Assembly: GCA_018649625.1 (NCBI GenBank) | Contig: JABIHN010000040.1 | Location: 3,189 to 67,188 of the forward strand | Direction: 5' to 3' | DNA from: Fidelibacterota bacterium | GTDB taxonomy: Bacteria; Fidelibacterota; Marinisomatia; Marinisomatales; UBA1611 | DNA length: 64,000 bases | Shown: in pieces, positions 1 through 64,000 of the stretch | How the letters are laid out: each line of letters starts with the position of its first letter | Numbering within the stretch: the first letter of the stretch is position 1 | Notes under the pieces: model-generated | Seen by the model: the letters and a program-made list of their open reading frames with translations, nothing else | What the model was told of the DNA's origin: nothing | Database searches by the model: none | Translations under genes and position numbers: made by a program

Positions 1-309
1 ATTGTTGTGAGCCAAGCATTGCATGGTATATGTTTTGCCTTTTTCTTTGCAGCTGCATTCATGTATGTGGATCGTATTACGGATAAAGATATTCGCCATT
101 CTGCTCAAACCGTTTTTGGAATTATCATATTGGGTGGTGGGCCAGTTATAGGCGGATGGCTTTCAGGTTTTTTACAAGAATACTATACCGTTAATGGTGT
201 ATTCAATTTTTCAAACTTTTGGTATACCATTGCAGGATTAAGTATCCTAACTACTGTATTCTTCTTTACATCATTTCGAGAAGAATTAGATATAAAAACA
301 TCAAATTAA
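1..309 (+). CDS. MFS-type permease, C-terminal fragment (gene starts upstream of window)
   Basis: Frame 1 is open from base 1 to TAA at 307-309. Hydrophobic helices (ICFAFFFAAAF, GIIILGGGPVIGGWLSGF, IAGLSILTTVFFF) look like the last TM helices of an MFS permease. Family-level call only. Confidence 0.5.
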   Translation: MVVSQALHGICFAFFFAAAFMYVDRITDKDIRHSAQTVFGIIILGGGPVIGGWLSGFLQEYYTVNGVFNFSNFWYTIAGLSILTTVFFFTSFREELDIKTSN

Positions 310-333
310 ATTAATTTTTAAAGGAATTGAAAT

Positions 334-1587
334 ATGAGTATTAAAAGATTGGGGATTGGTTTTATTGGGGGTGGTTTTATTACCAAATTTCATATTCAAT
401 CATTTATCAGTGTGCGAAATGCGGATATTTTGGGTGTCATGTCTCGGACGAAAAGTTCTGCGGAAGACTCGGCTGCTTTAGCCCGAAAGATTGGTGTAGG
501 CGATGCCAAAGCATATGATACAATTACGGACATGATTGCAGACCCAGAAATAAATGCTCTTTGGATTTGTTCGCCTAACTACACTCGAATCAAGACAATG
601 GAAGAAATTGTAAATGCTATTGAAAATGGAGTTGGTGAATTAATTGGAATTGCCTGTGAAAAGCCTTTAGGACGAAATGTTGCTGAAGCTAAAAAGGTAT
701 TAGAATTAGCCCAAAGGGTGAATTTATTAGATGGTTATTTGGAGAATCAAGTATTCTCACCGCCGGTAACCCGCGGGAAGGAAATTATCTGGGAACGAGC
801 AGTTAAATCAACAGGACGGCCTTATTTGGCACGAACAGCAGAAGAGCATAGCGGCCCACACATGCCTTGGTTTTGGGAAGGTGAATTACAAGGCGGTGGC
901 GTATTGAATGATATGATGTGTCATTCAGTAGAAGAAGCACGGTTTGTACTTACAGAACCTGGGGCACCACGAGAATCATTGAAACCAATTAGTGTTCAAG
1001 CTTATGCATCTTGCCTTAAATGGCAGCAACCCAAATATGCAGATCAGTTAGCTGAATCCAGTGGCGGTAAATTGGATTATAGAAATCGACCGTCTGAAGA
1101 TTTTGCCCGTTCTTTGATTGAATATGAAACTGAAGATGGGCAAAAGCTTGTGGTAGAAACAACCACATCTTGGTGTTTTGTGGGCGCTGGTTTACGTTTA
1201 AGTATGGAATTGTTTGGACCGGAATATTCCATGTTTATGAATACGTTGGATACAGATTTAAAATTGTTTTTTAGTCGTGAAGTCTCTGGAAATCAGGGAG
1301 AAGATATGGTAGAAAAACAAAATGCAGAATCTGGCGTTATGCCTGTTGTAAGCAGTGAAGAAGAAGTGTACGGTTATACTGCAGAAAATCGCCATATGGT
1401 GGAATCGTTTTTAGCTGGAAAACGTCCATCTGAAAACTTTAGCGATGGCGTTGCTGTCACAGAATTATTGATGACGGCTTACATGAGTGCCGAACAAGGG
1501 AAAACGATCCAATTCCCACCAGATAATCTGGATACATTTATCCCTGCTGTGGCAAAAGGCGAATGGAACCCAAATAAAAAACGATGA
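334..1587 (+). CDS. Gfo/Idh/MocA-family NAD(P)-dependent oxidoreductase (no signal peptide)
   Basis: Rossmann motif GIGFIGGGFITKFH; family-typical ACEKPLGRN motif; AAGGAA SD-like motif upstream of the ATG; TGA stop. Confidence 0.85.
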   Translation: MSIKRLGIGFIGGGFITKFHIQSFISVRNADILGVMSRTKSSAEDSAALARKIGVGDAKAYDTITDMIADPEINALWICSPNYTRIKTMEEIVNAIENGVGELIGIACEKPLGRNVAEAKKVLELAQRVNLLDGYLENQVFSPPVTRGKEIIWERAVKSTGRPYLARTAEEHSGPHMPWFWEGELQGGGVLNDMMCHSVEEARFVLTEPGAPRESLKPISVQAYASCLKWQQPKYADQLAESSGGKLDYRNRPSEDFARSLIEYETEDGQKLVVETTTSWCFVGAGLRLSMELFGPEYSMFMNTLDTDLKLFFSREVSGNQGEDMVEKQNAESGVMPVVSSEEEVYGYTAENRHMVESFLAGKRPSENFSDGVAVTELLMTAYMSAEQGKTIQFPPDNLDTFIPAVAKGEWNPNKKR

Positions 1588-1839
1588 AAAGTGTCAATAA
1601 ATTATTTATCTAATGTATTATAATCGAAATATAATCTGTTTTATAAACCCCTCTATAATTCTCCCCTATTACAGGGGAGAAAATAAAAGGAGTCCACTTT
1701 TAAAACCTTTCTTTTCCCTTGTCATAGGGGAAACACAATGGGGTCAAAAATAATGAAACATGATTTTCATAAACATATCAGATTAAAACAAAATTTTACA
1801 AAAAATAGTAAAAATTCTTAAAAAAATAAAATAGGTGAA

Positions 1840-3273
1840 ATGATGAAAAAACAAATATTATTAATCTTAATGGCGGGGCTTTTTGTGTTGCCGATCAATG
1901 CACAACCTGTTTCAGTAACAACTGATTATTCAGATGCTCGAATCCAAGATTTAAAATTGGGTACGCAGGCTTGGACATTTAGGAAATTTTCTTTTTACGA
2001 AATGTTGGATATGATGAAAGATTTGGATCTTCATTATCTTGAAGCCTATCCTGGACAAGTATTGGACAAAGAGAATCCAGATGAGCGATTCAGCCACAAT
2101 ATGTCTACCGGTCAAATGGCAGAAGTGAAAAAAGCACTTAAAGAATACAATGTTCATCTTTATGCCTATGGCGTGGTTGGTTTTGAGAATAATGAAGAAA
2201 GCACAAAAGTTGTATTTGAGTTTGCAAAAAAAATGGGCATTCGAACCATTGTAACAGAGCCAAAATATGATGATTTTTCCATTATTGAAAAAATGGTAAA
2301 GAAGTATAATATACAAGTGGCGATTCATAATCATCCTTATCCATCAAAATATGCTTTTCCACAAACAGTTTTAGATCATATTCGTGGTTTGGATGAGCGC
2401 ATTGGTGCTTGTGCTGATATTGGCCATTGGATGAGAAGTGGGCTAAATGTAGTAGAAAGTTTGCGATTATTGGATGGTCGGATATTGGATGTTCATTTTG
2501 AAGATTTGGATGAGATTGGTTCCAAAAAAGCCAATACGGTTCCATTTGGTTCAGGAAAAGCAAATATTCATGATGTGTTGGCCGAATTGTCGCGACAAAA
2601 TTTTTATGGCATATTGGCGACTGAATTGGAACAAGGATCTGTTGTGAAAAACCCGGTGCCAACCATTCGGGAAGGGAAGAAGTATGTTGATGATATTACC
2701 CATTATAAAGATTGGGAAGAAATATTAGACCAAGGTGGGAATGGCCGTTTTAACAAACATGGCTGGAATCATTATGGTCCAGGATATTTTGAATTAGACC
2801 ATAAAACTGGTGTTTTAAAATCAAAACTGGGAATGGGTTTATTTTGGTATGCTAAAAAAATGCTCGGAGATTTTACATTAGACTTGGAATTTATGGTAGA
2901 CCAGGAAAGATCTAATTCTGGTATTTTTTTACGAATCCCTGGTGTACCCCATGATAATTTTTATGTGGGGCATTCATTCGAAGTACAAATTTATCATCCA
3001 GGAGATGGAACTCATCGTACTGGCGCCATTTATGACGCTGAACCACCTTTAGCTAATGCGACGAAAGGCCCAGGAGAATGGAATCATTATTCCATCACAT
3101 TTAAGGGTGACAAAATTATCGTTTATCTAAATGGCATAAAGGTGCAAGATTGGAAGGCAGAACCCCGTGGTAAAATTAGTGATTTTTCAGATAAAGGTTT
3201 TATTGGCTTGCAAAACCATGATTGGGAAACAGCGGTATTTTATCGGAACATTTTTCTAAAGGAATTAGAATAG
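1840..3273 (+). CDS. Secreted fusion: xylose-isomerase-like TIM barrel (sugar phosphate isomerase/epimerase family) + C-terminal DUF1080 (3-keto-disaccharide-hydrolase-like) domain
   Basis: Signal peptide MMKKQILLILMAGLFVLPINAQ. The N-half (LGTQAWTFRKFS..VAIHNHPYP..CADIGHW..HFEDL) fits the TIM-barrel AP_endonuc_2 pattern. The C-half (GWNHYGPGYFELD..GDFTLDLEFMV..SNSGIFLR..FEVQI..TGAIYD..GEWNHYSITFKG..YLNG..GFIGLQNH..FYRNIFLKEL) fits DUF1080. AGGTGA SD upstream. Confidence 0.8.
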   Translation: MMKKQILLILMAGLFVLPINAQPVSVTTDYSDARIQDLKLGTQAWTFRKFSFYEMLDMMKDLDLHYLEAYPGQVLDKENPDERFSHNMSTGQMAEVKKALKEYNVHLYAYGVVGFENNEESTKVVFEFAKKMGIRTIVTEPKYDDFSIIEKMVKKYNIQVAIHNHPYPSKYAFPQTVLDHIRGLDERIGACADIGHWMRSGLNVVESLRLLDGRILDVHFEDLDEIGSKKANTVPFGSGKANIHDVLAELSRQNFYGILATELEQGSVVKNPVPTIREGKKYVDDITHYKDWEEILDQGGNGRFNKHGWNHYGPGYFELDHKTGVLKSKLGMGLFWYAKKMLGDFTLDLEFMVDQERSNSGIFLRIPGVPHDNFYVGHSFEVQIYHPGDGTHRTGAIYDAEPPLANATKGPGEWNHYSITFKGDKIIVYLNGIKVQDWKAEPRGKISDFSDKGFIGLQNHDWETAVFYRNIFLKELE

Positions 3274-3337
3274 CTACGAAGGTGCCAAGACTCGAAGTTG
3301 AAAAATTAAAACTTTGTGCCTTTGAGACTTTGTGGCA
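3272..3337. repeat. Inverted pair of a stop-codon-proximal 3-unit (NNCACNAAG)x3-type element
   Basis: AGCTACGAAGGTGCCAAGACTCGAAGTT (3272-3299, overlapping the TAG stop of the upstream gene), a 10-nt spacer, then AACTTTGTGCCTTTGAGACTTTGTGGCA (3310-3337). The reverse complement of the second arm is TGCCACAAAGTCTCAAAGGCACAAAGTT. Same family as the elements at 6625, 44319/44366 and 45620. Confidence 0.6.
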
Positions 3338-3352
3338 AAAGGAAATTATTAA

Positions 3353-3820
3353 ATGATTGCAAAAGATTGGAATGAAGCAAAAGCCCAAGTAGATACTTGG
3401 AAAGCTGATGGCCTTAAAGTTGTATTTACCAATGGCTGTTTTGATATTCTTCATCGGGGACATGTGGAATATTTAGCTGATACAAAAGATTGTGGAGACC
3501 GATTGGTCTTGGCGCTGAATAGCGACCGTTCCGTACGTGAATTAAAAGGCGATTCCCGACCCATTCAAAATGAAGATGATCGTGCGGCTATTTTGGATGC
3601 ATTATCGTCTATCGATATGGTAGTTGTTTTTGACGAAGATACACCTGCAGACATTGTTAAAATGTTAATTCCTGATGTATTGGCAAAAGGTGGAGATTAT
3701 ACACCAGATACGATTGTTGGTGCAGATACAGTTATTGAAAATGGCGGTGAAGTTAAAGTGATCCCATTTCGACCGGGACAGAGTACATCCAGTATTGTAG
3801 AAAAAATAATTAAATTATAA
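3353..3820 (+). CDS. hldC: D-glycero-beta-D-manno-heptose 1-phosphate adenylyltransferase (RfaE/HldE domain II type)
   Basis: Aligns by eye along its full length with E. coli HldE domain II. Examples: VVFTNGCFDILHRGHVEYL vs VVMTNGVFDILHAGHVSYL; LKGDSRP; AKGGDY vs VKGGDY. Confidence 0.9.
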   Translation: MIAKDWNEAKAQVDTWKADGLKVVFTNGCFDILHRGHVEYLADTKDCGDRLVLALNSDRSVRELKGDSRPIQNEDDRAAILDALSSIDMVVVFDEDTPADIVKMLIPDVLAKGGDYTPDTIVGADTVIENGGEVKVIPFRPGQSTSSIVEKIIKL

Positions 3821-3825
3821 TTAGC

Positions 3826-3940
3826 CGGACTTGACTTAACAGGCGAAGCCGTTGAGTTAAGAACGAATAAAAAGACCACAATTCTTAAGTCAGTTATGCT
3901 ACGCATCCCTAACTCAAGTCTTGTTAAGTTTTGTGGTTGA
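3826..3940. repeat. REP-like flanking repeat, copy 1
   Basis: cggacttgacttaacagg...cctaactcaagtcttgttaagttttgtggttga. Positions 3873-3927 are identical to 4552-4606. It contains four copies of a ~10-nt motif (C/G)TTGA(C/G)TTA(A/G), two forward (3831, 3851) and two reverse (3885, 3908). It supplies the last codons and the stop of the RAYT ORF. Confidence 0.8.
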
Positions 3941-4496
3941 ATAGATAATTAACAATTTCGTGATTGTCAAAATTTTCTATATATTTTTGATAAGTCCTTG
4001 AATCACCAAATTGATTTATTAATAATTGATTATCAAATAATATACCATTTCGGGATCCAATCCATTCAGGATAATTAGAAAATTCCCAATCTTCCAATTT
4101 TTCCACCAAATTTGCTCTTTTTGGATTTAGATGGATGTATGGGCAAATATCTATTAGATATCCTTCATCATTAATTTTTTTATGCTGCAGTTTATTGGCA
4201 AACATTTTTCCTTTTCGATTATATTTAGCATTGAAATGCAAAGCATAGGATATAATAAATCGATTAAAAACTTCATAAACAGGGCGCTCGTTTTTTTGTT
4301 GAATACAAAAGTGAAAATGATTGGGCATTAAACAATAAGCATACAGGGCTATTTCATCTTGTGAATAGTTGGCTTTGAACTTGTTTAAAAAATAAATGTA
4401 ATCATCCCGCTCATTGAATAAATCAATTTCATCCACGGAATGATTGTAGATATGAAAGATTGCTCCTTCTACAAATTCTTCTTTATTACATCTCAT
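3924..4496 (-). CDS. REP-associated tyrosine transposase (IS200/IS605-like Y1 HUH transposase family)
   Basis: HUH motif in LMPNHFHFCIQ; C-terminal Tyr motif CPYIHLNPKRANLV (RAYT-typical YIHxNP); 190 aa. Confidence 0.8.
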   Translation of the reverse strand: MRCNKEEFVEGAIFHIYNHSVDEIDLFNERDDYIYFLNKFKANYSQDEIALYAYCLMPNHFHFCIQQKNERPVYEVFNRFIISYALHFNAKYNRKGKMFANKLQHKKINDEGYLIDICPYIHLNPKRANLVEKLEDWEFSNYPEWIGSRNGILFDNQLLINQFGDSRTYQKYIENFDNHEIVNYLFNHKT

Positions 4497-4506
4497 AATT
4501 ATTTAT

Positions 4507-4619
4507 CGGACTTGACTTATAAGCGAAGCCGTTGAGTTAAGTACGATTTAAAGACCACAATTCTTAAGTCAGTTATGCTACGCATCCCTAACTCAAGTCT
4601 TGTTAAATTTTGTAATTGA
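4507..4619. repeat. REP-like flanking repeat, copy 2
   Basis: Direct repeat of 3826-3940 with a few substitutions or indels near its 5' third. The 55-nt block 4552-4606 is identical to 3873-3927. Confidence 0.8.
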
Positions 4620-4638
4620 TTAAACTCTGCAAGTCTTA

Positions 4639-5586
4639 CTATTTCTTATGGAGCCATTCCATATATTCTGCTACACCTTCTTGGACTGTTTTAAATGGTG
4701 CATTATAACCGGCATTTCGAAGTTTGGTTAAATCAGCTTCTGTGAAACTTTGATAGCTCCCTTTTAAATGATCAGGGAATGGGATGTATTCTATTTCTCC
4801 TTTTCCGTGATAACCAATGACAGATTCGGCTACTTCTTTAAATGTTTGGCACTTTCCTGTACCAATATTGAAAATACCTGATACTTCAGGATGATCCAAC
4901 ATCCATAGATTTACTTTTACAACATCGTCAATATAAATGAAGTCTCGTAGTTGTCCCCCATTATCATATCCACCACTACCTTTGAATAATTTTGGGTTTT
5001 CTCCTGCTTCAATTTGATTGTTTAAATGAAAGGCCACACTGGCCATAGATCCTTTATGCTGCTCTCTTGGACCATATACATTAAAATATCGGAAGCCTAC
5101 CACTTGGCTCTCAAAGGTAGATTCGTGTTGTCGAATATATTGATCGAATAAATATTTAGAATATCCATACACATTAATGGGATTTTCATTTTTTGGATTT
5201 TCGATAAAAATGGTGCTATCGCCGTATGTTGCTGCTGAAGAAGCATAAAAATAGGGGATTTTTCTATCCAAACAATAATGGAGAAGTACCTTCGAATATT
5301 CATAATTATTCGCCATCATATATTGGCCATCCCATTCAGTAGTGGTTGAACAGGCACCTTCGTGATAAATGGCATCAATTTTTCCGAGATCATTTCCACC
5401 TTTGACCATTGATAAAAAATCATCTTTATCTAAATAATCAGAAATATTTAAATCAGAAATATTCCAAAACTTTTTTCCATCTTTTAAATCATCAACCACA
5501 ATAATGTCATTACGTCCGGATTGATTTAATCCTTGAACAATATTACTGCCGATCATGCCGGCACCGCCTGTTACAATGATACTCAT
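4639..5586 (-). CDS. hldD: ADP-L-glycero-D-manno-heptose 6-epimerase
   Basis: Near-colinear by-eye match to E. coli RfaD/HldD: [86 protein letters not shown]. Confidence 0.95.
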
Positions 5587-5614
5587 GTTATTTTCTCCTG
5601 AATTTATTTTTCAT

Positions 5615-6160
5615 TTAAATCAATCCTTTTTCGTTATAATTATTAAGAGTTTTTTTTATTATATACCCTTTGGATTGGATTAATTCATTATCCTTATATA
5701 TTTCATCTTTTATTATAATTCCATTTTCGTTGAAATAAGTCCATTTCCCATTTTTATTACCATTTACAAAATTCCCAATATGTGTAGTATATACTTCATT
5801 TACCATACCAGTAGGACTGTTTTTATAAATAAATTTACCATTCCACTCTAATCCATTATTGAGAATACATTTGTAATCTAATGTACCATCAAGATTATAA
5901 TATATAAATTCACCATCTTTTCTTCCATCTATATAATTACCCTGTCTACCAATTACTCCATTTTCAAAGTAACCAATTGATTTACCGTTCAATATCCCTT
6001 CTTTGTAAAATTCTTCTTTAAATTTATTACCATTTTTGAAATAGAAAACACATCTATCATGAAGTTTTCCATTTTTATAATTTAATTTTGAATAAATGCT
6101 TCCATTCTCATAATATTTAAGATACTCACCATTTTTTTTAAAAATATCAAATATTTTCAT
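5615..6160 (-). CDS. MORN-variant repeat protein (YwqK-like)
   Basis: Repeated Y..NG.....Y.NGK..G motifs (YYENGSIYSKLNYKNGKLHD, FYFKNGNKFKEEFYKEGILNG, YFENGVIGRQGNYIDGRKDG). Lies in a very AT-rich stretch. Confidence 0.6.
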   Translation of the reverse strand: MKIFDIFKKNGEYLKYYENGSIYSKLNYKNGKLHDRCVFYFKNGNKFKEEFYKEGILNGKSIGYFENGVIGRQGNYIDGRKDGEFIYYNLDGTLDYKCILNNGLEWNGKFIYKNSPTGMVNEVYTTHIGNFVNGNKNGKWTYFNENGIIIKDEIYKDNELIQSKGYIIKKTLNNYNEKGLI

Positions 6161-6175
6161 AATTGGAATCCATTA

Positions 6176-6595
6176 TTAAATTATAAATATTAAAACCAAA
6201 ATTAGTATTGGAGTAAATACACAAATTATGACTGATGATACAATATAATTCCATCCGATAATTTCAAACCACCTTAAAAAGGCTACAGATTTCAAAAATA
6301 AAAAATCAGAAATTTTTTTGAAATCTTTTATTAATAGAAATGATAATAATATTAAACTTATAAATAATATCTTAATGTTATGTGTATTTAGTTTATAATC
6401 AATAAGAGATAAATAAAAAAGTGGAACAATGTAATAATACATTAATATATTAATTTCGTTATAGGTCAGTTTTGTTATTGAAGATATGTGCAATAATAAA
6501 TCTCTTACAATTATAAAAATTTTATTCATAATTATTTTAGATGTCTTACTCTCGTTACCTTCACCAATAATTAATTCTGTTAATTTATCTGCCAT
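6176..6595 (-). CDS. Hypothetical small integral membrane protein
   Basis: 139-aa ORF with about 4 hydrophobic segments and extreme AT content. No recognisable family. Confidence 0.4.
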   Translation of the reverse strand: MADKLTELIIGEGNESKTSKIIMNKIFIIVRDLLLHISSITKLTYNEINILMYYYIVPLFYLSLIDYKLNTHNIKILFISLILLSFLLIKDFKKISDFLFLKSVAFLRWFEIIGWNYIVSSVIICVFTPILILVLIFII

Positions 6596-6624
6596 TTACT
6601 CTCTGTACCATTTGCTTTATTTTT

Positions 6625-6646
6625 TCTCTGTGTGTTCTCTGTGGCT
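6625..6646 (-). repeat. Single copy of the stop-proximal CACNAAG-type element
   Basis: On the minus strand the sequence reads AGCCACAGAGAACACACAGAGA, starting 1 nt after the TAA stop of the 6648-8537 gene. Confidence 0.5.
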
Positions 6647-6647
6647 A

Positions 6648-8537
6648 TTAAAATAATAAGTTTAATAACGTATCTGTCTCTGAAAAATCCGGGGAAATAT
6701 AATGAGCTCCAGCTCTAATTAATCGACTTCTTTTTTCAGGATTAAGTCCCTTACCGTTTGTTTCATCACTGGCAATTCCAACGGCAATGCCATCTACACG
6801 CCGACATTCTTTAATTTCAACTGGACCGTCCCCAAAGACCACCAATTCATGTCCATGGAGATTATTCTTTTCCATGATTTCACGAATACATTTCTTTTTA
6901 GAATATTTGCTTATATCTCCTACAGAACCAAAAATACCCCCATTGAAAAGGTCTGCGTATCCAAGTAACTTTGCTTCTGCGATTACATCATCCTGATCAG
7001 TTCCACTAGCAAGATATAAAGTAATACCTTGATTGCTTAATGAATGAAGAAAATCAACAGCGCCATTTACAGTAAAATCATTTACAGTTGTATCGCCATT
7101 TTTCAATCTTTCAACTCGGTCATCCACCATTTTTAACAATGCATCATTGTATATTTTTTTGTACCCGAATTTGTCCAAGATTTGATCTTTTGGAACGAAT
7201 CCATATTCTCGAACCATGTTGACCAATCCTTCCATCTGAAGAATGGTTTGAATTCCGGTCGTTTTATCAATGAATTCCAAGGCGCGTTGTCGCGTGTCTT
7301 CGATAAATTGTGAATCTAATGAATGAATTTTATCGCCAAGAATTGCATTCATCATGATCGGTTCCATGACTGCTTCCCAGCCTTCTCGCAAAATGCTGAT
7401 GGTACCATCATGATCAAATACCGCATGTGTAATTTTACCTTCAGGGATATCATTTGTACATATTTCGACGGATGAATCTGGAATCAAATTTGCGTGTATG
7501 ATATTATCCGCTAATTCTGGGTTATATACAAAGCTCGCATCATCGGCTAAAGTGAGAATTTCGTCTCCAGAAGCAGTCCCAGTTTGGAATCGTTTTTTCA
7601 CAGTAACTACCGATGCTAAATTAGCGAATTGAGCTGCATCTTTTGGAGAAAGTCCTGCAGCCAAACAACACGCCAATGCGCTGACCATTGTATCTCCAGC
7701 ACCCACGGGATCTATTTGATCCACAATATGAATTCCAGGAATGGACTGTGCGCCATTTTCATCTACACAAATGAGCCCATTTTCTCCACGGCTAATAAAA
7801 ATGGGTCTGTTATTTTTTGAATATAGTGATTTACCAAATTGAATGATTTCTTCTTCGGAAAAGGTATCGATAGGAGTTGCATCTACGCCATTTAATCGGG
7901 CTGCTTCAACTTCATTCGTTTTAAGAATTACATTCTCTAATTGATCCGAATAATCCCTTGAATCGATTAGAACCAATTTATCTGGATATTTTTTCAACAA
8001 TTGATTTAATTTTTGTAAGAATGAACTATGATCCAAACTTCCAGGAACTTGTTGGTTAATAATTAAAGCATCACATGATTGTAATGCAGATTCAAAAGAA
8101 GCCAGCATATGATCTGATGCTTTTTCTGGTAATGTATTTAAAAAACCGAAATCAATTCGTGGTGCTTCTTCTTGATTAATATATCGTTTGCAAAATGTAA
8201 CAGTTTGATAGGGAGCATCATTTAAAACAACATCGTCTGTGTTCACATTTAATGCTTCAAATTGACGAATGATTTCTTGTCCAAATAAATCGTGTCCCAC
8301 AGAACCAATAGCCACAATTTCTGCTGGATTGAGTGCAGCAATATTTGCAATGACGTTTGCGCCACCACCCAAATGATAGTTTTGCTCTTTAACGGCTTGA
8401 GCTTGCTTTCCCGTTTCGAGAGAAATTTCAGATCCTTTAGGATCTAAAATCCAATAGGCGTCTAAACAAAGGTCACCGTACACTGCGATTTTGACATTTT
8501 TTATTTTGTTTAATATGGATTGAATATCAAGTTTCAT
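6648..8537 (-). CDS. Fusion protein: RfaE-domain-I-like PfkB sugar(-phosphate) kinase + HAD-superfamily phosphatase domain
   Basis: The N-half resembles HldE domain I: VYGDLCLDAYW vs VVGDVMLDRYW; GGGANVIANIAAL vs GGAANVAMNIASL; DPVGAGDTMVSALACCLAAG vs [20 protein letters not shown]. The C-half has HAD motif I (FDHDGTIS) and a late GDGPVE motif, with a large cap region between them. Confidence 0.75.
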   Translation of the reverse strand: MKLDIQSILNKIKNVKIAVYGDLCLDAYWILDPKGSEISLETGKQAQAVKEQNYHLGGGANVIANIAALNPAEIVAIGSVGHDLFGQEIIRQFEALNVNTDDVVLNDAPYQTVTFCKRYINQEEAPRIDFGFLNTLPEKASDHMLASFESALQSCDALIINQQVPGSLDHSSFLQKLNQLLKKYPDKLVLIDSRDYSDQLENVILKTNEVEAARLNGVDATPIDTFSEEEIIQFGKSLYSKNNRPIFISRGENGLICVDENGAQSIPGIHIVDQIDPVGAGDTMVSALACCLAAGLSPKDAAQFANLASVVTVKKRFQTGTASGDEILTLADDASFVYNPELADNIIHANLIPDSSVEICTNDIPEGKITHAVFDHDGTISILREGWEAVMEPIMMNAILGDKIHSLDSQFIEDTRQRALEFIDKTTGIQTILQMEGLVNMVREYGFVPKDQILDKFGYKKIYNDALLKMVDDRVERLKNGDTTVNDFTVNGAVDFLHSLSNQGITLYLASGTDQDDVIAEAKLLGYADLFNGGIFGSVGDISKYSKKKCIREIMEKNNLHGHELVVFGDGPVEIKECRRVDGIAVGIASDETNGKGLNPEKRSRLIRAGAHYISPDFSETDTLLNLLF

Positions 8538-9451
8538 TTTAGTTTGTCTTCAAGTTTAAGGGCTTCATCTTTTAAATCAACCAAATCTTTTACTTCAGCC
8601 ATTGTGAATTCATGATTATTAATGCGGCTAACTGTTTCAATATCCACATCGGATATTTTTAAAAATACTTTGGCATTTTGTAAATATTTATGGTTCACGA
8701 TAGATTGTTTTTTTATGAGAAATGATTGTAATTCATTTATGATTTCTGAATGATCATTAAAGTGCTTACACATCCAAGAAAGGAGTTGGGGGTAAAAATT
8801 AGCAGAAATGCCTGAATACCCACCACCACCCGCTTTTTGACTTTCCAATAAAAAACGAGCATCTGCATTTAAGATTTTTAACGGAGATTCTTTGGCAACA
8901 TTCACTTTTTGAGAAAATAATTCCAAACTTTCAGATGTTTCTTTCATCCATACAAACCGACCTGTTTTTGCAGCCCATTTTGTTTCTGTAACTGACAGAA
9001 ATCGATGATAGGGGGCTGGACATTCATACAGCCCTAATGGAATATCTTTCGTGTGCTTAAGAATGTATTCCGCATTTTTAATCCATGTATCAGATGAATC
9101 ATTTTCTTGGGAAAACTGATTAACCAAACAAACCACAAAATCTGCGCCTAAATCGGTCATTTGTTTTATCAATTCTACTTGTCTATTCAAAGTATCAGCA
9201 AATGTGCCACTAACAATCACGGGTACTTTACCATCAACCTTTTGAACAACATATTGCGCCAGAGACTGCCTTTCTTTTATAGAAAGGGCAAACATTTCAC
9301 TGGAACCACAAACGGCGAATAAGCCACCAATATCCGATTTTAAATACCATTGGATTAGGGAGTCCAATCCTTGCCAATCTATTTCATTGGAATGATTGAA
9401 GGGAGTAAGCATCACAGGCCAAACGCCCATTTGATTATTATTTTTCATCAT
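8534..9451 (-). CDS. DapA/NanA-family class I (Schiff-base) aldolase/lyase
   Basis: GSSE motif (family GxxGE), YECP (family YN.P) and MKETS (Schiff-base Lys context). The TGA stop overlaps the downstream start (ATGA, 8534-8537). Confidence 0.75.
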   Translation of the reverse strand: MMKNNNQMGVWPVMLTPFNHSNEIDWQGLDSLIQWYLKSDIGGLFAVCGSSEMFALSIKERQSLAQYVVQKVDGKVPVIVSGTFADTLNRQVELIKQMTDLGADFVVCLVNQFSQENDSSDTWIKNAEYILKHTKDIPLGLYECPAPYHRFLSVTETKWAAKTGRFVWMKETSESLELFSQKVNVAKESPLKILNADARFLLESQKAGGGGYSGISANFYPQLLSWMCKHFNDHSEIINELQSFLIKKQSIVNHKYLQNAKVFLKISDVDIETVSRINNHEFTMAEVKDLVDLKDEALKLEDKLK

Positions 9452-9531
9452 AAATAAACTAAATAAGAATTTCTTTAAGAGATTAAATTAAGGATAATAC
9501 TTAAACGAATACAGAACACAATTCAAAATTT

Positions 9532-12500
9532 ATGAGCCAAAAAACATTAACAATATTTAATTCATTTGAAACCATGTTGAACAATATTGATCAACAGATT
9601 TACACTCCCATCGGTGATTTAAATGTAAATATTTGGAAAACAGACGAACCTGTTTCTTATGCTGATCGAAAAACAGGAGACTATAAAATATTATCTTTGA
9701 AGGAACGATGGGGTGATTTATTCGATTGTGCCTGGATGAACTTTAGCGGGGAAATTCCTGCCGATATTTTTGGTGAAAAGATTGTCTGTATTATAGATAT
9801 CAGTGGTGAAGCGAATGTGGTGGATGAAGATGGTCATCCCAAATCCTGTTTAACAACGCGCTATTCCAATTTCGGTCCAATTAGCATGAAATATGAAGGA
9901 CGACCTGTAAAAAAGACTGTTCCTATTTTGGATAAATGTGTGGGTGGTGAATCCTTTAATTTTTGGATAGAAGCAGGGAATAATGATTTATTTGGCAATT
10001 TTCAAAATAATGGAATTCTTGAAGAAGCATATGTTGCCATCCAGAACAAAAATATATTTGATTTATTTTATGACTATGAAGTATTATTGGACTTATGTAA
10101 ACATATTGAACCCAAAACAGATAGATATAATGAAATTTATATTGCGTTGAAAAAATCTTCAGAAATATTGGAGAATTTCAATGATGAAACTGTTCAATTT
10201 GCCCGCGATATTTTAGGCATCGAATTAAACAAAAAGAATTTAGAAGACACACTACTCATATCTGCCAGTGGACACGCCCATATTGATCTGGCTTGGCTAT
10301 GGCCGATTCGGGAAACCGTTCGAAAAGGGGCACGGACTTTTTCGCACGCATTACAATTGATAGAAGAATATGACGATTATATTTTTGGCGCCAGTCAACC
10401 CCAGTTGTATCAATGGATGAAAGATAAATACCCTGAATTATATGATCGTGTAAAGGTTGCTATTAAAAATAATCGATGGGAACCATTGGGTGGTATGTGG
10501 GTGGAATCGGATACCAATATTCCGAATGGCGAATCTTTGGTCAGGCAATTTCTATACGGAAAAGCATTCTTCAAAAAAGAATTTGATATCGAATTGAAAA
10601 ATTTGTTTTTACCGGATGTATTTGGCTATTCTGGCGCTATTCCCCAGATTATGAAAAAATCCGGTGTAGATTATTTTACCACCATAAAATTATCCTGGGA
10701 TAAATTTGTTAAATATCCCCATGAAACATTTTTCTGGCAAGGGATAGATGGAACAGATGTATTGGTTCATATGCCACCGGAAGGAACGTATAACGGTCCA
10801 GCGGCTCCGAGAGCAATCAAAAAAATTGAAGCCAATTATCAAGATAAAGATGCCACCAAACATGCACTTATGATTTACGGTGTTGGGGATGGCGGTGGTG
10901 GCCCCAGTCGAGATCATTTAGAACGATTAGAGCGATCGGCAAATTTGGATGGAATATCTAAAGTAAAACATTCATTTATTTCTGACTTCTTTGAAAGATT
11001 GGAAAAAGATGGTGACAAATTCCAAACTTGGGTGGGGGAGCTATATTTAGGGCACCATCAGGGAACCTTAACTACGCAAGGAAAAAGTAAATGGTATAAC
11101 CGTAAACTGGAATTTGCTTTTCGAGATCTGGAATATTCATCTATTTTAAGTCAACTTTTTTCAGGGTCAGTTTATCCAAGTAAGGAAATCGAAGATATGT
11201 GGAAGGAAGTATTGCTGTATCAATTCCATGATATTATTCCCGGTTCGTCCATAAAGCGCGTGTATGATGAATCTTTTCCCCGTTATGAATCCATGATGAA
11301 ACAAACGAGTAAATTGACAAATTCGGCTTGGGATTCCTTATCAACTACACTCAATACAGTAGAATTTTCTAACCCTGTATTAGTAAGAAATATATTATCC
11401 TGGGAAAGACATGAATGGTTAAAGTTTGATGAAAATTGGAAAAAGGTTACCATTCCATCTATGGGACATTCTGTTATTGAAAGTCGATTGATAGATTCAT
11501 CTAAATTTTTTGTAAAAGCGACTCAAACATCTATTGAGAATGATTTACTGAAAGTTATTTTTGATGGCAATGGAACAATTATATCCATTTTTGATAAAGA
11601 ACAAAACAGGGAAGTGTTAGCTGAAAATCAAGTCGGAAATGATTTAACTGTATATGAAGATGGGGGAGATGCTTGGGATTTCCCAGTGGATTATCGGGAA
11701 AATATTGCGGGGCAATTCGAATTAAAGAAATCTAACTACTATACAGATGGTCCAAAAGTCGTGATGCGCCAAGAAAGAGAATTTGGTTCATCAACATTAA
11801 CGCAAGATATTGTACTTATTGAAGGGTCTCGGAAATTGGATTTTATAACGCATGTAGATTGGAAAGAAGATGATAAAATGCTTCGAACATCATTTTCTGT
11901 AGATATTTATGCAACCGAATATACATCGGAAATTCAATTCGGGCATGTAAAGCGGCCAACCCATTCCAACACCCAATGGGAGTTCCGCCAGTTTGAAAAC
12001 GCAGCTCACAAATGGGTGGATCTTTCACAACCGGATTATGGTGTGGCATTAATGAATGATTGCAAATACGGGCATTATGTAAAAGGTAATGTGCTGGATA
12101 TAAATTTACTTCGTAGCCCAAATTGGCCTGATCCAACGGCGGACCGATCAGAGCATAATTTCACTTATTCTTTATTTCCACACAGTGGAGATCATATTCA
12201 AGGTGAAGTGGTGAAAAATGCGTATGAATTAAATGTTCCACTAAAGACTCATTTATTAAAGTCACAAAGTGGCGAATTACCACCTCATTGGTCATTTTTA
12301 TCAGTAGATTGTAATAATGTGGTTGTCTCATCAGTTAAGAAATCGGAAGATGGAAATGGAATTATTGTGAGACTATACGAAGCATTCGGATATAAAAAAC
12401 AGGCGACTTTATCTTTTGGAATTGATATTAAACACGTGGCTCTTACGAATTTGATTGAAGAAGAAATAGAAGATTTAGCCGTTGAATCGAACATGGTTAC

Positions 12501-12546
12501 AGTGCCTTTTAAACCATTTGAGATTCAGACCATTCGATTAATTTAA
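9532..12546 (+). CDS. GH38 alpha-mannosidase
   Basis: GH38 N-terminal metal-site motif SGHAHIDLAWLWPIRET; 1004 aa is a typical bacterial GH38 length; no signal peptide. Confidence 0.9.
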   Translation: MSQKTLTIFNSFETMLNNIDQQIYTPIGDLNVNIWKTDEPVSYADRKTGDYKILSLKERWGDLFDCAWMNFSGEIPADIFGEKIVCIIDISGEANVVDEDGHPKSCLTTRYSNFGPISMKYEGRPVKKTVPILDKCVGGESFNFWIEAGNNDLFGNFQNNGILEEAYVAIQNKNIFDLFYDYEVLLDLCKHIEPKTDRYNEIYIALKKSSEILENFNDETVQFARDILGIELNKKNLEDTLLISASGHAHIDLAWLWPIRETVRKGARTFSHALQLIEEYDDYIFGASQPQLYQWMKDKYPELYDRVKVAIKNNRWEPLGGMWVESDTNIPNGESLVRQFLYGKAFFKKEFDIELKNLFLPDVFGYSGAIPQIMKKSGVDYFTTIKLSWDKFVKYPHETFFWQGIDGTDVLVHMPPEGTYNGPAAPRAIKKIEANYQDKDATKHALMIYGVGDGGGGPSRDHLERLERSANLDGISKVKHSFISDFFERLEKDGDKFQTWVGELYLGHHQGTLTTQGKSKWYNRKLEFAFRDLEYSSILSQLFSGSVYPSKEIEDMWKEVLLYQFHDIIPGSSIKRVYDESFPRYESMMKQTSKLTNSAWDSLSTTLNTVEFSNPVLVRNILSWERHEWLKFDENWKKVTIPSMGHSVIESRLIDSSKFFVKATQTSIENDLLKVIFDGNGTIISIFDKEQNREVLAENQVGNDLTVYEDGGDAWDFPVDYRENIAGQFELKKSNYYTDGPKVVMRQEREFGSSTLTQDIVLIEGSRKLDFITHVDWKEDDKMLRTSFSVDIYATEYTSEIQFGHVKRPTHSNTQWEFRQFENAAHKWVDLSQPDYGVALMNDCKYGHYVKGNVLDINLLRSPNWPDPTADRSEHNFTYSLFPHSGDHIQGEVVKNAYELNVPLKTHLLKSQSGELPPHWSFLSVDCNNVVVSSVKKSEDGNGIIVRLYEAFGYKKQATLSFGIDIKHVALTNLIEEEIEDLAVESNMVTVPFKPFEIQTIRLI

Positions 12547-12553
12547 AGATTTA

Positions 12554-12907
12554 TTATTTTTGAGCGGATAGTAAATCAGAAACGACAGTTTCTGGATTAT
12601 TCACATCCACGATTACTTTATCATAATGTCCACCTTCAATATCAATAACGATAGTTTTCTCTTTATTCGTTACATTCCAAAAGTGTTTTTCTCCTTTGCT
12701 TCGAAATGTACCCGCTACAATAATTCCTGGGATATGTGTGCCGGGGAATCGCAGACCTTTCCAAATTCCTTTCATGGCAGTTGGATCTTTTTTAACATTT
12801 TTTATGGAGCTAACAGGAATTTGAATCTTTCTTTTAAATGCCCAAAGTTTATGAAGCCCCTTTAATTCAAAAGTGGCGATTCCATCGGTGATTGTTACGT
12901 TTACCAT
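12554..12907 (-). CDS. Hypothetical small protein
   Basis: 117-aa ORF, 3 nt from the next gene on the same strand. No motif I can name. Confidence 0.4.
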   Translation of the reverse strand: MVNVTITDGIATFELKGLHKLWAFKRKIQIPVSSIKNVKKDPTAMKGIWKGLRFPGTHIPGIIVAGTFRSKGEKHFWNVTNKEKTIVIDIEGGHYDKVIVDVNNPETVVSDLLSAQK

Positions 12908-12910
12908 AGT

Positions 12911-13750
12911 TTATTTTAACTCCACATTTATGATTATTGGAAAATGATCCGAAGGATATTTTAAATCTTTCACATTTGCTAATGCACCATATTTTTTAAT
13001 TTGGATATTTTTATCGTTTACAAAAATATAGTCGATTCTATTTATAACAGGTCTATTGATATCAAATCCGTTAAATGTTCCCACCGGCCCGAAAGGTGGC
13101 TCTTGAGTTAAATCTCGTGAATCATAAAACTCATTTAAAATATGTTGTATTGGGGTCTCGTCTGGTTTCAGATTGAAATCACCCATTAAAAATGCGGGAA
13201 AGTGTTGTTGGTTAATTTCATTTATTATTTCTAAAATTAATTTAGCGGAATTCTCCCGTGCTAATTTCCCTTTATGGTCAAAGTGGGTATTAAAAACCCA
13301 AAACTGTTCACCGTTAGATTTGCTTTTTAGTAATATATACGTGCAAATGCGATTGAGTGAAGCATCCCAACCGCGGGATGGAATATCAGGCGTTTTAGAC
13401 AACCAAAAAGTTCCGTTTTTAATTTCAGTAAATTTCTTTGTGTTATAAAAAATAGCTGAATATTCACCTTTCCCGCCTTCTTTTACATCTGCTCTGGCAA
13501 TGCCCACATAGGAATATGATTTTAATTTCTCATCTATAAATTGGATTTGATGTTCCAATCCTTCTTGCGTTCCCATTACATCTGGTTCGTGAAAGCGAAT
13601 TTGATTTACCAATGTTTCTTTTCGATTCTCCCAAATGTTTTCGCCATCACTTCGACTATCAAATCGGATATTGTAAGTCATTAAGGAAATGTCCTGCCCA
13701 AAAGAAAGTGTGAGTGTAAGTACTAAAAATGTGAATGTTTTATTTATCAT
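12911..13750 (-). CDS. Secreted endonuclease/exonuclease/phosphatase (EEP) family protein
   Basis: Signal peptide; N-terminal LMTYNIRFD and C-terminal PSDHFPI EEP motifs. Confidence 0.8.
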   Translation of the reverse strand: MINKTFTFLVLTLTLSFGQDISLMTYNIRFDSRSDGENIWENRKETLVNQIRFHEPDVMGTQEGLEHQIQFIDEKLKSYSYVGIARADVKEGGKGEYSAIFYNTKKFTEIKNGTFWLSKTPDIPSRGWDASLNRICTYILLKSKSNGEQFWVFNTHFDHKGKLARENSAKLILEIINEINQQHFPAFLMGDFNLKPDETPIQHILNEFYDSRDLTQEPPFGPVGTFNGFDINRPVINRIDYIFVNDKNIQIKKYGALANVKDLKYPSDHFPIIINVELK

Positions 13751-13761
13751 GAGATTTATAT

Positions 13762-13890
13762 GGGGTTAAAACCCCTGCACCTTTTAGTTTTTAGTAGCCC
13801 CGACCTAAAGGACGGGGTAACTATTCTGTTTATACTTACCCCATGCTTTAGCTTGGGGTAAGTATCCCCAAAGAAGTAGGGCTTTAGCCC
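13762..13890. repeat. Cluster of four short GC-stem hairpins with TTTA/TAAA loops
   Basis: Hairpins: ggggttaaaacccc (13762-13775); ccccgacctaaaggacgggg (13798-13817); acttacccca-tgctttagct-tggggtaagt (13834-13863, perfect 10-bp stem); gggctttagccc (13879-13890). They lie between two minus-strand genes. No T-runs follow them. Confidence 0.55.
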
Positions 13891-13916
13891 AAAACTACCT
13901 GATATTATATTCGACA

Positions 13917-16853
13917 TTATTTCTCCACGACCAATTTAAAATTTTCGAATTGGACCAAAGCAGGCCGTTGATCATTAGTGCCGGCGGCTAAACCAATATC
14001 CATGGATTTGCCTAATCCTGTGATTTCTCCGGAACTACGCGATAAAACCCAATATTCGCCGTCAAAACTATAATAGCCAGAAAAGCTATCGCCATGCCGT
14101 TCCATTTTCAGCCAAACTGGGGGAAGAGTGGAGCCTTCGGGATAATTATAACTTTTGGCATTGTGCATAGAACCATCACCGTATTCATCCCATTGAAGTC
14201 CGGCTCTCCCCGGAGTCGTAAACATTAGGACTGATCCCAAACTTCCTGGTTCTGTTTCGTGGCTTTTGGATATATCATTCCGAAGAAAAATCCCTGCTCT
14301 GAACCAATCACTAACCCGTTCACCAAATCCAATTATTTTAACCGTGGCGATGAAATTTCCGTGGATTGCTTTTTTTAAATAGATGGCACCGTAGGAATCT
14401 TCTGCATGGAGAAAATCCGTTCCAGATGCTGTGATTTCAAAGGAGTCATTGCCTAAATCAAATTCGCAGGGTTGAGCAGTGCCGGAACAATACGTAAGAA
14501 AATCATTTTCCGATAAATTTACAGTTTCCATTTCCCAAACGGACACATGAACAGGTGGAAGATCACCAATCGCCACTTTGTGTTTTCCAACGGAAAGCAC
14601 AGCAGAAAAGGTAACACGTCTATTTTCTTTTTGAGATAGAGTGATCGTTTGAGCTTCCCATATTTTCCCATCCACTTTGAGATCGACCGATTCATTCCGA
14701 TCTTGATTGCGAACATTTTGAACAGAACAGGAAATATTTATAGGTGATCCATTTGGTATTTCTAATTGGGAAACGGATAAATCGCTGTAAAGAGTGTATA
14801 ATGATTTTCCGGAAATTCTAATAGATTTGTAAGGTGTATTCCCAATCGCGATTGTATGTTTTCCGGGATCGTAAAATTGATGCTCAAAATGAATCGTTCT
14901 TGAATTGTTAGCAATAACGGGAAATAGTTTTGATTCTATAACCTTCCCATCTATATATAATTCCACAGGAAGCATGCCGGTACTTCCTACATTTTTTACA
15001 TCTGCAGAAATTTTTAATACTTCACCCGTTTTTAATCTTTTTGGACCGGTGAAATTTAAATTAGAAACTGTGAATTTTGGTAGGCCATCAATAATACTTT
15101 CTGGTGGTGTGACTGGTGCTTCAATGGTGAAATTATTTTCATATACATTGTCGGTCAAATAACAGGCACAGAGTTTCATTTCTGCTTGCTGAAGATTGTA
15201 ATAAATATTGTTGGTGACGGTCCATCCAGACGACATATTCTGGAAAAATAGTCCCACATTTTCGTTGGTTTCCGCGTGAGCCACATCATGGATCAGGTTA
15301 TTTCGAACCACCGAGCCTTCGCTCAATCCGTACACAGCAATGCCACCTTCATCGTCTCGTACCAAGCACGTTTCAGACACATGATTGAATTCCACCAAAT
15401 GATTCCCATCACTATTTTCTTCCACATTGGGCCAACTGCCAACGGCAATGCCATAACTCCCAGTTTTTGATACACGGTTGTGTGCGATGGTGGTTCGCAG
15501 GGCATTGGCTGTATAAATCCCTTGGGACGCCGGCCAGCAATCCATGATGGAATTATACGTAATTTGATTATCGTTCACCCAATCTTCAAAATGGTTTGGG
15601 TGAACGGTGCCTGTGGCATTAACACCGTTTCCTTTTACATGGGAAATAACATTATGAGCCACACGATTATGATAAGAACCAATACCCAAATGAACAGCCG
15701 TTTGTCCCACATTTTGGATGGTATTTTTTAGGATTTCACAGTTTTTGGCATAAGAATAATCCAAAGTTGCTGTACCACCTTCTGCTGTTTCTTGAAAGGA
15801 TAATCCATAGAACCGCAGATTGCGAACCGGTTGATCTTGACTCCCTTTTATAGAAATCAATCCTTGAGCATGGGGAACGGTAATAACGGCATCATTTGGA
15901 TTGGATACATCCTGCGGTGGAATAAGACTTAAGACCTTTGTCTTTTCATCAAAATACCATTCACCGGGGGAATCCATGAGTGCTTTCACATTTTCTACAT
16001 AATATTTGGGTGGCACATCCATGAGTCCATTGTGAGATGATTCTAAATAAGCACGGTTATTATTATCAATTGATTTGATGGAACTATGAATCGTAGACCA
16101 TCGAACGACTAAATGAATTCGATTATTTTCCATATTTGGCCATGTCTGAATATCTCCATTATTAAATTGAAAATAGTCGGGATCCGTGGGCATGACTGCA
16201 ACAGGGAAGTAGCCTTTATTGGGCGTCCGTGCTAATGTTTGTCTTTCACCCTTTACATAAAGAGAATTGACTGATTCGCCAGGAAAATGTGTTTCCCAAA
16301 CGCCATTTTGTTTTTTTGTCCAATTTGTGACGGGCTTGCCGCCAGTAATTATGGGTATTTCGTAAGGATAGGCAGCATAAGTCACATAATAATCTTTTAA
16401 TTTATGATATTCAAAAGCACCGGTAGGGAGATTGGTTTCTACCCGTTCACCACCGTCTTTTGCTTCAAATTTTATGGGCTGACTGACAGGATAGATTCCG
16501 CCACGGATAAGTACCAGAATATCTCTTCCATTGCCATAGATATGGGGAGATCCAATAAAACGCGTTTCAATGGGCGGTTCTTTCTTTTCATATACTTTCT
16601 TTTTCAAGTGTCGAATCGCCTGTTGAGCACTTTCAATCGTAGCAAAAGGTCCATCCGTTTTTGCTAAATTGGGTTCCGGTAAGGTACCACTCCATTTATC
16701 ATTTCCATTTACAGCAACATAAAAATCCGCTTCAGAACTTTGGATGGAAAATTCAGACCCCGTTTCGTTACGGAGAAATTTCCCGTCAGCAAATAGGGTT
16801 TGGGTTAGAAATGTGTAAAATAGAATGAGATAAATTGGTTTCATGTTTTTCAT
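13917..16853 (-). CDS. Secreted right-handed parallel beta-helix protein with two CARDB-like domains and a C-terminal concanavalin/LamG-like domain (possible polysaccharide lyase/hydrolase)
   Basis: Start moved to ATG 16853 (MKNMKPIYLILFYTFLTQTLFA signal). The longer ORF-track start would overlap the upstream gene by ~100 nt. Beta-helix repeats (NNLIHDV, NHVSETC, ITYNSIMDC); two VKNVG/VQNV..-type Ig-like segments; C-terminal GAIYLKK..GNFIATVKI..RAGIFLR. Confidence 0.7.
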   Translation of the reverse strand: MKNMKPIYLILFYTFLTQTLFADGKFLRNETGSEFSIQSSEADFYVAVNGNDKWSGTLPEPNLAKTDGPFATIESAQQAIRHLKKKVYEKKEPPIETRFIGSPHIYGNGRDILVLIRGGIYPVSQPIKFEAKDGGERVETNLPTGAFEYHKLKDYYVTYAAYPYEIPIITGGKPVTNWTKKQNGVWETHFPGESVNSLYVKGERQTLARTPNKGYFPVAVMPTDPDYFQFNNGDIQTWPNMENNRIHLVVRWSTIHSSIKSIDNNNRAYLESSHNGLMDVPPKYYVENVKALMDSPGEWYFDEKTKVLSLIPPQDVSNPNDAVITVPHAQGLISIKGSQDQPVRNLRFYGLSFQETAEGGTATLDYSYAKNCEILKNTIQNVGQTAVHLGIGSYHNRVAHNVISHVKGNGVNATGTVHPNHFEDWVNDNQITYNSIMDCWPASQGIYTANALRTTIAHNRVSKTGSYGIAVGSWPNVEENSDGNHLVEFNHVSETCLVRDDEGGIAVYGLSEGSVVRNNLIHDVAHAETNENVGLFFQNMSSGWTVTNNIYYNLQQAEMKLCACYLTDNVYENNFTIEAPVTPPESIIDGLPKFTVSNLNFTGPKRLKTGEVLKISADVKNVGSTGMLPVELYIDGKVIESKLFPVIANNSRTIHFEHQFYDPGKHTIAIGNTPYKSIRISGKSLYTLYSDLSVSQLEIPNGSPINISCSVQNVRNQDRNESVDLKVDGKIWEAQTITLSQKENRRVTFSAVLSVGKHKVAIGDLPPVHVSVWEMETVNLSENDFLTYCSGTAQPCEFDLGNDSFEITASGTDFLHAEDSYGAIYLKKAIHGNFIATVKIIGFGERVSDWFRAGIFLRNDISKSHETEPGSLGSVLMFTTPGRAGLQWDEYGDGSMHNAKSYNYPEGSTLPPVWLKMERHGDSFSGYYSFDGEYWVLSRSSGEITGLGKSMDIGLAAGTNDQRPALVQFENFKLVVEK

Positions 16854-16863
16854 AATAGATTTT

Positions 16864-18897
16864 CTATTCTGTGATTCCTTTCCAGGAATCGGTTCTAAAT
16901 GGTGATGCAGGAAGTCCTTCTTTATTATACAAATTAAAAATGGGATTAGTCGCCCAAGCATAGCGAACTGAAATGGGATTTTGTACTTTGTCAGAAAAAA
17001 CGGTTATGGTTTCTCCTTCGATAACTGCATTGGCCCAATGAAATTTCTGGTTATCGCCGGCAATGGAAAAACCGGTTAGTTTTCCACCTGACTTTGATAC
17101 AAGTCCACTACCAATGTGTTTAAAAGATAGTCTAATTTTATTTTCTTCGATTTCCATGGATTCATAAATAGGTCCCGAATGTACAATGGATTTACCGTAA
17201 ACAATGTTCATAGCATTTAAGGATAATCGTTGCCCAACATCTTGCTTATTCCTTGGATGAATATCTTCAGCATCTCCAATGTCGATTGCTACAGCCATTC
17301 CGGTATTTGGCAATGCTAACGTCATGAGTTGCGCTTCCCGGAGTTCTGCCCAATCATCTTCAAGAAGTTCTATTTGCAATGTTTCATAATTAGCAAGTTG
17401 TACAAAAAGGAATGGAAAGTCACCTTGGTCCCAATTGGAACGCCAATTATTGATGAGAGTTGGGAATAGTGTCTGGTATTGGTGTGCTCTACTCACATTA
17501 CTTTCCCCTTGGTACCAAATGACCCCGCGAATACCAAAAGGAATTAAAGGGTTAATCATTCCATTAAATAAAACCGTTGGTCTATTTGGACCGTAGGGTT
17601 CTGCAGGTGTCATAGGAAAATCAAATATGTCAATTTTTGCAGGATCAATTTTATATTTCCATGTTCCTGCAATAGAGATAGTCCCATGTGTTTTACTCTC
17701 TAAATTGAGTTGTTCAGGTTTACCAAAGATACCACCTACATTTCCGATGTCAATTACTTGCACTGCGATAATATTCTCTTCTCCGGGTTTCACCAATTCC
17801 GCAGGAATAGAATAGGATCGAACTTTAGTGACATGTGTTTCACATCCTACAAATGTTCCGTTGAAATAGGTAAAGTCATAATCATTAATCGGTCCCAAAT
17901 TCAGAATCAAATCTTCGCCATCCCAATCGGTTGGGATTTGAACTTCCTTTCGAAACCACACTATACCGTTATAATCAAGGCCGGCATCTTGCCACACTGT
18001 TGGAATTTTCATTGAATTCCAATCAGAAATATCATAATCTACATTTTGTATATCGTCTTCGCCATTAGGTGAATTAGCAATTGTAGACGTCAGTTCATCT
18101 TTCCATTTATGTAACTGTTTTTGGTAATTCCCTTCTGCTAATTCAGGATATTTGGATTCATTATCTATCATATCTATTTGATTATCGAACAAAGATAGTT
18201 TTTTTAATGATTTTCGATCTGTCCAAGCTTCTATAACTGTTCCACCCCAGGATGAACTTATTAATCCGATTGGTACTTTTAATTTTTCATGTAAATCACG
18301 CCCAAAGAAATAAGCTGTTGCTGAAAAGGGTGGAAGCGTATTTGGTGAACATATTTTCCACCCGTTACTATTGACTTTTTGGCTTAATCTAAGGGACGTT
18401 GTCTGTTCTACATGAAAGAGCCTAATATCTGAATAATTAGAATTAATAATTTCTTCTTCATAATTATTGATATGCCCCCAATTATGGTGAACTGGCATTT
18501 CCATATTTGATTGTCCTGAAGCTACCCAGACTTCACCAATCATGACATTTTTAAACGTGATCGTATCTTGACCCACAATTTTTAATTCATAAGGTCCTCC
18601 GGCAGAAAGGGGAGATAAGCGAACCATCCAATCACCTTTTGGGGACACGTTTACATTTTTGGATTGGCCATTTATGTAAATATTTAATTGAGAATTTGGC
18701 GTTGCTGCTCCCCAAATGGGAACATCGATATTGCGTTGTAAAACCATATTGTCACTGAAAAGGGCAGGAAGTTGAATGTTTGATGCAAGAGTTGGTTGGG
18801 TGGGTATATTTCTAATCCATCTATTAAAAATAAATAACGTAGAAGCGATCAGAATTGTGTAAAAAGTTATTTTAATCATGGGTGTTAAACTCTGCAA
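16864..18897 (-). CDS. Sialate O-acetylesterase-family (SGNH/DUF303) esterase with inserted galactose-binding-like domain
   Basis: Catalytic-Ser motif GEVWVASGQSNMEMP; inserted W.SMKIP..W...G....GIVWFRKEV domain. An alternative start at 18879 would give an ATGATTAA overlap with the upstream gene. Confidence 0.8.
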   Translation of the reverse strand: MQSLTPMIKITFYTILIASTLFIFNRWIRNIPTQPTLASNIQLPALFSDNMVLQRNIDVPIWGAATPNSQLNIYINGQSKNVNVSPKGDWMVRLSPLSAGGPYELKIVGQDTITFKNVMIGEVWVASGQSNMEMPVHHNWGHINNYEEEIINSNYSDIRLFHVEQTTSLRLSQKVNSNGWKICSPNTLPPFSATAYFFGRDLHEKLKVPIGLISSSWGGTVIEAWTDRKSLKKLSLFDNQIDMIDNESKYPELAEGNYQKQLHKWKDELTSTIANSPNGEDDIQNVDYDISDWNSMKIPTVWQDAGLDYNGIVWFRKEVQIPTDWDGEDLILNLGPINDYDFTYFNGTFVGCETHVTKVRSYSIPAELVKPGEENIIAVQVIDIGNVGGIFGKPEQLNLESKTHGTISIAGTWKYKIDPAKIDIFDFPMTPAEPYGPNRPTVLFNGMINPLIPFGIRGVIWYQGESNVSRAHQYQTLFPTLINNWRSNWDQGDFPFLFVQLANYETLQIELLEDDWAELREAQLMTLALPNTGMAVAIDIGDAEDIHPRNKQDVGQRLSLNAMNIVYGKSIVHSGPIYESMEIEENKIRLSFKHIGSGLVSKSGGKLTGFSIAGDNQKFHWANAVIEGETITVFSDKVQNPISVRYAWATNPIFNLYNKEGLPASPFRTDSWKGITE

Positions 18898-19762
18898 TTA
18901 AGGGAAAATGGTCTGAAATCATGTTAGTTTGTTCTGTATCAATGATGTACGCTTTTTTGAAATTTTGAGACATAGCCGGTGATGCATAAATATAATCAAT
19001 CCGTCGAGAAATATTTTTGATAGCTTCCTGACTATGTTTTGAAAATGAATTAGAAGTGAATTTTCTTTGAGTTGGAAAAGTTGGATGATAGTTTTTCATT
19101 AGGTCTTTCATTTTACTTTTATCCAGCACTGATATGACTGAATAATCAAGTTCTCCATTATTTAGATTAAAATTACTGTTATAGATAGAATCCCTTTCAA
19201 TAAAATATTGATGAACGGTTGTAGCTTTATATTGGATACTATCTTTTGAGGAAAGGGCATTTAGATCGCCCAATAAAATTATATTTTTATTTTGTGTTTG
19301 GTTGATTTCATCCATGATAAATAAAATTTCTGTTTGACGTTCTTTATAGGTGAATGGAGAAAGGTGTGTATTGAAAAAATCAATTCCAGCAGTTCGACAG
19401 TGTTGTAAGCCATGAGCCATTTTATTCTGATTTATTTCAATTGTTTCGATAGGTTTTGCAGACGTTAGTCCCAAATGATACCCTGTTTTTGTTTGATATA
19501 AAGCTGAATATGTATGTCCCCATTGTTCGGCATCTGTTTTAAGTTTTTTTTTGGTATATCCGTTGAGTTCCTGCAGAGCAACAATATCCGGATTCTGTTC
19601 TTTCATCCATTCAATAAAAGCAGCGTACCGATCTGGAGCATCTTCAAATCCTTTCCACACATTGTAAGTAATTATCCGCAGTGGATTTGATTTATTAATT
19701 GATTGCTTATTAAAAACTAAAAAGGCAAGCAGCATTAAAGCGATAAGGAGAAATTTATTCAT
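18872..19762 (-). CDS. Secreted endonuclease/exonuclease/phosphatase (EEP) family protein (second copy)
   Basis: Signal peptide; LRIITYNVW and ISDHFPLIAEF EEP motifs; overlaps both neighbours by 8 nt or more. Confidence 0.75.
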   Translation of the reverse strand: MNKFLLIALMLLAFLVFNKQSINKSNPLRIITYNVWKGFEDAPDRYAAFIEWMKEQNPDIVALQELNGYTKKKLKTDAEQWGHTYSALYQTKTGYHLGLTSAKPIETIEINQNKMAHGLQHCRTAGIDFFNTHLSPFTYKERQTEILFIMDEINQTQNKNIILLGDLNALSSKDSIQYKATTVHQYFIERDSIYNSNFNLNNGELDYSVISVLDKSKMKDLMKNYHPTFPTQRKFTSNSFSKHSQEAIKNISRRIDYIYASPAMSQNFKKAYIIDTEQTNMISDHFPLIAEFNTHD

Positions 19763-21806
19763 AATTAATATTTTTTAACTGTCCACCATCCAATCGTCTA
19801 AAGCGGGCACAGGCGCCCCAACCACCACCTTTGTTTACAATTTTCATTAATAAAGTATTATGACCTTTTTGCAATATGACTTCTTGTACATCTTCACCAG
19901 CCGTCACTGTTCGACTGGCGTCATTCTCATGAATCAATTGACCGTTTAGCCAAGTTTTAATTCCGTCATTGCTTCCCATTTCTAATCGAACAGTTTGTGT
20001 TTTATTTGACCAAATATCAGTTTCTAAGTATACCACAGCAACCATTGGATTAATTACTTTGGCTAAATCTACATACCAATAACGGTTTGGATCAGAATCG
20101 TGGGGAACAGGTTGCCAATGTGCATATGCTCTTAATTCTGGCTCGAAGGCTGTGTCAAACAAAGAGTCTCCTTTATCTGTGAATGGTTGAGACATTCGCC
20201 AATTGATAATATGACCTTCATATTGCTCTGTTAGATTCAGCACTTGCTTATCATTAATGAGTTGTTTTTTAAGTAATGTATAATCTACATCCTGGATATT
20301 AATATTGTCTTGTATGGCTAAAACTGCTGCGGTAGCAGCGGATTGTCCTAATACCATAAAGACCGGTTCCATCCTGATAGAGCCAAAGGCAATGTGAGAT
20401 GCAGATAAGCACACAGGAACGAGCAAGTTTGTACATTCACTTATTTTAGGGATAATGGATCGGTAAGCGATAGGGTAGGGAGAAAAACCACCTAATTGTA
20501 CATCGCCTTCATTCCTTACATGTCCGCTACTATCGACATATCGCTGTACATGGTGAGAATCCATACTATACGCAGCCATGCCAACACCATCTTTGGATAT
20601 TTCATATCTCTGGCAATTGTGCTGTGTCATAACATAATCAGAAACCATACGGCGTGCTTCACGGATATATAATTGATGGGACCAATGACCATTGTCCACA
20701 AATTCATCTTTAGGTAATCCCCATTGATTCACTTCATCTTGAACCGATTTAGGGACTCTGGAATCATTAGCCAAAAACCACATAAGTCCTTTTTGATAAT
20801 CTTCATGTTCCTGAATAATTGCTTCCCGTGTGACATAATCACCATCGGGATAATCATAATTCATCCCAATATTGTCTGTGGCAAATCCACCTTTATTATT
20901 TGTATCTGTTTTTCCGTTTGGCATAGGTGTTGAAAGCTTTAGAACATCAAATACACCTGTATTCAGATAACGAAGAAGTAACTCGTATCGCATAGGATCA
21001 TAATGGTTAGGTTTAGGGAAAGGAAGTCTATTTTCTGGTATATTGGTCAAACACATACGAAAACAATACCCTTGGATTCTATGATCGCCGCTGCCTTCAT
21101 TTCCGGGGCCACCATCATTTTGAATACCGGGTAATAACCCACTATTAGGATCGCCGGGAATAATGTATGGATCGACAGGATGTTTAAAATTATGATACAC
21201 TGCACGTTTGGTTTGAACGCCATTGAGTGTTTCATCATAGACTTCATTAGACTCTCTACCGAACGTATATGATACACCGGCCTTAGCCATCAAGTCCCCT
21301 TCGTAAGTAGCATCAATGAACATTTTACCACGGAATGTTTTACCGGACTCCATTTGAATTTCTAAAATATGACTATCATTTTTTTTCATATTTTTGTTTA
21401 AGTCGATTCGTTCATTATAACTTACAGGAATATTATTTTCTAAAATAAAATCATTAAAAATATTTTCTGCTACATGGGGCTCGAATGTCCACATGGTTTT
21501 GTCCGAGATGGGAGTATTGTTATAGTGCGCATAAACCCGTTGATAAAATTCCCGAGATAAACCACCAATGGCATCTTTATTTCCAATATCAGTAGCCCCT
21601 AATCCACCCGCACTTAACCCACCTAAATGATTGCTCGGTTCAATTAACAATACAGAATATCCCATTCGGGCAGATTGAACAGCTGCTATAACACCTGCAG
21701 ATGTCCCGCCATAAACAATAATGTCATAGTTATTAAATCGGGTATTGCAGGAAGTATTTAATAGAATAGTTAAAGTGGCTATAGTTATTATTAGTAGTCT
21801 GTTCAT
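19755..21806 (-). CDS. Lipoprotein FAD-dependent oxidoreductase (FAD_oxidored / 'xanthan lyase'-annotated family) + 148-aa C-terminal recurrent module
   Basis: Lipobox LLNTSC; dinucleotide motif YDIIVYGGTSAGVIAAVQSARMG..IEP...LGG..AGG. The C-terminus (WRMSQPF...VRLEMGSNDGIKTWLNG...GGGWGACARFRRLDGG) is paralogous to the C-termini of the genes at 35797 and 40420. Confidence 0.8.
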   Translation of the reverse strand: MNRLLIITIATLTILLNTSCNTRFNNYDIIVYGGTSAGVIAAVQSARMGYSVLLIEPSNHLGGLSAGGLGATDIGNKDAIGGLSREFYQRVYAHYNNTPISDKTMWTFEPHVAENIFNDFILENNIPVSYNERIDLNKNMKKNDSHILEIQMESGKTFRGKMFIDATYEGDLMAKAGVSYTFGRESNEVYDETLNGVQTKRAVYHNFKHPVDPYIIPGDPNSGLLPGIQNDGGPGNEGSGDHRIQGYCFRMCLTNIPENRLPFPKPNHYDPMRYELLLRYLNTGVFDVLKLSTPMPNGKTDTNNKGGFATDNIGMNYDYPDGDYVTREAIIQEHEDYQKGLMWFLANDSRVPKSVQDEVNQWGLPKDEFVDNGHWSHQLYIREARRMVSDYVMTQHNCQRYEISKDGVGMAAYSMDSHHVQRYVDSSGHVRNEGDVQLGGFSPYPIAYRSIIPKISECTNLLVPVCLSASHIAFGSIRMEPVFMVLGQSAATAAVLAIQDNINIQDVDYTLLKKQLINDKQVLNLTEQYEGHIINWRMSQPFTDKGDSLFDTAFEPELRAYAHWQPVPHDSDPNRYWYVDLAKVINPMVAVVYLETDIWSNKTQTVRLEMGSNDGIKTWLNGQLIHENDASRTVTAGEDVQEVILQKGHNTLLMKIVNKGGGWGACARFRRLDGGQLKNINYE

Positions 21807-21833
21807 GAGTATTTCTTATGGCGAGTAAATTTG

Positions 21834-24341
21834 TTATTGTGTGGAATGGAATAACACTGCTGGTGGAATTTCTGATTTATTTATATTGTTGCTTTGCCAG
21901 CTAACCTTAATATTATGGGAGCCACCATTTTGAAAATATTTGACACCAATTTTATGCATTCCTTCTCTTAAGGCTATAGTATTATTTTTCTCTTTAATTG
22001 CATGTAGACCATCATTATCAATTAATATATTATTGTTAATGTATAATGCGGATCCATCATTGGACGATAAATAAAAAGTGTATAAATCGTCAGAAGGAAT
22101 TTTGATATATCCCTTAAAATCAAAGGAAAAATATTTTTCTCTGTCGCGGTCAATAATAGTAAAATTAGTACAAGTTCCGACATTCTGGGGCGTTGTCAGA
22201 CTAAACTTGTCGATTGTATTGAACTCTCCTTTGAAATAATTGAAAATGAGACCAGGTTCATAATGTGAAAGTTCTATTGAATTATCAAATTCAGTTTTTT
22301 CAAATAAATAGTTCGTGATCGGGCTAAATCTATCATCAAGGTAAGCTCGTAATTTGATGTGAGCCGATTTTGAAATATTGAACGAGCCAGTATACAAATG
22401 GGATGTGCGATCAGGTTTATCACCATTTAGGGTATAATAAATAGAAGCATTATCAGTGTCACAGAGAATTGAAATAGGGGTTTTGTTTAGAAAAAGATTG
22501 TCACCTTCTGAAATATAAGGAGCGGTTACAATCGATGAAAAATCAAACATAACAATATTATTTTTTTTATCTTCTGGAAAAGACATCACAGATAACATTC
22601 CGGCAGGAATATTTAGCTTTATCTCTGTGTCAGAATGGGAGACCATATATTCTTTCCCAATTAAAAATTTAATATTCCGACAGTTACCTTTTATAATTGC
22701 AGTTTGGTTAGCATCGAAATCTTTGACTTCACCGTCTACAGTTTTTGTTATACCCAGATTATTAAATATCCCTAATAAATATTTATCATTTGATCGTGCA
22801 TGTGCTGTACCTACTTTACCCTCCACCTGATAGGGGAAAAGATTATTAGCTATTTGAATAAAATAATCTGCATCACGTTTTTTCCCTTTGTAGATCTGAA
22901 CTTTTTCTTGCGGCATTGGTGAAGCGTTAGCCTGATTCTCGTTAAAATAGACAAAAAATTGATATTGATCTAATAACTCTTTAGGCGCATTGGCCGATAA
23001 AACATCAAAACTACTAATCCAGGGAGACGGAGTCAGGTTACCAGATTCTTTGCCTAATCCTTTTGGATGATCTGCATCAAGCACATCTTTTGCAAATGCT
23101 GATAGTCGTTTATGAAAAATATTTGGTTCAGCAATTTGATACAATTTAGAAATATTTCCAGCTATAAAGCGAATATCGACCCCAAAAGTATTTGGCGGCA
23201 TTATTAAAGCTATAGGAACAATAGGATTTGGCTTAGAATATTGATTATTGATTTTTTGAAAGTCTTTATTAATAGATCCGTATTCAGTTAACGGATAGTT
23301 ATCCCAATTACTAAAATAATTTTCAGCACCCCATTCTTCACTCCAATATGAAGAACCTGAAAGCCATGAATAATACAATAATCGGCGTTGGAGAGATCGA
23401 CTACTTCCGTAATTGGCTCCAATAGGGTTTTCCCTTTTAGAGTTATAGTTTAATATATCGACTGCTTCTGGGTACCATGGTGTAAAGTTAGTTGAACATA
23501 GACCACCAAATGGGAATCCGCCCCATGACTCATAATAAACGCCGAATGGTTTATTAAATTCTTTTCCAGCTCCCCTTGAGAAAGCAATTTGTAAAGCGGT
23601 TAGCGGTACTTGGTTTCCAATTTCAGCCATAATATTCTTCGCGCCTAATCGCAAAGCGCTATGTTGAAGTTGAATGAACCCGGTGACGGACATAACTTGG
23701 TTTGAAGCTCGATTTAGTATTTGTTTGAAATATTTTTCTATATAGTGTTCAACATCAGATAAATTAGATAGTGAGCGATAAAGATCTTTGTAAGTTTGAT
23801 AATCCCCTGCTGAAAAGTAAGGATATTCAGTTCTGCCTTCATAAGCGGCGAAATCTTGATATTCTAATCTATTCCCTGTTTTAGATTCAAGTTTTTTCAA
23901 GAAGTGATAATCATGTATAGGGGAATTACCCCATTCATGTACTTGAAATCCAAGGAAATTTGGGTCATCACTTAGTTTAGCCGAAACGGTCTCAATTCCT
24001 TTCAATGATTGAAATGGCATTCCACCGGAAATTCGGTCAATGTAATAGGGAAGACCAGAGTTCTGTGCTATGGATAATTTTTCAGAATGCTCCCATTGAT
24101 CACCGAACTGGTGTTGATGCATTCCCGTATTTAATAATCGATATCCTGTATTGTTGAGCAATCGATGTTTTTGTAATCCTTTACGAAATTGCGGATTTTC
24201 ATGTTGTAGGAATGTCATTCCTGGCAAATTCTGTAATTCTAAATCATTTTTTTTATTGGGTAGTTTATTACTATCACATGAAAATAGAGAGAACGCTAAG
24301 ATTATCAATATAATAGTTAAATATTTAGATATTTTTTTCAT
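21834..24341 (-). CDS. Lipoprotein of unknown function (~590-aa unassigned N-region) + chitobiase/hexosaminidase C-terminal-type domain + PA14-like domain
   Basis: Lipobox AFSLFSC. The C-terminal tandem (ASIYYTLNGDKPDRTSHLYTG..; YTFYLSSNDGSALYINNNILIDNDG...KYFQNGG) parallels the C-terminus of the adjacent GH20. I cannot place the N-region in any family. Confidence 0.55.
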   Translation of the reverse strand: MKKISKYLTIILIILAFSLFSCDSNKLPNKKNDLELQNLPGMTFLQHENPQFRKGLQKHRLLNNTGYRLLNTGMHQHQFGDQWEHSEKLSIAQNSGLPYYIDRISGGMPFQSLKGIETVSAKLSDDPNFLGFQVHEWGNSPIHDYHFLKKLESKTGNRLEYQDFAAYEGRTEYPYFSAGDYQTYKDLYRSLSNLSDVEHYIEKYFKQILNRASNQVMSVTGFIQLQHSALRLGAKNIMAEIGNQVPLTALQIAFSRGAGKEFNKPFGVYYESWGGFPFGGLCSTNFTPWYPEAVDILNYNSKRENPIGANYGSSRSLQRRLLYYSWLSGSSYWSEEWGAENYFSNWDNYPLTEYGSINKDFQKINNQYSKPNPIVPIALIMPPNTFGVDIRFIAGNISKLYQIAEPNIFHKRLSAFAKDVLDADHPKGLGKESGNLTPSPWISSFDVLSANAPKELLDQYQFFVYFNENQANASPMPQEKVQIYKGKKRDADYFIQIANNLFPYQVEGKVGTAHARSNDKYLLGIFNNLGITKTVDGEVKDFDANQTAIIKGNCRNIKFLIGKEYMVSHSDTEIKLNIPAGMLSVMSFPEDKKNNIVMFDFSSIVTAPYISEGDNLFLNKTPISILCDTDNASIYYTLNGDKPDRTSHLYTGSFNISKSAHIKLRAYLDDRFSPITNYLFEKTEFDNSIELSHYEPGLIFNYFKGEFNTIDKFSLTTPQNVGTCTNFTIIDRDREKYFSFDFKGYIKIPSDDLYTFYLSSNDGSALYINNNILIDNDGLHAIKEKNNTIALREGMHKIGVKYFQNGGSHNIKVSWQSNNINKSEIPPAVLFHSTQ

Positions 24342-24379
24342 TTATATTTTTTGAATAAATTTAAAATAATAACGGGAAA

Positions 24380-26695
24380 TCAGTTTGTATAATAAGCTGT
24401 TGATTCAATTTCATGTTTTTCTATTCCGGGACCTTCCAAAAAAATATTTAAATCCAACCCACCACCTTGTTGAAAATATTTTACATCAATTTTATGATAC
24501 CCAGCCATTAAAGCAATTTCGGCTGACCGCTCTTCAGCACCATGGGGATTATCATTGTCTATCAATAAAGCGTTATTAATTAATAATATACTTCCATCAT
24601 TTGATAAAGCATAAAATGTATATAATCCGTCTGTCGGAACCAGAACATATCCCGAAAATGTGTATCCAAAAATAGTTGGATAATCATCTTCGAATAATGA
24701 AATGGAAGCCGCTATACCCGAATTCTTAATAGGTAAATTGTCCAATTCTATCGTTGCATAAATCTTCCTGCCCGATGTGTAATAGTTATAATCCAATCCG
24801 GGTTTAGGATTTTGGAGTGTAACAGGTTGTTGTGGAGATTGTTTGATAAATTCTCCTTCATAAATTTTACCAACAGATCCATCCGGAAGTACTTCAGCCG
24901 TTTTGAGTAAAACGCTTTCATTAATCGTAAATGGTCTATCATATATGGGTGAGTTTTTAGTCGGAGTATCGCCATTGAGAGTATAATGAACATTTAAATG
25001 GGGTCGTGGTTTCTGGATAGTGATTTCTTTACTCCCAATAAATACATTCCTTTTATTAAAGCCGCGAATGGATGGATGTCGATAATGAACTCCCATGGCA
25101 TCTAAACGGAAATAAAAGTTGGACAATCGTTGGAAAAAATCATTGTAATCGCGATTGTTTTGCGACGTCCAAGCCACTTCAGATAAAGCAGATATTCTGG
25201 GAAATAGCATATATTCCACATGGTCACCTGTAGGCATATATTCTGTCCATACATTTGCTTGGACACCCAAAATATATTTAGCTTCTTCTGGGTTTAATTC
25301 TTTTGGAATCGGATTATATTCATACACTTTTTCTACCGGAAGTAATCCGCCGATTGCTAATGGTTCTTGATTTGGCTCTCCTTGATAATAATCAAAATAG
25401 CAATAGGTGGTAGGTGTCATGACGACCGGATGTTTTAATTTGGCAGCTTCAATTCCACCTTTTGTTCCACGCCAAGACATCACTGCCGCATTTGGTGCCA
25501 ACCCGCCTTCTAAAATTTCATCCCAACCAATAATGTTTCTGCCTTTGCTATTGACGAATTTCTCAATTTGTTTAATGAAATAGCTTTGGAGTTCATGTTC
25601 GTCTTTCAATCCTTCCAGCTTTATTCGGTTTTGGCATTTTGGACAAGATTTCCAATGCTTTTTGGGTGCTTCATCTCCACCAATATGAATATACTTGGAA
25701 GGGAATAGATCCATAACTTCTGTCAGTACATCTTCTAAAAATGTGAATACTGTATCATTCCCTGCACAATAAATATTTTCCGATATACCCCATAGTTTTT
25801 TTACTTCAAAATCACCATCGTTACATGCCAGATAAGGATAGGATGCCAAGGCAGCAACTGAATGCCCCGGAAGTTCGATTTCCGGGACTACCGTAATGAA
25901 TCGTTCTTCGGCATAACTTACAATTTCTTTAATTTGATCTTGGGAATAAAAACCGCCATACTGTTTCCCGTCATATTGTGCCGGTCGATCTCCAATATGT
26001 CCAATCAATGTTTCGTCACGATAGGCACCTACTTCTGTTAATCGTGGGTATTTTTTAATTTCAATTCTCCATCCTTGATCTTCTGTTAAATGCCAATGGA
26101 AGGTATTCATTTTATGCATGGCTAAATAATCGATGTACTTTTTTATGAAGTCTAATGGAAATAAATGGCGCCCCACATCCAAATGCATTCCACGCCACTT
26201 GAATCGTGGCTCATCAACTATTTTACAATTTTGAATTTTTGTAGTAATTGGAAATTCATTTTTCTCCAATTCAGGTGGACAGAGTTGACGAAATGTTTGA
26301 AATCCATAAAAAAGCCCAGAAGGTGTACTTGCTTTTAATGTAATAGAATGATTTTCAACTGTTAATTCATATCCTTCATCGGGGATATCATATTCAGGGT
26401 CGTAGTTTATAAGAATTTTATTAAGCCCAAAATCTTTGTTACTTTCTAACAGTTTTATTGGTTTTAATAAGTTTATAAAAAGTTTACCTATATTTTTTTC
26501 TATATCAGAGCCATGTAATGTTGCAATTCCACGTAACCCCATTAAGTCAAAACTTTCGTCCAATAATTGAATTGAGTTTGGTTTAGGAATAAGTGCTAAA
26601 GGTTTTTCTTGAATCTGATGGGTCCTTTTTTGGGGGATGCAACTCATTAATGTGAATAAAATAAATAGGGTTCCGCCCTTAAGTAATTGATTCAT
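24380..26695 (-). CDS. GH20 beta-N-acetylhexosaminidase with C-terminal CHB_HEX_C-type and PA14-like domains
   Basis: GH20 motifs RGMHLDVGRH, HWHLTEDQGWRIEIKKYP, ELPGHS and catalytic HIGGDE; lipobox LMSC; TGA stop. Confidence 0.9.
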   Translation of the reverse strand: MNQLLKGGTLFILFTLMSCIPQKRTHQIQEKPLALIPKPNSIQLLDESFDLMGLRGIATLHGSDIEKNIGKLFINLLKPIKLLESNKDFGLNKILINYDPEYDIPDEGYELTVENHSITLKASTPSGLFYGFQTFRQLCPPELEKNEFPITTKIQNCKIVDEPRFKWRGMHLDVGRHLFPLDFIKKYIDYLAMHKMNTFHWHLTEDQGWRIEIKKYPRLTEVGAYRDETLIGHIGDRPAQYDGKQYGGFYSQDQIKEIVSYAEERFITVVPEIELPGHSVAALASYPYLACNDGDFEVKKLWGISENIYCAGNDTVFTFLEDVLTEVMDLFPSKYIHIGGDEAPKKHWKSCPKCQNRIKLEGLKDEHELQSYFIKQIEKFVNSKGRNIIGWDEILEGGLAPNAAVMSWRGTKGGIEAAKLKHPVVMTPTTYCYFDYYQGEPNQEPLAIGGLLPVEKVYEYNPIPKELNPEEAKYILGVQANVWTEYMPTGDHVEYMLFPRISALSEVAWTSQNNRDYNDFFQRLSNFYFRLDAMGVHYRHPSIRGFNKRNVFIGSKEITIQKPRPHLNVHYTLNGDTPTKNSPIYDRPFTINESVLLKTAEVLPDGSVGKIYEGEFIKQSPQQPVTLQNPKPGLDYNYYTSGRKIYATIELDNLPIKNSGIAASISLFEDDYPTIFGYTFSGYVLVPTDGLYTFYALSNDGSILLINNALLIDNDNPHGAEERSAEIALMAGYHKIDVKYFQQGGGLDLNIFLEGPGIEKHEIESTAYYTN

Positions 26696-26765
26696 TATTT
26701 TACTTCTCCAGATATTTAATTTTCAAGGATATGAACACGATAGATATTGCGATTGTGCACCTTCA

Positions 26766-28349
26766 TTAAAGGATTTTTTTTCTTATTTTCTCTGTTTTTA
26801 AATCCTGAACGCCGTTCACATCGTGGATAGAAATGTTGCTTGAATTCTTGAGAATGAATTGTGGTGCATTCTCATCTTGTTGAGCATCAATGTTAAAAAA
26901 GGTGGCATCGTGTACATCATCTAAAATAAAGGCAGGCCGTTCATCTTTATTCAAAGTGCGTAATACGATATTGTTTACTCTCAATCCTTTTACATACCGG
27001 AAATAGAATCCGTAAGCTGGCATGGAATCCCATCGATAAGGGTCTGGATACGTATCAATATTTTGCGGAACTTCTTTATTTATCAAATCCTTTGTCCCGC
27101 CGCCACGGAAATATATACGAATATTGCTTAAGGTTAAATCTTCAATATAATGTCCAGGAATTCCCATAATCATCGCTGCACCCAACCCAGGTTGTTTTGG
27201 ACGTCCGCCTACATCGTACACATTGAAATTACTAATTGTCACACGTTTAATCGTACCTACGGGTATCCCATCTGGACCACGCATTCGGGCATTGAGCCGG
27301 ATGAAAAGGGGTGTTTCGGTTATATCGCGCATGGTAACATTATTGATTAAAATATCTTCTATAGATCCACCGTCAGCCGTTTCAATTGCGATGCCACGTG
27401 AGTGCTCAAAAACACAATTAGAAACCGTGATATTTTTAAATCCACCGTTGGACTCTGTACCGAATTTCAAACGACCTGTAATGCAATGATTAACCCCGGG
27501 TGCTTCATCGATAAAATTAGTCGTACATGTGCCATCGAGTAATGACCCTTCATCATAGCCAAATATTTGGCAGTTGGTAATAGTCACATTTTCTGTATCA
27601 CGGGCATAGCCCAATGCAAAAGAAGATTTTAAACATAGGCCATCATCTGTGGGGGAATTAATAATACAGTTTGAAATTCGAACATTTTTACATGCATCAA
27701 TGTCAAATCCATCCCTGTCGGCATCGACCCGTACATTATCAATAGTTAAATTATCGACGCCTGTGGCTAAAATACAGAAATGACCGCCATGAAGTATAGA
27801 AATATCCTTAATGGTAACATTAACGCAATTTTTTAGGGCAATGGCTTTATTTCCGGATCCAATGAGCTCTGGCTTATCGTGTGTTTGTAATCCTTTTCCC
27901 CAAATCATTCCTTCACCTGTGATAGCAATATCTCGCAAACTATCGCCATAAATCAAACTATTCTTCCAATAGTTGTGCCCAAAGTCCTGAAATTTTGAAT
28001 ACCAAGTTTCTTTTTCTGGTAAATCATATCCTACACCATTTACTTCTTTATCTCCAATCAGCACTGCACCTTGATCGAGATGGAGTGTAATTTTACTTTT
28101 TAAATGAATGGTAAATGAAAGATAATCTCCGGCTGGAAAAAATACTGTTCCGCCACCGTTCTTCACAGCCGTTTCAATTGCAGTGTTTATTGCTTTGGTA
28201 TTATTCGTTTGTCCGTCCCCAACTGCTCCGTAATCAAGTACATTATAAAAAGGGCTATCAGATACTTTTTGGGGTTGGGTCTTATTACAACTCGTCAATA
28301 TTATTGTGGCAAAAGCAGAAAAAGTTAATATGAATATTTTCAATTTCAT
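26766..28349 (-). CDS. GH28-family glycoside hydrolase (polygalacturonase-like beta-helix)
   Basis: Lipobox ILTSC; N-terminal YNVLDYGAVGDGQTNNT..I; catalytic-region DRDGFDID..NCII.SPTDDGLCLKSS. Confidence 0.8.
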   Translation of the reverse strand: MKLKIFILTFSAFATIILTSCNKTQPQKVSDSPFYNVLDYGAVGDGQTNNTKAINTAIETAVKNGGGTVFFPAGDYLSFTIHLKSKITLHLDQGAVLIGDKEVNGVGYDLPEKETWYSKFQDFGHNYWKNSLIYGDSLRDIAITGEGMIWGKGLQTHDKPELIGSGNKAIALKNCVNVTIKDISILHGGHFCILATGVDNLTIDNVRVDADRDGFDIDACKNVRISNCIINSPTDDGLCLKSSFALGYARDTENVTITNCQIFGYDEGSLLDGTCTTNFIDEAPGVNHCITGRLKFGTESNGGFKNITVSNCVFEHSRGIAIETADGGSIEDILINNVTMRDITETPLFIRLNARMRGPDGIPVGTIKRVTISNFNVYDVGGRPKQPGLGAAMIMGIPGHYIEDLTLSNIRIYFRGGGTKDLINKEVPQNIDTYPDPYRWDSMPAYGFYFRYVKGLRVNNIVLRTLNKDERPAFILDDVHDATFFNIDAQQDENAPQFILKNSSNISIHDVNGVQDLKTEKIRKKIL

Positions 28350-28463
28350 TTTATTTCACCTTCGGGCTACGAAAGTAATTCACACAAAAGATATTCAATC
28401 TATGGTTCATTTTTTGTCTCTCTATTTGATTAAATGATTATTGTCATGACTAAAGCAGTTAAA

Positions 28464-29891
28464 CTATCTTTTTTTCGCCCTTGGAGTTAAATCTGTTAAA
28501 TCATTTACAAAGATAGGTTTTTTACTTTCAATACTATTTCGAGCTGCTATACCTGTTAATATTGACATGGATCCATCACGTGTTCCTGCATTAAGACCCA
28601 GTGGGTCTGGTGCATCAGGATTAATGAACAGATAATTAAGTAATCGACTATCTCCGCCACCGTGGCCACCTGAATAATGGGGAACCCGAATTTCTTCATA
28701 CTCTCCAAAATTATCCATAACCATAATTGGATCATATTTTTTAGTCTTGGCGTCCTTTTTCTGACTCATTTCTGTAGCATACACATTACGTTGATCTCTA
28801 TTATTATTTTGCCAAGGAATCCCTTCCCAAGCTTCGATGCGACCTTTCGTTCCATTAAAGGAAATACGAAATCCTTCATAGGGTGAATAGGTTGTGAGAG
28901 AATAATTAGTTAAAACCTTATTTGCATGTTTAATCTGTAAACTCATTTTATCGTAAATATCAATATTTTTGCGCCATATGCAACCATCATGGATGTAGCC
29001 ATCATACTTTTCATTCTCAACATATAATTTCATATTATGGGATCTTGTTTTAATGTCATAATAGTAATCCCCGCATTCTGTTTTAAACTCACAATCAAGG
29101 CATCTATTACCACGAAAAGAATTGTTTTTACCGTAGAATTCCAAATCGCCCAAAGCGAAAACCATCTCAGGTTCAGAGTCGAGCCACCAGTTTAAAAGGT
29201 CAAAATGGTGCGTTGATTTATGGACCAAAAGTGTTCCCGAATTCTTTCGTTCACCATGCCATCTGCGAAAATATGATGCACCGTGGTACGTGTTGAGATA
29301 CCAATGGAAATCTACAGATACAATATCGCCGACTCTTTTTTCCATCATTAATTCTTTAATTTTCATTTTATAGGGTGCATACCGATAATTAAAAGTAACT
29401 GTAACTTTTTTCCCGGTTCTCTTTTCGGCATCTAATATAGCTTGGCATTTATGCTCATCCGTTGTCATAGGTTTCTCACTGATGATATCGGCCCCCATTT
29501 CCATACCTTTGATGATAAATGTATCATGAGTAGAATCCGTTGTGGTTACCACCAAAACATCTGGTTTTGTGGTTCGCATCATTTCTTCGAAATCTGTAAA
29601 GATGGGACAATCAGTGCCAATATATTTTTGAGCATATTTTAGTCGACCGATATTTTTATCACTTAAGCCAACAAATTCGACATAATCCGAATATTGGTTT
29701 TTTAGCGTTTCCCCAAACATACCTGTTCCGCGTTTTCCAGTTCCGACAAGAGCAAGACGAATTTTTTTGCTGGATGAACCTTCCATAAATGAATGTATAG
29801 GGTTTGCTAAAATTGAGCCAGTAGCCAGCACGCCGGTGGTGGCGATAAAGTTTCTACGTGAAATGGGTTTACTTCTTTTTGTGTCTGACAT
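28464..29891 (-). CDS. Tat-exported Gfo/Idh/MocA-family oxidoreductase
   Basis: Twin-arginine signal SRRNFIATTGVLATGS; Rossmann LALVGTGKRGTG; ISEKPM motif. Confidence 0.85.
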   Translation of the reverse strand: MSDTKRSKPISRRNFIATTGVLATGSILANPIHSFMEGSSSKKIRLALVGTGKRGTGMFGETLKNQYSDYVEFVGLSDKNIGRLKYAQKYIGTDCPIFTDFEEMMRTTKPDVLVVTTTDSTHDTFIIKGMEMGADIISEKPMTTDEHKCQAILDAEKRTGKKVTVTFNYRYAPYKMKIKELMMEKRVGDIVSVDFHWYLNTYHGASYFRRWHGERKNSGTLLVHKSTHHFDLLNWWLDSEPEMVFALGDLEFYGKNNSFRGNRCLDCEFKTECGDYYYDIKTRSHNMKLYVENEKYDGYIHDGCIWRKNIDIYDKMSLQIKHANKVLTNYSLTTYSPYEGFRISFNGTKGRIEAWEGIPWQNNNRDQRNVYATEMSQKKDAKTKKYDPIMVMDNFGEYEEIRVPHYSGGHGGGDSRLLNYLFINPDAPDPLGLNAGTRDGSMSILTGIAARNSIESKKPIFVNDLTDLTPRAKKR

Positions 29892-29928
29892 AAGTTTCTC
29901 CTTTATTGTCGAATCTAATCCCTGTTTC

Positions 29929-31035
29929 TTATTCTTTTAATCCTGGGTTCCAAATAGTGGCAGCAATGTGCCGTTCCTTGCCAGATTTATCTTTAAAATA
30001 ATAAACAGACACACACATTCCGTCCGGTCGTTGCACCGTTCGTGGATAACCTAAATCCCACACATCTCCATCTCCACGAACAACAAACTCATCCCCCCAA
30101 GTGACGCCGTCATCATTACTTATTTTAGCACGAACACCAAAAAATGAAGGTTTTCTCCAGCCATAGGTAAGAGCAATTCTACCATCTTTCAGGCGAATCA
30201 TATGAGCCGGATTTCCAAAGTTATCAATATATGGTTCTTTCAACGCATGCCAGCTTTTTCCATCATCTGCTGATAGAAATGCTTCAAGCCACCAGCGCTT
30301 GGTTCCATCAAAAAATCCACCCCGGCGAATGATACTTAAGAATGCACCACTATTTAATCGCAGAGTGGAAGGCATAATGGCATACCCATATGATTCTATT
30401 GGTGGCTGTGGACCAATCCATCCTATCAACTCCCATGTTTTGCCACCATCAATAGTGCGAGCACAAAACGGCCATCCTTGAACTCCATCATCTTTTGGTG
30501 ACGTGAGAAACACATTCATATCATGTTTTCCATTTATAATATAATCGGTGCGTGCCATAATTTCTGTTCGGCCAAATAATGGGAATTTAAAAGGTCCGAT
30601 CCAATTTTTTGCACGATCGGTACTATAATAAAATCGAGCATTCCCCGGAGAAAACTTGAATGCAAAATCGGGGTGATTGAAATTAATGCCACCTTCGCAA
30701 TCAAAAGCATCTCCACCTGTTGAACCATCAGGGCCAATGACCAAAAGTTCTTCAATAACCCAGGTTTCGCCACCATCCATACTTCGAGCTTGACGATTGG
30801 ATGTAGGTCCTTTTATAGGGTGCCCACCTTCATTACTATCATCATGATGGCCCCAAGCAAATCCGACCACAATTTCATCTCCCCAATTCCAGATGCCGTG
30901 GTTGGCAGGCCAGCCACCAAAACGATCTTTTTCTTTAAGTACAATTATATTTTTAGCAACGGATGGTTCTTCTGCTATGGATAAAACTGGAAAAAGCGCT
31001 ATTGTCAATAATAGCTTTGTAAGTTTATTAGTCAT
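29929..31035 (-). CDS. Secreted BNR/Asp-box six-bladed-propeller protein (sialidase-superfamily-like; catalytic assignment uncertain)
   Basis: Asp-boxes SMDGGETW, STDRAKNW, TIDGGKTW, SADDGKSW, SNDDGVTW; signal peptide. No F/YRIP motif seen. Confidence 0.65.
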   Translation of the reverse strand: MTNKLTKLLLTIALFPVLSIAEEPSVAKNIIVLKEKDRFGGWPANHGIWNWGDEIVVGFAWGHHDDSNEGGHPIKGPTSNRQARSMDGGETWVIEELLVIGPDGSTGGDAFDCEGGINFNHPDFAFKFSPGNARFYYSTDRAKNWIGPFKFPLFGRTEIMARTDYIINGKHDMNVFLTSPKDDGVQGWPFCARTIDGGKTWELIGWIGPQPPIESYGYAIMPSTLRLNSGAFLSIIRRGGFFDGTKRWWLEAFLSADDGKSWHALKEPYIDNFGNPAHMIRLKDGRIALTYGWRKPSFFGVRAKISNDDGVTWGDEFVVRGDGDVWDLGYPRTVQRPDGMCVSVYYFKDKSGKERHIAATIWNPGLKE

Positions 31036-31054
31036 TTTATTTCTCTTTAAAAAA

Positions 31055-33625
31055 TTATTCTGAAAATGTAAATGGAGAACTCATTCGAATATCACGGGAT
31101 GAACTGCCAACCAAGATGTCAAATTTTCCTGATTCTATGACCCATTTCTTTTGTTCCGGATGATAAAATGTAAATGCGTCGCGATTTAATGTTATTGCGA
31201 TTGTTTTTGATTCTCCCGGATTTAAAGCTACACGTTGAAATCCTTTCAATGCTTTTGGTTCTCGTTCAACACTTGATTCTACATCACTCACATAAACTTG
31301 AACCACTTCTTCACCAAAAGTTTTCCCCGTATTTTTTATAGTTGCTGAAATAATATACATTTGACCACCGGGGTTAGCTCGGACATTATCAATGACTAAA
31401 TCACTATATTCAAATTGCGTGTATGAAAGTCCATGACCAAAAGAGAATAATGGTATTACATTATTTTTATCATAATGGCGGTACCCCATAAAAATGCCTT
31501 CAGAGTATTCTGCGAATGCTTTGACACCGGGATAGGTGTTTATCACAGGTGTATCTTCCCATCTATTAGGAAAGGTGAGTGGAAGGCGCCCTGAAGGATT
31601 TACATCTCCAAATAAAATATCCGCCAATGCGTTTCCGCCTTCTTGCCCCGGATAAAATGCATCCACTACAGCTGGAATTTCATTCAGCCAATCATTCATC
31701 AAAATAGGAGTGGCATTATTGAGTACCACTACAACATTGGGATTTACCTTCGTCACAGCTTTGATTAGATTCACTTGGTCGATGGGTAATCCCAGCTGAT
31801 CTCGATCTACGGCTTCGCCTTCCATGAACATATCGAGTCCCATTGCCATGATCACTACATCAGCATTTTTTGCAATGGCAATTGCCTTGTCTTGAACATT
31901 CCCCGGATTAAATGGCGCAAACCCCAGTTTGCAACGGCAACTACCAATATTTTCATAGAAGTCCACCTGCAGATCATATAAATGGTCTTTTTCAAATTTG
32001 AATCGAATAATTTTGAATTGACCTGGTTTGGAATCAATCCAATAGTCTAATACTTTTTTCCCATCCAAATACATCCGTACACCATTATCAGAGCGGAGTC
32101 CGATTTCGTACCACCCTTCCCCAGGAGAGACGAATTTTCCTGTCCATCGTGCAGACCATTTATCCATGTTTACAATATCTGGGTCGGGAGATCCCATATT
32201 ATTTGGGTCGCGGCTCCCACCATAGCCCCAATCATTATTAATATCTTTTTCAACACGTGTTAAAACGGGATCGCCTTCTTGTTCTTTATTGTTAAAATAT
32301 TCAGCATAAATACCTGGACTACCATCGTCTAATTGAAAATATTCCGGTCCCGCGATGGGTAATTCTTTGCTGTCCACAGCCACACCCCGCTCAAACTGAA
32401 TATCAACAGTATCTTCCAATTTATTTTTTAGACCATCGAACGGAGAAATGCCGTAATGGCCAGTTAATGCACCACTTCCACCAGCATGCATTTGAGCCAC
32501 ATTGCCATTGGGCCCTACAACGGCGATGGACTTAATGTTTTCTTTATCTAAAGGTAGAAAATTGTTTTCATTTTTCAATAATACGATACTTTTTTGAGCT
32601 GTCTCCAATGCTAATTGTTGTCGTTCTGGCGTGTTGGAAATATCATCAGCATATGGATTATCATTTGAATCAAATAATCCTATTTTCATCATGACTCTTA
32701 AAATTCGTCTAACTTTATCATTAATATTATCTTGAGAAATAATTCCAGAATCAATTGAAGGAATCATAGTTTTGTTATAATATTTTCCGGTGGGCATTTC
32801 CAGATCTAATCCTGCGTTGGCCATTTTGACTAATGAACGCGACGCACCCCAATCAGACACAACTGCACCTGTGAATCCCCATTCATCTTTGAGTACATCA
32901 TTAATCATGGCATTACTTTCGGAAGCATAATCGCCTAAAATTTGATTATAGGCGGTCATAATTGCCAGTCCACCTGCTTCTTTAACTGCAGCTTTGAAGG
33001 GTGGAAAATAGATTTCCTGCAATGCGCGATCGCTGATTCTTGAGTCTACATCGAAGCGATTCCATTCCTGATTGTTTCCTACGAAATGTTTAGCGCAAGT
33101 AACCACACTTTTGGACTGAACACCTTTCACAAATTCTACTGTCATGCGAGATGCAAGGAATGGATCTTCGCCAAAACTTTCGAAGGTACGTCCACCATGG
33201 GGTGCGCGTGCAATATCTAAACAAGGGCCTAACAACATATTGAACCCTTTGATACGAGTTTCTTCGCCAATATTGTTTGCCACACGACTCATAAGGTCGG
33301 TATCAAAGCTGGCAGCCAAATTTATCATGGATGAATAATTGGTAGATGGTCCGCCAGAATTGGGTCCCAAAGGCCCATCAGTCATAATGAGTTCTGGAAT
33401 ATTTAGTCTTTCATTCCTTTTTGTCTTAAACCCTGCACCACCAATGAGTTCGACTTTTTCATCTAATGTCATTTTTTGTAGGATAGCATCAATATTTTCT
33501 TCCATATTTTGATGCATTATTTCTGCTTCGGATATGGGCGGCTGGCAGCCGTTAAAAGTTATTAATAGTAGAAATGGTAGGATTTTTAATTTCACTTTTA
33601 TCCTCGTATTGTTAAATTTTTCCAA
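31055..33625 (-). CDS. GH3 beta-glucosidase-like glycoside hydrolase with inserted PA14 domain
   Basis: Motifs GPCLDIARAPHGGRTFESFGEDP, KHFVGNNQE and the nucleophile context VVSDWGA. PA14 insert WSARWTGKF..SDNGVRMYLDGKKVLDYW; C-terminal GHGLSYT; lipobox FNGC. Confidence 0.9.
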   Translation of the reverse strand: MEKFNNTRIKVKLKILPFLLLITFNGCQPPISEAEIMHQNMEENIDAILQKMTLDEKVELIGGAGFKTKRNERLNIPELIMTDGPLGPNSGGPSTNYSSMINLAASFDTDLMSRVANNIGEETRIKGFNMLLGPCLDIARAPHGGRTFESFGEDPFLASRMTVEFVKGVQSKSVVTCAKHFVGNNQEWNRFDVDSRISDRALQEIYFPPFKAAVKEAGGLAIMTAYNQILGDYASESNAMINDVLKDEWGFTGAVVSDWGASRSLVKMANAGLDLEMPTGKYYNKTMIPSIDSGIISQDNINDKVRRILRVMMKIGLFDSNDNPYADDISNTPERQQLALETAQKSIVLLKNENNFLPLDKENIKSIAVVGPNGNVAQMHAGGSGALTGHYGISPFDGLKNKLEDTVDIQFERGVAVDSKELPIAGPEYFQLDDGSPGIYAEYFNNKEQEGDPVLTRVEKDINNDWGYGGSRDPNNMGSPDPDIVNMDKWSARWTGKFVSPGEGWYEIGLRSDNGVRMYLDGKKVLDYWIDSKPGQFKIIRFKFEKDHLYDLQVDFYENIGSCRCKLGFAPFNPGNVQDKAIAIAKNADVVIMAMGLDMFMEGEAVDRDQLGLPIDQVNLIKAVTKVNPNVVVVLNNATPILMNDWLNEIPAVVDAFYPGQEGGNALADILFGDVNPSGRLPLTFPNRWEDTPVINTYPGVKAFAEYSEGIFMGYRHYDKNNVIPLFSFGHGLSYTQFEYSDLVIDNVRANPGGQMYIISATIKNTGKTFGEEVVQVYVSDVESSVEREPKALKGFQRVALNPGESKTIAITLNRDAFTFYHPEQKKWVIESGKFDILVGSSSRDIRMSSPFTFSE

Positions 33626-35772
33626 ACGACTTTACTTCTTCCCGCTAAATCGGTAGTGGCAACTCGCAAACGATATTCTCCCGGTTGATTGACCGTGAAT
33701 TTAAATTCCACATCTACAGAATTATTCTTTTCTGTCACAGTGTAATTAAATCGTTCATCCCAAAAAGCAGTGTAATCTTCATCTTCAGGCCCGAATAATT
33801 CCCATAGAATATATTGATTTACGTTTATTCCATCATGATTCACACCGCGGGTAAAATAAACCGGGGCAGATCCTTCCACGACATTCACTGTAACAGTGAT
33901 AGCTCCTGCCGTTTGGACATTTCCACCAAGAATATTAACATCTAATTTTGGTGGATTACCTTCAGAACGGGTTGGAGTTCGTACTGAATTAAGAATGGTG
34001 GTTTTTCCATTTTTCATAACCCCAACTTTCCCATCTTTACGTATATTGATAATCTCACTGTATTCACTGAAATCAAATCCATCCAAATTCCAGAATGCAT
34101 CAAATTCAATTCCCAATCGTAGGCAACGTTCAACTTCTATATAAAAATTGCTCATGACGGTCCCATGTTTTACACTTTTGGTATTTAAGCGTTCACGGTT
34201 TAATTCTCCTAATCCACTAATATGGCCGATTCCCATTTTCACGTGCCCCATATTGTAGCCCGGGGGAATCAAAATTGCCACATCTGCTGCTTGTTTCAGT
34301 TTATCCAAATTGCGATTGAGATACCGTTCCGCATGTTCTCTCAAATGTTTGCTCATGGATAAGTATTCGGGGTAAGGGACGGCTGCCATTTGGTAACTGT
34401 CCCAATACATAAAAATTGTAGCGCCCTGATCATAAGCATGGGTTAAATACCATGGTGCATCTGCTCGATTTACTTGACCGTAAATACTCATGCCCCATTC
34501 TTTGTCTGTCATTCGAGCGGCGCCCCGTAAAAATCCATTCATCATGCTAATGAGATTTTTTGGATTATCTACAGGAATTTGACAATCGAAGCACATATTC
34601 AGTTCGGGTAAAATACGTTTTGTACCAAATCGTCCAGGTGTTTCAAAAACCATGGCATAGGGTGGAGAAGTATTTCCTTCTGATAATTGATATAATGCGG
34701 ACGCTGGCATGGTCTCCCAAGAATAAATATTTTGTTGTAAAAATTTCATATTACCCACATCCACATCTTCTCGTTGGGATAATCCATTGATGAGAGAAGT
34801 AGGACCATGAACATATTTCTTTTTACGGTATACCTTTTTAAATGCTTCAAAAAAGTCGTTAACGGTGACTGTCTTGCGAGAATCAGGATTTTCTTGAAAC
34901 ATGGGGCGCATGGAATGGTCTCGCGTAACAACCATGGGTTCATCAAAGAAAATGACGGGACCAATATAATTACTTCGATAAAGGGATTCTGGGTAGGAAA
35001 TATCTTTGCCACCAATACCCCAGAAATAAACATTTTCATTTTCGACCCATTTCACCTGTTTCGAATTCACGTTGAAATAATTCATTCCATGGGCAACCAT
35101 TTCCATATAATTCGCTTTGGTCAGCTGAACATATTCATAATCTGTTTCGTTCCAGCGACGCGCTTCATCTTTAATCTTTTGATTGTGGGGCACGCCAATG
35201 ATCAGGTCTGGGGTTAGTTCTATAAGATGGGGCGATTTTGGTTCTTTTACTGAATGGTCAGTGTCTGATGATGTAAGTCTATAATCATGTCCAAGTAGAG
35301 AGACTATTTCACTATTGGATGTAAATGGATTCTCGCTGTCTGGCGATCTGGGCAATAAATATTCCCAAGCACCCGTGGTAGGCAAGATAGGATTGCCTCG
35401 GCTTTCGTCAGAAAATTCGATGGGTTTTTCATTTCTTTTTTGAATAATGTAGCGCAACATATGCTCTTGAGCAATATCCCTTGATAATGATGGATATTCA
35501 GATGAAAGAGCCCAAATTGAGTAGGAGTGGTTATTATTTTTCGTACCGACTATTTGTAACCATTGATAATCATTATTATTGTGATTTTCCACTTCACCCA
35601 GGGTGATATAAATTTGTTTTACAACTGATTTTGGCAGGCTATTGTTCTTTACGGTATAAGTAACATGTGTCCCCGGTATTCCAATGGGATATTTAATATT
35701 GGCACCAAATACAAAGTGAAACAGATTTAAAAAAAGGATGAATGGATATAGATATTTGAATTGTTGTTTCAT
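33598..35772 (-). CDS. Secreted protein of unknown function with C-terminal Ig-like beta-sandwich
   Basis: Signal peptide; 724 aa with no motif I can assign; overlaps the GH3 start by 28 nt. The C-terminal ~110 aa (AITVTVNVVEG...YRLRVATTDLAGR) looks Ig/PKD-like. Confidence 0.5.
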   Translation of the reverse strand: MKQQFKYLYPFILFLNLFHFVFGANIKYPIGIPGTHVTYTVKNNSLPKSVVKQIYITLGEVENHNNNDYQWLQIVGTKNNNHSYSIWALSSEYPSLSRDIAQEHMLRYIIQKRNEKPIEFSDESRGNPILPTTGAWEYLLPRSPDSENPFTSNSEIVSLLGHDYRLTSSDTDHSVKEPKSPHLIELTPDLIIGVPHNQKIKDEARRWNETDYEYVQLTKANYMEMVAHGMNYFNVNSKQVKWVENENVYFWGIGGKDISYPESLYRSNYIGPVIFFDEPMVVTRDHSMRPMFQENPDSRKTVTVNDFFEAFKKVYRKKKYVHGPTSLINGLSQREDVDVGNMKFLQQNIYSWETMPASALYQLSEGNTSPPYAMVFETPGRFGTKRILPELNMCFDCQIPVDNPKNLISMMNGFLRGAARMTDKEWGMSIYGQVNRADAPWYLTHAYDQGATIFMYWDSYQMAAVPYPEYLSMSKHLREHAERYLNRNLDKLKQAADVAILIPPGYNMGHVKMGIGHISGLGELNRERLNTKSVKHGTVMSNFYIEVERCLRLGIEFDAFWNLDGFDFSEYSEIINIRKDGKVGVMKNGKTTILNSVRTPTRSEGNPPKLDVNILGGNVQTAGAITVTVNVVEGSAPVYFTRGVNHDGINVNQYILWELFGPEDEDYTAFWDERFNYTVTEKNNSVDVEFKFTVNQPGEYRLRVATTDLAGRSKVVWKNLTIRG

Positions 35773-35796
35773 AAGATTTAGGCCCTAATTGAGAAT

Positions 35797-38700
35797 TTAT
35801 TCTTTAAGCATATTTATCTTTATATTGGATAAGTGCCCACCATCCAATCGCCTTAATCTGGCGCATCCGCCCCAGCCACCACCTTCATTCACTATTTTCA
35901 TTAATAAAGTATTTTTACCTTTTTGCAAAGTGACTTCTTTTACATCTTCCCCTGCGGTAACACCACGACTTGCATCATTTACGTGAACTACTTGACCGTT
36001 CAGCCAAGTTTTAATGCCATCATTGCTACCCATTTCCAAGCGAACCGTTTGTTCTTCATCGGACCAAAACTCTGTTTCCATATAAATAGCTGCCACCATA
36101 CTTTTAATTATTTTAGCAAAATCCACATACCAATACCGGTTTGGATCAGAAAGTTTAGGCGCGATTGTCCAGTTTCTATAAATAGCTAACTCTGGGCCAA
36201 ATTTCGTATTAAAAATACTTTTATCCGTAGCCATAAAGGGTTCAGACATGCGCCATTCTGTTATATAATCATCAAAGATCTCAATCTGATTTAAAACTAA
36301 CTGTGCATTCTCTTGAATCGATTCATTAGATATATCCGAAATGATGTTTATCAAGACAGATTTGCATTCGATAGGATGTTCGGTGTGAATTCCATTGGCA
36401 ATACTAATGCAGGATGAAGCAGCTTCTGCTTTTATATCTGCCAAAAGTAAGTAGGTTTCGGCCATTTGAAATGCTGTTATGGACATGACCTTCGATAGTC
36501 CAGATAAAACGGCTTTTTTCTCTTGAATATTAGTTGCCAAAGCCATGGCCCGTTTATATAATTCATTCGTTGTTTCTGTAGTGCGGTCACTTTCTAATTC
36601 GATGAGCCTGATTATTCCACGAAGTGCTAATGTTTTATGACCTTGGATTTTGGCATTTTCCGTCACATCAAATAATATGGGAAGTGGTGAATCATTTTTC
36701 CATTCGGATAAAGCTTTAATAGCAGATTTTCGAATGTTTTTTTCGTCATGATTTAAAAACCCAAGTAGAGATTCGTAAGCTGGTTCGTATCCCAGTTGGC
36801 CTAAGATATGAATGGCCGTTTGTTTTGGCATGAATGAAATAGCATCCAATTGATTCATAATTTCTAAACCTACAGAATCATTTAGGTTATTTCGTTCTGC
36901 CATGATGACAATTGCTTTTTCCAATTCATCTCGATCTCTATCTGATTTTGAATGTTTCAGCAGATTTACCATTTCAAAAATGTGTGGTTTACTTGCAATA
37001 AAACGAAGTGCTTTTACAGATTCAACCCGAAGTGAAGCGTTGGTATTATTTGCCAAATTCAACATTAAATCAGCACCTTTAATAATTCGCCTTTTTTGAA
37101 CGGCTCGTATGAGTTCTATTTTCACTTTTTCTTTGGCATTTGGAATATTGGATAGAATTATATCATTAATATTGTTGCCATTAAGTCTGTATAAACTGTT
37201 TCGTGCGATAGTATGTTCTTTGCCTTTCCCATGAGCGGAGACATCTGCAAGCAAGGTAACGGACGATTCTAAATTAATATCTCCCAATGCATCTAATGCT
37301 GCCAAACGAACAGCATCATTTTCACTTTCTGTGGCTAACTTGATGGTTAAGAAGACTGTGGGGTAACCCCAAAATGGTGAAAGAGCAGAAATAAGTTGTA
37401 TCTGTCCATTCACAGGCAAGTGATTTACACTTTTGGCAACGATTGAAATATCATCGGAGTTTGTAAGTAGTGAAATGGACGAAATAGCTGTGGAAATTAT
37501 TTTTGGTTCCGATTCCTTTAATGCCTTCAGAATGATGAATCCTGCCTTTCCCGGTGATGATTGGATCAATCCACGAATGGCAGCCGATCGGATAACAGGA
37601 TTTTCATTGGGGCGGCTTAATTGAGTGAATATTTTTTTTGCCTTTTTAATTTCTCCGGATTTGAGCAATTGATTTCCACATTCAAGGTACGCATTCACTA
37701 GAGTTTCCCGTTGAGTTTCGGCGACTCTTTTGAGTGATTTCTTTAATATTTTTGCTGCTTTCCAAGTGCCGATATTTCCCAACGCAGTAGCGGAAGCAGT
37801 AGCGATATCAATATTATTTGACCAGATATATTTTTTCAATATTGAAACAGCATTCCTATCTTGTCTTGCGCCAAGCGTATTAATAATGCTTATTTTTACA
37901 TTATCATTCACAACTGATAATTTTCCCCGTAGAAGAGCATTTGTAGATTCACCGGGGATTCTTTTTAAAATATATAAAGCCGTTTCATAAAGATTAGGGT
38001 CATTGAATAATTTTGCGATTGATTCGGCTGAAGAAGGATCAGCAATAAGACTGTAATATTTCCCAATCACCTGCTTGGCAGGAGTGGATGCATCCGACAG
38101 TAAAAATGAAACCAATGATTTTTCAATTCGGGACAGATAATTCGGATTTCGATGTGCAACCCGAATCATATCTTCAATAACCGTTAGGTTTTTACGGTTA
38201 TCTCCGTAATTATAATTCTTTATGCTTTCCAGTACAGCGTCAAAATTTGGTTCAAAATATTTTTCCCAACTCCGAACCGTCACAGCATCAGGGAAATCCA
38301 ATGGAATTTCTTGAGTTACATTCCCCGTAGCAGCCCATTCTGTACCACGCTGAATTACAGTAATAAATCCACCACATTCTAAAGAACGATAGGGTACAGT
38401 GCCGGTTACATGACCCAATGGCGTATGAAAGACACGCCCCTTTCCATAATCTATAGTCATCATTACGGGCTCGTGTCGGCCACTGCCGTTTCGATCTGCG
38501 GGATTTGAATAAGCAGTTGCCAAAATCTGCATATTTTTTCCGAGCCCACGCAGATGGCTGTACAACTCATCTCTGCCGCGCATCCATTTTTCTGGTAATC
38601 CCTTTGTAATGGGATGATCCATATCACGGTTAATGACCTGAAATTCATGTTGGGGACCGTGTCCACCGGCTTCCCCGGGAGTCATGTCCCGAATGAATTT

Positions 38701-39153
38701 TCCATCCTGCCAATATATATAGGGGCCATCCTTTTCATCCCGATCACCCCAAGCACCAAGGCCAATGATGTCTAAATATTCGGGCCAGTCTCCAAAAGAA
38801 TTATTGGCTGCATGGACTAATACAACACCGCCACCGGATTTCACATAATCCACAAAGGCATCTTGAGTTTCTTTGGGCCATGATGCACCATTATAATCTA
38901 AAAATACCACATCATATTTATTGAAGTTTGGATGAAATATTTCTATTTCTTGACTCAAAGGTGGACGAATAGCCATGTCCACAGAAAATAATTCAGTTTG
39001 CTCCAAAATCTGTTTAAAGACAACGGAACTGACTTCCCATTTATGATTATTATGCCCGGTTACTATTAAGACTTTGTGTGGTGGCTTTACTGCCAAGAGA
39101 AGGGATATGGAAAAAATCCATATGGCGATTCTATTTCGGGTCAAATAGTCCAT
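35797..39153 (-). CDS. ThuA-like domain + extended HEAT-like repeat region + 152-aa C-terminal recurrent module
   Basis: ThuA pattern KVLIVTGHNNHKW...FNKYDVVFLDYNG..WP..TQ.AF..YV.SGGGVVLVHAANNSF..W.EY. HEAT/PBS-type repeats (AVRLAALDALGDI, ASLRVESVKALRFI, KNIRKSAIKALSEW). C-terminus WRMSEPF..VRLEMGSNDGIKTWLNG..GGGWGGCARLRRLDGG. No CxxCH motif. Confidence 0.75.
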   Translation of the reverse strand: MDYLTRNRIAIWIFSISLLLAVKPPHKVLIVTGHNNHKWEVSSVVFKQILEQTELFSVDMAIRPPLSQEIEIFHPNFNKYDVVFLDYNGASWPKETQDAFVDYVKSGGGVVLVHAANNSFGDWPEYLDIIGLGAWGDRDEKDGPYIYWQDGKFIRDMTPGEAGGHGPQHEFQVINRDMDHPITKGLPEKWMRGRDELYSHLRGLGKNMQILATAYSNPADRNGSGRHEPVMMTIDYGKGRVFHTPLGHVTGTVPYRSLECGGFITVIQRGTEWAATGNVTQEIPLDFPDAVTVRSWEKYFEPNFDAVLESIKNYNYGDNRKNLTVIEDMIRVAHRNPNYLSRIEKSLVSFLLSDASTPAKQVIGKYYSLIADPSSAESIAKLFNDPNLYETALYILKRIPGESTNALLRGKLSVVNDNVKISIINTLGARQDRNAVSILKKYIWSNNIDIATASATALGNIGTWKAAKILKKSLKRVAETQRETLVNAYLECGNQLLKSGEIKKAKKIFTQLSRPNENPVIRSAAIRGLIQSSPGKAGFIILKALKESEPKIISTAISSISLLTNSDDISIVAKSVNHLPVNGQIQLISALSPFWGYPTVFLTIKLATESENDAVRLAALDALGDINLESSVTLLADVSAHGKGKEHTIARNSLYRLNGNNINDIILSNIPNAKEKVKIELIRAVQKRRIIKGADLMLNLANNTNASLRVESVKALRFIASKPHIFEMVNLLKHSKSDRDRDELEKAIVIMAERNNLNDSVGLEIMNQLDAISFMPKQTAIHILGQLGYEPAYESLLGFLNHDEKNIRKSAIKALSEWKNDSPLPILFDVTENAKIQGHKTLALRGIIRLIELESDRTTETTNELYKRAMALATNIQEKKAVLSGLSKVMSITAFQMAETYLLLADIKAEAASSCISIANGIHTEHPIECKSVLINIISDISNESIQENAQLVLNQIEIFDDYITEWRMSEPFMATDKSIFNTKFGPELAIYRNWTIAPKLSDPNRYWYVDFAKIIKSMVAAIYMETEFWSDEEQTVRLEMGSNDGIKTWLNGQVVHVNDASRGVTAGEDVKEVTLQKGKNTLLMKIVNEGGGWGGCARLRRLDGGHLSNIKINMLKE

Positions 39154-40430
39154 GGTGCTCTCATGGGTCTGGATAAAAGTCGATTTGCTTCTGGATCGTT
39201 AGGGAAAATTTCTTTGTCCGGATCCCAAGTGAGTTTTCGTCCAGTCGTGATAGCGATTTCACCCAAATTGGGAACAGAAGTGGACCGATGCCCAACTTCA
39301 CATGGCGTAATCGTTTCTTTTCGAGATCGGATGCAATCTGCAAAATTTTGGTAATGATCTTTGCTGTCGTACAGATGAATCTCGTTGGGAGCAATCCATT
39401 CTTGTAATATGCTGGACGGTTCTGCTGAAATCTGTCCCCGACTTACATTCACCCAACCTTTATCTCCATACCAAGTAGCACCGCCTTTATTGCCACGATT
39501 AGCAACATTCAAATGAATTCCATTTTTATATTTATAATTCAGATTAAAATCGATTGGCACATTAAACATGCCTTCTTTTGGAATCGTGCCCGTGCCTTCC
39601 ACTTCCACAGGACCAGAACGATCTTCTCCCAAGCCCCACTGGGCGATATCAATATGATGGACACCCCAATCGGTCAGTCCGCCAAAACTATAATCCTGAA
39701 TGTAGCGCCAGCTATAATGGGCAATTTTCCGATAAGGAACTTTCGGTGCCGGTCCCAGCCAGAAATTCCAGTCCAATCCGTCTGGTACTGGAACGATAGG
39801 GTGGGGTTCCATGGCTGCTTTTCCTGCAGGAATGCCTACGGTTACATGATGTACTTTTCCTATGCGTCCATTTTGGACTAATTCACAAGCCAATCGAAAC
39901 CGCTCATCAGAACGCTGTTGGGTCCCCGTTTGAAAAATAACATTATATTGCTCCACCGCATTGCATAAAGCTCGACCTTCTTGAATGGTTCGTGTCAGTG
40001 GCTTTTGACTATAAATATCCAAGCCAGATTTTGCAGCAGCAATAGCCGCAGTGGCGTGCCAATGATCGGGCGTCGCAATATGAACAGCATCTAAATCTGT
40101 TCGTTGGAGTAATTCCCTGAAATCAGAATACAAAGCACAATCTTCATTATCGTTCGTAGCATCTACTATACTTTTTCCTCGCATTAAGTTTGCACGATCT
40201 ACATCACAAACGGCCACGAAGTGAACACCATCTTTATGGATAAGATTGCGAAGATCCACACGACCTTGGCCACCCAAGCCAATGGATGCCATAATGATTC
40301 GGTCGCTTGGGGCAGTATGGCCATCTCGTCCTAAAGCTCGTGCAGAAATAAACATGGGTATTGCTGCAGCGCCTATTAAAGCGCTGGATGATTTAATAAA
40401 TTGCCGTCTGTTTATTTTTTTATCGTTCAT
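39141..40430 (-). CDS. Tat-exported Gfo/Idh/MocA-family oxidoreductase
   Basis: Twin-arginine signal NRRQFIKSSSALIGAAA; Rossmann MASIGLGGQG; YSQKPL motif. Overlaps the upstream gene by 11 nt and the downstream gene by 13 nt. Confidence 0.85.
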   Translation of the reverse strand: MNDKKINRRQFIKSSSALIGAAAIPMFISARALGRDGHTAPSDRIIMASIGLGGQGRVDLRNLIHKDGVHFVAVCDVDRANLMRGKSIVDATNDNEDCALYSDFRELLQRTDLDAVHIATPDHWHATAAIAAAKSGLDIYSQKPLTRTIQEGRALCNAVEQYNVIFQTGTQQRSDERFRLACELVQNGRIGKVHHVTVGIPAGKAAMEPHPIVPVPDGLDWNFWLGPAPKVPYRKIAHYSWRYIQDYSFGGLTDWGVHHIDIAQWGLGEDRSGPVEVEGTGTIPKEGMFNVPIDFNLNYKYKNGIHLNVANRGNKGGATWYGDKGWVNVSRGQISAEPSSILQEWIAPNEIHLYDSKDHYQNFADCIRSRKETITPCEVGHRSTSVPNLGEIAITTGRKLTWDPDKEIFPNDPEANRLLSRPMRAPWTI

Positions 40431-42693
40431 ATTTTACATTAGCAAGATGTCCACCGTCTATTCTTCGTAATCGAGCACAAGCGCCCCATCCGCCACCGCC
40501 TTCATTGATAATTTTAAGTAGAAGTGTATTCCAGCCTTTGTTTAATTGTGCTTCAACTACATCATCGCCTGGCGTAACACCACGAGCTACGGAATGTAAA
40601 TGAACCATATCATCATTCATCCATGCTTTGATTCCGTCATTACTTCCCATTTCCAGCCGAACCGTCTGATCAATTTCCGACCAAACTTTTGTTTTAAGAT
40701 ATACCACAGCAACCAAACTTGTTTTCAGTCCAGTCAAATCTACATGCCAATAATTATTTGGATCTGAAAAAGCAGGTACTTTTCGCCATAAAGAATAAGC
40801 ATCCCTATCCTTTTCAGGTGCAAATTCTGTGGCATACATACTTTGTCCCGATATCATAAAAGGTTCAGACATGACCCATTCTGTAATATAATCTTCCAAC
40901 TTTTGAATATTATTAAGCACAGCCTGTGCAAGTTGGCTATGTTGATCGTTAGATGAATCGGTTATAATATTTTCAATAACGGCGCCACATTCATTGGGGT
41001 AAAGGGATTGAATATTATTGGCAATTGCGAGACAAGCTGCTTCTGCATGTTCGATTAATGCATTATCTTTAAGAAAATCCTCTGCTGTATAAAATGCTTC
41101 GATAGTTTTAATACCGTGTAATCCACGCAATGCTGCTTTAGTCTCATTTTCATTTTGGCAAGAAGAAAATACTTTTCCATACAATTTGATAGCTTCATCA
41201 ACAGGACGATAAAGTTCCACGCCAATCAGTTTTACGGCACCTTCGGCAGCCAATATTCGTTGATCGGGATCATTAGAAGATGCCAAGATATCCATTATGG
41301 AAGAAAGGGGCTGGTCGTCGTTCCAGCCTGATAAAGCAATGATGGCCGCTATTTGAACATCTGAAGATGGGTCGTTTAATAATGTTGTTAGTGTTTTTAA
41401 CGTTTCACTATCTTTGTGTTTCCCAAGAATACGAATAAAAGATAAACGCGCTTTCTGTTCTTTGGTTTTCTTGAGAGCATCTACCATTAATTTGATATCT
41501 ATTTTTGAAGAACTTGTCATCATTAACCCATTGATGGTTCCTTCTAATTCAGTCCGTTCTGAATCGGTTTTTGCGCTAACCAATAACTGAATGCAATCTT
41601 CCAAATAAGGTTTTGATGCTATGACTTTCAAAGTTTTTACCGCTTCTAAACGAACATTACCATTTTTATTTGTCGCTAATTTTAGAATGGTTTTGATGCT
41701 GTTATTAATCCGCCTTTCACCAACAGCACGAATAAATTCAACCTTTATATCGGAATTTCGATTGGATAGGCCGGATTGAATGGCGCTATCTATTTTTGAC
41801 CCATTCAAATTATATAAACTATTTTGTGCAACTATTTTTTCTTCACCATTACTTTTAGCAGCATGGGATGCCAAAATTTTCACAACTTTTGGGTCTGGTA
41901 TTTGTCCTGCTAAATCCAAGGCAACAAGTCGAATATTTTGATTCTTATTATTGATTGAAGAAAGAATAACTTTTTTGACGTTTGGTTCATTAGCGTAAGG
42001 ATGCAGGGATGATAATAATTGAATTTGTTCAGGATCGGAAAGAGAATGAAAATCGATTATGGAAGAAGCTACATTGACAAATTCCGTCAATTGAATATCC
42101 CGCCAGCGTACACGAACATTATCACCTGAATGGATTTGAAGTGCAATGGAACCTACACCTTTACCAATTTTCGGATCGTTCATATCAACCATTTTAATAC
42201 CATTGAGCCACGTTTGAACGCGGTCACCAATTACTTTTATGCGAAGTTTATTCCAGCTGCCTTGAGCTAAAACCGATTCTTTGCTCTCTGGGATTTTTTC
42301 TAGCCAACCGCGGCCGTATGATTCATAAATACCGCCTGTATCTTTTCCTTTAGGTGCCACTTCAACTTGCCAACCGGTTACTTTTGTACCTTCAAATGTG
42401 GACCGAAAAAATACACCGCTGTTTCCATCTGATTCCTGTTTAAAAAGAAGCGATAAATCAAAGTCTTTGTATTGTTTGATAGTGGAAAGATAACCGTATT
42501 CATGATCTGGACCACTTTCACACACTAATTCACCCATTTCAACATACCAGTTTTCTGTGCCGTGGACTTCCCATCCTTCTAGGTTTAATCCATTAAATAA
42601 ATTATTATTATGGATTGATTCATCCGGCAACTGGGAAGAGTAAACGAATCCAGGTATTAATATTGCAATTAATGATAGTTTCTTTAGCATCAC
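40420..42693 (-). CDS. DUF1080 (3-keto-disaccharide-hydrolase-like) domain + HEAT-like repeat region + 152-aa C-terminal recurrent module
   Basis: Signal peptide. DUF1080 pattern LFNGLNLEGWEVHG..W.VE.GELV...FDLSLLFK..SDGNSGVFFR...WQVEV...GGIYE...WNKLRIKV.GDRVQTWLNG...IALQIH. The HEAT region is paralogous to the gene at 35797. C-terminus WVMSEPF..VRLEMGSNDGIKAWMN..GGGGWGACARLRRIDGG. No CxxCH motif. Confidence 0.75.
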   Translation of the reverse strand: MMLKKLSLIAILIPGFVYSSQLPDESIHNNNLFNGLNLEGWEVHGTENWYVEMGELVCESGPDHEYGYLSTIKQYKDFDLSLLFKQESDGNSGVFFRSTFEGTKVTGWQVEVAPKGKDTGGIYESYGRGWLEKIPESKESVLAQGSWNKLRIKVIGDRVQTWLNGIKMVDMNDPKIGKGVGSIALQIHSGDNVRVRWRDIQLTEFVNVASSIIDFHSLSDPEQIQLLSSLHPYANEPNVKKVILSSINNKNQNIRLVALDLAGQIPDPKVVKILASHAAKSNGEEKIVAQNSLYNLNGSKIDSAIQSGLSNRNSDIKVEFIRAVGERRINNSIKTILKLATNKNGNVRLEAVKTLKVIASKPYLEDCIQLLVSAKTDSERTELEGTINGLMMTSSSKIDIKLMVDALKKTKEQKARLSFIRILGKHKDSETLKTLTTLLNDPSSDVQIAAIIALSGWNDDQPLSSIMDILASSNDPDQRILAAEGAVKLIGVELYRPVDEAIKLYGKVFSSCQNENETKAALRGLHGIKTIEAFYTAEDFLKDNALIEHAEAACLAIANNIQSLYPNECGAVIENIITDSSNDQHSQLAQAVLNNIQKLEDYITEWVMSEPFMISGQSMYATEFAPEKDRDAYSLWRKVPAFSDPNNYWHVDLTGLKTSLVAVVYLKTKVWSEIDQTVRLEMGSNDGIKAWMNDDMVHLHSVARGVTPGDDVVEAQLNKGWNTLLLKIINEGGGGWGACARLRRIDGGHLANVKYER

Positions 42694-42705
42694 TTTTTAC
42701 TCCAT

Positions 42706-43548
42706 TTAATTGTTTTTCAGTACTTCAAAACTTAACCAGTTTACAAATTCACATTGACGAATATCACTTTTTATTAAATCATCATCGATCCCAGCCATCC
42801 AACGTAAATCTTTACGAGATGGGTCATTCGCAATTAATTCGAGTGTATTGGTATAACTCACCATATCATCATGAGAATTAAAATAACCTTCGGATGTGAG
42901 TTTTTCTTCACGAGCGACAATGAGTCTTGCCATCTCTTTTAAATCATATTCTGGATGGTATTGAACTGCCCAAAATGATCCATTCTTATAGTTCACTTCC
43001 ACAGCCTGGACAGAAGTAAAATCGTTGGAAGCTAATACCACCGCCCCTTTTGGCATTTCTGTAATTTCATCATCATGGCTGATAAATCCATCAAAAACTG
43101 GTGGTTTGTTATTATACATTGGATGGCTCTTCCCTGCTTCCGTTAAATAGATTTTTCTTGCGACACCCATTTCTCGTCCTTTTGGATGTTTTTCCACCTT
43201 TCCCCCTGCTACATGTACAGCTATTTGTGCTGCCCAACAACTTCCGAATTGGGGAGTGCCTGATTCAAATCCTAAATCCGCAAGGGTAATCATACGTTGA
43301 ACGCGTTCATCTTGTTCATGATACACAGTCAAATTACATCCAGGCCATAGGATACCATCATAAAGTTTTAATTCTTCTAATGTAGGTAAAACTGTGCCTT
43401 CGTCACTTGTGTATAAAATATTTGATTCCGCATTGGGTAAATGAGAATGAAGCATTTTTTGGTATAGTTTTCCGGCTAACATCATACCAACGCCATCAAA
43501 TTGATCACGACTTTCTTTTGAATATCCGTCTAAAATGAGAAATTTCAT
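42706..43548 (-). CDS. Class I glutamine amidotransferase-like protein
   Basis: Nucleophile-elbow context FGSCWAAQIA and His/Glu context AVQYHPEYD; 280 aa. Confidence 0.65.
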   Translation of the reverse strand: MKFLILDGYSKESRDQFDGVGMMLAGKLYQKMLHSHLPNAESNILYTSDEGTVLPTLEELKLYDGILWPGCNLTVYHEQDERVQRMITLADLGFESGTPQFGSCWAAQIAVHVAGGKVEKHPKGREMGVARKIYLTEAGKSHPMYNNKPPVFDGFISHDDEITEMPKGAVVLASNDFTSVQAVEVNYKNGSFWAVQYHPEYDLKEMARLIVAREEKLTSEGYFNSHDDMVSYTNTLELIANDPSRKDLRWMAGIDDDLIKSDIRQCEFVNWLSFEVLKNN

Positions 43549-44301
43549 TTATGTGTTTTTCAACTCCTCTAATATATTTGGCAATTCAGAATAATCATTA
43601 AATTTGTCGTCTGCTTTTGTATTTGTGCTATCTCGATCAACTGCAGCCGTACATAAAATAGCCTTCATACCAAATGCATGTGGACCGGTAATATCATTGT
43701 GCTCACGATCCCCAATGTGAACTATTTCCTTGGGTAGAAGGTTAAGACCATTCCATGCATGTTGGAACATAGATTTGTGTGGCTTTGAATGACCTACTTC
43801 ATCAGAAAATGCAAATATTTCAAAATAATTTAGAATTCCTTCATCTTTCAATAATTGACGTAGTACACGGCCAGGACTAAAAATAGCATCAGAAATAACG
43901 CCTAATTGATAAACTTTTGATAATTTCGTTATTGCATCATGAATTCCAGGAATAAAATCAGGTCTAAACTCTAATTCCATTTCTTCATGAGCACGAACCA
44001 ATTCATTCATGTCCTGTTCAGAAAGGTTCACATTTAATTTATTTAAAATACGACTCAACCGATGATGTACGGGCCATGTAATATGTTCATTATGCCATAC
44101 TTCCTTAAACTCTTTATCCGCATTGTCATAGGATTGACTAATTATTTCTAAAGACAGATTCGTTTGTTTTGACACGAATGAATGTATCAACTGTCGCCTC
44201 TCAATGGCTTTTGAAGGTCGGCCTGCTTTTGCACGTTTGGTCTCATCTGAATCATCAATAAATACAGTATCCCATAAATCAAATGTAATGCCTTTAATCA
44301 T
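43549..44301 (-). CDS. HAD-superfamily hydrolase (subfamily IA-like)
   Basis: Motif I ITFDLWDTVF; motif IV HIGDREHNDI; directly abuts the downstream gene. Confidence 0.75.
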   Translation of the reverse strand: MIKGITFDLWDTVFIDDSDETKRAKAGRPSKAIERRQLIHSFVSKQTNLSLEIISQSYDNADKEFKEVWHNEHITWPVHHRLSRILNKLNVNLSEQDMNELVRAHEEMELEFRPDFIPGIHDAITKLSKVYQLGVISDAIFSPGRVLRQLLKDEGILNYFEIFAFSDEVGHSKPHKSMFQHAWNGLNLLPKEIVHIGDREHNDITGPHAFGMKAILCTAAVDRDSTNTKADDKFNDYSELPNILEELKNT

Positions 44302-44318
44302 TTTCCATTTCTCATTTT

Positions 44319-44396
44319 AGCCACAAAGAGCACGGAGATCCACAAAGAAAAAATATGTCATCTTATTCTTCGTGTTCCTTGGTGTACTTGGTGGCT
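44319..44396. repeat. Inverted pair of the stop-proximal CACNAAG-type element
   Basis: AGCCACAAAGAGCACGGAGATCCACAAAGAA (44319-44349, plus strand) faces 44366-44396, whose reverse complement is AGCCACCAAGTACACCAAGGAACACGAAGAA. The spacer is 16 nt. On the minus strand the element starts 5 nt after the stop of the 44402-45553 gene (6 nt counting the stop's last base). Confidence 0.65.
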
Positions 44397-44401
44397 CATT
44401 T

Positions 44402-45553
44402 TTAAATAAGTCTTTCTAAAATACGAACAATATCACCACTCTGTACTTTTCTTGAATTGGTAGGACACGTAGGATCAGATAAAGCATATGTCTCAATTTT
44501 CTCCAAATCAGTTTTATCTATATTAAATGATTTTAGGTCGGTCGGGAGTTTTAGTCTATTTAGCCAACTTTCTATTATATCAAGAATGATGCCAGCATCA
44601 TTCTTAACTCCAAAAATTGAGCCGAGAGATTCAAATCGTTTTCTAGATTTATTATCTTCAATATTGTATTTTGTTGTTCCAATTAATAAAGCCGCATTTG
44701 CAAGTCCATGATGAATATCATAATAAACACCTAACGCATGGGCGATGGAATGATTTACACCCAGACCTTTTTGAAAAGCAGTTGCTCCGATGGATGAACC
44801 CATAAGCATATTCCCTCGAGCTGAAATATCTTGGCCATTTTCGACAGCTTTTTCAAGGTTTTCAAAACATAAGGCCATCCCTTTTAACGCAATACCATCA
44901 GCAAAAGGATGAAATGCATCAACCCAATATGCTTCTAAATTATGAACAAATGCATCTACACCCGTGGCTGCTGTTAATCCTGGCGGTAAACCAACAGTTA
45001 ATTCTGGATCAAGAATGGCAATATCAGGCAGCATATATGGAGAAAATATGATGGTCTTTTTGTTTGTAGCTTTCACTGTAATTACGCTACTTCGTCCCAC
45101 TTCACTACCCGTGCCTGCCGTTGTTGGTATCGCATAAAAAGGCGGCATGGTATTTTGTATAAGTTTATCTCCACCTAAGGTATCATCATATTGTTCTAAG
45201 GGTCCGTCATGGGTTGCCATTACCTTAATTGTTTTTCCTACATCCATAGGGGAGCCACCACCAAGAGCAACAATGAACTGGGCGCCACTTGCTTTATATA
45301 AATTAGTTCCATTATACACATTGTTACAGGTTGGGTTTGATTTCACATCGTTAAAGGTAATCAGCTCAATTCCAGATTCATAGAATACTTGTCGAATTTT
45401 TTTTGGTATTCCAGTGGATTCCAATCCTTGGTCTGTTACTAAAAGTCCTTTCGTAAATCCAGTTTCTTTTACCATGAGTGGTAATTCCTGCGCCACACCC
45501 GGTCCATATTCTACACGGGTGGGGTAAAAATAGCTGTGTCGTTGATTTGGCAT
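44402..45553 (-). CDS. Iron-containing (group III) alcohol dehydrogenase, FucO-like length and layout
   Basis: Motifs GGGSPMDVGK, IPTTAGTGSE and metal-His region NHSIAHALGVYYDIHHGLANA; 383 aa. Confidence 0.85.
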   Translation of the reverse strand: MPNQRHSYFYPTRVEYGPGVAQELPLMVKETGFTKGLLVTDQGLESTGIPKKIRQVFYESGIELITFNDVKSNPTCNNVYNGTNLYKASGAQFIVALGGGSPMDVGKTIKVMATHDGPLEQYDDTLGGDKLIQNTMPPFYAIPTTAGTGSEVGRSSVITVKATNKKTIIFSPYMLPDIAILDPELTVGLPPGLTAATGVDAFVHNLEAYWVDAFHPFADGIALKGMALCFENLEKAVENGQDISARGNMLMGSSIGATAFQKGLGVNHSIAHALGVYYDIHHGLANAALLIGTTKYNIEDNKSRKRFESLGSIFGVKNDAGIILDIIESWLNRLKLPTDLKSFNIDKTDLEKIETYALSDPTCPTNSRKVQSGDIVRILERLI

Positions 45554-45619
45554 AATATTATATCATCGCCATATAAAGTGTGCTTCGCTAAAACTGACAA
45601 AAGATATTGTTTTTATTTT

Positions 45620-45650
45620 ATCTTCGTGTTTCTTGGCGCTCTTTGTGGCT
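45620..45650 (-). repeat. Single copy of the stop-proximal CACNAAG-type element
   Basis: The minus strand reads AGCCACAAAGAGCGCCAAGAAACACGAAGAT, starting 7 nt after the stop of the 45658-47055 gene. Confidence 0.55.
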
Positions 45651-45657
45651 GATTTTT

Positions 45658-47055
45658 TCATTTAGTGTTATTTCTTAAGTGATACGATTTGGGGCGAGTT
45701 AATTGTTCAAACCCAACTTGAGATAAGGAGCAACCACGACCAGAATCTTTCACGCCAACCCAAGATAAATATGGATCCAAATAATCGCATCGATTCATGA
45801 AACATGTTCCCGTTTCAATTTGATTTGCTATGGTTATGGATTCATCTTCATTTTCTGACCAAATGGATGCAGTCAACCCAAAAGGACTGTCATTCATAAG
45901 GTGAATAGCTTCTGCATCATTTTTTACAGGCATTATACCCACAACAGGGCCAAATGATTCTTCCATCATGACACCCATATTATGATTTACATTGATTAAA
46001 ACTTGCGGGGGAATATAATGGGGTCCTAATTCTTGTCCTTCAAATTGGTCCCAATCGATTAATGTTTTTGCGCCAGAAGACTTGGCTTGTTCTATATGGT
46101 TTTTCACCAAATTGACGCCACTTAATTTTGCCATGGGGCCCAACGTTGTTGCCTGTTCTAATGGATTTCCCAATATATATTGATTTGTTAAGTCAACAAA
46201 GCCATCAACAAAAGAAGAAAAATGGTTTTCGTGAACATAAATGCGCTCAATTCCACAGCAGGATTGCCCCGAATTGAAGAATGCACCATCCACTAAATTT
46301 TCAATAGCGAAATCTAAATTGGCATCTGACCTAACATAAGCAGGGTCTTTCCCACCAAGTTCAAGTCCCACGCCAATGAATCTTTCAGATGCAATTTTTT
46401 GAATCGTATGTCCCCCGGAAACAGAACCTGTAAATGCAACAAAATCAATTCGATTATCTTTTACAACTTTAGCTGTAGAATCATGTGTTAGGTGCAAAAA
46501 TTGAAATAATCCATCTGGGAGTCCCGCCTTTTTAAAGGCTTCATAAAAACGTTCTGCGCATAAAGGTGTTTGGGCTGAATGTTTTAGGATAACGGCATTC
46601 CCTGCCAATAAAGCAGGCACAACAGTATTTGCCGCTATCAAATATGGGTAATTCCATGCCGGAACCACAAAAATTATACCCAATGGTTCTCGACGGATAA
46701 ATCGATTAAATCCACCTTTTTTTTCAATTTGAATATCTTGGAGTGCATTTTCAGCTAAATCGATCATACCCAATGCTCGTTCTTCTGTTCCACTGATTTC
46801 TCCTGGAGCATATTGAATGGGGCGACCCATTTGCCAGGATAATTCTTTTGATATGGTTTCAGAATTATCCGTAAATAATTTGACAAATAATTTCATAATT
46901 GTTTTACGATCATCTAAAGATGTTTGTCGCCAATCTCTTTGTGCTGTGACTGCTTGGGTTAAGATAGAATCAATTTGATTATTTGTATGATAAGGACGTT
47001 CAACGTATTTACTACCATCCACTGGAGAAACGACTTGAAGAATATTATTTGACAT
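45658..47055 (-). CDS. NAD(P)+-dependent aldehyde dehydrogenase
   Basis: ALDH motifs LELGGKDP and catalytic-Cys FFNSGQSCCGIERIYV. The start overlaps the upstream stop by 1 nt (TAATG). Confidence 0.9.
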   Translation of the reverse strand: MSNNILQVVSPVDGSKYVERPYHTNNQIDSILTQAVTAQRDWRQTSLDDRKTIMKLFVKLFTDNSETISKELSWQMGRPIQYAPGEISGTEERALGMIDLAENALQDIQIEKKGGFNRFIRREPLGIIFVVPAWNYPYLIAANTVVPALLAGNAVILKHSAQTPLCAERFYEAFKKAGLPDGLFQFLHLTHDSTAKVVKDNRIDFVAFTGSVSGGHTIQKIASERFIGVGLELGGKDPAYVRSDANLDFAIENLVDGAFFNSGQSCCGIERIYVHENHFSSFVDGFVDLTNQYILGNPLEQATTLGPMAKLSGVNLVKNHIEQAKSSGAKTLIDWDQFEGQELGPHYIPPQVLINVNHNMGVMMEESFGPVVGIMPVKNDAEAIHLMNDSPFGLTASIWSENEDESITIANQIETGTCFMNRCDYLDPYLSWVGVKDSGRGCSLSQVGFEQLTRPKSYHLRNNTK

Positions 47056-48299
47056 TATAAATTTGCTTTTCCGCTTGTATTTCTTAACAATACTAAATAT
47101 AAAAAAAATGCAGCAAAAATGGCTGATGCTAAAAGAATTGCAAAAACGGTTCCTGCACCGGATGAGTCTAAAATAGACCCTAATAATAATTCTTGAACAA
47201 CGGATCCAATTGCACCCAATCCATTAATTATTCCGGCAGCTAAAGCTGCACTACGTAAGGTGCCGACTTCAATAGCACCCGCTCCAGTCATGAGTGCATC
47301 CGGACCGTATAATGTGAAGCCGACCAGAGCTAAACTGATACCGAAATAAATCAAGCTGGTTGGTCCAAGCATATAAAGAAGTGCTGTGGACCCTGCCATA
47401 CCTATTATAAAGTAAAAACTGATTTTCGCGCGACGACCAGAAAAATATTTATCTGAAATATATCCAGCTGCAATTACACCGAAGGCACCGGCTAAGTCAA
47501 ATGCTGTTGAAAGATAACCGGCATCATCCAATGCAAGTCCATAATCACGATATAAAAGGAATGGTGTCCAAGACCAAAGGGCATATCGAATAAATTTCAC
47601 AAAAAAATAAAAACCGCCTACTAAGAGAATATTCGTCCAAACTTCAGAACTCCAACCGATTCCAAATTTATTATTATTCGGGCGTTCATCGTCAATTTGA
47701 TCAATTGCTTGGAGTCCAACATCTTCGGGCTTATTTCGCTGATTGAACAAAAAGAAGATCCAAATACCTAATAAAACAATTGAACCAGCCCAGAAAGACC
47801 ATTGAATACCATATTTCGCTAATGCCCAAGCTGAAAGAGCGCTAGCTAAAACACCACCAATTTGATAATTCGTGGCCCAAAACCCCATAACAGTTCCACG
47901 CTCTTTACGTGTAAACCATGGTGCCATGGCTGCTACATTATTGGACCAACCAGTAGATTGGGCAAAACCGTTTATCACCATTAATAGTGTAAATGTTATC
48001 CAAGAATTTGTAATGCCAAACATGAAATTCACGATAACTGAAAGCGCCATTCCACTTAATAATAATATTCGCGGTCCCCATTTTGTCCCGGACCATCCCA
48101 TTATGAATTGACCAATGGTATAGGCTATAAGATAGGCTGTTCCAATAATTCCCAATAATGATGGATCCCAAGATAGTTCTTCTGCCAATGCTGGTTTGGC
48201 AATAAAAAAAGGTTTTCTACAAAAATAGAATCCTGCATAAGAGAGCCAAGTCGATGCGAAAATTCGATAACGCCAATTTGTTTGTGGATGCTCTTTCAA
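47055..48299 (-). CDS. MFS transporter, organophosphate:Pi antiporter (GlpT/UhpC-like) family
   Basis: The N-terminus WRYRIFASTWLSYAGFYFCRKPF..AKPAL resembles GlpT (W.IF...F.GYAAYYLVRKNFALAMP). 12-TM-like hydrophobicity; 414 aa. Confidence 0.75.
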   Translation of the reverse strand: MKEHPQTNWRYRIFASTWLSYAGFYFCRKPFFIAKPALAEELSWDPSLLGIIGTAYLIAYTIGQFIMGWSGTKWGPRILLLSGMALSVIVNFMFGITNSWITFTLLMVINGFAQSTGWSNNVAAMAPWFTRKERGTVMGFWATNYQIGGVLASALSAWALAKYGIQWSFWAGSIVLLGIWIFFLFNQRNKPEDVGLQAIDQIDDERPNNNKFGIGWSSEVWTNILLVGGFYFFVKFIRYALWSWTPFLLYRDYGLALDDAGYLSTAFDLAGAFGVIAAGYISDKYFSGRRAKISFYFIIGMAGSTALLYMLGPTSLIYFGISLALVGFTLYGPDALMTGAGAIEVGTLRSAALAAGIINGLGAIGSVVQELLLGSILDSSGAGTVFAILLASAIFAAFFLYLVLLRNTSGKANL

Positions 48300-48435
48300 T
48301 ATATTAGTACTCTAAAGATAAAAACATTTGTAAATGTATTAATAGAAAATATGGAATAAAACGTTGAGTTGCTGTAAAAAAAATAATTAATATATTTCTT
48401 CAAAGTATTTCATTCCCTATTTTTCAGATTCTTTT

Positions 48436-49065
48436 ATGGACAGAAAATCAATCACATTTATCATTTGGACTTCTGTATTATCAATTTCTTATGCGATAAT
48501 TAGATATCACTTATTTAAGGGATTAAATTTTTCATTTTTTATGATTGTTTTTAATAAAGGGATTTCTCTTGCCGGAATCTTACTGCTTTCATCAGCATTT
48601 GTAGTTGGCCCTTTAGCAAGAAAATTCCCGGATATATTTAAACAATTTTTATCTGGAAAACGGTTTTTTGGAATTTGGGGATTTGGTTTAGTTTTTGCTC
48701 ATTCAGTAATTTCTTTTTTCTTTTTAAGTCCCACTTCATTTTCCATTTTTTTTACTTTAAATAAATTAAATTTGGTAGGAAATTTTATTTTAATAAGTGG
48801 AATTTTATCTTTATTATTAATTGGGTTTGCATTTGCAACATCCTTCCCTAAACTCTTGAAATTCAAATCTAAAATATTTTTTTTATCATTAAACGCTAGC
48901 TATATTGGACTTATAATTGGGGGAATTCATGTGTTACCCATTGGCATAAAAGGGTGGACAGAACCTAATTCATGGCCTGGTTTTTTATTTCCAATAACAC
49001 TTATTTCTTTTTTGGCAGTTCTATTTACTATTTATTGTCGAACTGTATTAAATTCAATTAAATAA
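48436..49065 (+). CDS. Hypothetical integral membrane protein (about 6 TM)
   Basis: 209-aa hydrophobic ORF, 11 nt upstream of the phosphoesterase gene. No family assigned. Confidence 0.5.
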
Positions 49066-49076
49066 AAGGCAGAATA

Positions 49077-51422
49077 ATGAAACGATTTTTATTTTTTATT
49101 TTATATTTTTCCATTGTGTTATGTCAAGGATTCCCTGAATGGGCATTAGAACAACCCATGGAAACCCATCCCATAATGGAGTTGACCGATTGGGAAATTT
49201 TTGATGGTGAAGTTGAACTTGAAAAAGCCAATAATTTTAAAGATAATAACGGGTGGGATGCTTGGACACTCAATACAAAATGGTGGTCTAGATTAGATTT
49301 AAAAGATGAGTTTAAAGTAAAATGGTGGCGCAGAACTGTTTCAATTCCAAAATCATTTAAAGGAAAGGATGTTTTTCTAGAATTAAATGTAGATGATCGT
49401 GGGACAGTTTATTATAATGGTGAAAAATTGATGGATGTATCTCAGAAATCCGGAAAAATTTTGATCATTAAAAACGCAAAGGGAAATGAAACCTTTTCAT
49501 TGGTTGTCCGTGGTCAACATACAGGTTATTATGGCCAGTTTTATCATGCAGACCTTCTGGCTTATCCTCGTGGCTATGCTGAGTTTTATAAAGCATTTCA
49601 AAATATTCAAATTTTAAAACCATCTTCAAATGGTATTTCCATCACACAAGCAAAATGGAAAATGATGGCTACAGATACTGCTAGTCAACCCAGTTTTGAT
49701 GATTCAAAATGGGAATTCAGGAATATTTCAGGGTCATGGAAAGGGGAGTATAAGCATGTCTGGTACCGAATGAATTTTGTAATTCCTGATATTATTGATA
49801 ATGTTGAAGTTATTAATAGTCGATTATTTATCAATGCTTATACAAATGATAAAGGTGAAATTTGGTATAAAGGCGAAAAACTTCATGAATTTAGAGATAG
49901 TTCTGGAAATGTATTATTTGAAGTGAATGGCAGGCCTGGTGAAACGGTGTCTTTTGCTATTAAAGCCATTAATGAAAGAAATGTAGGTGAATTAAGATAT
50001 GTTAGGATTGTTTCGGGAGAAGCAATCAAATTAACAGAATTATTTAATGCGATGACAAAAAAACTTGAAAGATGGGATCGGTATTTTCAAAGGCACCCCA
50101 GCCCAAATACAAAATGGTTATCAGAAGCAACGCAAATTTTGAAAACCACCGTTCAATCTGATCATATACTTGAGGTTAAGTTGAGTCAATTAGAAATAAA
50201 GATGAATTCATTAAATAAACAATTGATTTCCCAACCTACTTTTGTTGTTCCACCATATTTACAAAATGTTCAAGATGATGGGATTACTATTATGTGGGAG
50301 ACAGCTCTTCCTTCTTTGGGGGCGGTTATTTTTGGTGAAACCGAAATTAATCAAGTTATACATGGACAATATTCTCCATCCACAATTCATGAAATTACGT
50401 TAGTGGGTTTGGATAAAAATACGCATTATAATTACAGAGCTATTTCAGGTGAAATGGCAAGTCCAAAACAAAAATTTAGGACAAAAAAACTGGATGATGC
50501 GCCATTTTCATTTTCTGTATATGGAGACAATAGAAGTTATCCAAAAGTCGCCGAAAATGTAGTGAAAATGATGACACGAGAAAATATTGATTTCATTTGC
50601 AGTGTTGGCGATGTGGTTACACGTGGAATTAATTTATCTGAATGGGTGGATGAATATTTGTATCCTTTACGTTGGATTGGTGGACAAATCCCGTCATATA
50701 TTTCAATTGGTAATCATGAATATGGAGGTTATTGGGCATTGGGTGAGGTTTATCCGTTTGAACAACGTGTGAATCATCCTACTACATCCACAGGGAGTAC
50801 CGAATATTGGTATTCATTTGATTATGGAAATGCTCATTTTGTTTTCATTGATCCCAATAAAGGAGATGGTCCAAAAGGTCATAGAATTCCCCCAGGAAGC
50901 CAACAATATGAATGGTTGAAAAATGATTTAGAAGCTGCGCGAAAAACGGCTAAATGGACATTTGTCTTTTTTCATCAGCCTCCATATTCTGAATGTTGGT
51001 CAGGTGGGTATTATGACGGTGAATATTATCTTCGAAAAGAAATTGTACCGTTGATGGAGCTTAATGGAGTTGATATTGTTTTTAGTGGACATACGCACGA
51101 TTATGAAAGAGGCCTTCCTCATCCGCCTTATGACCCAGAAACGGGTTCAGGAAATAATGCGGCTTATATTGTAACGGGCGGTGCCGGTTCATTTTTAGAT
51201 AATCATAAATATAAAGAATGGGAACAAATTGACATACCAGATCACCCGGCTCGTCCTGAGAGTAATGAATCGGATGAAGGCAAATATTATGAATATCATT
51301 ATATTGTGATTGATATTGATGGTGATGAATTAAAAGTTACTACACAAAAAATGAATGGCGATGGGTCTTATGGTGGAGTTATGGACTCTTTTGAATTGCA
51401 TTATAACACATCAAATAAATAG
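49077..51422 (+). CDS. Secreted metallophosphoesterase (purple-acid-phosphatase-like) with two N-terminal galactose-binding-like domains
   Basis: PAP N-domain [17 protein letters not shown]. Metallophosphoesterase motifs [37 protein letters not shown]. Confidence 0.8.
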
Positions 51423-51437
51423 AAGTAAGTTGGATTA

Positions 51438-52616
51438 ATGAAATTAAGTAGAAAATTGAAAATGGGGTTAATTGGTGGTGGCCCAGATGCATTTATTGGA
51501 GATATTCATCGAAAAGCCGCTATTCTTGATGGGGGAGTTGAATTAGTCTCCGGTACCTTTAGCCGGGATATTAAAAAATCAGGATTAGCTGGAGAATGTT
51601 ATTATATAGACCAGGATCGTGTGTTTAATGATTATAAAGACATGATTCAATATGAAATATCTTTGTCTAAAAAAGACCGGATTGATTTTGTTGCGATTAC
51701 TACACCCAATAATTCTCACTATCAAATTGCTATGGATTTTTTAGATGCCGGATTTAATGTTATGTGTGAAAAGCCCATGACATTTAATGCAAAAGAAGCA
51801 ATCTCTTTGCGAGCAATGGTTAATGAAACAGGATTGGTATTTGGATTGATGCATAATTATTCTGGCTATCCCATGGTGAAACTTGCCCGTGATTTGGTGA
51901 GAAAAAATGAGTTGGGGAATATACGGAAAATTGTAGTTCAGTATCCGCAAGGCTGGCTTGCAACTCCTTTGGAAGAAACAGGTCACGTCCAGGCTGGATG
52001 GAGAACAGACCCATCTAAAAGTGGTGGAGCGGGAAGCATAGGAGACATAGGAACTCATGCGGAAAATTTATCCAATTATATTACAGGATTGGAAATAACT
52101 CATGTTTGTGCAGATTTATCTATAATGGTGGAAGGCCGGCAATTGGATGATGATGGGAATTGCTTATTGATATTTGACAATGGTGCAAAAGGTCTTATTC
52201 ATATAAGTCAAATTGCTTGTGGTGAAGAAAATAATTTGGCCATCTGGATTTATGGCGAAAAGAAAAGTTTAGAATGGCATCAGGAAAATCCAAATGAGCT
52301 CATTATTTTAGATGGTGATGGCCCAAACCAACTATGGCGCAGGGGAAATGAATATGTGGCCAAAGTGAGCCCAGCTGCAGCACGAGCTACACGGCTACCA
52401 TCGGGGCATCCAGAAGGGTTTTTGGAAGGATTTGCGAATATCTATGTGAATTTCACCGATACGATTCGTGCTCGATATTTAAATGAAAAACCATCAAAAG
52501 AAATGCTCGATTTTCCGAATGTGGATGATGGTCTTCGGGGAATGCTTTTTATTGATACTGTACTAAAAAGTACAAAGAGCGATCGGAAATGGACCAAAAT
52601 TGTAACGCATAATTAA
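51438..52616 (+). CDS. Gfo/Idh/MocA-family oxidoreductase (cytoplasmic)
   Basis: Rossmann motif MGLIGGGPDAFIG; MCEKPM motif; no signal peptide. Confidence 0.85.
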   Translation: MKLSRKLKMGLIGGGPDAFIGDIHRKAAILDGGVELVSGTFSRDIKKSGLAGECYYIDQDRVFNDYKDMIQYEISLSKKDRIDFVAITTPNNSHYQIAMDFLDAGFNVMCEKPMTFNAKEAISLRAMVNETGLVFGLMHNYSGYPMVKLARDLVRKNELGNIRKIVVQYPQGWLATPLEETGHVQAGWRTDPSKSGGAGSIGDIGTHAENLSNYITGLEITHVCADLSIMVEGRQLDDDGNCLLIFDNGAKGLIHISQIACGEENNLAIWIYGEKKSLEWHQENPNELIILDGDGPNQLWRRGNEYVAKVSPAAARATRLPSGHPEGFLEGFANIYVNFTDTIRARYLNEKPSKEMLDFPNVDDGLRGMLFIDTVLKSTKSDRKWTKIVTHN

Positions 52617-52628
52617 AAGGATACATTC

Positions 52629-53618
52629 ATGTCAAGACCAATAACACTTTTTACCGGGCAATGGGCGGATTTACCTATCGATGTTCTTGCTGAAAAAGCT
52701 GCATCATGGGGATATGAAGGGCTTGAGCTTGCTTGTTGGGGGGATCATCTAGATGTAAATAGAGCAGCTGTTGATTTGGACTATTGTGAAGTACATCTTG
52801 CGAAACTGGAAAAACATAATTTAAAAGTACATGCCATTAGCAATCATTTAGCTGGACAGCTTGTTTGCGATTTAAATGATGCCCGTTCCAATTCATTTGC
52901 ACCGGATGAATGTGCCGGCGATCCGGAGAAGAAAAGAGCTTGGGGCGTAGAGCAAATGAAATTATCAGCCCAAGCTGCAAAAAACTTAGGAATTGATGTT
53001 GTAAACGGGTTTACGGGTTCTTCTATTTGGCATTATTTTTATAGTTTTCCATCGGTTACTCAAAAAACATTGGATGAAGGTTATGAATATTTTGCGAAAA
53101 TGTGGAATCCCATTTTAGATGTTTTTGACGAGTGTGGAGTTAAGTTTGCTTTAGAAGTACATCCAACAGAAATTGCATTTGATATTGTAACAGCTGAGCG
53201 TGCAATTCAAGCTGTAAATGGACGAAAGGCATTTGGGTTTAATTTTGACCCAAGTCATCTTCATTGGCAAATGGTGGATCCGGTTAGATTTATTTACGAA
53301 TTCAAAGATAGGATTTATCATTGTCATATGAAAGATGCTGCATTTCAATTAGATGGGCGAACGGGTATTCTTGGATCTCATTTAGACTTTGGTGATTCCC
53401 AGCGTGGTTGGGATTTTAGATCCCTGGGACGTGGTGATATTGATTTTGAAGAAATTATCCGCGCGTTCAACCATATTGAATACAATGGTCCATTATCGGT
53501 AGAATGGGAAGATATGGGCATGGAACGGGAACAAGGCGCAGAAGAAGCATGTAATTTCGTGCGTCAATTGGATTTTAAACGGTCAGGCAGAGCATTTGAT
53601 TCTGCCTTTGAAGAATAG
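52629..53618 (+). CDS. Xylose-isomerase-like TIM-barrel protein (sugar phosphate isomerase/epimerase family)
   Basis: Pattern GYEGLELACWGDH..; LEVHPTE; NFDPSHL.WQ; HCHMKD; SVEWED. AAAGGA SD upstream. Confidence 0.85.
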   Translation: MSRPITLFTGQWADLPIDVLAEKAASWGYEGLELACWGDHLDVNRAAVDLDYCEVHLAKLEKHNLKVHAISNHLAGQLVCDLNDARSNSFAPDECAGDPEKKRAWGVEQMKLSAQAAKNLGIDVVNGFTGSSIWHYFYSFPSVTQKTLDEGYEYFAKMWNPILDVFDECGVKFALEVHPTEIAFDIVTAERAIQAVNGRKAFGFNFDPSHLHWQMVDPVRFIYEFKDRIYHCHMKDAAFQLDGRTGILGSHLDFGDSQRGWDFRSLGRGDIDFEEIIRAFNHIEYNGPLSVEWEDMGMEREQGAEEACNFVRQLDFKRSGRAFDSAFEE

Positions 53619-53627
53619 GATTATTAA

Positions 53628-55181
53628 ATGAACTCAAATCAAAAAATAAATTCAAAGTGGCTTTTTAAAGCCAGTTTTATTGCGCTGATTGCAACATCAT
53701 TTGCATTTGTAACTCGTTTTGCTGTGTTGGCAGATTGGGGGCGGCAATTCAATTTGAGTAGCACACAGATGGGTGAAATTGGCGGTGCAGGTGTGTGGCC
53801 ATTTGCTATTAGCATTATTTTATTTAGTCTTGTGATTGATAAAATCGGTTATGGCACGGCCATGGTGTTTGCCTTCGTCTGTCATATAACTTATGGATTG
53901 ATGGCAGTTTTTTGGGCGCCCAACGCAAATCCTGAGCAAGCATATACCATATTATTTTGGGCCAGTGTGATTTTGGCACTTGGGAACGGAACGGTAGAAG
54001 CAGTAATTAACCCTGTGGTTGCTACTATGTTCGATCGTGATAAAACCAAATGGTTGAATATTTTACATGCGGGATGGCCTGCGGGTCTCGTTGGTGCAGG
54101 TCTTATGACTATGGCCATGGGTGGTGCAGATTGGCGTTATAAAGTGGGACTTATTTTTATTCCTGCTGTTATTTATGGTGTTATGATGTTTAAACAAAAA
54201 TGGCCAGTTCAAGAGCGTGTGGCCGCTGGCGTTTCCTACATGGATATGTTGAGAGAATTTGGATTATTGGCGTCATTATTGGTAATTCCGATTATAATTC
54301 GTCAGATTGCTGTTGTGTTTGGTTTAGCTCTTTCAACAGAAATTCTTTTGGATATTGTTTTATTTTTAGCTTTTGGCTATACCATTTGGCCTAAAAGTGA
54401 ATCAATTAAAGGATCCAAATTATCTATTGTATTAGGTAGTCCCATGCTTTTCATTTTAATGCTCATAATGATGCCATTAGCAACAACAGAAATTGGAACG
54501 GATGGTTGGATTACAGCTTTAATGGAAAAAGCTATGGGTGATATTGGATTGCCTGCTGTTACGGTATTGGTTTATACATCAGCTATCATGATGGTTCTTC
54601 GATTTTATGCCGGACCTATTATCCATAGATTTAAACCTTTAGGGTTATTAACTATTAGCGCAGCAATTGCTGCCATTGGTCTTCTGCTTTTATCTCAAAG
54701 TACGGGGATAATGATTTTAGTTGTCGCAACACTTTATGCTTTGGGTAAATCCTTTCTTTGGCCAACTATGTTAGGTGTGGTGTCTGAACAATCACCAAAA
54801 GGGGGTGCATTAACATTAAATGCTATAGGCGGAATGGGAATGTTAGCTGTAGGTGTACTTGGTTTCCCATTTATTGGGATGTTGCAGGATAACGCATCTT
54901 CCGAATTATTACAGAAAAAAAATCAAGCTATTTATGAACAAGTTGTAGTAGAAAAAGATGGTGTATTGGGTGAATACAGTGCAATTGACTTGGATAAGGC
55001 GAATAAATTATCTGATGAAGAACAAGCAACTATTTCTAATGTTACGGAAGACGCTCGTCATGGAGCTTTGGCCTATATGGCGATTTTCCCATTCATTATG
55101 TTGTTGAGTTATGTGGGTCTCAACTTCTATTTTAAAAGTCGTGGTGGGTACGAACAAAAAATATTGGCATCATCAGATTAA
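53628..55181 (+). CDS. MFS-type transporter (substrate unknown)
   Basis: 517 aa with about 12 hydrophobic helices. Follows the GFO/TIM pair and precedes the AGE epimerase. Confidence 0.7.
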   Translation: MNSNQKINSKWLFKASFIALIATSFAFVTRFAVLADWGRQFNLSSTQMGEIGGAGVWPFAISIILFSLVIDKIGYGTAMVFAFVCHITYGLMAVFWAPNANPEQAYTILFWASVILALGNGTVEAVINPVVATMFDRDKTKWLNILHAGWPAGLVGAGLMTMAMGGADWRYKVGLIFIPAVIYGVMMFKQKWPVQERVAAGVSYMDMLREFGLLASLLVIPIIIRQIAVVFGLALSTEILLDIVLFLAFGYTIWPKSESIKGSKLSIVLGSPMLFILMLIMMPLATTEIGTDGWITALMEKAMGDIGLPAVTVLVYTSAIMMVLRFYAGPIIHRFKPLGLLTISAAIAAIGLLLLSQSTGIMILVVATLYALGKSFLWPTMLGVVSEQSPKGGALTLNAIGGMGMLAVGVLGFPFIGMLQDNASSELLQKKNQAIYEQVVVEKDGVLGEYSAIDLDKANKLSDEEQATISNVTEDARHGALAYMAIFPFIMLLSYVGLNFYFKSRGGYEQKILASSD

Positions 55182-55199
55182 TACAATTTAGATCATACT

Positions 55200-56480
55200 T
55201 TGAAATCCTATTTAGAAAAAACTGAAAATTATTTACAAAATCATTTGATTCCCTTTTGGGCGGATCGAGTCGTGGATAAACAATTTGGTGGATTTCAAAC
55301 AAACTTTGATCGGGATGGAAAACCAACTTCTGTTACTGAAAAATCCTTTTTAGCTCAAGGACGAAGCTTATTTACCATTTCACATGCCATCCGATGTGGA
55401 TATGATTGGCCAAATGGGAAGCAAGTATTGGAGCAAGGTGTTGATTTTTTATTTAAGCATTACATAGATAAAGAGAATGATGGTTATTATTGGATTGTAG
55501 ATGAAGGTGGGTCAGTTTTAGATGATAATAAAATTATTTATGGTCATGCATTTTTGATTTATGGATTATCAGAATATTCATTATTAACAGGCGATGAATC
55601 TGCAAAAAATGAAGCCATTCGATTATTTGATTTTTTACAAAATCGAATAAAAGACAATGAATATGGCGGTTATTTTGAACATTTTAATCGAACATTTGAG
55701 CCGATAAAAGCACGGAATGATATTGGTGTCTTTAAATCATTAGATGTCCATATGCATCTCATGGAAGCATTCACAACATTGGTAGAATTGACAGGTGATG
55801 ATTCTCATAAAAAAGCATTAAATGAAATAAACCAATTGATTTTTGATAAAATGATTCATCCAGACACTGGGACAGGCATATCTATGTTTACACAAGATTG
55901 GACTCCTATCGCTAATGTTGAATTGGATACAGTTTGGGGTGCAGATCGATTTGATGAAGACGGGAAATCCACATCCATCACATCCTATGGACATAATATT
56001 GAATTTGCGTGGTTATATTTATTGTCACAGGATGCCTTAAACATACCCCGAAACCAAAGTTTTATTGAAATGACTAAAATATATGAGCATACATATTATA
56101 ATGGTATTGATTGGGCAAATGGTGGATTATATGTGGAAGGCGAACGAGAAGGTGATGTGACTGAAACCAATAAAGAATTTTGGCAACAGGCGGAAGGTAT
56201 GGTTGGGTTTTTAGATGCTTATTTACTAACCAAAGATGAGAAATATTTAGATGCCTTCAAAAATTTGCATGATTTTGTTTTTACGAAAATGATTAACTGG
56301 GATGTAGGTGAATGGTTTGCTCTTTTGGATAAAAAAGGGGATGTTACATGGGATTATATGGGAACCAGTTGGAAAACATTATACCACACCGTTCGTGGAA
56401 TGTGCGAAACGGCCAATCGTCTTAAACGAATAATTGAAGAATCTGAAACAACGCCATTAAAATCAATGGTAACACCATAG
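55200..56480 (+). CDS. N-acylglucosamine 2-epimerase (AGE) superfamily protein (AGE / cellobiose 2-epimerase / aldose-ketose isomerase type)
   Basis: TTG start at 55200. Motifs FWADR..D...GGFQTNFDRDG, YGHAFLIYGLSEY, HNIEFAWLYL, FWQQAEGMVGFLDAY. Confidence 0.8.
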   Translation: MKSYLEKTENYLQNHLIPFWADRVVDKQFGGFQTNFDRDGKPTSVTEKSFLAQGRSLFTISHAIRCGYDWPNGKQVLEQGVDFLFKHYIDKENDGYYWIVDEGGSVLDDNKIIYGHAFLIYGLSEYSLLTGDESAKNEAIRLFDFLQNRIKDNEYGGYFEHFNRTFEPIKARNDIGVFKSLDVHMHLMEAFTTLVELTGDDSHKKALNEINQLIFDKMIHPDTGTGISMFTQDWTPIANVELDTVWGADRFDEDGKSTSITSYGHNIEFAWLYLLSQDALNIPRNQSFIEMTKIYEHTYYNGIDWANGGLYVEGEREGDVTETNKEFWQQAEGMVGFLDAYLLTKDEKYLDAFKNLHDFVFTKMINWDVGEWFALLDKKGDVTWDYMGTSWKTLYHTVRGMCETANRLKRIIEESETTPLKSMVTP

Positions 56481-56488
56481 GAGCCAGT

Positions 56489-57886
56489 ATGAAAGAGTCT
56501 GTTAAAAAAGAAACAAATAAAACGATTTCAAGGAGAGATTTTATTGCAAAATCTTCGGTAGCTGCTGCTGCTTTCATGATTGTACCTCGTCATGTATTGG
56601 GCGGTGTTGGTTATACTTCACCAAGTGATAAATTAAATATTGCGGCTATTGGGGTAGGTGGAAAAGGAAGATCTGATATTGCAGGTGTTGCCACAGAAAA
56701 TATTGTAGCGCTCTGTGATGTAGATGATGTGAATATGTTTAAAACTATTGATAAAGCAGGTGAATGGGCAGCCGAAAATGGACTTTCGGAAAACCCTTTA
56801 GCAAAGGTGCCAAGATACAAAGATTTTCGAGTTATGTTGGATAAGCAAAAAGATATAGATGCAGTTACAGTGAGTACCCCAGATCACTTCCATGCTGTTG
56901 CAGCCATAACGGCCATTAAACAAGGGAAACATGCTTTTGTGCAAAAACCACTTACACATTCTGTGGATGAAGCGCGAAAATTAAGTGTCGCCGCTAAAAA
57001 GGCTGGCGTAGTGACTCAAATGGGAAACCAAGGTCATGCGGGAGAAGGTATTAGGTTAATCAGTGAATGGCTTGAAGACGGTGCCATCGGTGATGTTCGT
57101 GAAGTGCATTGTTGGACAAACCGCCCCGTATGGGAAACAGGTATGCCTCGTCCTTCGACAATTCCATCTGTACCACCTACGTTGGATTGGAATCAGTGGA
57201 TCGGGCCAGCGCCTTACAGACCTTATCACCCAGATTATGCGCCATGGAGTTGGCGTGCATGGTGTGATTTCGGAACCGGTGCATTGGGTGATATGGGTGC
57301 GCATATTTTTGACATTCCTTACCATACATTAAAAATGGATCATCCTACTTCTGTTTTTGCCAGTTCATCCAAATTCAATGGAGAATCTTGGCCGGTGGCA
57401 TCCACTATTTATTATGAATTTCCACAACGGGGAAAACTTCCACCTGTCAAATTGACTTGGTTCGATGGGGGCATTATGCCACCAAGGCCAGAAGGAATCG
57501 AACCGGGAAGACGGATGGGCGATGGTGATGGCGGAATTATGTTTTATGGTGATAAAGGAATGATTATGTGTGGCTGTTATGGAAGACAACCAAGACTGAT
57601 TCCAGAAACAAGTATGAAGGCGTATAAACGACCTGCTAAAACATTGAAACGATCACCTGGAATTCATCAAGAGTGGGTGCAAGCTATCAAAGATGGTACC
57701 GATGGTACTTCCAACTTTGAATATGCAGCTATGTTGACCAGCACGATGTTATTGGGAAATGTAGCTATTCGAATGGCGCCACGAAGTACCAAATTAGAAT
57801 GGGATGGCAAAGAAGGTAAATTCACAAATATGGATGAAGCGAATGAATATCTTGGTCGTAAATATAGAGATGGCTGGAGTCTGTAA
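56489..57886 (+). CDS. Tat-exported Gfo/Idh/MocA-family oxidoreductase (paralog of 60054-61394)
   Basis: Tat signal ISRRDFIAKSSVAAAAFMIVP; motifs IAAIGVGGKG, VSTPDHFH, VQKPLTH, MGNQGHAGEG; AGGAG SD upstream. Confidence 0.85.
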   Translation: MKESVKKETNKTISRRDFIAKSSVAAAAFMIVPRHVLGGVGYTSPSDKLNIAAIGVGGKGRSDIAGVATENIVALCDVDDVNMFKTIDKAGEWAAENGLSENPLAKVPRYKDFRVMLDKQKDIDAVTVSTPDHFHAVAAITAIKQGKHAFVQKPLTHSVDEARKLSVAAKKAGVVTQMGNQGHAGEGIRLISEWLEDGAIGDVREVHCWTNRPVWETGMPRPSTIPSVPPTLDWNQWIGPAPYRPYHPDYAPWSWRAWCDFGTGALGDMGAHIFDIPYHTLKMDHPTSVFASSSKFNGESWPVASTIYYEFPQRGKLPPVKLTWFDGGIMPPRPEGIEPGRRMGDGDGGIMFYGDKGMIMCGCYGRQPRLIPETSMKAYKRPAKTLKRSPGIHQEWVQAIKDGTDGTSNFEYAAMLTSTMLLGNVAIRMAPRSTKLEWDGKEGKFTNMDEANEYLGRKYRDGWSL

Positions 57887-57906
57887 ATTATTATTAGGAG
57901 ATAATT

Positions 57907-58515
57907 ATGAATAAAAAATATATAATTGGTTTGGTTACAATAATTGCTGTTGTTTTTGCTACAACAATGATGAGCAATCCATCTGAAAAAGGGTGGGAAT
58001 CATTATTCAACGGTAAAGATCTTACGGGCTGGCGTGCCAGTGAAAATGGTGATTTCCGTGTAGAAGATGGCGCCATAGTTGTTCGGGGAAATCGAGCTCA
58101 TTTATTTTCTGATCGAGAATTCACAAATTTTGAATTTAAATGTGAAATAATGACAAGTCCCAACAGTAATTCAGGCTTGTATTTTCATACACAATATGAA
58201 GAATCCTGGCCCAGTCGTGGATACGAAGTGCAGGTAAATACATCCCATGGCGATCCCGTGAAAAATGGAAGTCTTTGGGGTGTGGTTAGATCATTTGAAC
58301 CAATGGCAAAAGATAATGAATGGTTTACTTTGAGCCTAAAAGTCGAAGGCAAACATGTGGTGACCAAAGTTAACAGCAACGTTGTAGTGGATTATAATGA
58401 ATTGGAAGGTGTGACGGCGGGCCGAAGAATTGATAAGGGATCTTTTGCTATTCAAGCCCACGACCCAAAAAGTATGGTGCGATATAGAAATATTATGGTT
58501 AGGGAGCTGGATTAA
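57907..58515 (+). CDS. DUF1080 (3-keto-disaccharide-hydrolase-like) domain protein, membrane-anchored or secreted
   Basis: N-terminal hydrophobic helix. Pattern GWESLFNGKDLTGW..S..G.F.VEDGAIV...EFTNFEFKCE...NSNSGLYF....GYEVQV...NGSLWG...EWFTLSLKVEGK....VN......GSFAIQAHDP.S.VRYRNI.V. Confidence 0.85.
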   Translation: MNKKYIIGLVTIIAVVFATTMMSNPSEKGWESLFNGKDLTGWRASENGDFRVEDGAIVVRGNRAHLFSDREFTNFEFKCEIMTSPNSNSGLYFHTQYEESWPSRGYEVQVNTSHGDPVKNGSLWGVVRSFEPMAKDNEWFTLSLKVEGKHVVTKVNSNVVVDYNELEGVTAGRRIDKGSFAIQAHDPKSMVRYRNIMVRELD

Positions 58516-58518
58516 TTC

Positions 58519-60033
58519 ATGTGGGTATTCACCAAAACTTTATTGTTATTCGTTATTGGGCTTATTGGGTTTTCTTGCGCTCCGGAACTATATGTAGAAA
58601 TTGAAGCAGATCAACGCATGGGTGATTGGGCAGGAACTCGAATAAATAAAGAAGGTAGAGAAGTACCCATGGCAGCTCAATTGATCGCTTATAAAAATGG
58701 TCGGTTTACGGCAAACCTTTTAACAGAGTTCGATAAAAAAGATAATCATTTGGCCACCATCAGTGGTAAGGTAAAAGGAAATGAGATTCAGCTCATTGGT
58801 TCCTACAAATATGGATCACGGTGGAAAGGCATTGTGACAGATTCATCTTTCAATGGTACATATCATGGACAGAGTCATGGCACATTTGCCTTGAAGAGAG
58901 TAACCCGATTATCTCCAAATTTGGGAAAAGAAGCACCAGAAGGAGCTATTGTATTATTTAATGGTTCCAATTTGGATGCATGGACCCACGAATCCAGTGT
59001 TCCTGGTTATATTGATTTATCCAAACATGTAGGCGGGAGTGAATGCGCTGAATACTTAAAAGCTAAAGTTTGGTCCTATATAGATCAAGACGCTATTTTA
59101 GAATTGGGAAGTAATGATGGTATTGCAGGCTGGTTGAATGGTGAAAAAATCATTTCTGAAAATGTATTAAGACGAGCAAGTGCTGGGGAAGAAGCGGTTA
59201 GAGTTTCACTTAAATCCGGATGGAATCAATTCTTAATGAAAATTGTGAATGCAGGTGGCGGTTGGGGTATGTTTGCTCGGTTGACAGATGATGATGGCAA
59301 TCCATTAAGTACTATTTCTGAATATGTGGATGGTGTTCAATCAAGAGATTTTCTGACTAAAAATGATAATTATTTAACACTTTGGGATATGGCTGGTCCT
59401 TATAGAATTAAAGGAAAAAATGGTCGAGAAATTTTCGACCATCCATTTCCACCGGAAAAAAATGATTCAAATGTAGAATGGACAAAATTAGATATTCATA
59501 AATTAGGTGATGCCGCTCAATGGATTATAAAAAATGAAGCAGTTGAAATAAAACCGGGTACATCGGGAATGCTCACGCGACAGAAATTCAGAAACTTCAC
59601 ATTACATATTGAATTTCGCTTACCCTTCATGCCAAATTCGAATGGGCAAGGCCGTGGAAATAGTGGTGTTTATCTTCAAGGTCGGTATGAAGTTCAAGTT
59701 TTAGATAGTTATGGCTTGGAAGGCAAGGATAATGAATGCGGTGGTATCTATAAAGTGGGTGCGCCGGCAGTGAATATGTGTGCGCCACCTATGCAATGGC
59801 AATCCTATGATATTGATTTTACTGCACCAATATTTAATAAAACCGGAAAAAAGATTATCGATGCTCGAGTAACCGTGAATCATAATGGAGTGATTATTCA
59901 TGATAATGTTGTTATTCCAAAACCTACGGGTGGAGCTGTAAATATGAATACAGATAAACCGGGCGTTTTATTGTTGCAAGATCATGGGAATCCTGTGCAA
60001 TATAGAAATATTTGGATTGTTGAAAATAATTAA
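58519..60033 (+). CDS. Lipoprotein with unassigned N-domain and a DUF1080 domain interrupted by a copy of the recurrent module
   Basis: Lipobox LIGFSC. The first DUF1080 strand LFNGSNLDAW (aa ~146-155) is separated from the rest (WIIKNEAVEIKPG..FRNFTLHIEFR..GNSGVYLQGRYEVQVLD..GGIYK..WQSYDIDF...VNHNGV...LLLQDHGNPVQYRNIWI) by AILELGSNDGIAGWLNG...GGGWGMFARL plus YLTLWDMAGPY. Confidence 0.7.
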   Translation: MWVFTKTLLLFVIGLIGFSCAPELYVEIEADQRMGDWAGTRINKEGREVPMAAQLIAYKNGRFTANLLTEFDKKDNHLATISGKVKGNEIQLIGSYKYGSRWKGIVTDSSFNGTYHGQSHGTFALKRVTRLSPNLGKEAPEGAIVLFNGSNLDAWTHESSVPGYIDLSKHVGGSECAEYLKAKVWSYIDQDAILELGSNDGIAGWLNGEKIISENVLRRASAGEEAVRVSLKSGWNQFLMKIVNAGGGWGMFARLTDDDGNPLSTISEYVDGVQSRDFLTKNDNYLTLWDMAGPYRIKGKNGREIFDHPFPPEKNDSNVEWTKLDIHKLGDAAQWIIKNEAVEIKPGTSGMLTRQKFRNFTLHIEFRLPFMPNSNGQGRGNSGVYLQGRYEVQVLDSYGLEGKDNECGGIYKVGAPAVNMCAPPMQWQSYDIDFTAPIFNKTGKKIIDARVTVNHNGVIIHDNVVIPKPTGGAVNMNTDKPGVLLLQDHGNPVQYRNIWIVENN

Positions 60034-60053
60034 CCTACGAAAAAGGGAAAACT

Positions 60054-61394
60054 ATGAAGAAAAATATTAAAACTATTAACCGTAGAGATTTTATTAAAAA
60101 ATCCACTGCAGTAGCGGCAGCATTTACCATTGTTCCACGATATGTGTTAGGTGGAACGGGATTTATTGCGCCCAGCGATAAATTGAATATTGCTTGTGTG
60201 GGCGTGGGTGGAAAAGGGTATTCTGATACACACGGTGTAGCGTCTGAAAATATTGTTGCCTTATGTGATGTGGACGAATTGAAAGCCGCTAAAACATTTA
60301 ATGATTTTCCAAATGCTAAACGATACACAGATTTTCGTGTCATGTTGGAAAAAGAAAAAAACATTGATGCTGTCACTGTATCTACTCCAGACCACAATCA
60401 TGCAGTCGTTGCTATGGCAGCCATGGATTTAGGTAAACATGTTTATGTGCAAAAACCATTAACCCATACGGTTCATGAAGCGCGGATGTTGGCGAAAAAA
60501 GCTAAAGAAATGGGTGTGGTCACCCAGATGGGTAATCAAGGTCATGCAGGTGAAGGCGGACGTTTAATTAATGAATGGATTTGGGATGGAGCCATTGGCG
60601 ATGTAACGGAAGTTCATGTATGGACAAATCGTCCAGTATGGCCGCAAGGTATTGGAAGGCCGGGAACATTACCATCCGTACCGAAAACGTTAGATTGGAA
60701 TCAATGGTTAGGACCTGCAAAATGGCGACCTTATCATCCGGCTTATGTACCTTTTGCATGGCGTGGTTGGTTGGATTATGGTACAGGTGCTTTAGGTGAT
60801 ATGGGTGCGCATTTAATTGATCATCCATATTGGGCATTGAAAATGGAATATCCTGATACAGTGCAAGCGAGTTCAAGCCCAATTAATGATGAAACATATC
60901 CAAATGCATCCATGGTAACCTATGAATTTCCAGCTCGGGAAGGGATGGTACCGGTCAAAATGATTTGGTACGACGGTGGACTTATGCCACCAAGACCCAA
61001 AGAGTTAGAAGCAGGCCGAAGAATGGGAGATGGCGGCGGCGGTGTTTTATTCTATGGTACTAAAGGGAAAATGATGTGTTCGACCTATGGTGGTAATCCA
61101 CGCATTATTCCAGAAACAGCGATGAAAGCATATCAACGACCCAAGAAAACAATTCCACGTTCTCCGGGGATTCGGGAAGAATGGATTGAAGCAATCAAGG
61201 GTGGCTCTCCCACAACATCTCATTTTGGCTATGCATCCAAATTGACAGAAACTATGTTGTTGGGTTGTATCGCATTGCGTGTGAAAGACAATAATATGAT
61301 TTTAGAATGGGACGGAAAAAAGGGTCAGTTTACTAATTACGATGAAGCGAATGCTTTTATTCATAAAGAATATCGAGACGGTTGGACATTATAA
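60054..61394 (+). CDS. Tat-exported Gfo/Idh/MocA-family oxidoreductase (paralog of 56489-57886)
   Basis: Tat signal INRRDFIKKSTAVAAAFTIVP; motifs IACVGVGGKG, VSTPDHNH, VQKPLTH, MGNQGHAGEG. Colinear with 56489-57886 along its whole length. Confidence 0.85.
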   Translation: MKKNIKTINRRDFIKKSTAVAAAFTIVPRYVLGGTGFIAPSDKLNIACVGVGGKGYSDTHGVASENIVALCDVDELKAAKTFNDFPNAKRYTDFRVMLEKEKNIDAVTVSTPDHNHAVVAMAAMDLGKHVYVQKPLTHTVHEARMLAKKAKEMGVVTQMGNQGHAGEGGRLINEWIWDGAIGDVTEVHVWTNRPVWPQGIGRPGTLPSVPKTLDWNQWLGPAKWRPYHPAYVPFAWRGWLDYGTGALGDMGAHLIDHPYWALKMEYPDTVQASSSPINDETYPNASMVTYEFPAREGMVPVKMIWYDGGLMPPRPKELEAGRRMGDGGGGVLFYGTKGKMMCSTYGGNPRIIPETAMKAYQRPKKTIPRSPGIREEWIEAIKGGSPTTSHFGYASKLTETMLLGCIALRVKDNNMILEWDGKKGQFTNYDEANAFIHKEYRDGWTL

Positions 61395-61452
61395 GGAAAC
61401 CACTGATGGGTAACTTAATAACCTAAACATTAATTGATTTGTGCAGAGATTT

Positions 61453-62757
61453 ATGATATATAAGACAGTTATCGTTACTATTTCATTAATTGGGTTCATA
61501 TTAGCCCAACCAAACCAATGGGAACTTGCAAATGGTACTGAAGGTATTTATATCAACGATATAGATATTTTTCACCAAAACCCTGACACAGTGTATGCCA
61601 CTGGTAATCAGTTTTTAATTAGCACAGACAGAGGAGAAAATTGGGTTAGTGTTTCAGGAATGGCTTTTTCATCGGTTATTGAAGTTGACCCGTTTGATTC
61701 AAAAAGGATTTATTTAAGTCATAATGTTCTTCCTTCAGATGGAAATGAGGTTTTAATAACCGCGGATGGCGGAATTAACTGGGATACTATATTTGAAGAA
61801 TACGGCTGGCCTGATTTACCTATAGTAGAAACTGACCCAGGCGATCTAAATACAATTTATATTGATGTAGTACCCAACACATTTTATAGAAGTTCCGATC
61901 AGGGAAATACTTGGGATAGTATTCCTTCTCCTAATGCATCTGGTTTAACATCACTCGCTATTGCACCATCCAATATAAATATTCTCTATGCAGCGTATTT
62001 TGGTCCAAATTATATATATAAAAGCACAGATCGCAGCCAAACATGGAGTCAACTACCGTTTCCGTCTATGTACGGTGGTGTGCTTGTTCTTGCAGTAGAT
62101 CCAGATACTCCCGATATCGTTTATACAACAATGTCTGCAGGGGAATCACGAGGGGTGTATAAATCAATTGATGGTGGCCAAAATTGGGAACTGAAGAATA
62201 ATGGAATAGAAAATTTGGATGGTTATGATTGGATACAAACTATTGTTATAAACCCCAAAGAGTCAGAGACACTTTATTTGGGAGTAACAAGCTCTTATAC
62301 AAATGATCAAAATCCAATGCTTTATGAATCGAATGATGGTGCAAATAGTTGGCATTCATTTTCTGTTGGAATGCCTGAATATGGTACAGTTCAGACATTA
62401 TCGGTAGATACAATGAATAGTAGAATGTATGCAGGGGCCAGAAATGGAATATATACCCTTGATTTTGAACTTTCTGTTGATGAATACGATTTTCAAATTC
62501 CAATATTAATTTCACTCAAGCAAAATTATCCAAATCCGTTTAATTCTTCAACAAAGATTGCTTACAGTTTGTCTAAAAATTCATTTGTTAAATTGACCGT
62601 ATTTGATATTTCCGGTAAAAAAATTAAGAGATTAGTTAATGAAATAAAAAACACTGGAGAACATTCAGTAATGTGGGACGGAACAGATTTAAATAATAAA
62701 TCCGTTCCATCTGGAGTTTATTTTTATGTTTTGAAAAATGATCAGGGTTTATTTTGA
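61453..62757 (+). CDS. Secreted BNR/Asp-box beta-propeller protein with T9SS-type C-terminal sorting domain cut short by an in-frame TGA
   Basis: ATG at 61453 preferred over GTG at 61441. Asp-boxes STDRGENW, TADGGINW, SSDQGNTW, STDRSQTW, SIDGGQNW, SNDGANSW. CTD sequence LKQNYPNPFNSSTKIAYSL...SGVYFYVLKNDQGLF, then TGA. The canonical end KKMILLK-TAG follows in the same frame (62758-62781). Confidence 0.7.
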   Translation: MIYKTVIVTISLIGFILAQPNQWELANGTEGIYINDIDIFHQNPDTVYATGNQFLISTDRGENWVSVSGMAFSSVIEVDPFDSKRIYLSHNVLPSDGNEVLITADGGINWDTIFEEYGWPDLPIVETDPGDLNTIYIDVVPNTFYRSSDQGNTWDSIPSPNASGLTSLAIAPSNINILYAAYFGPNYIYKSTDRSQTWSQLPFPSMYGGVLVLAVDPDTPDIVYTTMSAGESRGVYKSIDGGQNWELKNNGIENLDGYDWIQTIVINPKESETLYLGVTSSYTNDQNPMLYESNDGANSWHSFSVGMPEYGTVQTLSVDTMNSRMYAGARNGIYTLDFELSVDEYDFQIPILISLKQNYPNPFNSSTKIAYSLSKNSFVKLTVFDISGKKIKRLVNEIKNTGEHSVMWDGTDLNNKSVPSGVYFYVLKNDQGLF

Positions 62758-62791
62758 AAAAAAATGATTCTGCTAAAATAGGAAACTAAAA

Positions 62792-64000
62792 ATGAAAATG
62801 ACAACTCAAATAACAACAACTCTATTCATAATGTGTGTTCTAAATGCGCAAACCATAACAATCACCGGAACCGTGAATGATAAAATCGGGAATCCTGTTG
62901 AAGAAGTAAGCGTATCGTATTTATGTGATGGAACGGATATTATTACTCCGGTTCAGACAGATAGCACGGGATACTTTGAATTTACTTTTGAGCAATTAGG
63001 CATTGACGATAACACTTTACCCAATTCCATCAACTTGGGAGCAAACTATCCCAATCCGTTTAACCCGGGAACAGTTATTCCATTAAGCACAAACAAACCG
63101 GGACTTTTTCTAATTCACGATTTATTGGGAAGACAGATTCAATCCATTGCCATAAAGGTTGTAGGTGATTTTAAGATAACATGGGGTGGAAAACTCAATA
63201 GTGGTCTTCCTGCTCCCGCAGGGATTTACTTTTATTCATTCCAAACAGATGAAAATAGATTAACAGGAAAAATGATACTCATGGATGGCGGTGGAAATAC
63301 CGGACTTTCTATTTCCGGGAGTACGGGTGTAACCCAGCAAAGGCAAACAAGAAGAAATACTGAATGTGAAAATCATACAATTACTTTTACTGCCGACCAT
63401 ATTACAGATTTTGAAATTGACTTGGGCGAAATTGGATACACGGAAGATACAAATATAACCCAAGAAGTGAATCGGGGGCCTTATTGGTTATTTGATTTAC
63501 CTAATCCATATTTACCAGAGGGTGATACTTTAATTCTAAACCTGAATGAATATGTTTATGATGATGGGCAATCGTTATATCAGATAAGCAATACACAGTA
63601 TTTTCAGATTGTTCAGGATACAATCTTATGGTGTGTTGTTTTGGATAGTATTATTGTTTCAGATATTCTTGCAAATGATGATGAGGATACTGAATTGAGT
63701 ATCGGAAGTTTCATTCAGGTTCAAATGGATAATACGCATATCTTTTTTATTACGGATGGAGATCCAAAAGGTATTTATGTGTTAAACCCCTATACAATGA
63801 CTTATGTGGATAGCTTCATGACACAAGACACGATAAGTTATAGAGACATAATTCCAAATGAAGTAGGTGATACTTGGTATGCAATAAGAAACATACACCA
63901 TCCAGGTCAAAATATAGTTGATACTCATATTGATTGGATTGATGTTGAAACTAAAGAAGTTTTTCAAACTATCGAAGGTAGTAATAAGAATATGTCACTT
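62792..64000 (+). CDS. ORF absent from the supplied track, open to the window end: CarboxypepD_reg-like domain + internal T9SS-CTD-like domain + unassigned extension
   Basis: I translated this by hand: ATG at 62792 (AGGAAA SD-like motif upstream), 403 codons with no stop through base 64000. Signal MKMTTQITTTLFIMCVLNAQ; TITITGTVNDKIGNPVEEVSV...TDSTGYFEF; then ANYPNPFNPGTVIPL....AGIYFYSFQTDENRLTGKMILM (63041-63283), continuing DGGGNTGLSISG... Confidence 0.65.
   Translation, partial: MKMTTQITTTLFIMCVLNAQTITITGTVNDKIGNPVEEVSVSYLCDGTDIITPVQTDSTGYFEFTFEQLGIDDNTLPNSINLGANYPNPFNPGTVIPLSTNKPGLFLIHDLLGRQIQSIAIKVVGDFKITWGGKLNSGLPAPAGIYFYSFQTDENRLTGKMILMDGGGNTGLSISGSTGVTQQRQTRRNTECENHTITFTADHITDFEIDLGEIGYTEDTNITQEVNRGPYWLFDLPNPYLPEGDTLILNLNEYVYDDGQSLYQISNTQYFQIVQDTILWCVVLDSIIVSDILANDDEDTELSIGSFIQVQMDNTHIFFITDGDPKGIYVLNPYTMTYVDSFMTQDTISYRDIIPNEVGDTWYAIRNIHHPGQNIVDTHIDWIDVETKEVFQTIEGSNKNMSL

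What the first reader, a model, noticed from the sequence alone, without database searches (positions are those of the whole stretch)
19755..20201. Recurrent ~150-aa C-terminal module (W.MS.PF ... VRLEMGSNDGIK.WLNG ... GGGWG.CAR.RR.DGG) on four proteins with different catalytic domains
Seen in sequence: the module ends the FAD oxidoreductase (19755-20201), the ThuA-HEAT protein (35797-36255) and the DUF1080-HEAT protein (40420-40878). A diverged copy lies inside the DUF1080 lipoprotein (core about 59041-59313). Copies A and B are also similar at nucleotide level, with shared runs such as attttcattaataaagtatt, ttgaccgtt.agccaagttttaat and acataccaata.cggtttggatcagaa. That points to recent duplication or domain shuffling. 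The core motif resembles PA14 or galactose-binding jelly-rolls (..DG...W.NG....). It is clearly distinct from the canonical PA14 copies in this window, which sit on hydrolases only (GH3 insert, GH20 and the 835-aa protein). The window therefore shows a partition: hydrolases carry PA14, while redox or DUF1080 proteins carry this module. Inference: it may be a shared substrate-binding, docking or localisation tag for the oxidative branch. The conserved Cys in WG.CAR is present in three of the four copies.
Basis: partly seen in the sequence, partly recalled or inferred. Interest (0 to 1): 0.75.

Follow-up and report, generated by a model that had tools for sequence, protein, structure and literature searches.

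The report
Unclassified PA14-like sugar-binding domain
Four exported proteins of this marine Marinimicrobia genome share a roughly 160-residue domain that is a distant, uncatalogued relative of the PA14 sugar-binding fold, and in many bacterial phyla it caps a HEAT-repeat arm on proteins of the periplasmic 3-keto-glycoside sugar-cleavage pathway.

Summary
Exactly four copies lie at the stated places: A-B 66-67% aa, B-C 56-58%, D about 42%.

The module has a 48-aa N-terminal segment (W.V.GPY...F.PE...W) and a 110-aa core (GS[DN]DGIK.WLNG...K[IV].[NQ].GGGWG). Pfam and NCBIfam do not cover it. Profile-profile comparison (92%, E 5e-7) and Foldseek on a pLDDT-91.5 model place it as a divergent PA14-type beta-sandwich. 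It keeps the DcisD-N/Q positions that hold the sugar-binding Ca2+ in PA14 lectins.

The family is large: 3377 clusters at E<=1e-10.
- Of the 150 closest, 112 are HEAT-repeat arm plus module, and 133 carry it C-terminally.
- The cassette is fused to ThuA, DUF1080 or a xylose-isomerase-like TIM barrel.
- At 12 loci in four named phyla plus two unassigned MAGs it follows a GFO/IDH/MocA gene.

These partners are the parts of the 3-keto-glycoside pathway.

The "hydrolases carry PA14, redox proteins carry the module" split fails outside this window: relatives sit on GH123, GH31, GH78, GH4, GSDH, peptidase C25, RHS and GGDEF proteins. The Cys is only 61% conserved.

Copy D is circularly permuted. Sugar binding is inferred, not shown.

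The parts
19755..20231 (-). Module copy A (N-terminal segment plus PA14-like core, includes the stop codon). It forms the C-terminus of the 683-aa lipoprotein-type FAD_oxidored (PF12831) protein.
   Evidence: HMM hit aa 526-683. Pfam covers only aa 28-516. Similarity to B is confined to the module.
35797..36288 (-). Module copy B, the C-terminus of the 1118-aa ThuA + HEAT protein.
   Evidence: HMM hit about aa 956-1115. This copy was the sequence modelled by AF2, pLDDT 91.5.
36304..38256 (-). HEAT-repeat arm of protein B (about aa 300-950). It precedes the module and forms a conserved cassette with it.
   Evidence: Pfam HEAT_2 E 8e-27. Homologous to the HEAT arm of C (42% over 536 aa including the module). 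112 of the 150 closest family representatives have this arm.
39141..40430 (-). GFO/IDH/MocA oxidoreductase with a twin-arginine-like N-terminus (NRRQFIK). It overlaps both flanking module genes, by 11 nt and 13 nt.
   Evidence: Pfam. Coordinates. Orthologues lie directly upstream of HEAT-module genes at 12 loci from four named phyla plus two taxonomically unassigned MAGs.
40420..40911 (-). Module copy C, the C-terminus of the 757-aa DUF1080 (3keto-disac_hyd) + HEAT protein.
   Evidence: HMM hit about aa 595-756.
40924..42081 (-). HEAT-repeat arm of protein C (about aa 205-590).
   Evidence: Pfam HEAT_2 E 2.9e-23. blastp against B.
58984..59316 (+). Module copy D, PA14-like core only (about aa 156-266), internal to the 504-aa lipoprotein.
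   Evidence: Broad family HMM positions 46-156, i-E 3.4e-39.
59359..59505 (+). Displaced N-terminal segment of copy D (about aa 281-329, DNYLTLWDMAGPYRIKGK..FDHPFPPEK..VEW). It lies after the core and directly before the DUF1080 domain, which amounts to a circular permutation.
   Evidence: N-segment HMM i-E 6.9e-11 and broad HMM i-E 3.1e-9. The same order occurs in L012, L014, L016 and L018.

Best explanation
**Shown.**
- The module is a genuine, widespread domain of about 160 residues. It has a 48-residue N-terminal segment and a 110-residue core that is a remote homologue of PA14.
- It folds as a PA14-like beta-sandwich and is not represented in Pfam or NCBIfam.

**Shown by alignment.** It retains the three positions that in lectin-type PA14 domains hold the sugar-binding calcium ion.
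- The Asp-cis-Asp pair corresponds here to [D/N]-D in GS[DN]DG. All four window copies read N-D.
- The Asn/Gln that opens calcium-binding loop 2, 44 residues later, corresponds here to [NQ].GGGWG.

**Inferred.** The module is a Ca2+-dependent glycan- or glycoside-binding unit.

**Shown.**
- In its closest relatives the module caps a HEAT-repeat arm.
- That cassette is fused to ThuA, DUF1080 or a xylose-isomerase-like TIM barrel.
- It is encoded immediately after a GFO/IDH/MocA oxidoreductase gene. The window's copy has a twin-arginine-type N-terminus.
- In this window the three genes overlap.

These partners are the components of the periplasmic oxidation-elimination (3-keto-glycoside) route of glycoside cleavage.

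**Inferred.**
- The HEAT arm with its PA14-like tip acts as a substrate-capturing or substrate-positioning accessory that works with the GFO dehydrogenase and its partner enzymes.
- The module alone was later moved onto the FAD oxidoreductase (copy A).
- A circularly permuted form was built into a DUF1080 protein (copy D).
For: **Not in curated libraries.** No Pfam or NCBIfam match over the module. 103 relatives are all named 'hypothetical' with no Pfam domain over the module.

**Fold and homology.**
- AF2 with a 44-sequence alignment gives pLDDT 91.5 and an all-beta sandwich.
- Foldseek against PDB: the best hits are PA14 lectins (Cea1A 5a3l, MpPA14 6x8a and others) and the PA14 insert of K. 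marxianus beta-glucosidase (3abz, 3ac0), followed by CBM35 and the GH2 N-terminal domain.
- hhalign against the window's own PA14 copies gives 87% and 92% probability, E 4e-6 and 5e-7, over 73-74 columns. GSNDG aligns on SSNDG, and KIVN.GGGWG aligns on KYFQNGGSHN.

**Calcium-site positions.**
- A PDB profile search aligns gsdDGikaWLNg with VTDDGVRLWVDG of RsgI3 PA14-A and with ANGGVRVWINN of PA14-B.
- That matches the published description of the DcisD motif and of its N-G loss in PA14-B (PMC6852018). The published D87-to-Q130 spacing is 43 residues; here it is 44.
- PA14 DcisD-bound Ca2+ binds the sugar diols directly (PMC8092209).
- Conservation over 236 family segments: first position D 83% / N 14%; second D 98%; loop-opening Q 50% / N 44%; W 93%.

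**Architecture.** 112 of 150 closest representatives have HEAT then module, and 133 of 150 carry it at the C-terminus. Fusions seen are ThuA-HEAT-module, DUF1080-HEAT-module, AP_endonuc_2-HEAT-module, ThuA-module and GSDH-module.

**Gene neighbourhood.** An orthologue of the 39141-40430 GFO gene lies directly upstream of the host gene at L002, L004, L008, L011, L012, L013, L017, L019, L020, L021, L024 and L025. These include MAGs labelled Neomarinimicrobiota, Planctomycetes, Lentisphaeria and Verrucomicrobia, one Kiritimatiellia MAG and one unclassified MAG.

**Pathway roles from the literature.** GFO acts as the 3-dehydrogenase, DUF1080 as lyase/hydratase, and the sugar-phosphate-isomerase-like protein as lyase; the components carry export signals pointing to the periplasm (bioRxiv 10.1101/2024.03.25.586180; PMC8121099).

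**Export signals (read directly from the sequences).** All four hosts start with a hydrophobic N-terminal stretch of the export-signal type. In A and D it ends in a Cys, as in a lipoprotein signal.
Against: - No binding experiment exists, and no solved structure of a family member.
- Structural similarity to PA14 is modest (TM-score 0.44-0.53, best Foldseek E 3.5e-5).
- The Pfam PA14 model fails on all four copies.
- The cis peptide and the Ca2+ site cannot be verified from sequence. The window copies read N-D rather than D-D.
- The loop that sets specificity in PA14 lectins is almost invariant here (GGGWG), although the hosts should act on different sugars. That fits a common ligand or a protein partner better than substrate-specific binding.
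- Some relatives sit on proteins with no evident carbohydrate role: GGDEF, RHS and peptidase C25.
- Some PA14 domains bind no sugar (recalled, not tested here: the GH3 insert of K. marxianus beta-glucosidase is described as shaping the active site).
- The GFO adjacency was assessed with phmmer on 39 loci chosen by a sequence pattern, not on an unbiased census.
Confidence: 0.55

Rival explanations
1. The module is a protein-protein docking or assembly domain. The tip of the HEAT arm binds the neighbouring GFO dehydrogenase, or another module protein, so that a multi-subunit periplasmic complex is held together. The conserved surface is a protein interface, not a sugar site.
For: - The GFO gene is conserved immediately next to HEAT-module genes, and in the window the reading frames overlap, which suggests co-translation.
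- GGGWG, R109, K132 and R145 are nearly invariant regardless of the fused enzyme.
- Two module proteins flank one GFO gene in the window.
- Tandem module-module proteins are common (36 of 150 have two copies).
Against: - Copy A and many relatives (GH123, GH31, GH78, GH4 and GSDH hosts) have no HEAT arm, and no GFO homologue was detected beside these hosts.
- The conserved residues coincide with the PA14 Ca2+/sugar triad.
- In the PA14 lectin structures consulted here the partners are carbohydrates (PMC8092209, PMC6852018).
Confidence: 0.2
2. The module is a localisation tag. It binds one common envelope glycan, such as peptidoglycan, LPS core or a capsule sugar, and so retains exported enzymes at a fixed place in the periplasm or on the cell surface.
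For: - The putative ligand loop is the same across hosts with very different predicted activities.
- All four window hosts start with export-signal-type N-termini, and two of these end in a Cys as in lipoproteins (read from the sequences).
- The module is nearly always the C-terminal domain (133 of 150).
Against: - No known envelope-binding motif is present.
- The strongest association is with one pathway (GFO, ThuA, DUF1080, TIM barrel) rather than with exported proteins in general.
- The module is spread across phyla with very different envelopes, including Thermoplasmata archaea.
Confidence: 0.12
3. The module is a non-binding structural domain. It is a PA14-like sandwich that only stabilises the enzyme or sterically shapes its active site, as has been proposed for the PA14 insert of GH3 beta-glucosidase.
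For: - The PA14 insert of K. marxianus beta-glucosidase is among the best Foldseek hits (3abz, 3ac0).
- In copy D the module is inserted inside a DUF1080 protein, next to the catalytic domain.
Against: - In most relatives a 400-650-residue HEAT arm separates the module from the catalytic domain. That arrangement does not suit shaping an active site.
- The DcisD-N/Q positions are 94-98% conserved, which is more than a purely structural role would require.
Confidence: 0.1
4. The module is a redox or cofactor domain that uses the conserved Cys. It would take the C-terminal place that a cytochrome c domain holds in PVC-type HEAT proteins. That architecture is recalled from memory and was not tested here.
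For: - The Cys is present in three of four window copies.
- The hosts are redox-linked.
Against: - The Cys is conserved in only 61% of family segments and is replaced by S, A or Y.
- There is no CxxCH or other cofactor motif.
- The fold is a PA14-like sandwich.
- NCBIfam finds no haem-domain model.
Confidence: 0.03

Closest known systems
PA14 domain (Pfam PF07691), lectin type: yeast Flo/Epa/Cea1 adhesins, Marinomonas MpPA14, clostridial RsgI PA14 dyads
   Same: - Beta-sandwich fold; these are the best Foldseek hits.
- The core signature s-D-D-G-x(3)-W/Y-x-N/D-G and the Q/N-x-G-G loop align.
- The DcisD-N/Q calcium triad positions are conserved (PMC6852018, PMC8092209).
- Tandem copies occur, as in the RsgI dyads.
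   Different: - The Pfam PA14 model does not detect the module.
- TM-score is only 0.44-0.53.
- It has its own 48-residue N-terminal segment, W.V.GPY...F.PE...W.
- The loop that varies and sets specificity in PA14 lectins is nearly invariant here (GGGWG).
- The typical context is the C-terminus of a HEAT-repeat arm rather than an adhesin stalk or a GH3 insert.
CBM35 / CBM6-type carbohydrate-binding modules
   Same: Jelly-roll sandwich of similar size appended to carbohydrate-active enzymes. Foldseek E is 1.8e-4 to 8e-4 (2w3j, 2wz8). Recalled, not tested here: CBM35 members bind sugars with the help of Ca2+.
   Different: No sequence similarity was detected by Pfam or by the PDB profile searches. 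The signature motifs are of PA14 type.
Galactose-binding-domain-like N-terminal domains of GH2 enzymes, and the insert of sialate O-acetylesterases (7kmm)
   Same: Weak profile hits: 7kmm E 0.018 and GH2 beta-glucuronidases E 0.6-0.9. Foldseek E is about 1e-3 to LacZ and beta-glucuronidases.
   Different: hhalign against the window's own esterase insert gives no signal (probability 0.1%). These domains lack the DD...N/Q signature alignment.
Components of the periplasmic 3-keto-glycoside pathway: GFO/IDH/MocA dehydrogenase, DUF1080 lyase/hydratase, sugar-phosphate-isomerase-like lyase, and ThuAB
   Same: The module's hosts and neighbours are exactly these families. The characterised Bacteroides and Alistipes proteins also carry export signals pointing to the periplasm (bioRxiv 10.1101/2024.03.25.586180; PMC8121099).
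   Different: As those two papers describe them, the characterised Bacteroides/Alistipes and Agrobacterium/Sinorhizobium proteins have no HEAT arm and no PA14-like module. The cassette described here is an add-on of unknown role.

Membership tests
PA14 domain (Pfam PF07691) | Matches the Pfam PA14 profile at or above the gathering score (24 bits) | tested here: not met
   No PA14 hit at E<=1 on any of the four host proteins. The three canonical copies in the window score 50-66 bits. Two relatives reach only sub-threshold partial hits, 23.5 and 24.6 bits with no passing stretch.
PA14 domain (Pfam PF07691) | PA14-type beta-sandwich fold | tested here: met
   AF2 model pLDDT 91.5. Foldseek best hits are PA14 lectins and the GH3 PA14 insert, probability 1.0, but TM-score only 0.44-0.53.
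PA14 domain (Pfam PF07691) | Remote sequence homology to bona fide PA14 domains | tested here: met
   hhalign of the family alignment against the window's three Pfam-confirmed PA14 copies: 87% probability / E 4e-6 and 92% / E 5e-7 over 73-74 core columns. The family core HMM hits the 835-aa protein's PA14 at E 5e-5.
Lectin-type PA14 (Flo/Epa, MpPA14, RsgI) | DcisD-N calcium-binding signature: two consecutive Asp on beta-5 plus Asn/Gln at the start of CBL2 | tested here: inconclusive
   The positions align and are conserved: D/N 97%, D 98%, Q/N 94%. The window copies read N-D...N. The cis peptide and the bound Ca2+ cannot be verified without a structure.
Lectin-type PA14 (Flo/Epa, MpPA14, RsgI) | Ca2+-dependent carbohydrate binding | not testable with these tools
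   Needs ITC, glycan arrays or a crystal structure of the isolated module.
CAZy carbohydrate-binding module families (e.g. CBM35, CBM6) | Sequence membership in a defined CBM family | tested here: not met
   No CBM Pfam model matches the four hosts. PDB profile searches give no significant hit. CAZy families without a Pfam model or a structure could not be checked.
HEAT-module cassette as partner of a GFO dehydrogenase (proposed here, not an established family) | HEAT arm directly N-terminal to the module, and a GFO/IDH/MocA gene adjacent on the same strand | tested here: met
   Met for B and C, which overlap the GFO gene at 39141-40430, and for 12 loci elsewhere. Not met for A and D, which have no HEAT arm.

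The most novel reading that the evidence does not exclude
HEAT-repeat proteins tipped with this PA14-like domain are dedicated accessory subunits of a periplasmic GFO-type glycoside 3-dehydrogenase complex. This would be a so far undescribed multi-subunit form of the oxidation-elimination pathway of glycan cleavage. The solenoid arm and its Ca2+ lectin tip would capture glycans and feed them to the dehydrogenase and to lyases (ThuA, DUF1080, TIM barrel) fused to the same arm. The system would be widespread in marine Marinimicrobia, Planctomycetota, Verrucomicrobiota, Lentisphaerota and Kiritimatiellia.
Probability: 0.3. Interest if true: 0.7.

Novelty: new variant of a known kind. Interest (0 to 1): 0.5.

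Why it matters
The 3-keto (oxidation-elimination) route of glycoside cleavage was worked out only recently, in gut Bacteroidota. Its reach in the ocean and in PVC bacteria is unknown.

This domain marks thousands of uncharacterised proteins: 3377 clusters at E<=1e-10. Public annotation calls them 'hypothetical' or 'HEAT repeat protein'. The domain ties many of them, by fusion and by gene order, to that pathway. The window's host proteins themselves recur on about 90-120 contigs each in public data.

- Defining the domain as a Pfam or CBM entry would improve annotation of marine glycan-degrading loci.
- If the domain binds sugars, it gives a handle on which glycans these abundant, uncultured Marinimicrobia attack.
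- If it docks the GFO enzyme instead, it reveals a new enzyme-complex architecture.

Tried and rejected
- **Single-sequence word-index search** with copy B returned nothing, although the host proteins are in the collection. This is a limit of the word index, not evidence of rarity. The exhaustive profile search found 8614 clusters at E<=1e-3. The weak tail probably includes ordinary PA14-like domains, so I quote the 1e-10 figure.
- **First AF2 model** from only four sequences reached pLDDT 70. Its Foldseek result agreed with the later one but was not relied on.
- **PDB sequence search** with the four-sequence profile gave only a spurious TFIIE hit.
It was replaced by local phmmer classification with the window's own domains plus four targeted Pfam calls.
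- **Literature searches** for the architecture (ThuA / HEAT / PA14 / DUF1080 / cytochrome c) found no description of the module.
- **Recent duplication** was rejected from codon-level identity and the paralogue/orthologue matrix.
- **A functional role for the Cys** was rejected on its conservation.
- **Kinship with the GH2_N-like insert** of the window's sialate esterase was rejected.
- **Replacement of a cytochrome c domain** (PVC-type HEAT proteins, recalled from memory) was considered. It could not be tested beyond noting that NCBIfam found no haem-domain model.


Full report
**1.

ORF listing shows the motif block W.MS.PF ... VRLEMGSNDGIK.WLNG ... GGGWG.CAR.RR.DGG at the C-terminus of three proteins:
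- the 683-aa protein at 19755-21806 (-);
- the 1118-aa protein at 35797-39153 (-);
- the 757-aa protein at 40420-42693 (-).

A diverged copy (ILELGSNDGIAGWLNG ... GGGWGMFARL) lies inside the 504-aa protein at 58519-60033 (+).

Pfam assigns the host domains as follows:

| Copy | Host domains |
|---|---|
| A | FAD_oxidored, aa 28-516 |
| B | ThuA + HEAT repeats |
| C | 3keto-disac_hyd (DUF1080) + HEAT repeats |
| D | 3keto-disac_hyd, aa 333-500 |

Neither Pfam nor NCBIfam covers the module. The only trace is a faint F5_F8_type_C_2 hit, E 0.12.

Identity to the reference copy is 65-66% (A-B), 55-57% (B-C) and 42-43% (D). An HMM of the module scanned over all six reading frames finds exactly these four copies.

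**2. Anatomy**

A family-wide HMM splits the module into two parts:
- a 48-residue N-terminal segment, consensus I..W.V.GPY...GK..LFD..FPPE....V.W;
- a core of about 110 residues, consensus AYLRT.V.S...Q.A.LELGSDDGIKVWLNG..VH.NN..R.....D.V.V.L..GWN.LLLKV.Q.GGGWGACAR.R..DG.

In A, B and C the order is segment then core.

In D the core comes first (about aa 156-266, i-E 3.4e-39). The segment follows at about aa 281-329 (i-E 6.9e-11 with a segment-only HMM), directly before the DUF1080 domain. The other DUF1080 proteins of the window lack this segment, so D carries a circularly permuted module.

The same order, with the same extra N-terminal region, recurs in Marinimicrobia loci L016 and L018, in a Nitrospiraceae MAG (L014) and in a Planctomycetes MAG (L012, there fused to ThuA).

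**3. What the fold is**

- With four sequences AF2 gave pLDDT 70. With 44 sequences it gave pLDDT 91.5 and pTM 0.88, an all-beta sandwich.
- Foldseek against PDB puts PA14 lectins first: Cea1A (5a3l), Marinomonas MpPA14 (6x8a and related entries) and an RTX-adhesin PA14 (6m8m).
- The PA14 insert of K. marxianus beta-glucosidase (3abz, 3ac0) ranks with them. CBM35 and GH2 N-terminal domains follow.
- The best E is 3.5e-5 and TM-scores are 0.44-0.53, so there is no close solved relative.
- Profile-profile comparison of the family with the window's three Pfam-confirmed PA14 copies gives 87% probability / E 4e-6. With the broader alignment it gives 92% / E 5e-7 over 74 core columns.
- The same comparison against the GH2_N-like insert of the window's sialate esterase gives nothing.
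- Pfam's PA14 model itself fails on all four copies.

The module is therefore a divergent PA14-superfamily domain, not a member of PF07691 as currently defined.

**4. A retained calcium/sugar site (inference)**

PA14 lectins bind sugars through a Ca2+ ion. The ion is held by an Asp-cis-Asp pair on strand 5 and by an Asn or Gln at the start of calcium-binding loop 2. The sugar's vicinal hydroxyls coordinate the ion directly (PMC8092209, PMC6852018).

- The PDB profile search aligns the module's gsdDGikaWLNg with VTDDGVRLWVDG of RsgI3 PA14-A, and with ANGGVRVWINN of PA14-B.
- That matches the paper's statement that in PA14-B the two Asp are replaced by Asn and Gly.
- The published spacing from the second Asp to the loop Gln is 43 residues; in the module it is 44.
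- Conservation over 236 family segments is: first position D 83% / N 14%; second position D 98%; loop-opening position Q 50% / N 44%; the following GGGW has W at 93%.
- All four window copies read N-D ... N. The first position is Asn rather than Asp; an Asn side chain could in principle still offer an oxygen ligand (inference).

One caveat matters. The loop that varies and sets specificity in PA14 lectins is nearly invariant here. That fits a generic ligand or a protein partner as well as it fits sugar binding.

**5. Distribution and partners**

The exhaustive profile search finds 8614 clusters at E<=1e-3, 3377 at E<=1e-10 and 387 at E<=1e-30. The weak tail probably includes ordinary PA14-like domains.

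Genome hits span Neomarinimicrobiota (96% identity to B in MAG NIOZ-UU60), Planctomycetota, KSB1, Lentisphaeria, Verrucomicrobiota, Kiritimatiellia, Hydrogenedentota, Armatimonadia, Chloroflexota, Sumerlaeota and Thermoplasmata archaea.

Among the 150 closest representatives:
- 112 have the HEAT arm directly before the module;
- 133 carry the module at the C-terminus;
- 43 have two to four copies.

Recurrent architectures are ThuA-HEAT-module (about 1110 aa), HEAT-module (about 850-890 aa), HEAT-module-module (sometimes followed by ThuA), DUF1080-HEAT-module and HEAT-module-DUF1080. Pfam adds AP_endonuc_2 (xylose-isomerase-like TIM barrel)-HEAT-module in Kiritimatiellia, and ThuA-module.

More distant relatives sit on the following:
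- sugar-active enzymes: GSDH sugar dehydrogenases, GH123, GH31, GH78, GH4 and a GDSL esterase;
- other contexts: purple-acid-phosphatase-type fn3 arrays, an RHS protein, a GGDEF protein and archaeal peptidase C25.

The FAD_oxidored fusion appears once among the 150 representatives (P0001, the window protein itself) and once more in a Marinimicrobia MAG (L003).

**6. Gene context**

In the window, gene C, a GFO/IDH/MocA gene with a twin-arginine-like N-terminus (39141-40430) and gene B overlap by 11 and 13 nt.

In the fetched loci, an orthologue of this particular GFO gene lies immediately upstream of the HEAT-module host at L002, L004, L008, L011, L012, L013, L017, L019, L020, L021, L024 and L025. 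It lies nearby at L007 and L010.

Copy D sits between a GFO gene, a stand-alone DUF1080 gene and another GFO gene. That order is conserved at L016, L018 and L023.

Published work assigns the neighbouring families to one pathway (bioRxiv 10.1101/2024.03.25.586180; PMC8121099):
- periplasmic GFO enzymes with tightly bound cofactor act as glycoside 3-dehydrogenases;
- DUF1080 proteins act as 3-keto-glycoside lyases/hydratases;
- 'sugar phosphate isomerase' TIM barrels act as 3-keto-beta-glucoside lyases;
- ThuAB acts as a 3-keto-disaccharide-forming dehydrogenase.

The closest subfamily of the module is thus tied, by fusion and by gene order, to every component of that pathway.

**7. History**

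- B and C are homologous across HEAT arm plus module (42% over 536 aa). A matches B only over the module (66% over 163 aa), with a sharp boundary. The cassette was therefore duplicated as a unit, and the module alone was moved onto the FAD oxidoreductase.
- The duplication is not recent. A-B is 70% identical at nucleotide level and 52% at third codon positions, in a 37% G+C genome.
- Types B, C and D have closer orthologues in other Marinimicrobia MAGs (B 71-95%, C 70-84%, D 76-88%) than their 39-66% identity to any paralogue in the window. Type A has an orthologous FAD_oxidored-module protein in another MAG (L003), 64% identical to A.

**8. Verdict**

The finding is a real domain, widespread and uncatalogued. 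It belongs to a known fold class (PA14-like) and has a distinctive N-terminal segment, a preferred HEAT-arm context and a permuted form.

The most likely role is Ca2+-dependent glycan capture for the periplasmic 3-keto-glycoside machinery (confidence about 0.55). The main rivals are docking to the GFO enzyme and anchoring to a common envelope glycan.

The in-window split between PA14 on hydrolases and the module on redox proteins is real, but it rests on few cases (three against four) and does not generalise. One of the three 'hydrolases', the 835-aa protein, has no recognised catalytic domain.

Public annotation names the hosts 'FAD-dependent oxidoreductase', 'HEAT repeat protein/type 1 glutamine amidotransferase', 'DUF1080 domain-containing protein' and 'hypothetical protein'. 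All are from Candidatus Marinimicrobia MAGs, and none of the names mentions the module.

Noticed in passing
window 58519-60033 (+); also L012:130-2742, L014:5437-7035, L016:5509-7026, L018:5506-7065: Copy D is circularly permuted: the PA14-like core comes first, then the 48-aa N-terminal segment, then DUF1080. The stretch just before the core (EGAIVLFNGSNLDAW) looks like the first strand of a DUF1080 domain, so the core may be an insertion into DUF1080. The arrangement is conserved in Marinimicrobia, Nitrospiraceae and Planctomycetes MAGs.
   Followed up: partly
window 35797-42693 (-): The three genes DUF1080-HEAT-module, GFO and ThuA-HEAT-module overlap by 11 and 13 nt, which suggests translational coupling. 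The GFO / HEAT-module gene pair recurs at loci from four named phyla plus two unassigned MAGs (L002, L004, L008, L011, L012, L013, L017, L019, L020, L021, L024, L025).
   Followed up: partly
window 33598-35772 (-): A 724-aa protein directly downstream of the ThuA-HEAT-module gene has no Pfam match at all. Its homologue also follows module genes at L001 and L005.
   Followed up: no
window 21834-24341 (-): The 835-aa 'hydrolase' with canonical PA14 has only CHB_HEX_C_1, Fn3_assoc and PA14 hits in its last 215 residues. The first 600 or so residues have no recognised catalytic domain. Homologues lie next to module genes at L003 and L006.
   Followed up: no
window 1840-3273 (+): A single 477-aa protein fuses a xylose-isomerase-like TIM barrel (AP_endonuc_2) with DUF1080. 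These are the two lyase types of the 3-keto-glycoside pathway in one chain. A homologue is at L002:30-1508.
   Followed up: no
L034:2270-5020 and L036:214-2835 (Thermoplasmata / Euryarchaeota MAGs): Archaeal proteins combine a peptidase C25-like domain, two tandem module cores (without the N-terminal segment) and a Big_7 domain. This context is unrelated to sugar oxidation.
   Followed up: no
L003:2-2095 and L006:8734-12363: In sister Marinimicrobia MAGs a shorter module-like core (HMM positions 66-139, E about 1e-12) ends a 698-aa protein with no Pfam hit. It also ends a 1210-aa protein with weak GH20b and CBM56 hits. These are intermediates between the module and canonical PA14, and they sit on non-redox proteins.
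   Followed up: partly
window 3924-4496 (-): An IS200-like Y1 transposase ORF (Y1_Tnp, E 7.7e-6) lies between the sugar-metabolism genes.
   Followed up: no
window 61441-62757 (+): A Sortilin/BNR-repeat protein carries a type IX secretion C-terminal sorting domain (Por_Secre_tail). This indicates a T9SS in this Marinimicrobia genome.
   Followed up: no
whole window: The window holds seven GFO/IDH/MocA genes (334, 28464, 39141, 51438, 56489, 60054, plus ThuB-like pairing), five proteins with a DUF1080 domain and two TIM-barrel lyase-type genes. These sit beside GH3, GH20, GH28, GH38, a SASA esterase and BNR proteins. The locus therefore mixes hydrolytic and oxidation-elimination routes.
   Followed up: partly

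What the first reader, a model, noticed from the sequence alone, without database searches (positions are those of the whole stretch)
35797..42693. Overlapping gene triplet: two paralogous HEAT-repeat giants with swapped catalytic heads (DUF1080 vs ThuA-like) bracketing a Tat-exported Gfo/Idh/MocA dehydrogenase
Seen in sequence: three minus-strand genes overlap by 11 nt (40420-40430) and 13 nt (39141-39153), which suggests translational coupling. Gene 1 (757 aa) has a signal peptide, DUF1080, HEAT-like repeats and a 152-aa C-terminal module. Gene 2 (429 aa) is a twin-arginine (NRRQFIK) Gfo/Idh/MocA dehydrogenase. Gene 3 (1118 aa) has a ThuA-like domain, a longer HEAT-like region and the same C-terminal module. 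The two large proteins are plainly paralogous across the distal HEAT region and the module (ARNSLYRLNGNNINDIILSNIP..IELIRAVQKRRI vs AQNSLYNLNGSKIDSAIQSGLS..VEFIRAVGERRI), yet their N-terminal heads are unrelated. Established knowledge: as far as I recall, ThuA- or DUF1080-plus-HEAT architectures in PVC-type genomes usually end in a CxxCH cytochrome c domain. I find no CxxCH in either protein, and the beta-sandwich-like module occupies that position. Inference: a periplasmic sugar dehydrogenase sits between two scaffold proteins presenting different sugar-processing heads. This would be a candidate multi-protein oxidative glycan-processing assembly that I do not recognise as described.
Basis: partly seen in the sequence, partly recalled or inferred. 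Interest (0 to 1): 0.8.

Follow-up and report, generated by a model that had tools for sequence, protein, structure and literature searches.

The report
Periplasmic sugar-oxidising enzyme set on HEAT scaffolds
Three overlapping genes of an uncultured marine bacterium (Marinimicrobia) encode an exported sugar dehydrogenase flanked by two related long helical-repeat proteins with different enzyme heads; this is probably an elaborated, so far undescribed form of the known pathway that cuts sugar chains by oxidation rather than hydrolysis.

Summary
There are three minus-strand genes with 11-nt and 13-nt overlaps: DUF1080–HEAT–module (757 aa), a Tat-signal Gfo/Idh/MocA dehydrogenase (429 aa), and ThuA–HEAT–module (1118 aa). 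The two large proteins are 42% identical over 536 aa, and there is no CxxCH.

The chemistry is known: it is the 3-keto-glycoside route (BT2157-2160/AL enzymes; ThuAB).

Three points appear undescribed:
- A g2-type Tat dehydrogenase sits directly upstream of a ThuA-bearing gene across at least 8 phyla.
- ThuA, the HEAT solenoid, a PA14-like β-sandwich and DUF1080 occur fused, split or permuted in many combinations.
- The DUF1080-headed protein is a Marinimicrobia-specific duplicate of the scaffold with a swapped head.

The C-terminal module is a divergent PA14-like domain. It is very common (about 14,000 clusters) and is present on four proteins in this window. The exact triplet is confined to a subset of Marinimicrobia. 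A physical assembly is inferred, not shown. I rate it a new variant of a known kind, of moderate interest.

The parts
40420..42693 (-). Gene 1, 757 aa: signal peptide, DUF1080 head, HEAT solenoid, PA14-like module
   Evidence: ORF; Pfam. It is 100% identical to P0274, 'DUF1080 domain-containing protein [Candidatus Marinimicrobia bacterium]', seen on 91 contigs.
42088..42603 (-). DUF1080 / 3-keto-disaccharide-hydrolase-family head of gene 1 (aa 31-202)
   Evidence: PF06439, E 1e-34. It is 60-69% identical to the second domain of about 420-aa tandem-DUF1080 proteins (A5); best solved structure is 4JQT. The NSG and LQxH motifs are kept, but the usual E-x-Q reads Q-x-E.
40903..42027 (-). Distal HEAT region of gene 1 (aa 223-597), paralogous to gene 3 aa 584-958
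   Evidence: BLASTP 42% identity, E 7e-134, together with the module; HEAT_2.
40423..40902 (-). C-terminal PA14-like beta-sandwich module of gene 1 (aa 598-757)
   Evidence: AF2 pLDDT 88.7. Foldseek top hits are PA14 domains and GH2/CBM35 sugar-binding sandwiches, E about 3e-4, TM about 0.5. hhalign against the window's PA14 domains gives probability 68%, E 4.6e-5.
39141..40430 (-). Gene 2, 429 aa: Tat-signal Gfo/Idh/MocA dehydrogenase, glycoside 3-dehydrogenase-like
   Evidence: Pfam. Best NCBIfam hit is BT_2158_fam glycoside 3-dehydrogenase, 173 bits, below the 750 cut-off. Best solved structures are 8TDF and 8TDH, E 2e-32; GHTAPSD, (E/Q)KPLT and D-x3-H are aligned.
40329..40430 (-). Twin-arginine signal of gene 2 (aa 1-34, NRRQFIK...ARALG)
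   Evidence: Read from the sequence; TAT_signal hit at 19.1 bits is sub-threshold. 35 of 41 GFOs sitting upstream of scaffold genes in other loci carry an RRx motif.
35797..39153 (-). Gene 3, 1118 aa: signal or anchor helix, ThuA head, about 20 HEAT repeats, PA14-like module
   Evidence: ORF; Pfam. AF2 pLDDT 86.5, pTM 0.50. 100% identical to P0009.
38332..39075 (-). ThuA domain of gene 3 (aa 27-274)
   Evidence: PF06283, E 2e-27. PDB 4E5V at E 1e-94; Foldseek TM 0.94, 49% identity. Many invariant residues across 31 homologues, including H37, H114, H165, H248, D195, E196 and R240.
36280..38244 (-). HEAT solenoid of gene 3 (aa 304-958); the distal part (aa 584-958) is shared with gene 1
   Evidence: About 40 helices in the AF2 model. 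Foldseek gives only generic HEAT scaffolds: CAND1, karyopherin-beta, SF3B1, PP2A-A.
35800..36276 (-). C-terminal PA14-like module of gene 3 (aa 960-1118)
   Evidence: hmmsearch with the module profile, E 1e-78; beta strands in the AF2 model.
40420..40430 (-). 11-nt overlap between the end of gene 1 and the start of gene 2
   Evidence: Not conserved: 630-nt gap in L001 and an AbiEii insertion in L086/L087.
39141..39153 (-). 13-nt overlap between the end of gene 2 and the start of gene 3
   Evidence: The same -13 overlap occurs in L005, L006, L088 and L092-L095.
19755..21806 (-). Third copy of the module in the window: FAD_oxidored (PF12831) protein with the module at its C-terminus (aa 533-683)
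   Evidence: hmmsearch E 4e-71; Pfam.
58519..60033 (+). Fourth copy of the module: 504-aa protein with the module in the middle and DUF1080 at the C-terminus
51438..61394 (+). Companion cluster: GFO, xylose-isomerase-like TIM barrel, MFS, GlcNAc-2-epimerase-like, Tat-GFO, DUF1080, module-DUF1080, Tat-GFO
   Evidence: In L005 the same cluster follows the ThuA-HEAT-module gene directly. In L086 and L088 it abuts gene 1 divergently.

Best explanation
The triplet is a periplasmic, elaborated version of the oxidative (3-keto) glycoside-cleavage route.

Gene 2 is exported folded through Tat, presumably with bound NAD(P). I infer that it oxidises C3-OH of a sugar residue of a glycoside. Gene 3 supplies the ThuA partner that accompanies this dehydrogenase clade almost everywhere, a ThuB/ThuA-like pair. 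Here ThuA is extended by about 20 HEAT repeats and a PA14-like beta-sandwich.

Gene 1 is a Marinimicrobia-specific duplicate of the distal HEAT + PA14-like unit in which the ThuA part was replaced by a DUF1080 domain. DUF1080 is the family that performs 1,2-elimination and hydration of 3-keto-glycosides.

I infer that the shared HEAT/PA14-like unit brings the dehydrogenase, the ThuA head, the DUF1080 head and the glycan together, so that the labile 3-keto intermediate is processed on the spot. The 3-keto sugar would then be reduced again by the same dehydrogenase, or imported and reduced by the cytoplasmic GFO and TIM-barrel enzymes of the companion cluster.

Shown: the domain identities, export signals, paralogy, gene-order conservation and fusion/fission patterns. 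Inferred: the substrate and regiochemistry, the role of ThuA, any physical complex, and the redox balance.
For: Domain assignments above curated cut-offs.

Gene 2's nearest characterised relatives are the glycoside 3-dehydrogenases BT2158/AL3. Their Tat export and bound cofactor are discussed in PMC8121099. DUF1080 enzymes are 3-keto-glucoside 1,2-lyases/hydratases (bioRxiv 10.1101/2024.03.25.586180). ThuAB forms 3-keto-disaccharides (PMC8121099).

Gene order: a GFO lies directly upstream of the HEAT-module gene in 41 of 60 evaluable cases, and in 38 of 41 it is the best match to gene 2, at 51-56% identity even in Planctomycetota. Reciprocally, 51 of 65 cases have a ThuA or HEAT gene directly downstream of the gene-2-like GFO.

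Fusion and fission variants: ThuA-HEAT-module-DUF1080 in one chain (L065), HEAT-module-DUF1080 (L046), HEAT-module-ThuA (L047), downstream ThuA-DUF1080 fusions (L021), and ThuA | HEAT | HEAT-module | module-DUF1080 as separate genes (L099, L103, L105).

In the NJ tree, the Marinimicrobial DUF1080-type units are sister to the Marinimicrobial ThuA-type units.

The module is PA14-like. The HEAT part resembles protein-binding scaffolds only.

Surroundings: GH3, GH20, GH28, GH38, BNR, SASA, seven GFOs, five DUF1080 domains and two TIM barrels in 64 kb.
Against: Gene 2 scores far below the NCBIfam equivalog cut-off for glycoside 3-dehydrogenase (173 vs 750 bits), and only its N-terminal 270 aa align to 8TDF.

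Gene 1's DUF1080 head belongs to an uncharacterised subfamily in which the usual E-x-Q motif reads Q-x-E.

The biochemical role of ThuA is unknown.

HEAT and module are dispensable in many relatives: ThuA of about 403 aa alone, and forms of about 970 aa without the module.

The module also sits on non-HEAT proteins, which fits a plain sugar-binding role better than a docking role.

The gene 1-gene 2 junction is not conserved.
Confidence: 0.55

Rival explanations
1. The pathway is the same, but there is no assembly. The three proteins act independently in the periplasm. The HEAT solenoid is a spacer or substrate-binding arm and the PA14-like module is an ordinary carbohydrate-binding module. 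The overlaps simply reflect a compact genome.
For: The module occurs on four different proteins in the window, two of them without HEAT, and in about 14,000 clusters with many unrelated partners. Its fold matches sugar-binding PA14, GH2-N and CBM35 domains. Overlaps and tiny gaps are general along the array. The gene 1-gene 2 junction is broken in relatives.
Against: The GFO-ThuA adjacency is tight across phyla, and single chains split into 3-4 adjacent genes. Both are hard to explain for unrelated free enzymes. The HEAT fold is typically a protein-binding scaffold.
Confidence: 0.3
2. The dehydrogenase is linked to respiration. The GFO/ThuA pair carries out net oxidation of sugars in the periplasm and passes electrons, possibly via ThuA, to c-type cytochromes and the quinone pool. 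In this genome the acceptor is encoded outside the window.
For: In 12 of 80 related loci a multihaem cytochrome gene lies in the same cluster, usually right after a second Tat-GFO. These are hexahaem c7/c3/MtrC-like proteins, or NapC/NirT tetrahaem proteins fused to an FGE-sulfatase domain. PMC8121099 refers to ThuAB as cytochrome-c-dependent. The Withers preprint suggests that cytochromes may re-oxidise the enzyme. The ThuA domain has several invariant His, Asp and Glu residues.
Against: There is no CxxCH in any of the 40 window genes. The cytochrome neighbours follow a different GFO type (PF02894 C-terminal domain), not the gene-2-type GFO. No electron-transfer cofactor is known for ThuA.
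Confidence: 0.2
3. The dehydrogenase acts on something other than a glycoside C3-OH, for example inositols, free sugars at C1, or anhydro-sugars. In that case the DUF1080 head would be a lectin-like binding domain rather than a lyase.
For: Gene 2 also hits inositol 2-dehydrogenase, levoglucosan dehydrogenase and other GFO models. DUF1080 overlaps CBM66 and has also been reported as an endo-xanthanase (PMC5673643, PMC9007349). Gene 1's head has the altered Q-x-E motif.
Against: The best matches are consistently the glycoside 3-dehydrogenases. Co-occurrence with TIM-barrel lyase homologues and further DUF1080 genes reproduces the full known pathway.
Confidence: 0.1

Closest known systems
BT2156-BT2160 / AL1-AL3 oxidative glycoside-cleavage cluster of Bacteroides and Alistipes (Liu et al. 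2021, PMC8121099; Nasseri et al. 2024, bioRxiv 10.1101/2024.03.25.586180)
   Same: It has a Tat-exported Gfo/Idh/MocA dehydrogenase (best PDB and NCBIfam matches of gene 2), a periplasmic DUF1080 enzyme, and xylose-isomerase-like TIM-barrel partners, which are present elsewhere in the window. It is periplasmic, probably redox-neutral, and works through a 3-keto intermediate.
   Different: Those proteins are single-domain. They have no ThuA, no HEAT solenoid and no PA14-like module. Gene 2 has a different C-terminal domain (PF19051) and fails the equivalog cut-off. Gene 1's DUF1080 belongs to another subfamily. No SusR regulator is present here.
ThuAB of Sinorhizobium meliloti and Agrobacterium tumefaciens (Ampomah et al. 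2013, as cited in PMC8121099 and PMC6683767)
   Same: An adjacent pair of a ThuA-family protein and a Gfo/Idh/MocA-family dehydrogenase that together form 3-keto-disaccharides.
   Different: Here the gene order is GFO then ThuA. Both carry export signals. ThuA is closest to the Bacteroidota 4E5V type and carries a roughly 840-aa HEAT + PA14-like extension. Orthology to the rhizobial proteins was not demonstrated: the rhizobial thuA was not retrieved at E<=1e-5 in the plasmid collection.
PVC-type 'haem-binding CxxCH' proteins with ThuA or DUF1080 and HEAT repeats ending in cytochrome c
   Same: An N-terminal sugar-related head followed by PBS-lyase-type HEAT repeats in exported proteins of Planctomycetota and Verrucomicrobiota.
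   Different: No CxxCH occurs in this family. Where cytochromes occur they are separate multihaem genes.
PA14 domains of GH3 beta-glucosidases and adhesins (PF07691; PDB 3ABZ, 6M8M, 6XAC)
   Same: Beta-sandwich fold, an S-D/N-D-G ... L-N-G core motif, and an association with glycan-active proteins.
   Different: The window's two proteins give no Pfam PA14 hit. Relatives give only sub-threshold hits (best E 2.4e-6). TM is only about 0.5. Sugar binding is untested.
LacABC / FAD-type glucoside 3-dehydrogenase with a cytochrome subunit (PMC9007349)
   Same: Periplasmic C3 oxidation of glycosides followed by a DUF1080 enzyme.
   Different: A different dehydrogenase family (FAD/GMC plus cytochrome c); no such subunits are present here.

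Membership tests
DUF1080 / 3-keto-disaccharide hydrolase family (Pfam PF06439) | Match to the profile above the gathering score | tested here: met
   Gene 1 aa 31-202 scores 120.4 bits against a cut-off of 26.8.
DUF1080 enzymes with BT2157/AL2-type activity (3-keto-glucoside 1,2-lyase / hydratase) | Conserved channel residues reported for BT2: Glu103, Asn134, Glu164-x-Gln166, Tyr190, Lys245, Gln273-x-His275 | tested here: inconclusive
   By motif only. NSG and LQxH are invariant in alignment A5, but the usual [YF]-E-V-Q reads W-Q-V-E in gene 1 and its subfamily. No residue-level alignment to 8TDA was obtained; phmmer to 8TDA gives E 0.08.
Gfo/Idh/MocA oxidoreductases | Rossmann domain PF01408 plus a family C-terminal domain; (E/Q)KP lysine and D-x3-H | tested here: met
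   PF01408 at 55 bits and PF19051 at 122.7 bits; the motifs align to 8TDF.
Glycoside 3-dehydrogenase, BT_2158 family (NCBIfam NF058561, equivalog) | Full-length score at or above 750 bits | tested here: not met
   173 bits, with only profile positions 1-268 of 487 matched. It is the closest characterised family, but gene 2 is not a member by the curated criterion.
Tat-exported proteins | Twin-arginine motif S/T-R-R-x-F-L-K followed by a hydrophobic stretch and an A-x-A site | tested here: met
   NRRQFIKSSSALIGAAAIPMFISARALG was read from the sequence. The Pfam TAT_signal hit is sub-threshold at 19.1 vs 22.7 bits. Export itself is not testable here.
ThuA family (Pfam PF06283) | Profile match above the gathering score and the ThuA fold | tested here: met
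   97.4 bits against a cut-off of 33.4. 4E5V at E 1e-94, TM 0.94.
ThuAB-type 3-ketoglycoside-forming dehydrogenase | ThuA gene adjacent to a Gfo/Idh/MocA (ThuB) gene; joint requirement for 3-keto-disaccharide formation | tested here: inconclusive
   Adjacency is met and widely conserved. Orthology to rhizobial ThuAB is not shown. The joint requirement is not testable with these tools.
PA14 domain (Pfam PF07691) | Profile match above 24 bits; PA14 beta-barrel fold | tested here: inconclusive
   No Pfam hit for genes 1 or 3. 9 of 46 relatives have sub-threshold hits on the module. hhalign probability 68%, E 4.6e-5. Foldseek's best hits are PA14 domains, at E about 3e-4 and TM about 0.5.
PVC-type ThuA/DUF1080-HEAT-cytochrome c proteins | C-terminal CxxCH haem-binding domain | tested here: not met
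   No CxxCH in any frame of the region, in 90 module-bearing ORFs or in 31 aligned homologues.
HEAT-repeat proteins | Tandem helix-turn-helix repeats forming a solenoid | tested here: met
   HEAT_2 scores 82-94 bits. There are about 40 helices over aa 304-958 in the AF2 model. Foldseek matches karyopherins, CAND1 and PP2A-A.

The most novel reading that the evidence does not exclude
The HEAT + PA14-like unit is the platform of a periplasmic 'oxidative glycosidase' complex. It holds a Tat-exported NAD-dehydrogenase, a ThuA subunit and a DUF1080 lyase/hydratase on the glycan chain, so that sugars are removed by oxidation-elimination-hydration without releasing the reactive 3-keto intermediate. 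In Planctomycetota and Calditrichota the same platform would be wired to multihaem cytochromes, so that glycan oxidation feeds the respiratory chain. This would be a widespread, non-hydrolytic counterpart of cellulosome- or utilisome-type assemblies in marine and sediment heterotrophs.
Probability: 0.25. Interest if true: 0.75.

Novelty: new variant of a known kind. Interest (0 to 1): 0.55.

Why it matters
The oxidative 3-keto route was only recently recognised as a broad alternative to glycoside hydrolases, and only with small single-domain enzymes from gut Bacteroidota.

The data here show that a specific Tat-dehydrogenase clade is locked to ThuA across many phyla that dominate marine and sediment polysaccharide turnover: Marinimicrobia, Planctomycetota, Verrucomicrobiota, Calditrichota, KSB1 and Cytophagia. 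In these lineages ThuA, DUF1080, a long HEAT solenoid and a PA14-like domain have been fused and split repeatedly.

This gives ThuA, whose biochemical role I could not find described, a defined partner and context. It points to accessory components that are missing from current pathway models, and it offers concrete constructs for testing substrate channelling. It also flags an unmodelled, very common PA14-like domain family.

Tried and rejected
(1) The word-index search with the module alone returned only 8 fragments, which wrongly suggested rarity. The exhaustive HMMER search found 13,975 clusters.

(2) I suspected that the 97-aa ORF overlapping the gene-1 orthologue by 11 nt in L081/L082 was a remnant of the dehydrogenase. 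BLASTP shows no similarity, so I rejected the idea.

(3) Literature searches for a mechanistic role of ThuA gave only the ThuAB genetics and an unsupported 'oxidase' statement.

(4) tblastn of the ThuA head against plasmids found stand-alone ThuA genes in Parabacteroides and Runella. These have no dehydrogenase neighbour, which is uninformative. The rhizobial thuA was not retrieved.

(5) The promoter and terminator scans were at chance level, and the sigma-70 consensus may not apply to this phylum.

(6) I considered a bilin-lyase-like function for the HEAT region, because of weak NblB, CpcE and CpeY hits. I rejected it as generic repeat similarity: the scores of 21-58 bits are far below the cut-offs of 300-600.

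(7) A haem site was searched for in all frames and is absent.

(8) A search for Marinimicrobia literature on this locus type found nothing specific.

Full report
OBSERVATION.

The three minus-strand ORFs exist exactly as described.
- Gene 1 is 40420-42693, 757 aa.
- Gene 2 is 39141-40430, 429 aa.
- Gene 3 is 35797-39153, 1118 aa.

The overlaps are ATGAACGATAA (11 nt) and ATGGACTATTTGA (13 nt).

Pfam confirms the domain assignments.
- Gene 1 has DUF1080 (now named 3keto-disac_hyd) at aa 31-202 plus HEAT_2.
- Gene 2 has the GFO_IDH_MocA Rossmann domain plus GFO_IDH_MocA_C2, behind a visible NRRQFIK twin-arginine signal.
- Gene 3 has ThuA at aa 27-274 plus HEAT_2.

Gene 1 aa 223-754 and gene 3 aa 584-1112 are 42% identical (E 7e-134), while the heads are unrelated. 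No CxxCH or variant occurs in the three proteins or in any frame of the region. None occurs in any of the 40 larger ORFs of the window either.

Gene 1 is 100% identical to a protein that NCBI labels as Candidatus Marinimicrobia, seen on 91 public contigs. The nearest genome loci are Ca. Neomarinimicrobiota MAGs. The window is therefore from Marinimicrobia (SAR406).

THE MODULE.

The shared C-terminal stretch of about 160 aa has no Pfam hit. It folds confidently as a beta-sandwich (pLDDT 88.7).

Its best structural matches are the PA14 domains of a GH3 beta-glucosidase and of adhesins. Next come GH2 N-terminal sugar-binding domains and CBM35, at E about 3e-4 and TM about 0.5. A profile-profile comparison with the window's three bona fide PA14 domains aligns the GS[DN]DG.K.WLNG core (probability 68%, E 4.6e-5). 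Nine of 46 relatives give sub-threshold PA14 hits on the module. I call it PA14-like.

It is not special to these two proteins. The window has four copies. The other two are on a FAD_oxidored protein (19755-21806) and on a 504-aa protein that ends in DUF1080 (58519-60033). An exhaustive HMMER search finds 13,975 clusters at E<=1e-3, with many different partner domains.

THE CATALYTIC PARTS AND WHAT IS KNOWN.

Gene 2's closest characterised relatives are the glycoside 3-dehydrogenases.
- NCBIfam BT_2158_fam scores 173 bits, well below the equivalog cut-off of 750.
- PDB 8TDF and 8TDH score E 2e-32. The post-signal GHTAPSD, the (E/Q)KPLT lysine and the D-x3-H motif all align.

The literature supplies the functional background.
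- BT2158 is a Tat-exported dehydrogenase proposed to carry bound NAD(P). BT2157 (DUF1080) acts on 3-keto-trehalose (PMC8121099).
[quoted passage not shown] They showed that TIM-barrel 'isomerases' are the beta-lyases (bioRxiv 10.1101/2024.03.25.586180).
- ThuAB, a ThuA protein plus a GFO-family ThuB, forms 3-keto-disaccharides in rhizobia.

So the three heads of the triplet are the three protein types already tied to the 3-keto-glycoside route.

The window as a whole is saturated with that route.
- It has seven GFO genes, four of them with Tat signals.
- It has five DUF1080 domains.
- It has two xylose-isomerase-like TIM barrels, one of them fused to DUF1080.
- These are embedded among GH3, GH20, GH28, GH38, a BNR sialidase-like gene, a SASA esterase, a DHDPS/NanA-like gene and a GlcNAc-2-epimerase-like gene.

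COMPARATIVE GENOMICS.

A genome scan with the module profile gave 399 loci. The best 80 span Marinimicrobia, Calditrichota, KSB1, Cytophagia/Bacteroidota, many Planctomycetota, Verrucomicrobiota, Kiritimatiellae, Lentisphaerae and Sumerlaeota.

I mapped the window's domains onto all ORFs of these loci.
- There are 90 module-bearing ORFs, and none has CxxCH.
- In 41 of 60 evaluable cases a GFO gene ends within -196 to +172 nt of the start of the HEAT-module gene.
- In 38 of those 41 it is the locus's best match to gene 2, and 35 of 41 show an RRx motif.
- These dehydrogenases are 51-56% identical to gene 2 even in Planctomycetota. The scaffolds are only 31-41% identical.

The reciprocal scan used 80 metagenome loci chosen by similarity to gene 2 (39-93% identity). 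Of 65 evaluable loci, 51 have a ThuA-bearing or HEAT gene immediately downstream. That includes nearly all loci whose GFO is at least 45% identical to gene 2.

The downstream partner takes every conceivable form.
- ThuA of about 403 aa alone.
- ThuA | HEAT | HEAT(-module) | module-DUF1080 as three or four separate genes (L099, L103, L105).
- ThuA-HEAT | HEAT-module (L036 and others).
- ThuA-HEAT of about 970 aa without the module.
- ThuA-HEAT-module, as in the window.
- ThuA-HEAT-module-DUF1080 in one chain of about 1350 aa (L065).
- HEAT-module-DUF1080 (L046).
- HEAT-module-ThuA (L047).
- A downstream ThuA-(TPM)-DUF1080 fusion (L021).

The deeply conserved core is therefore the gene-2-type Tat dehydrogenase plus ThuA. 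HEAT, the PA14-like module and DUF1080 are recurrent accretions that are repeatedly fused and split. That is classic evidence that these parts act together.

THE TRIPLET ITSELF.

The DUF1080-HEAT-module architecture with DUF1080 at the N-terminus is found in only about 11 clusters at 58-100% identity; the two that carry a taxon label are Marinimicrobia.

An NJ tree of the HEAT-module unit, without support values, places these units as sister to the Marinimicrobial ThuA-type units. This points to a lineage-specific duplication followed by a head swap. The head is 60-69% identical to the second domain of widespread tandem-DUF1080 proteins of about 420 aa.

The contiguous triplet is present in L088 (gene-1 orthologue 86% identical) and in L092-L095, with the same 13-nt gene 2/gene 3 overlap. 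Elsewhere it is not intact.
- L086/L087 carry a 207-aa gene plus an AbiEii insertion between gene 1 and gene 2.
- L001 has a 630-nt gap at that junction.
- Gene-1 orthologues in L081-L085 have no dehydrogenase or ThuA gene beside them.

STRUCTURE OF GENE 3.

AlphaFold2 with 31 homologues gives pLDDT 86.5 and pTM 0.50, so the inter-domain geometry is uncertain. The model has an N-terminal helix, a ThuA alpha/beta domain, about 40 helices (about 20 HEAT repeats) and the beta-sandwich.

Foldseek matches the head to 4E5V (TM 0.94). It matches the solenoid only to generic protein-binding HEAT scaffolds: CAND1, karyopherin-beta, SF3B1 and the PP2A A subunit. No characterised family of unrelated function claims the repeat region.

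The ThuA domain is by far the most conserved part, with several invariant His, Asp, Glu and Arg residues. This suggests a real active or cofactor site whose nature is unknown.

ELECTRON FATE.

In this family there are none.

However, 12 of the 80 module loci contain separate multihaem cytochrome genes, usually right behind a second Tat-GFO of another subtype. These are hexahaem c7/c3/MtrC-like proteins, or NapC/NirT proteins fused to an FGE-sulfatase-like domain. The window has none. A redox-neutral cycle, oxidation of the glycoside and reduction of the released 3-keto sugar as in the AL/BT system, is therefore the simpler reading here. A respiratory link remains possible in other lineages.

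MECHANISM, COMMITTED.

At about 0.55 confidence I read the triplet as a periplasmic oxidative glycoside-cleaving set.
1. Gene 2 oxidises C3.
2. The gene 1 head eliminates and hydrates.
3. ThuA of gene 3 is the obligatory but mechanistically unknown partner of the dehydrogenase.
4. The paralogous HEAT + PA14-like units tether the heads to the glycan and, I infer, to the dehydrogenase.

The main rival (0.3) is the same chemistry without any assembly.

NOVELTY.

The chemistry and the individual families are known. Three things appear undescribed in the literature I could search: the conserved Tat-GFO/ThuA pairing outside rhizobia, the HEAT + PA14-like extensions with their fusion and fission series, and the Marinimicrobial head-swapped paralogue. 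I rate this a new variant of a known kind, with interest 0.55.

Noticed in passing
window 19755-21806 (-): A FAD-dependent oxidoreductase (PF12831, E 4e-112) carries the same PA14-like module at its C-terminus (aa 533-683, E 4e-71). This is a third enzyme class on the same module, in the same gene array.
   Followed up: partly
window 1840-3273 (+): A 477-aa protein with a signal-peptide-like N-terminus fuses a xylose-isomerase-like TIM barrel (AP_endonuc_2) to a DUF1080 domain. That puts the two lyase/hydratase types of the 3-keto pathway in one chain, next to a GFO gene (334-1587).
   Followed up: no
window 51438-61394 (+); L005 6409-15251; L086 and L088 upstream regions: A second 3-keto-type cluster: GFO, TIM barrel, MFS, GlcNAc-2-epimerase-like, Tat-GFO, DUF1080, module-DUF1080, Tat-GFO. 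In relatives it lies directly beside the triplet or directly after the ThuA-HEAT-module gene. In the window it is separated from the triplet by seven genes (42706-51422: GATase, HAD, Fe-ADH, aldehyde dehydrogenase, MFS, a 209-aa protein and a metallophosphatase).
   Followed up: partly
L008 14038-15552, L012, L033, L045; L019 8009-10435, L029, L046, L047, L062, L065, L071, L073: Multihaem c-type cytochrome genes sit inside related clusters, usually just after a second Tat-GFO. They are either a NapC/NirT tetrahaem domain fused to an FGE-sulfatase-like domain (about 504 aa), or hexahaem c7/c3/MtrC-like proteins (613-822 aa).
   Followed up: partly
window 33598-35772 (-): A 724-aa secreted protein with no Pfam or NCBIfam family sits immediately downstream of gene 3. 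Its homologues directly follow gene-1 orthologues in L003 and L083-L084. It is a candidate uncharacterised glycan-active enzyme.
   Followed up: no
L086 11342-12768; L087 9704-11130: A 207-aa gene plus an AbiEii-family toxin gene are inserted exactly between the gene-1 orthologue and the dehydrogenase in one Marinimicrobia lineage.
   Followed up: no
L081/L082 versus window 13.9-40.4 kb and 42.7-48.3 kb: A relative with a 69%-identical gene 1 lacks the roughly 26-kb glycan-degradation segment, including genes 2 and 3, and also the segment from the GATase gene to the MFS gene. The locus is a strain-variable mosaic.
   Followed up: partly
window 6648-12546, 16864-18897, 24380-26695, 29929-31035, 55200-56480: The gene set looks like sialylated N-glycan or glycoprotein utilisation: GH38 alpha-mannosidase, GH20 hexosaminidase, BNR sialidase-like, SASA sialate O-acetylesterase, DHDPS/NanA-like and GlcNAc-2-epimerase-like genes, plus a PfkB-HAD fusion.
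   Followed up: no
window 61441-62757 (+): A BNR/Sortilin-type protein with a Por_Secre_tail (type IX secretion) C-terminal sorting domain.
   Followed up: no
window 42064-42633 (-) and relatives P0289, P0301, P0339, P0368: Gene 1's DUF1080 head and a large family of tandem-DUF1080 proteins of about 420 aa share a strictly conserved WQVEVAPKG.DTGGIYESYGRGW block. In it, the usual E-x-Q of DUF1080 reads Q-x-E. This is a distinct, uncharacterised subfamily.
   Followed up: partly
window 21834-24341 (-) and 13917-16961 (-): Two large secreted proteins have only accessory domains recognised. One has CHB_HEX_C, Fn3_assoc and PA14. The other has a beta-helix, CARDB and a DUF1349 fragment. Their catalytic parts are unassigned.
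   Followed up: no

Follow-up and report, generated by a model that had tools for sequence, protein, structure and literature searches.

A Tat-dehydrogenase/DUF1080 cassette of a marine Fidelibacterota bacterium as a candidate periplasmic route of oxidation-assisted glycoside cleavage

Which reactions might two exported dehydrogenases, and the two DUF1080 proteins encoded between them, carry out in the envelope of a marine bacterium? A preliminary description of the 64-kb stretch of DNA analysed here (the window) had proposed a candidate periplasmic 3-keto-glycoside pathway, with reference to work that links Gfo/Idh/MocA (GFO), TIM-barrel and DUF1080 proteins in oxidation-assisted glycoside cleavage. 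The literature confirms a pathway with exactly such protein families, and the pathway itself is therefore already published and not a new idea (Nasseri et al. 2024; Kastner et al. 2024). In the AL1-AL4 operon of Alistipes and the BT2156-BT2159 operon of Bacteroides thetaiotaomicron (Liou 2020; Liu 2021, PMC8121099; Nasseri 2024, bioRxiv 10.1101/2024.03.25.586180 / Nature 631:199), the Tat-exported GFO protein BT2158/AL3 binds NAD tightly and acts as a glycoside 3-dehydrogenase, the DUF1080 lipoprotein BT2157/AL2 combines 3-keto-alpha-glucoside 1,2-lyase and 2-hydroxy-3-keto-glucal hydratase activities, and BT2156/AL1 is a TIM-barrel beta-lyase. The same description had derived the DUF1080 name from the 3-keto-disaccharide hydrolase of the Agrobacterium 3-ketosucrose route; most likely the Pfam name comes from the BT2157 work instead, and the Agrobacterium hydrolase genes were stated to be unknown by Liu et al. 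(Liu 2021, PMC8121099).

The ORF coordinates bear out four tightly packed plus-strand genes across 56489-61394, with intergenic gaps of 20, 3 and 20 nt (Table 1) and a ribosome-binding-like AGGAG/GGGAG/AGGGA sequence upstream of each start. The cassette is real, but it is not a whole unit, since it forms the 3' end of a co-directional block of ten genes (48436-61394) in which no gap exceeds 20 nt. Upstream in this block, the cytoplasmic GFO is a candidate reductase of an imported 3-keto sugar, and the TIM-barrel protein aligns with PDB 8RO4 (E 6e-51 over aa 9-325) and 2ZDS (E 1.5e-110), a match that identifies it as a homologue of the 2-hydroxy-3-keto-glucal hydratase (8RO4). The AGE-like protein scores far under the cut-off of all NCBIfam equivalogs. 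Pfam annotation revealed no cytochrome gene within the cassette or the ten-gene operon, and none of the four cassette genes encodes a periplasmic TIM-barrel beta-lyase. The whole window holds 6 GFO genes and 4 DUF1080 domains, as previously counted. It also encodes a secreted TIM-DUF1080 fusion and a set of ThuA-HEAT, GFO and DUF1080-HEAT genes.

Table 1. Features of the ten-gene block, parts of the cassette proteins and copies of the jelly-roll module in the window
Feature	Position	Strand	Basis
209-aa hydrophobic protein, first gene of the block, no family	48436..49065	+	
Secreted metallophosphoesterase-domain protein, 781 aa	49077..51422	+	PF00149; N-terminal hydrophobic signal
Cytoplasmic Gfo/Idh/MocA oxidoreductase, 392 aa	51438..52616	+	Pfam; no signal; PDB 3V5N E 4e-103
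Cytoplasmic xylose-isomerase-like TIM barrel, 329 aa	52629..53618	+	PDB 8RO4, 2ZDS; no signal peptide
MFS transporter, 517 aa	53628..55181	+	PF07690
AGE-family (GlcNAc / cellobiose / mannose) 2-epimerase-isomerase-like protein, 426 aa	55200..56480	+	PF07221, 179 bits
GFO1, Tat-signal Gfo/Idh/MocA, putative BT2158/AL3-type glycoside 3-dehydrogenase, 465 aa	56489..57886	+	PF01408 + PF19051, NF058561
Twin-arginine motif SRRDFI of GFO1, aa 14-19	56528..56545	+	Sequence
DUF1080-A, small secreted or anchored, putative 3-keto-glycoside lyase/hydratase, 202 aa	57907..58515	+	PF06439
DUF1080-B, three-part lipoprotein, 504 aa (N-terminal beta domain and jelly-roll-interrupted DUF1080)	58519..60033	+	
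Lipoprotein-type signal of DUF1080-B, hydrophobic helix then LIGFS-C20	58519..58578	+	Sequence; model helix aa 2-19
N-terminal all-beta domain of DUF1080-B, aa ~30-130	58606..58908	+	Model strands 35-128
First strand(s) of the split DUF1080, LFNGSNLDAW, aa 136-160	58924..58998	+	Splice test: profile 1-23
Insert nested in DUF1080, aa 161-332, jelly-roll and linker	58999..59514	+	Model; no Pfam match
DUF1080 main body, aa 333-504	59515..60030	+	PF06439 132 bits; PDB 4QHZ E 4.5e-33
GFO2, Tat-signal Gfo/Idh/MocA, putative BT2158/AL3-type glycoside 3-dehydrogenase, 446 aa	60054..61394	+	8TDF, NF058561
Twin-arginine motif NRRDFI of GFO2, aa 9-14	60078..60095	+	Sequence; TIGR01409
Jelly-roll copy, C-terminus of FAD-dependent oxidoreductase (PF12831, gene 19755-21806)	19767..20075	-	phmmer domain E 1.2e-24; 45 % identical to insert
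Jelly-roll copy, C-terminus of ThuA-HEAT protein (gene 35797-39153)	35821..36129	-	phmmer domain E 4.9e-24; 43 % identical to insert
Jelly-roll copy, C-terminus of DUF1080-HEAT protein (gene 40420-42693)	40435..40710	-	phmmer domain E 3.7e-25; 42 % identical to insert

The outer genes are the colinear paralogues with twin-arginine signals that had been described: their products are 63 % identical (288/459), the only break being a 14-aa insertion in GFO1, and both match Pfam GFO_IDH_MocA and GFO_IDH_MocA_C2; the Tat signal of GFO2 scores 20.3 bits against the TIGR01409 cut-off of 16.7. The best NCBIfam match of both is NF058561, 'glycoside 3-dehydrogenase', which leads the next family by more than 440 bits, with scores (513 bits for GFO1, 557 for GFO2) that lie below the 750-bit equivalog cut-off. 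GFO2 aligns with the AL3 structure 8TDF at E 4.4e-117 over aa 36-443, and identity to AL3 is 43–46 % (43 % between GFO1 and an AL3 orthologue). The six substrate and cofactor residues of AL3, Q161, R192, W195, D248, H252 and Y349 (Nasseri et al. 2024), are all kept in GFO1 (Q181, R212, W215, D268, H272, Y364) and GFO2 (Q162, R193, W196, D249, H253, Y345), whereas the window's third GFO_C2 gene lacks part of the set. Judged by sequence, GFO1 and GFO2 are thus clearly related to AL3/BT2158, the characterised glycoside 3-dehydrogenases. GH109 enzymes are likewise Tat-exported and share the GFO fold, and the GH109 structure 6T2B is among the PDB matches, so that GFO1 and GFO2 might be self-contained NAD-dependent glycosidases of GH109/GH4 type, with all steps in one site and the DUF1080 proteins as functionally unrelated neighbours. 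We consider this very improbable: 6T2B aligns over the Rossmann part only (aa 33-184) and at E 4.6e-06, far from the E 4e-117 of AL3, which itself requires separate lyase/hydratase partners, and the GFO-DUF1080 adjacency is kept across phyla.

Both inner genes carry DUF1080, as stated earlier, with PF06439 (DUF1080 / 3keto-disac_hyd) scores of 146 bits, covering the full profile, in DUF1080-A and 132 bits in DUF1080-B. The latter had been described as a DUF1080 with an insert, and in-silico deletion of aa 161-332 agrees with this because it restores the full-length Pfam match, which grows from profile positions 24-186 (122–124 bits) to 1-186 (144–145 bits); an additional N-terminal beta domain (aa ~30-130) had been overlooked. 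This domain matches no Pfam family and recurs in HEAT-DUF1080 proteins (e.g., P0258). The localisation proposed for the inner proteins holds in part: DUF1080-B has the expected lipoprotein signal, and the N-terminus of DUF1080-A, with a hydrophobic stretch (aa 6-20) followed by VFA/TT, could be the membrane anchor suggested before or, equally, a cleavable Sec signal. The DUF1080-B architecture is found in Marinimicrobia, Planctomycetota and Calditrichota, in every case close to a gene of GFO2 type, and fusions of ThuA to DUF1080-B occur (P0244, P0112).

Neither DUF1080 protein has a phmmer match at E <= 0.01 to BT2/AL2 in the PDB, and both belong to uncharacterised subfamilies other than that of BT2157 and very distant from it. 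Their models (pLDDT 89–90; 89 for the AF2 model of DUF1080-A) nevertheless retrieved AL2 (8V31), BT2 (8TDA/3OSD) and the eliminase/hydratase structures 8RR2/9FBE in Foldseek, and the AL2/BT2157 fold is common to both (TM about 0.5–0.72). For DUF1080-A, TMq was 0.70–0.72 to 8V31, 8TDA and 8RR2, and for the DUF1080 part of DUF1080-B, TMt to AL2/BT2-type structures was about 0.5. Six of the eight conserved BT2 residues have counterparts, whereas E103 and K245, which sit in BT2-specific loops, are missing from both proteins. In DUF1080-B, N381, E391, Q393, Y411, Q487 and H489 are invariant across 52 homologues and map to BT2 N134, E164, Q166, Y190, Q273 and H275; L146 and W155, in the first part of the split domain, are also invariant among homologues. 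In DUF1080-A, N88, E107, Q109, Q183 and H185 are invariant across 37 homologues, and a Trp occupies the position of BT2 Tyr190. H185 and H489 are the counterparts of BT2 H275, whose replacement in the H275N mutant abolished hydration, as known from the published biochemistry of the BT2157 family.

The concanavalin-like fold of DUF1080, which also resembles CBM66 and lectins, admits a different role for these proteins as glycan-binding modules or GH16-like endo-glycanases, with no 3-keto-glycoside elimination; the GFOs would then act on freed sugars, like glucose-fructose oxidoreductase or inositol/levoglucosan dehydrogenases. CBM66, ERGIC-53-type lectins and GH16 enzymes are indeed among the Foldseek matches of DUF1080-A, an endo-xanthanase/lichenase activity is cited for one DUF1080 member, THTE_1561, two residues of BT2 lack a counterpart and the nested jelly-roll looks galactose-binding-like. 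We regard this role as improbable, however. The GH16 catalytic motif E-x-D-x-x-E was not found in our DUF1080 alignments, and BT2/AL2 also lack it according to Nasseri et al.; the Q-x-H pair required for hydration is invariant in both DUF1080 families; and the GFOs, which keep the glycoside-holding residues of AL3, match AL3 with an E-value some 100 orders of magnitude better than that of any structure of inositol, levoglucosan or GFOR type.

The jelly-roll itself spans about 105 aa in the DUF1080-B model (aa ~160-275, nt 58996-59343, beta strands 176-270) and matched no Pfam model. It is present in more than 1000 representative clusters, and phmmer detected C-terminal copies in three further proteins encoded in the window. 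In Foldseek it resembles galactose-binding-like domains. Its role in DUF1080-B is probably glycan binding or docking to partner proteins.

Gene linkage extends beyond this genome. A BT2-type DUF1080 lies within 6 kb at 74 of 80 AL3 loci of Bacteroidales, and all seven DUF1080-B homologue contexts examined, including Phycisphaerales, Calditrichia and metagenome lineages, contain a GFO_C2 gene of AL3 type no more than 7 kb away; GFO2 orthologues adjoining DUF1080-B homologues in other phyla are 67–70 % identical. Close DUF1080-A homologues in the Planctomycetes neighbourhoods examined had no GFO neighbours. A further Tat-GFO and a multihaem cytochrome are encoded directly downstream of GFO2 in an 84 %-related lineage (L090) and ~7 kb downstream on the window's own contig (L001), and NapC/NirT-type cytochrome-FGE-sulfatase fusions recur near DUF1080-B in other phyla. 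These neighbours would fit a respiratory oxidation of sugars or glycans rather than redox-neutral cleavage: the Tat dehydrogenases would mainly feed c-type cytochromes and, through them, the respiratory chain, as in LacABC/ThuAB, with the DUF1080 proteins as glycan-binding or auxiliary subunits and any cleavage secondary. The origin of the organism from oxygen-minimum-zone-type samples and the naming of cytochromes as possible re-oxidants by Nasseri et al. fit as well. We give this proposal a small but appreciable chance, as the cassette and the ten-gene operon have no cytochrome gene and the DUF1080 proteins conserve lyase/hydratase residues, which points to catalysis rather than mere binding; it is also partly compatible with cleavage and does not exclude it.

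Taken together, the cassette probably encodes the envelope (periplasmic) steps of a non-Koshland glycoside cleavage by oxidation, beta-elimination, hydration and reduction, as the preliminary description had suggested. Homology (E 4e-117 to AL3), conservation of the active site (6/6 AL3 residues), the AL2/BT2 fold, gene linkage and export signals support this reading, as do the hydratase homologue, the transporter and the cytoplasmic GFO of the same operon; the catalytic activities, the substrate and the way the steps are shared among the proteins are all inferred from these observations. GFO1 and GFO2 would fold with tightly bound NAD(P) before Tat export and act on the non-reducing-end sugar of a glycoside or oligosaccharide, whose C3 hydroxyl they would oxidise. 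The resulting 3-keto group would acidify H2, and the DUF1080 proteins may then split off the aglycone or the rest of the glycan by elimination, leaving a 2-hydroxy-3-keto-glycal, and/or hydrate this glycal to a 3-keto sugar. The 3-keto sugar could be reduced by the same dehydrogenases, recycling their cofactor; alternatively, the MFS carrier could bring it into the cytoplasm, where the TIM-barrel hydratase homologue, the GFO and the AGE-type epimerase would complete its conversion. With a pair of paralogous dehydrogenases and DUF1080 proteins of two unrelated subfamilies, the cassette most likely handles a broader set of sugars or anomers. The expanded redox-assisted deglycosylation capacity postulated earlier is consistent with the TIM-DUF1080 fusion, the ThuA-HEAT/GFO/DUF1080-HEAT genes and the 8RO4-like TIM barrel. 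Against the cleavage pathway stand the sub-cut-off NF058561 scores and the modest identity of the GFOs to AL3, the distance of the DUF1080 proteins, the missing E103/K245, the Trp of DUF1080-A in place of Tyr190 and the lack of a beta-lyase in the cassette, together with the lectin-like fold, the THTE_1561 activity and the Planctomycetes homologues of DUF1080-A without GFO neighbours.

Among known proteins, BDI_3914 of Parabacteroides distasonis (PDB 4QHZ, a structural-genomics DUF1080) is the nearest solved structure to the DUF1080-B body (E 4.5e-33, 38 % identity, TMt 0.66); this 246-aa protein matches the body only (chain residues 67-245), and the jelly-roll and N-terminal domain have no counterpart in it. 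The rhizobial trehalose/sucrose 3-dehydrogenase ThuAB and the Caulobacter lactose 3-dehydrogenase LacABC, which have DUF1080 partners (PMC9007349), share periplasmic 3-keto-disaccharide formation and nearby DUF1080 genes with our locus, and the window has ThuA domains of its own (35797-39153); elsewhere, such domains are fused to DUF1080-B homologues (P0244). Unlike these systems, the cassette lacks ThuA, a GMC flavoprotein and a cytochrome subunit, and its dehydrogenases are of AL3 type. In Agrobacterium, the oxidation step uses a different type of dehydrogenase (FAD/GMC or ThuAB). Judged by the titles of PDB 8RO4, 8RR2 and 9FBE and by its citation in PMC13273386, the non-hydrolytic glucoside pathway of Agrobacterium tumefaciens (Kastner et al. 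2024, Angew. Chem. e202410681) follows the same four-step logic of oxidation, elimination, hydration and reduction. The operon TIM barrel matches its 2-hydroxy-3-keto-glucal hydratase, 8RO4.

The AL1-AL4/BT2156-BT2159 operons resemble our locus in the adjacency of a Tat-exported GFO dehydrogenase and a DUF1080 lipoprotein, the periplasmic location, the core N / E-x-Q / Y / Q-x-H residues and the DUF1080 fold, and a cytoplasmic GFO within the operon. They differ in having one Tat dehydrogenase instead of two, a secreted TIM-barrel beta-lyase where ours is a cytoplasmic TIM barrel of 8RO4/2ZDS type, and a SusR-like regulator that is absent here. The two DUF1080 proteins of our locus belong to other subfamilies than BT2157/AL2 and lack E103/K245, one of them being split by a jelly-roll and extended by an N-terminal domain, and an MFS carrier, an AGE-type epimerase and a metallophosphoesterase are added. 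The hosts of the known operons are gut Bacteroidales, whereas ours is a marine member of the Marinimicrobia (Fidelibacterota); if our reading is correct, the cassette would represent a marine variant of a pathway whose characterised examples all come from gut Bacteroides/Alistipes and from Agrobacterium.

The four genes of the cassette lie on the plus strand, the outer two encoding Gfo/Idh/MocA proteins with Tat signals (GFO1 and GFO2) and the inner two the DUF1080 proteins A and B. Re-reading of the ORFs gave the tight packing of the preliminary description, with the same gaps of 20, 3 and 20 nt, both DUF1080 genes adjoining Tat dehydrogenase genes as expected of BT2157/AL2-type proteins. Shine-Dalgarno-like motifs (AGGAG, GGGAG or AGGGA) occur upstream of every ORF. 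The cassette is not free-standing and closes a series of ten genes, which we consider an operon because all inter-gene gaps are ≤20 nt. The call does not rest on a promoter/terminator scan of positions 47800-64000, which detected no convincing terminator between genes and fewer promoter-like sites than in shuffled sequences (52 observed versus 66.8). The G+C content of the window is ~31–43%, and the composition does not shift at the cassette. The Pfam assignments agreed with the earlier tally of 6 GFO genes and 4 DUF1080 domains in 64 kb. The window also encodes an IS200-like transposase.

Coordinates of the features discussed in the text (window positions, unless the contig context of a homologous locus, L, is named; L001 is the window's own contig)
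Feature	Location	Strand	Details
Cytoplasmic GFO adjoining the TIM-DUF1080 fusion	334-1587	+	
Secreted fusion, xylose-isomerase-like TIM barrel + DUF1080	1840-3273	+	
IS200-like Y1 transposase ORF	3924-4496	-	190 aa; PF01797, E 7.7e-06
Glycan-utilisation region	6648-33625		PfkB kinase-HAD fusion; DHDPS-family (NanL-like) lyase; glycosidases: GH38 alpha-mannosidase, GH20 hexosaminidase, GH3, GH28-like; two PA14-bearing proteins; sialate-O-acetylesterase-like; BNR protein
Jelly-roll copy, C-terminus of PF12831 FAD-dependent oxidoreductase	19767-20075	-	phmmer
Four-gene run	33598-42693	-	724-aa protein without family; ThuA-HEAT, 1118 aa; Tat GFO_C2, 429 aa; DUF1080-HEAT, 757 aa
Jelly-roll copy, C-terminus of ThuA-HEAT	35821-36129	-	phmmer
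Third GFO_C2-type gene	39141-40430		
Jelly-roll copy, C-terminus of DUF1080-HEAT	40435-40710	-	phmmer
Ten-gene block	48436-61394		In order upstream of cassette: small hydrophobic protein; secreted metallophosphoesterase; cytoplasmic GFO, 51438-52616; cytoplasmic xylose-isomerase-like TIM barrel; MFS carrier; AGE-family epimerase
TIM barrel, hydratase homologue	52629-53618		
GFO1 ORF	56489-57886	+	465 aa
Stretches with RR motif and following segment	56489-56610; 60054-60160		
DUF1080-A ORF	57907-58515	+	202 aa
DUF1080-B ORF	58519-60033	+	504 aa
Jelly-roll nested in DUF1080-B	58996-59343	+	
GFO2 ORF	60054-61394	+	446 aa
Further Tat-signal GFO, then multihaem c-type cytochrome	L001 18353-21341; L090 12953-16179		In L001, ~7 kb past GFO2, outside the window; cytochrome at L001 19715-21341
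Broken DUF1080-B gene	L004 8453-9980		459-aa + 61-aa ORFs
NapC/NirT-type tetrahaem cytochrome-FGE-sulfatase fusion	L008 9934-11448; L009 10905-12413; L091 11666-12727; L093 10354-11661		
Planctomycete DUF1080-A loci (Gimesia and another)	L094 6001-9485; L096 6001-9939		TIM barrel + HEAT, without GFO

In Bacteroides, growth on trehalose and further glycosides depends on BT2157-BT2160. Of these, BT2158 is a GFO with a Tat signal, and the DUF1080 protein BT2157, when purified, consumes 3-keto-trehalose (Liu et al., PMC8121099). In this system (BT) and that of Alistipes (AL), AL/BT3 carries out C3 oxidation with a non-exchanging NAD, the TIM barrel AL/BT1 catalyses elimination from 3-keto-beta-glucosides, the DUF1080 protein AL/BT2 catalyses elimination from 3-keto-alpha-glucosides and hydration of 2-hydroxy-3-keto-glucal, and the 3-keto-glucose product re-oxidises AL/BT3; analogues are stated to exist in a wide variety of organisms (Nasseri et al., bioRxiv 10.1101/2024.03.25.586180). 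The Nidetzky group describes the same four-step logic with a separate 2-hydroxy-3-keto-glucal hydratase (PDB 8RO4).

GFO1 and GFO2 both contain PF01408 (GFO_IDH_MocA, Rossmann) and PF19051 (GFO_IDH_MocA_C2) and are indeed colinear paralogues, 63% identical except for a 14-aa insertion in GFO1. The twin-arginine signals described earlier (SRRDFI in GFO1, NRRDFI in GFO2) both precede a hydrophobic stretch, and the Tat signal model TIGR01409 matched GFO2 with 20.3 bits (cut-off 16.7). The segment after the RR motif, AAAFTIVPRHVLGG, is near-identical among GFO2-type proteins across phyla (the window, L007, L008, L009 and L092). Such conservation is uncommon for a signal-peptide h-region, and the segment may be retained in the mature protein to serve as an anchor. 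The top NCBIfam model for both proteins was NF058561 ('BT_2158_fam glycoside 3-dehydrogenase'), with 513.4 bits for GFO1 and 556.6 bits for GFO2 versus <70 bits for the runner-up family; neither reached its equivalog cut-off (750 bits), and both matched profile positions 1-436 of 487, the C-terminal ~50 profile residues being absent. In a PDB search, the best solved structures were 8TDF (E 4e-117) and 8TDH (E 3e-114). We equate 8TDF with AL3 because Alistipes loci are 90–91% identical to its sequence and the A. montrealensis orthologue has the AL3 residues of Nasseri et al. at the same numbers (Q161, R192, W195, D248, H252 and Y349). In our alignment, all six of these NAD/glycoside-pocket residues are identical in GFO1 (Q181, R212, W215, D268, H272, Y364) and in GFO2 (Q162, R193, W196, D249, H253, Y345); of the window's GFO_C2-type genes, the third retains three of the six, without equivalents of R192, W195 and Y349. 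A quick neighbour-joining tree placed GFO1 and GFO2 with Planctomycete and Calditrichia proteins in a clade sister to AL3/BT3. Within this clade GFO2 has orthologues at 67–70% identity, GFO1 is the more divergent copy, and an 84%-related lineage of Marinimicrobia (L090) likewise has both copies. Their putative activity is the C3 oxidation of glycosides with tightly bound NAD, presumably with some division of labour between the paralogues. They might instead be self-contained glycosidases of the GH109 type, which we rejected on similarity: in comparison with GH109 and GH4, the sole GH109 match, 6T2B (E 4.6e-06), was partial and covered only the Rossmann region (aa 33-184).

The inner genes carry the expected DUF1080 domains, PF06439 ('3-keto-disaccharide hydrolase') matching A with 146 bits and B with 132 bits, and are merely 25% identical across them. 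DUF1080-B looks like the lipoprotein it was taken for, with a signal-like N-terminus and a lipobox-like Cys20; the N-terminus of DUF1080-A is also signal-like. The BT2157/AL2 structures (8TDA, 3OSD and 8V31) were absent from the phmmer matches of both proteins against the PDB at E ≤0.01, and the DUF1080-HEAT protein of the window matched BT2/AL2 structures only at E ~0.08. The C-terminal body of DUF1080-B matched 4QHZ, a structure of unknown function (E 4.5e-33). For residue mapping we used AL2/BT2 orthologues from Alistipes and Bacteroides loci found via the 8TDF sequence; in a 290-aa Bacteroides orthologue, the eight BT2 residues all agree with the literature in identity and position. Six of these conserved channel residues (E103, N134, E164, Q166, Y190, K245, Q273 and H275), short of the full set, have a counterpart in both proteins: N134 (N88 in A, N381 in B), E164/Q166 (E107/Q109 and E391/Q393, in an E-x-Q register for which the MAFFT alignment was shifted one residue by hand), Y190 (W124 in A, Trp for Tyr, and Y411 in B) and Q273/H275 (Q183/H185 and Q487/H489). 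E103 and K245 are located in BT2-specific loops missing from A and B. The kept residues are invariant in 52 DUF1080-B homologues (42–84% identity) and in 37 DUF1080-A homologues, where the consensus at position 124 is Tyr, found in most. The H275N mutant of BT2 loses hydration activity. Confident AlphaFold models (pLDDT 89.9 for B, 89.1 for A) retrieved with Foldseek AL2 (8V31), BT2 (8TDA/3OSD) and the '3-keto-glycoside eliminase/hydratase' complexes 8RR2/9FBE, with TMq 0.70–0.72 for DUF1080-A and TMt 0.47–0.53 for the DUF1080 part of B. CBM66 and lectin folds also appeared among the DUF1080-A matches, as would suit a role of the DUF1080 proteins as lectins or endo-glycanases; they are expected from the fold. 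The putative activities of the two proteins are elimination on 3-keto-glycosides and/or glycal hydration.

DUF1080-B had been described as a DUF1080 with an insert. In the intact protein, the Pfam match is limited to profile positions 24-186 (aa 333-500). Joining aa 136-160/162 with aa 330/333-504 in silico restored the full profile (1-186, 144–145 bits), with 122–124 bits for the C-terminal part alone or fused to an irrelevant segment; we therefore conclude that ~170 residues split the domain after its first strand (LFNGSNLDAW), a topology deduced from the Pfam splice experiment. The insert consists of a ~105-aa jelly-roll (strands at 176-270 in the model) and a linker, and behind the lipoprotein-like signal lies an additional all-beta domain (aa ~30-130); a Pfam scan assigned no significant family to either the N-terminal domain or the insert. 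The whole architecture is kept in Sedimentisphaerales, Phycisphaerales, Calditrichae and many metagenome proteins (43–50% identity, 94–100% coverage). Searches with DUF1080-B gave >7600 database matches, and those with its N-terminal domain plus insert 5026 representative clusters at E ≤1e-3 (1370 at E ≤1e-10). One DUF1080-B gene (L004) is broken into two ORFs, by a frameshift or an assembly error.

The jelly-roll alone occurs in >1000 representative clusters, mainly at the C-terminus of 800–1200-aa proteins. A Pfam scan of seven proteins (six with the module and one ThuA-DUF1080-B fusion) found HEAT in five, ThuA in two and DUF1080 in two, one of the seven having weak PA14 and WD40 matches only. 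Three C-terminal copies are encoded in the window itself; they match the insert with phmmer domain E-values of about 4e-25 to 4.9e-24 and 42–45% identity, and are 60–75% identical to one another. The motifs of the module, counting all four occurrences in the window, are LE[LM]GSNDGI..W[LM]NG and GWN.LL[ML]KI[VI]N.GGGWG..AR. Since this module is common to both, it physically ties the cassette to the window's HEAT triplet (ThuA-HEAT, GFO_C2 and DUF1080-HEAT genes), and it offers a handle for finding further components of the system.

An AL3-type GFO_C2 gene was located ≤7 kb from the DUF1080-B homologue in all seven contexts fetched (the Marinimicrobia relative L090, the Phycisphaerales L007, the Calditrichia L008, and L009, L091, L092 and L093). 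A TIM barrel, a small DUF1080 and a NapC/NirT-cytochrome-FGE-sulfatase fusion recurred there as neighbours, as did a ThuA-HEAT together with a second GFO subtype. Genes for ThuA-HEAT and for the GFO subtype without R192, W195 and Y349 directly adjoin the DUF1080-B homologue in loci of Phycisphaerales, Calditrichia and others. The small DUF1080s were considered as DUF1080-A orthologues and rejected, being 16–22% identical with Q-S-E replacing Q-x-H. Close homologues of DUF1080-A (50–65% identity) occur in Planctomycetes, including Gimesia; none of three Planctomycete contexts had a GFO gene beside them, two had an adjoining TIM barrel and HEAT protein, and one had neither. As a positive control, Bacteroidales AL3 loci had a BT2-type DUF1080 within 6 kb in 74 of 80 cases and a BT1-type TIM barrel in 56 of 80. 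ThuA-DUF1080-B fusions (P0244 and P0112) and the TIM-DUF1080 fusion of the window support the functional coupling of these folds. In the latter, a single polypeptide combines the two lyase folds that the 3-keto pathway uses; the TIM part of this fusion is like 3P6L/4KW2, unlike AL1/BT1.

Cytochrome genes near homologous loci in relatives would agree with an oxidation role coupled to respiration. A GFO-cytochrome pair immediately follows GFO2 in the 84%-related lineage; on the contig of the window, GFO2 and such a pair are separated by three secreted proteins of T9SS type. The NapC/NirT-FGE-sulfatase fusion recurs near DUF1080-B homologues of other phyla. Taken furthest, the cassette would be one arm of a phylum-spanning, respiration-coupled and possibly supramolecular 'oxidative glycosidase' machinery of the envelope, wired to c-type cytochromes, a reading that we consider improbable. 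Such a machinery might comprise AL3-type Tat dehydrogenases, ThuA-HEAT proteins, the FAD oxidoreductase and DUF1080 lyase/hydratases of Marinimicrobia/Fidelibacterota, Planctomycetota and Calditrichota, perhaps bound together by the ~105-aa jelly-roll as a docking or substrate-channelling element, and, unlike the redox-neutral gut system, it might conserve the electrons of C3 oxidation.

In our view, the cassette fairly probably encodes the periplasmic module of a 3-keto (oxidation-elimination-hydration) pathway of glycoside cleavage. GFO1 and GFO2 would carry out the C3 oxidation of glycosides, to be followed by elimination and/or hydration by the DUF1080 proteins, and the products would be handled by other proteins of the operon: the MFS carrier, the cytoplasmic GFO, the AGE-type enzyme and the TIM-barrel hydratase homologue. 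Homology, fold, gene linkage, export signals and conserved active sites are what the analysis shows; from these we infer the activities, the substrates and how the paralogues share the work. This TIM barrel matches the hydratase 8RO4 with E 6.1e-51 (aa 9-325 versus chain residues 15-332) and is, by sequence, its homologue over the full length. As to substrates, the surrounding glycan-utilisation genes hint at the N-glycan or sialoglycan type, without settling the matter.

Many metagenome contigs encode the cassette proteins (239 index blocks), for example in JGI samples 3300024256 and 3300004111, which we take to be Saanich-Inlet-type oxygen-minimum-zone samples. A DUF1080-B homologue at 79% identity carries the NCBI name 'Candidatus Marinimicrobia bacterium', a name now corresponding to Fidelibacterota (FCB group). 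Marinimicrobia are thought to play an important part in the turnover of particles and glycans in the dark ocean, and the core of AL3-type Tat dehydrogenase and DUF1080 protein is now found in this marine lineage, which is abundant, uncultured and of oxygen-minimum-zone type. If our reading is correct, it gives two uncharacterised and very large DUF1080 subfamilies concrete functions to test, bears on the GFO/DUF1080/ThuA-HEAT gene sets that adjoin homologues in the loci examined from Planctomycetota and Calditrichota, and suggests that CAZy-style GH counts are too low for the glycan-degrading capacity of such organisms.

To our knowledge, gut Bacteroidales and Agrobacterium are the only groups in which the oxidation-elimination-hydration route has been worked out, and this only in 2021–2024. 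Since the pathway and the Tat-GFO/DUF1080 pairing are published and analogues were already said to be widespread, our main point is unsurprising to a specialist. New are the marine Marinimicrobia host, an operon that also includes the cytoplasmic completion set, and the split DUF1080, whose nested module is common to ThuA-HEAT, DUF1080-HEAT and FAD-oxidoreductase proteins. Also new are two differences from the Alistipes/Bacteroides system, with which the window shares the core of dehydrogenase and DUF1080 protein: the Tat dehydrogenase is doubled, and two uncharacterised DUF1080 subfamilies replace the BT2157 type.
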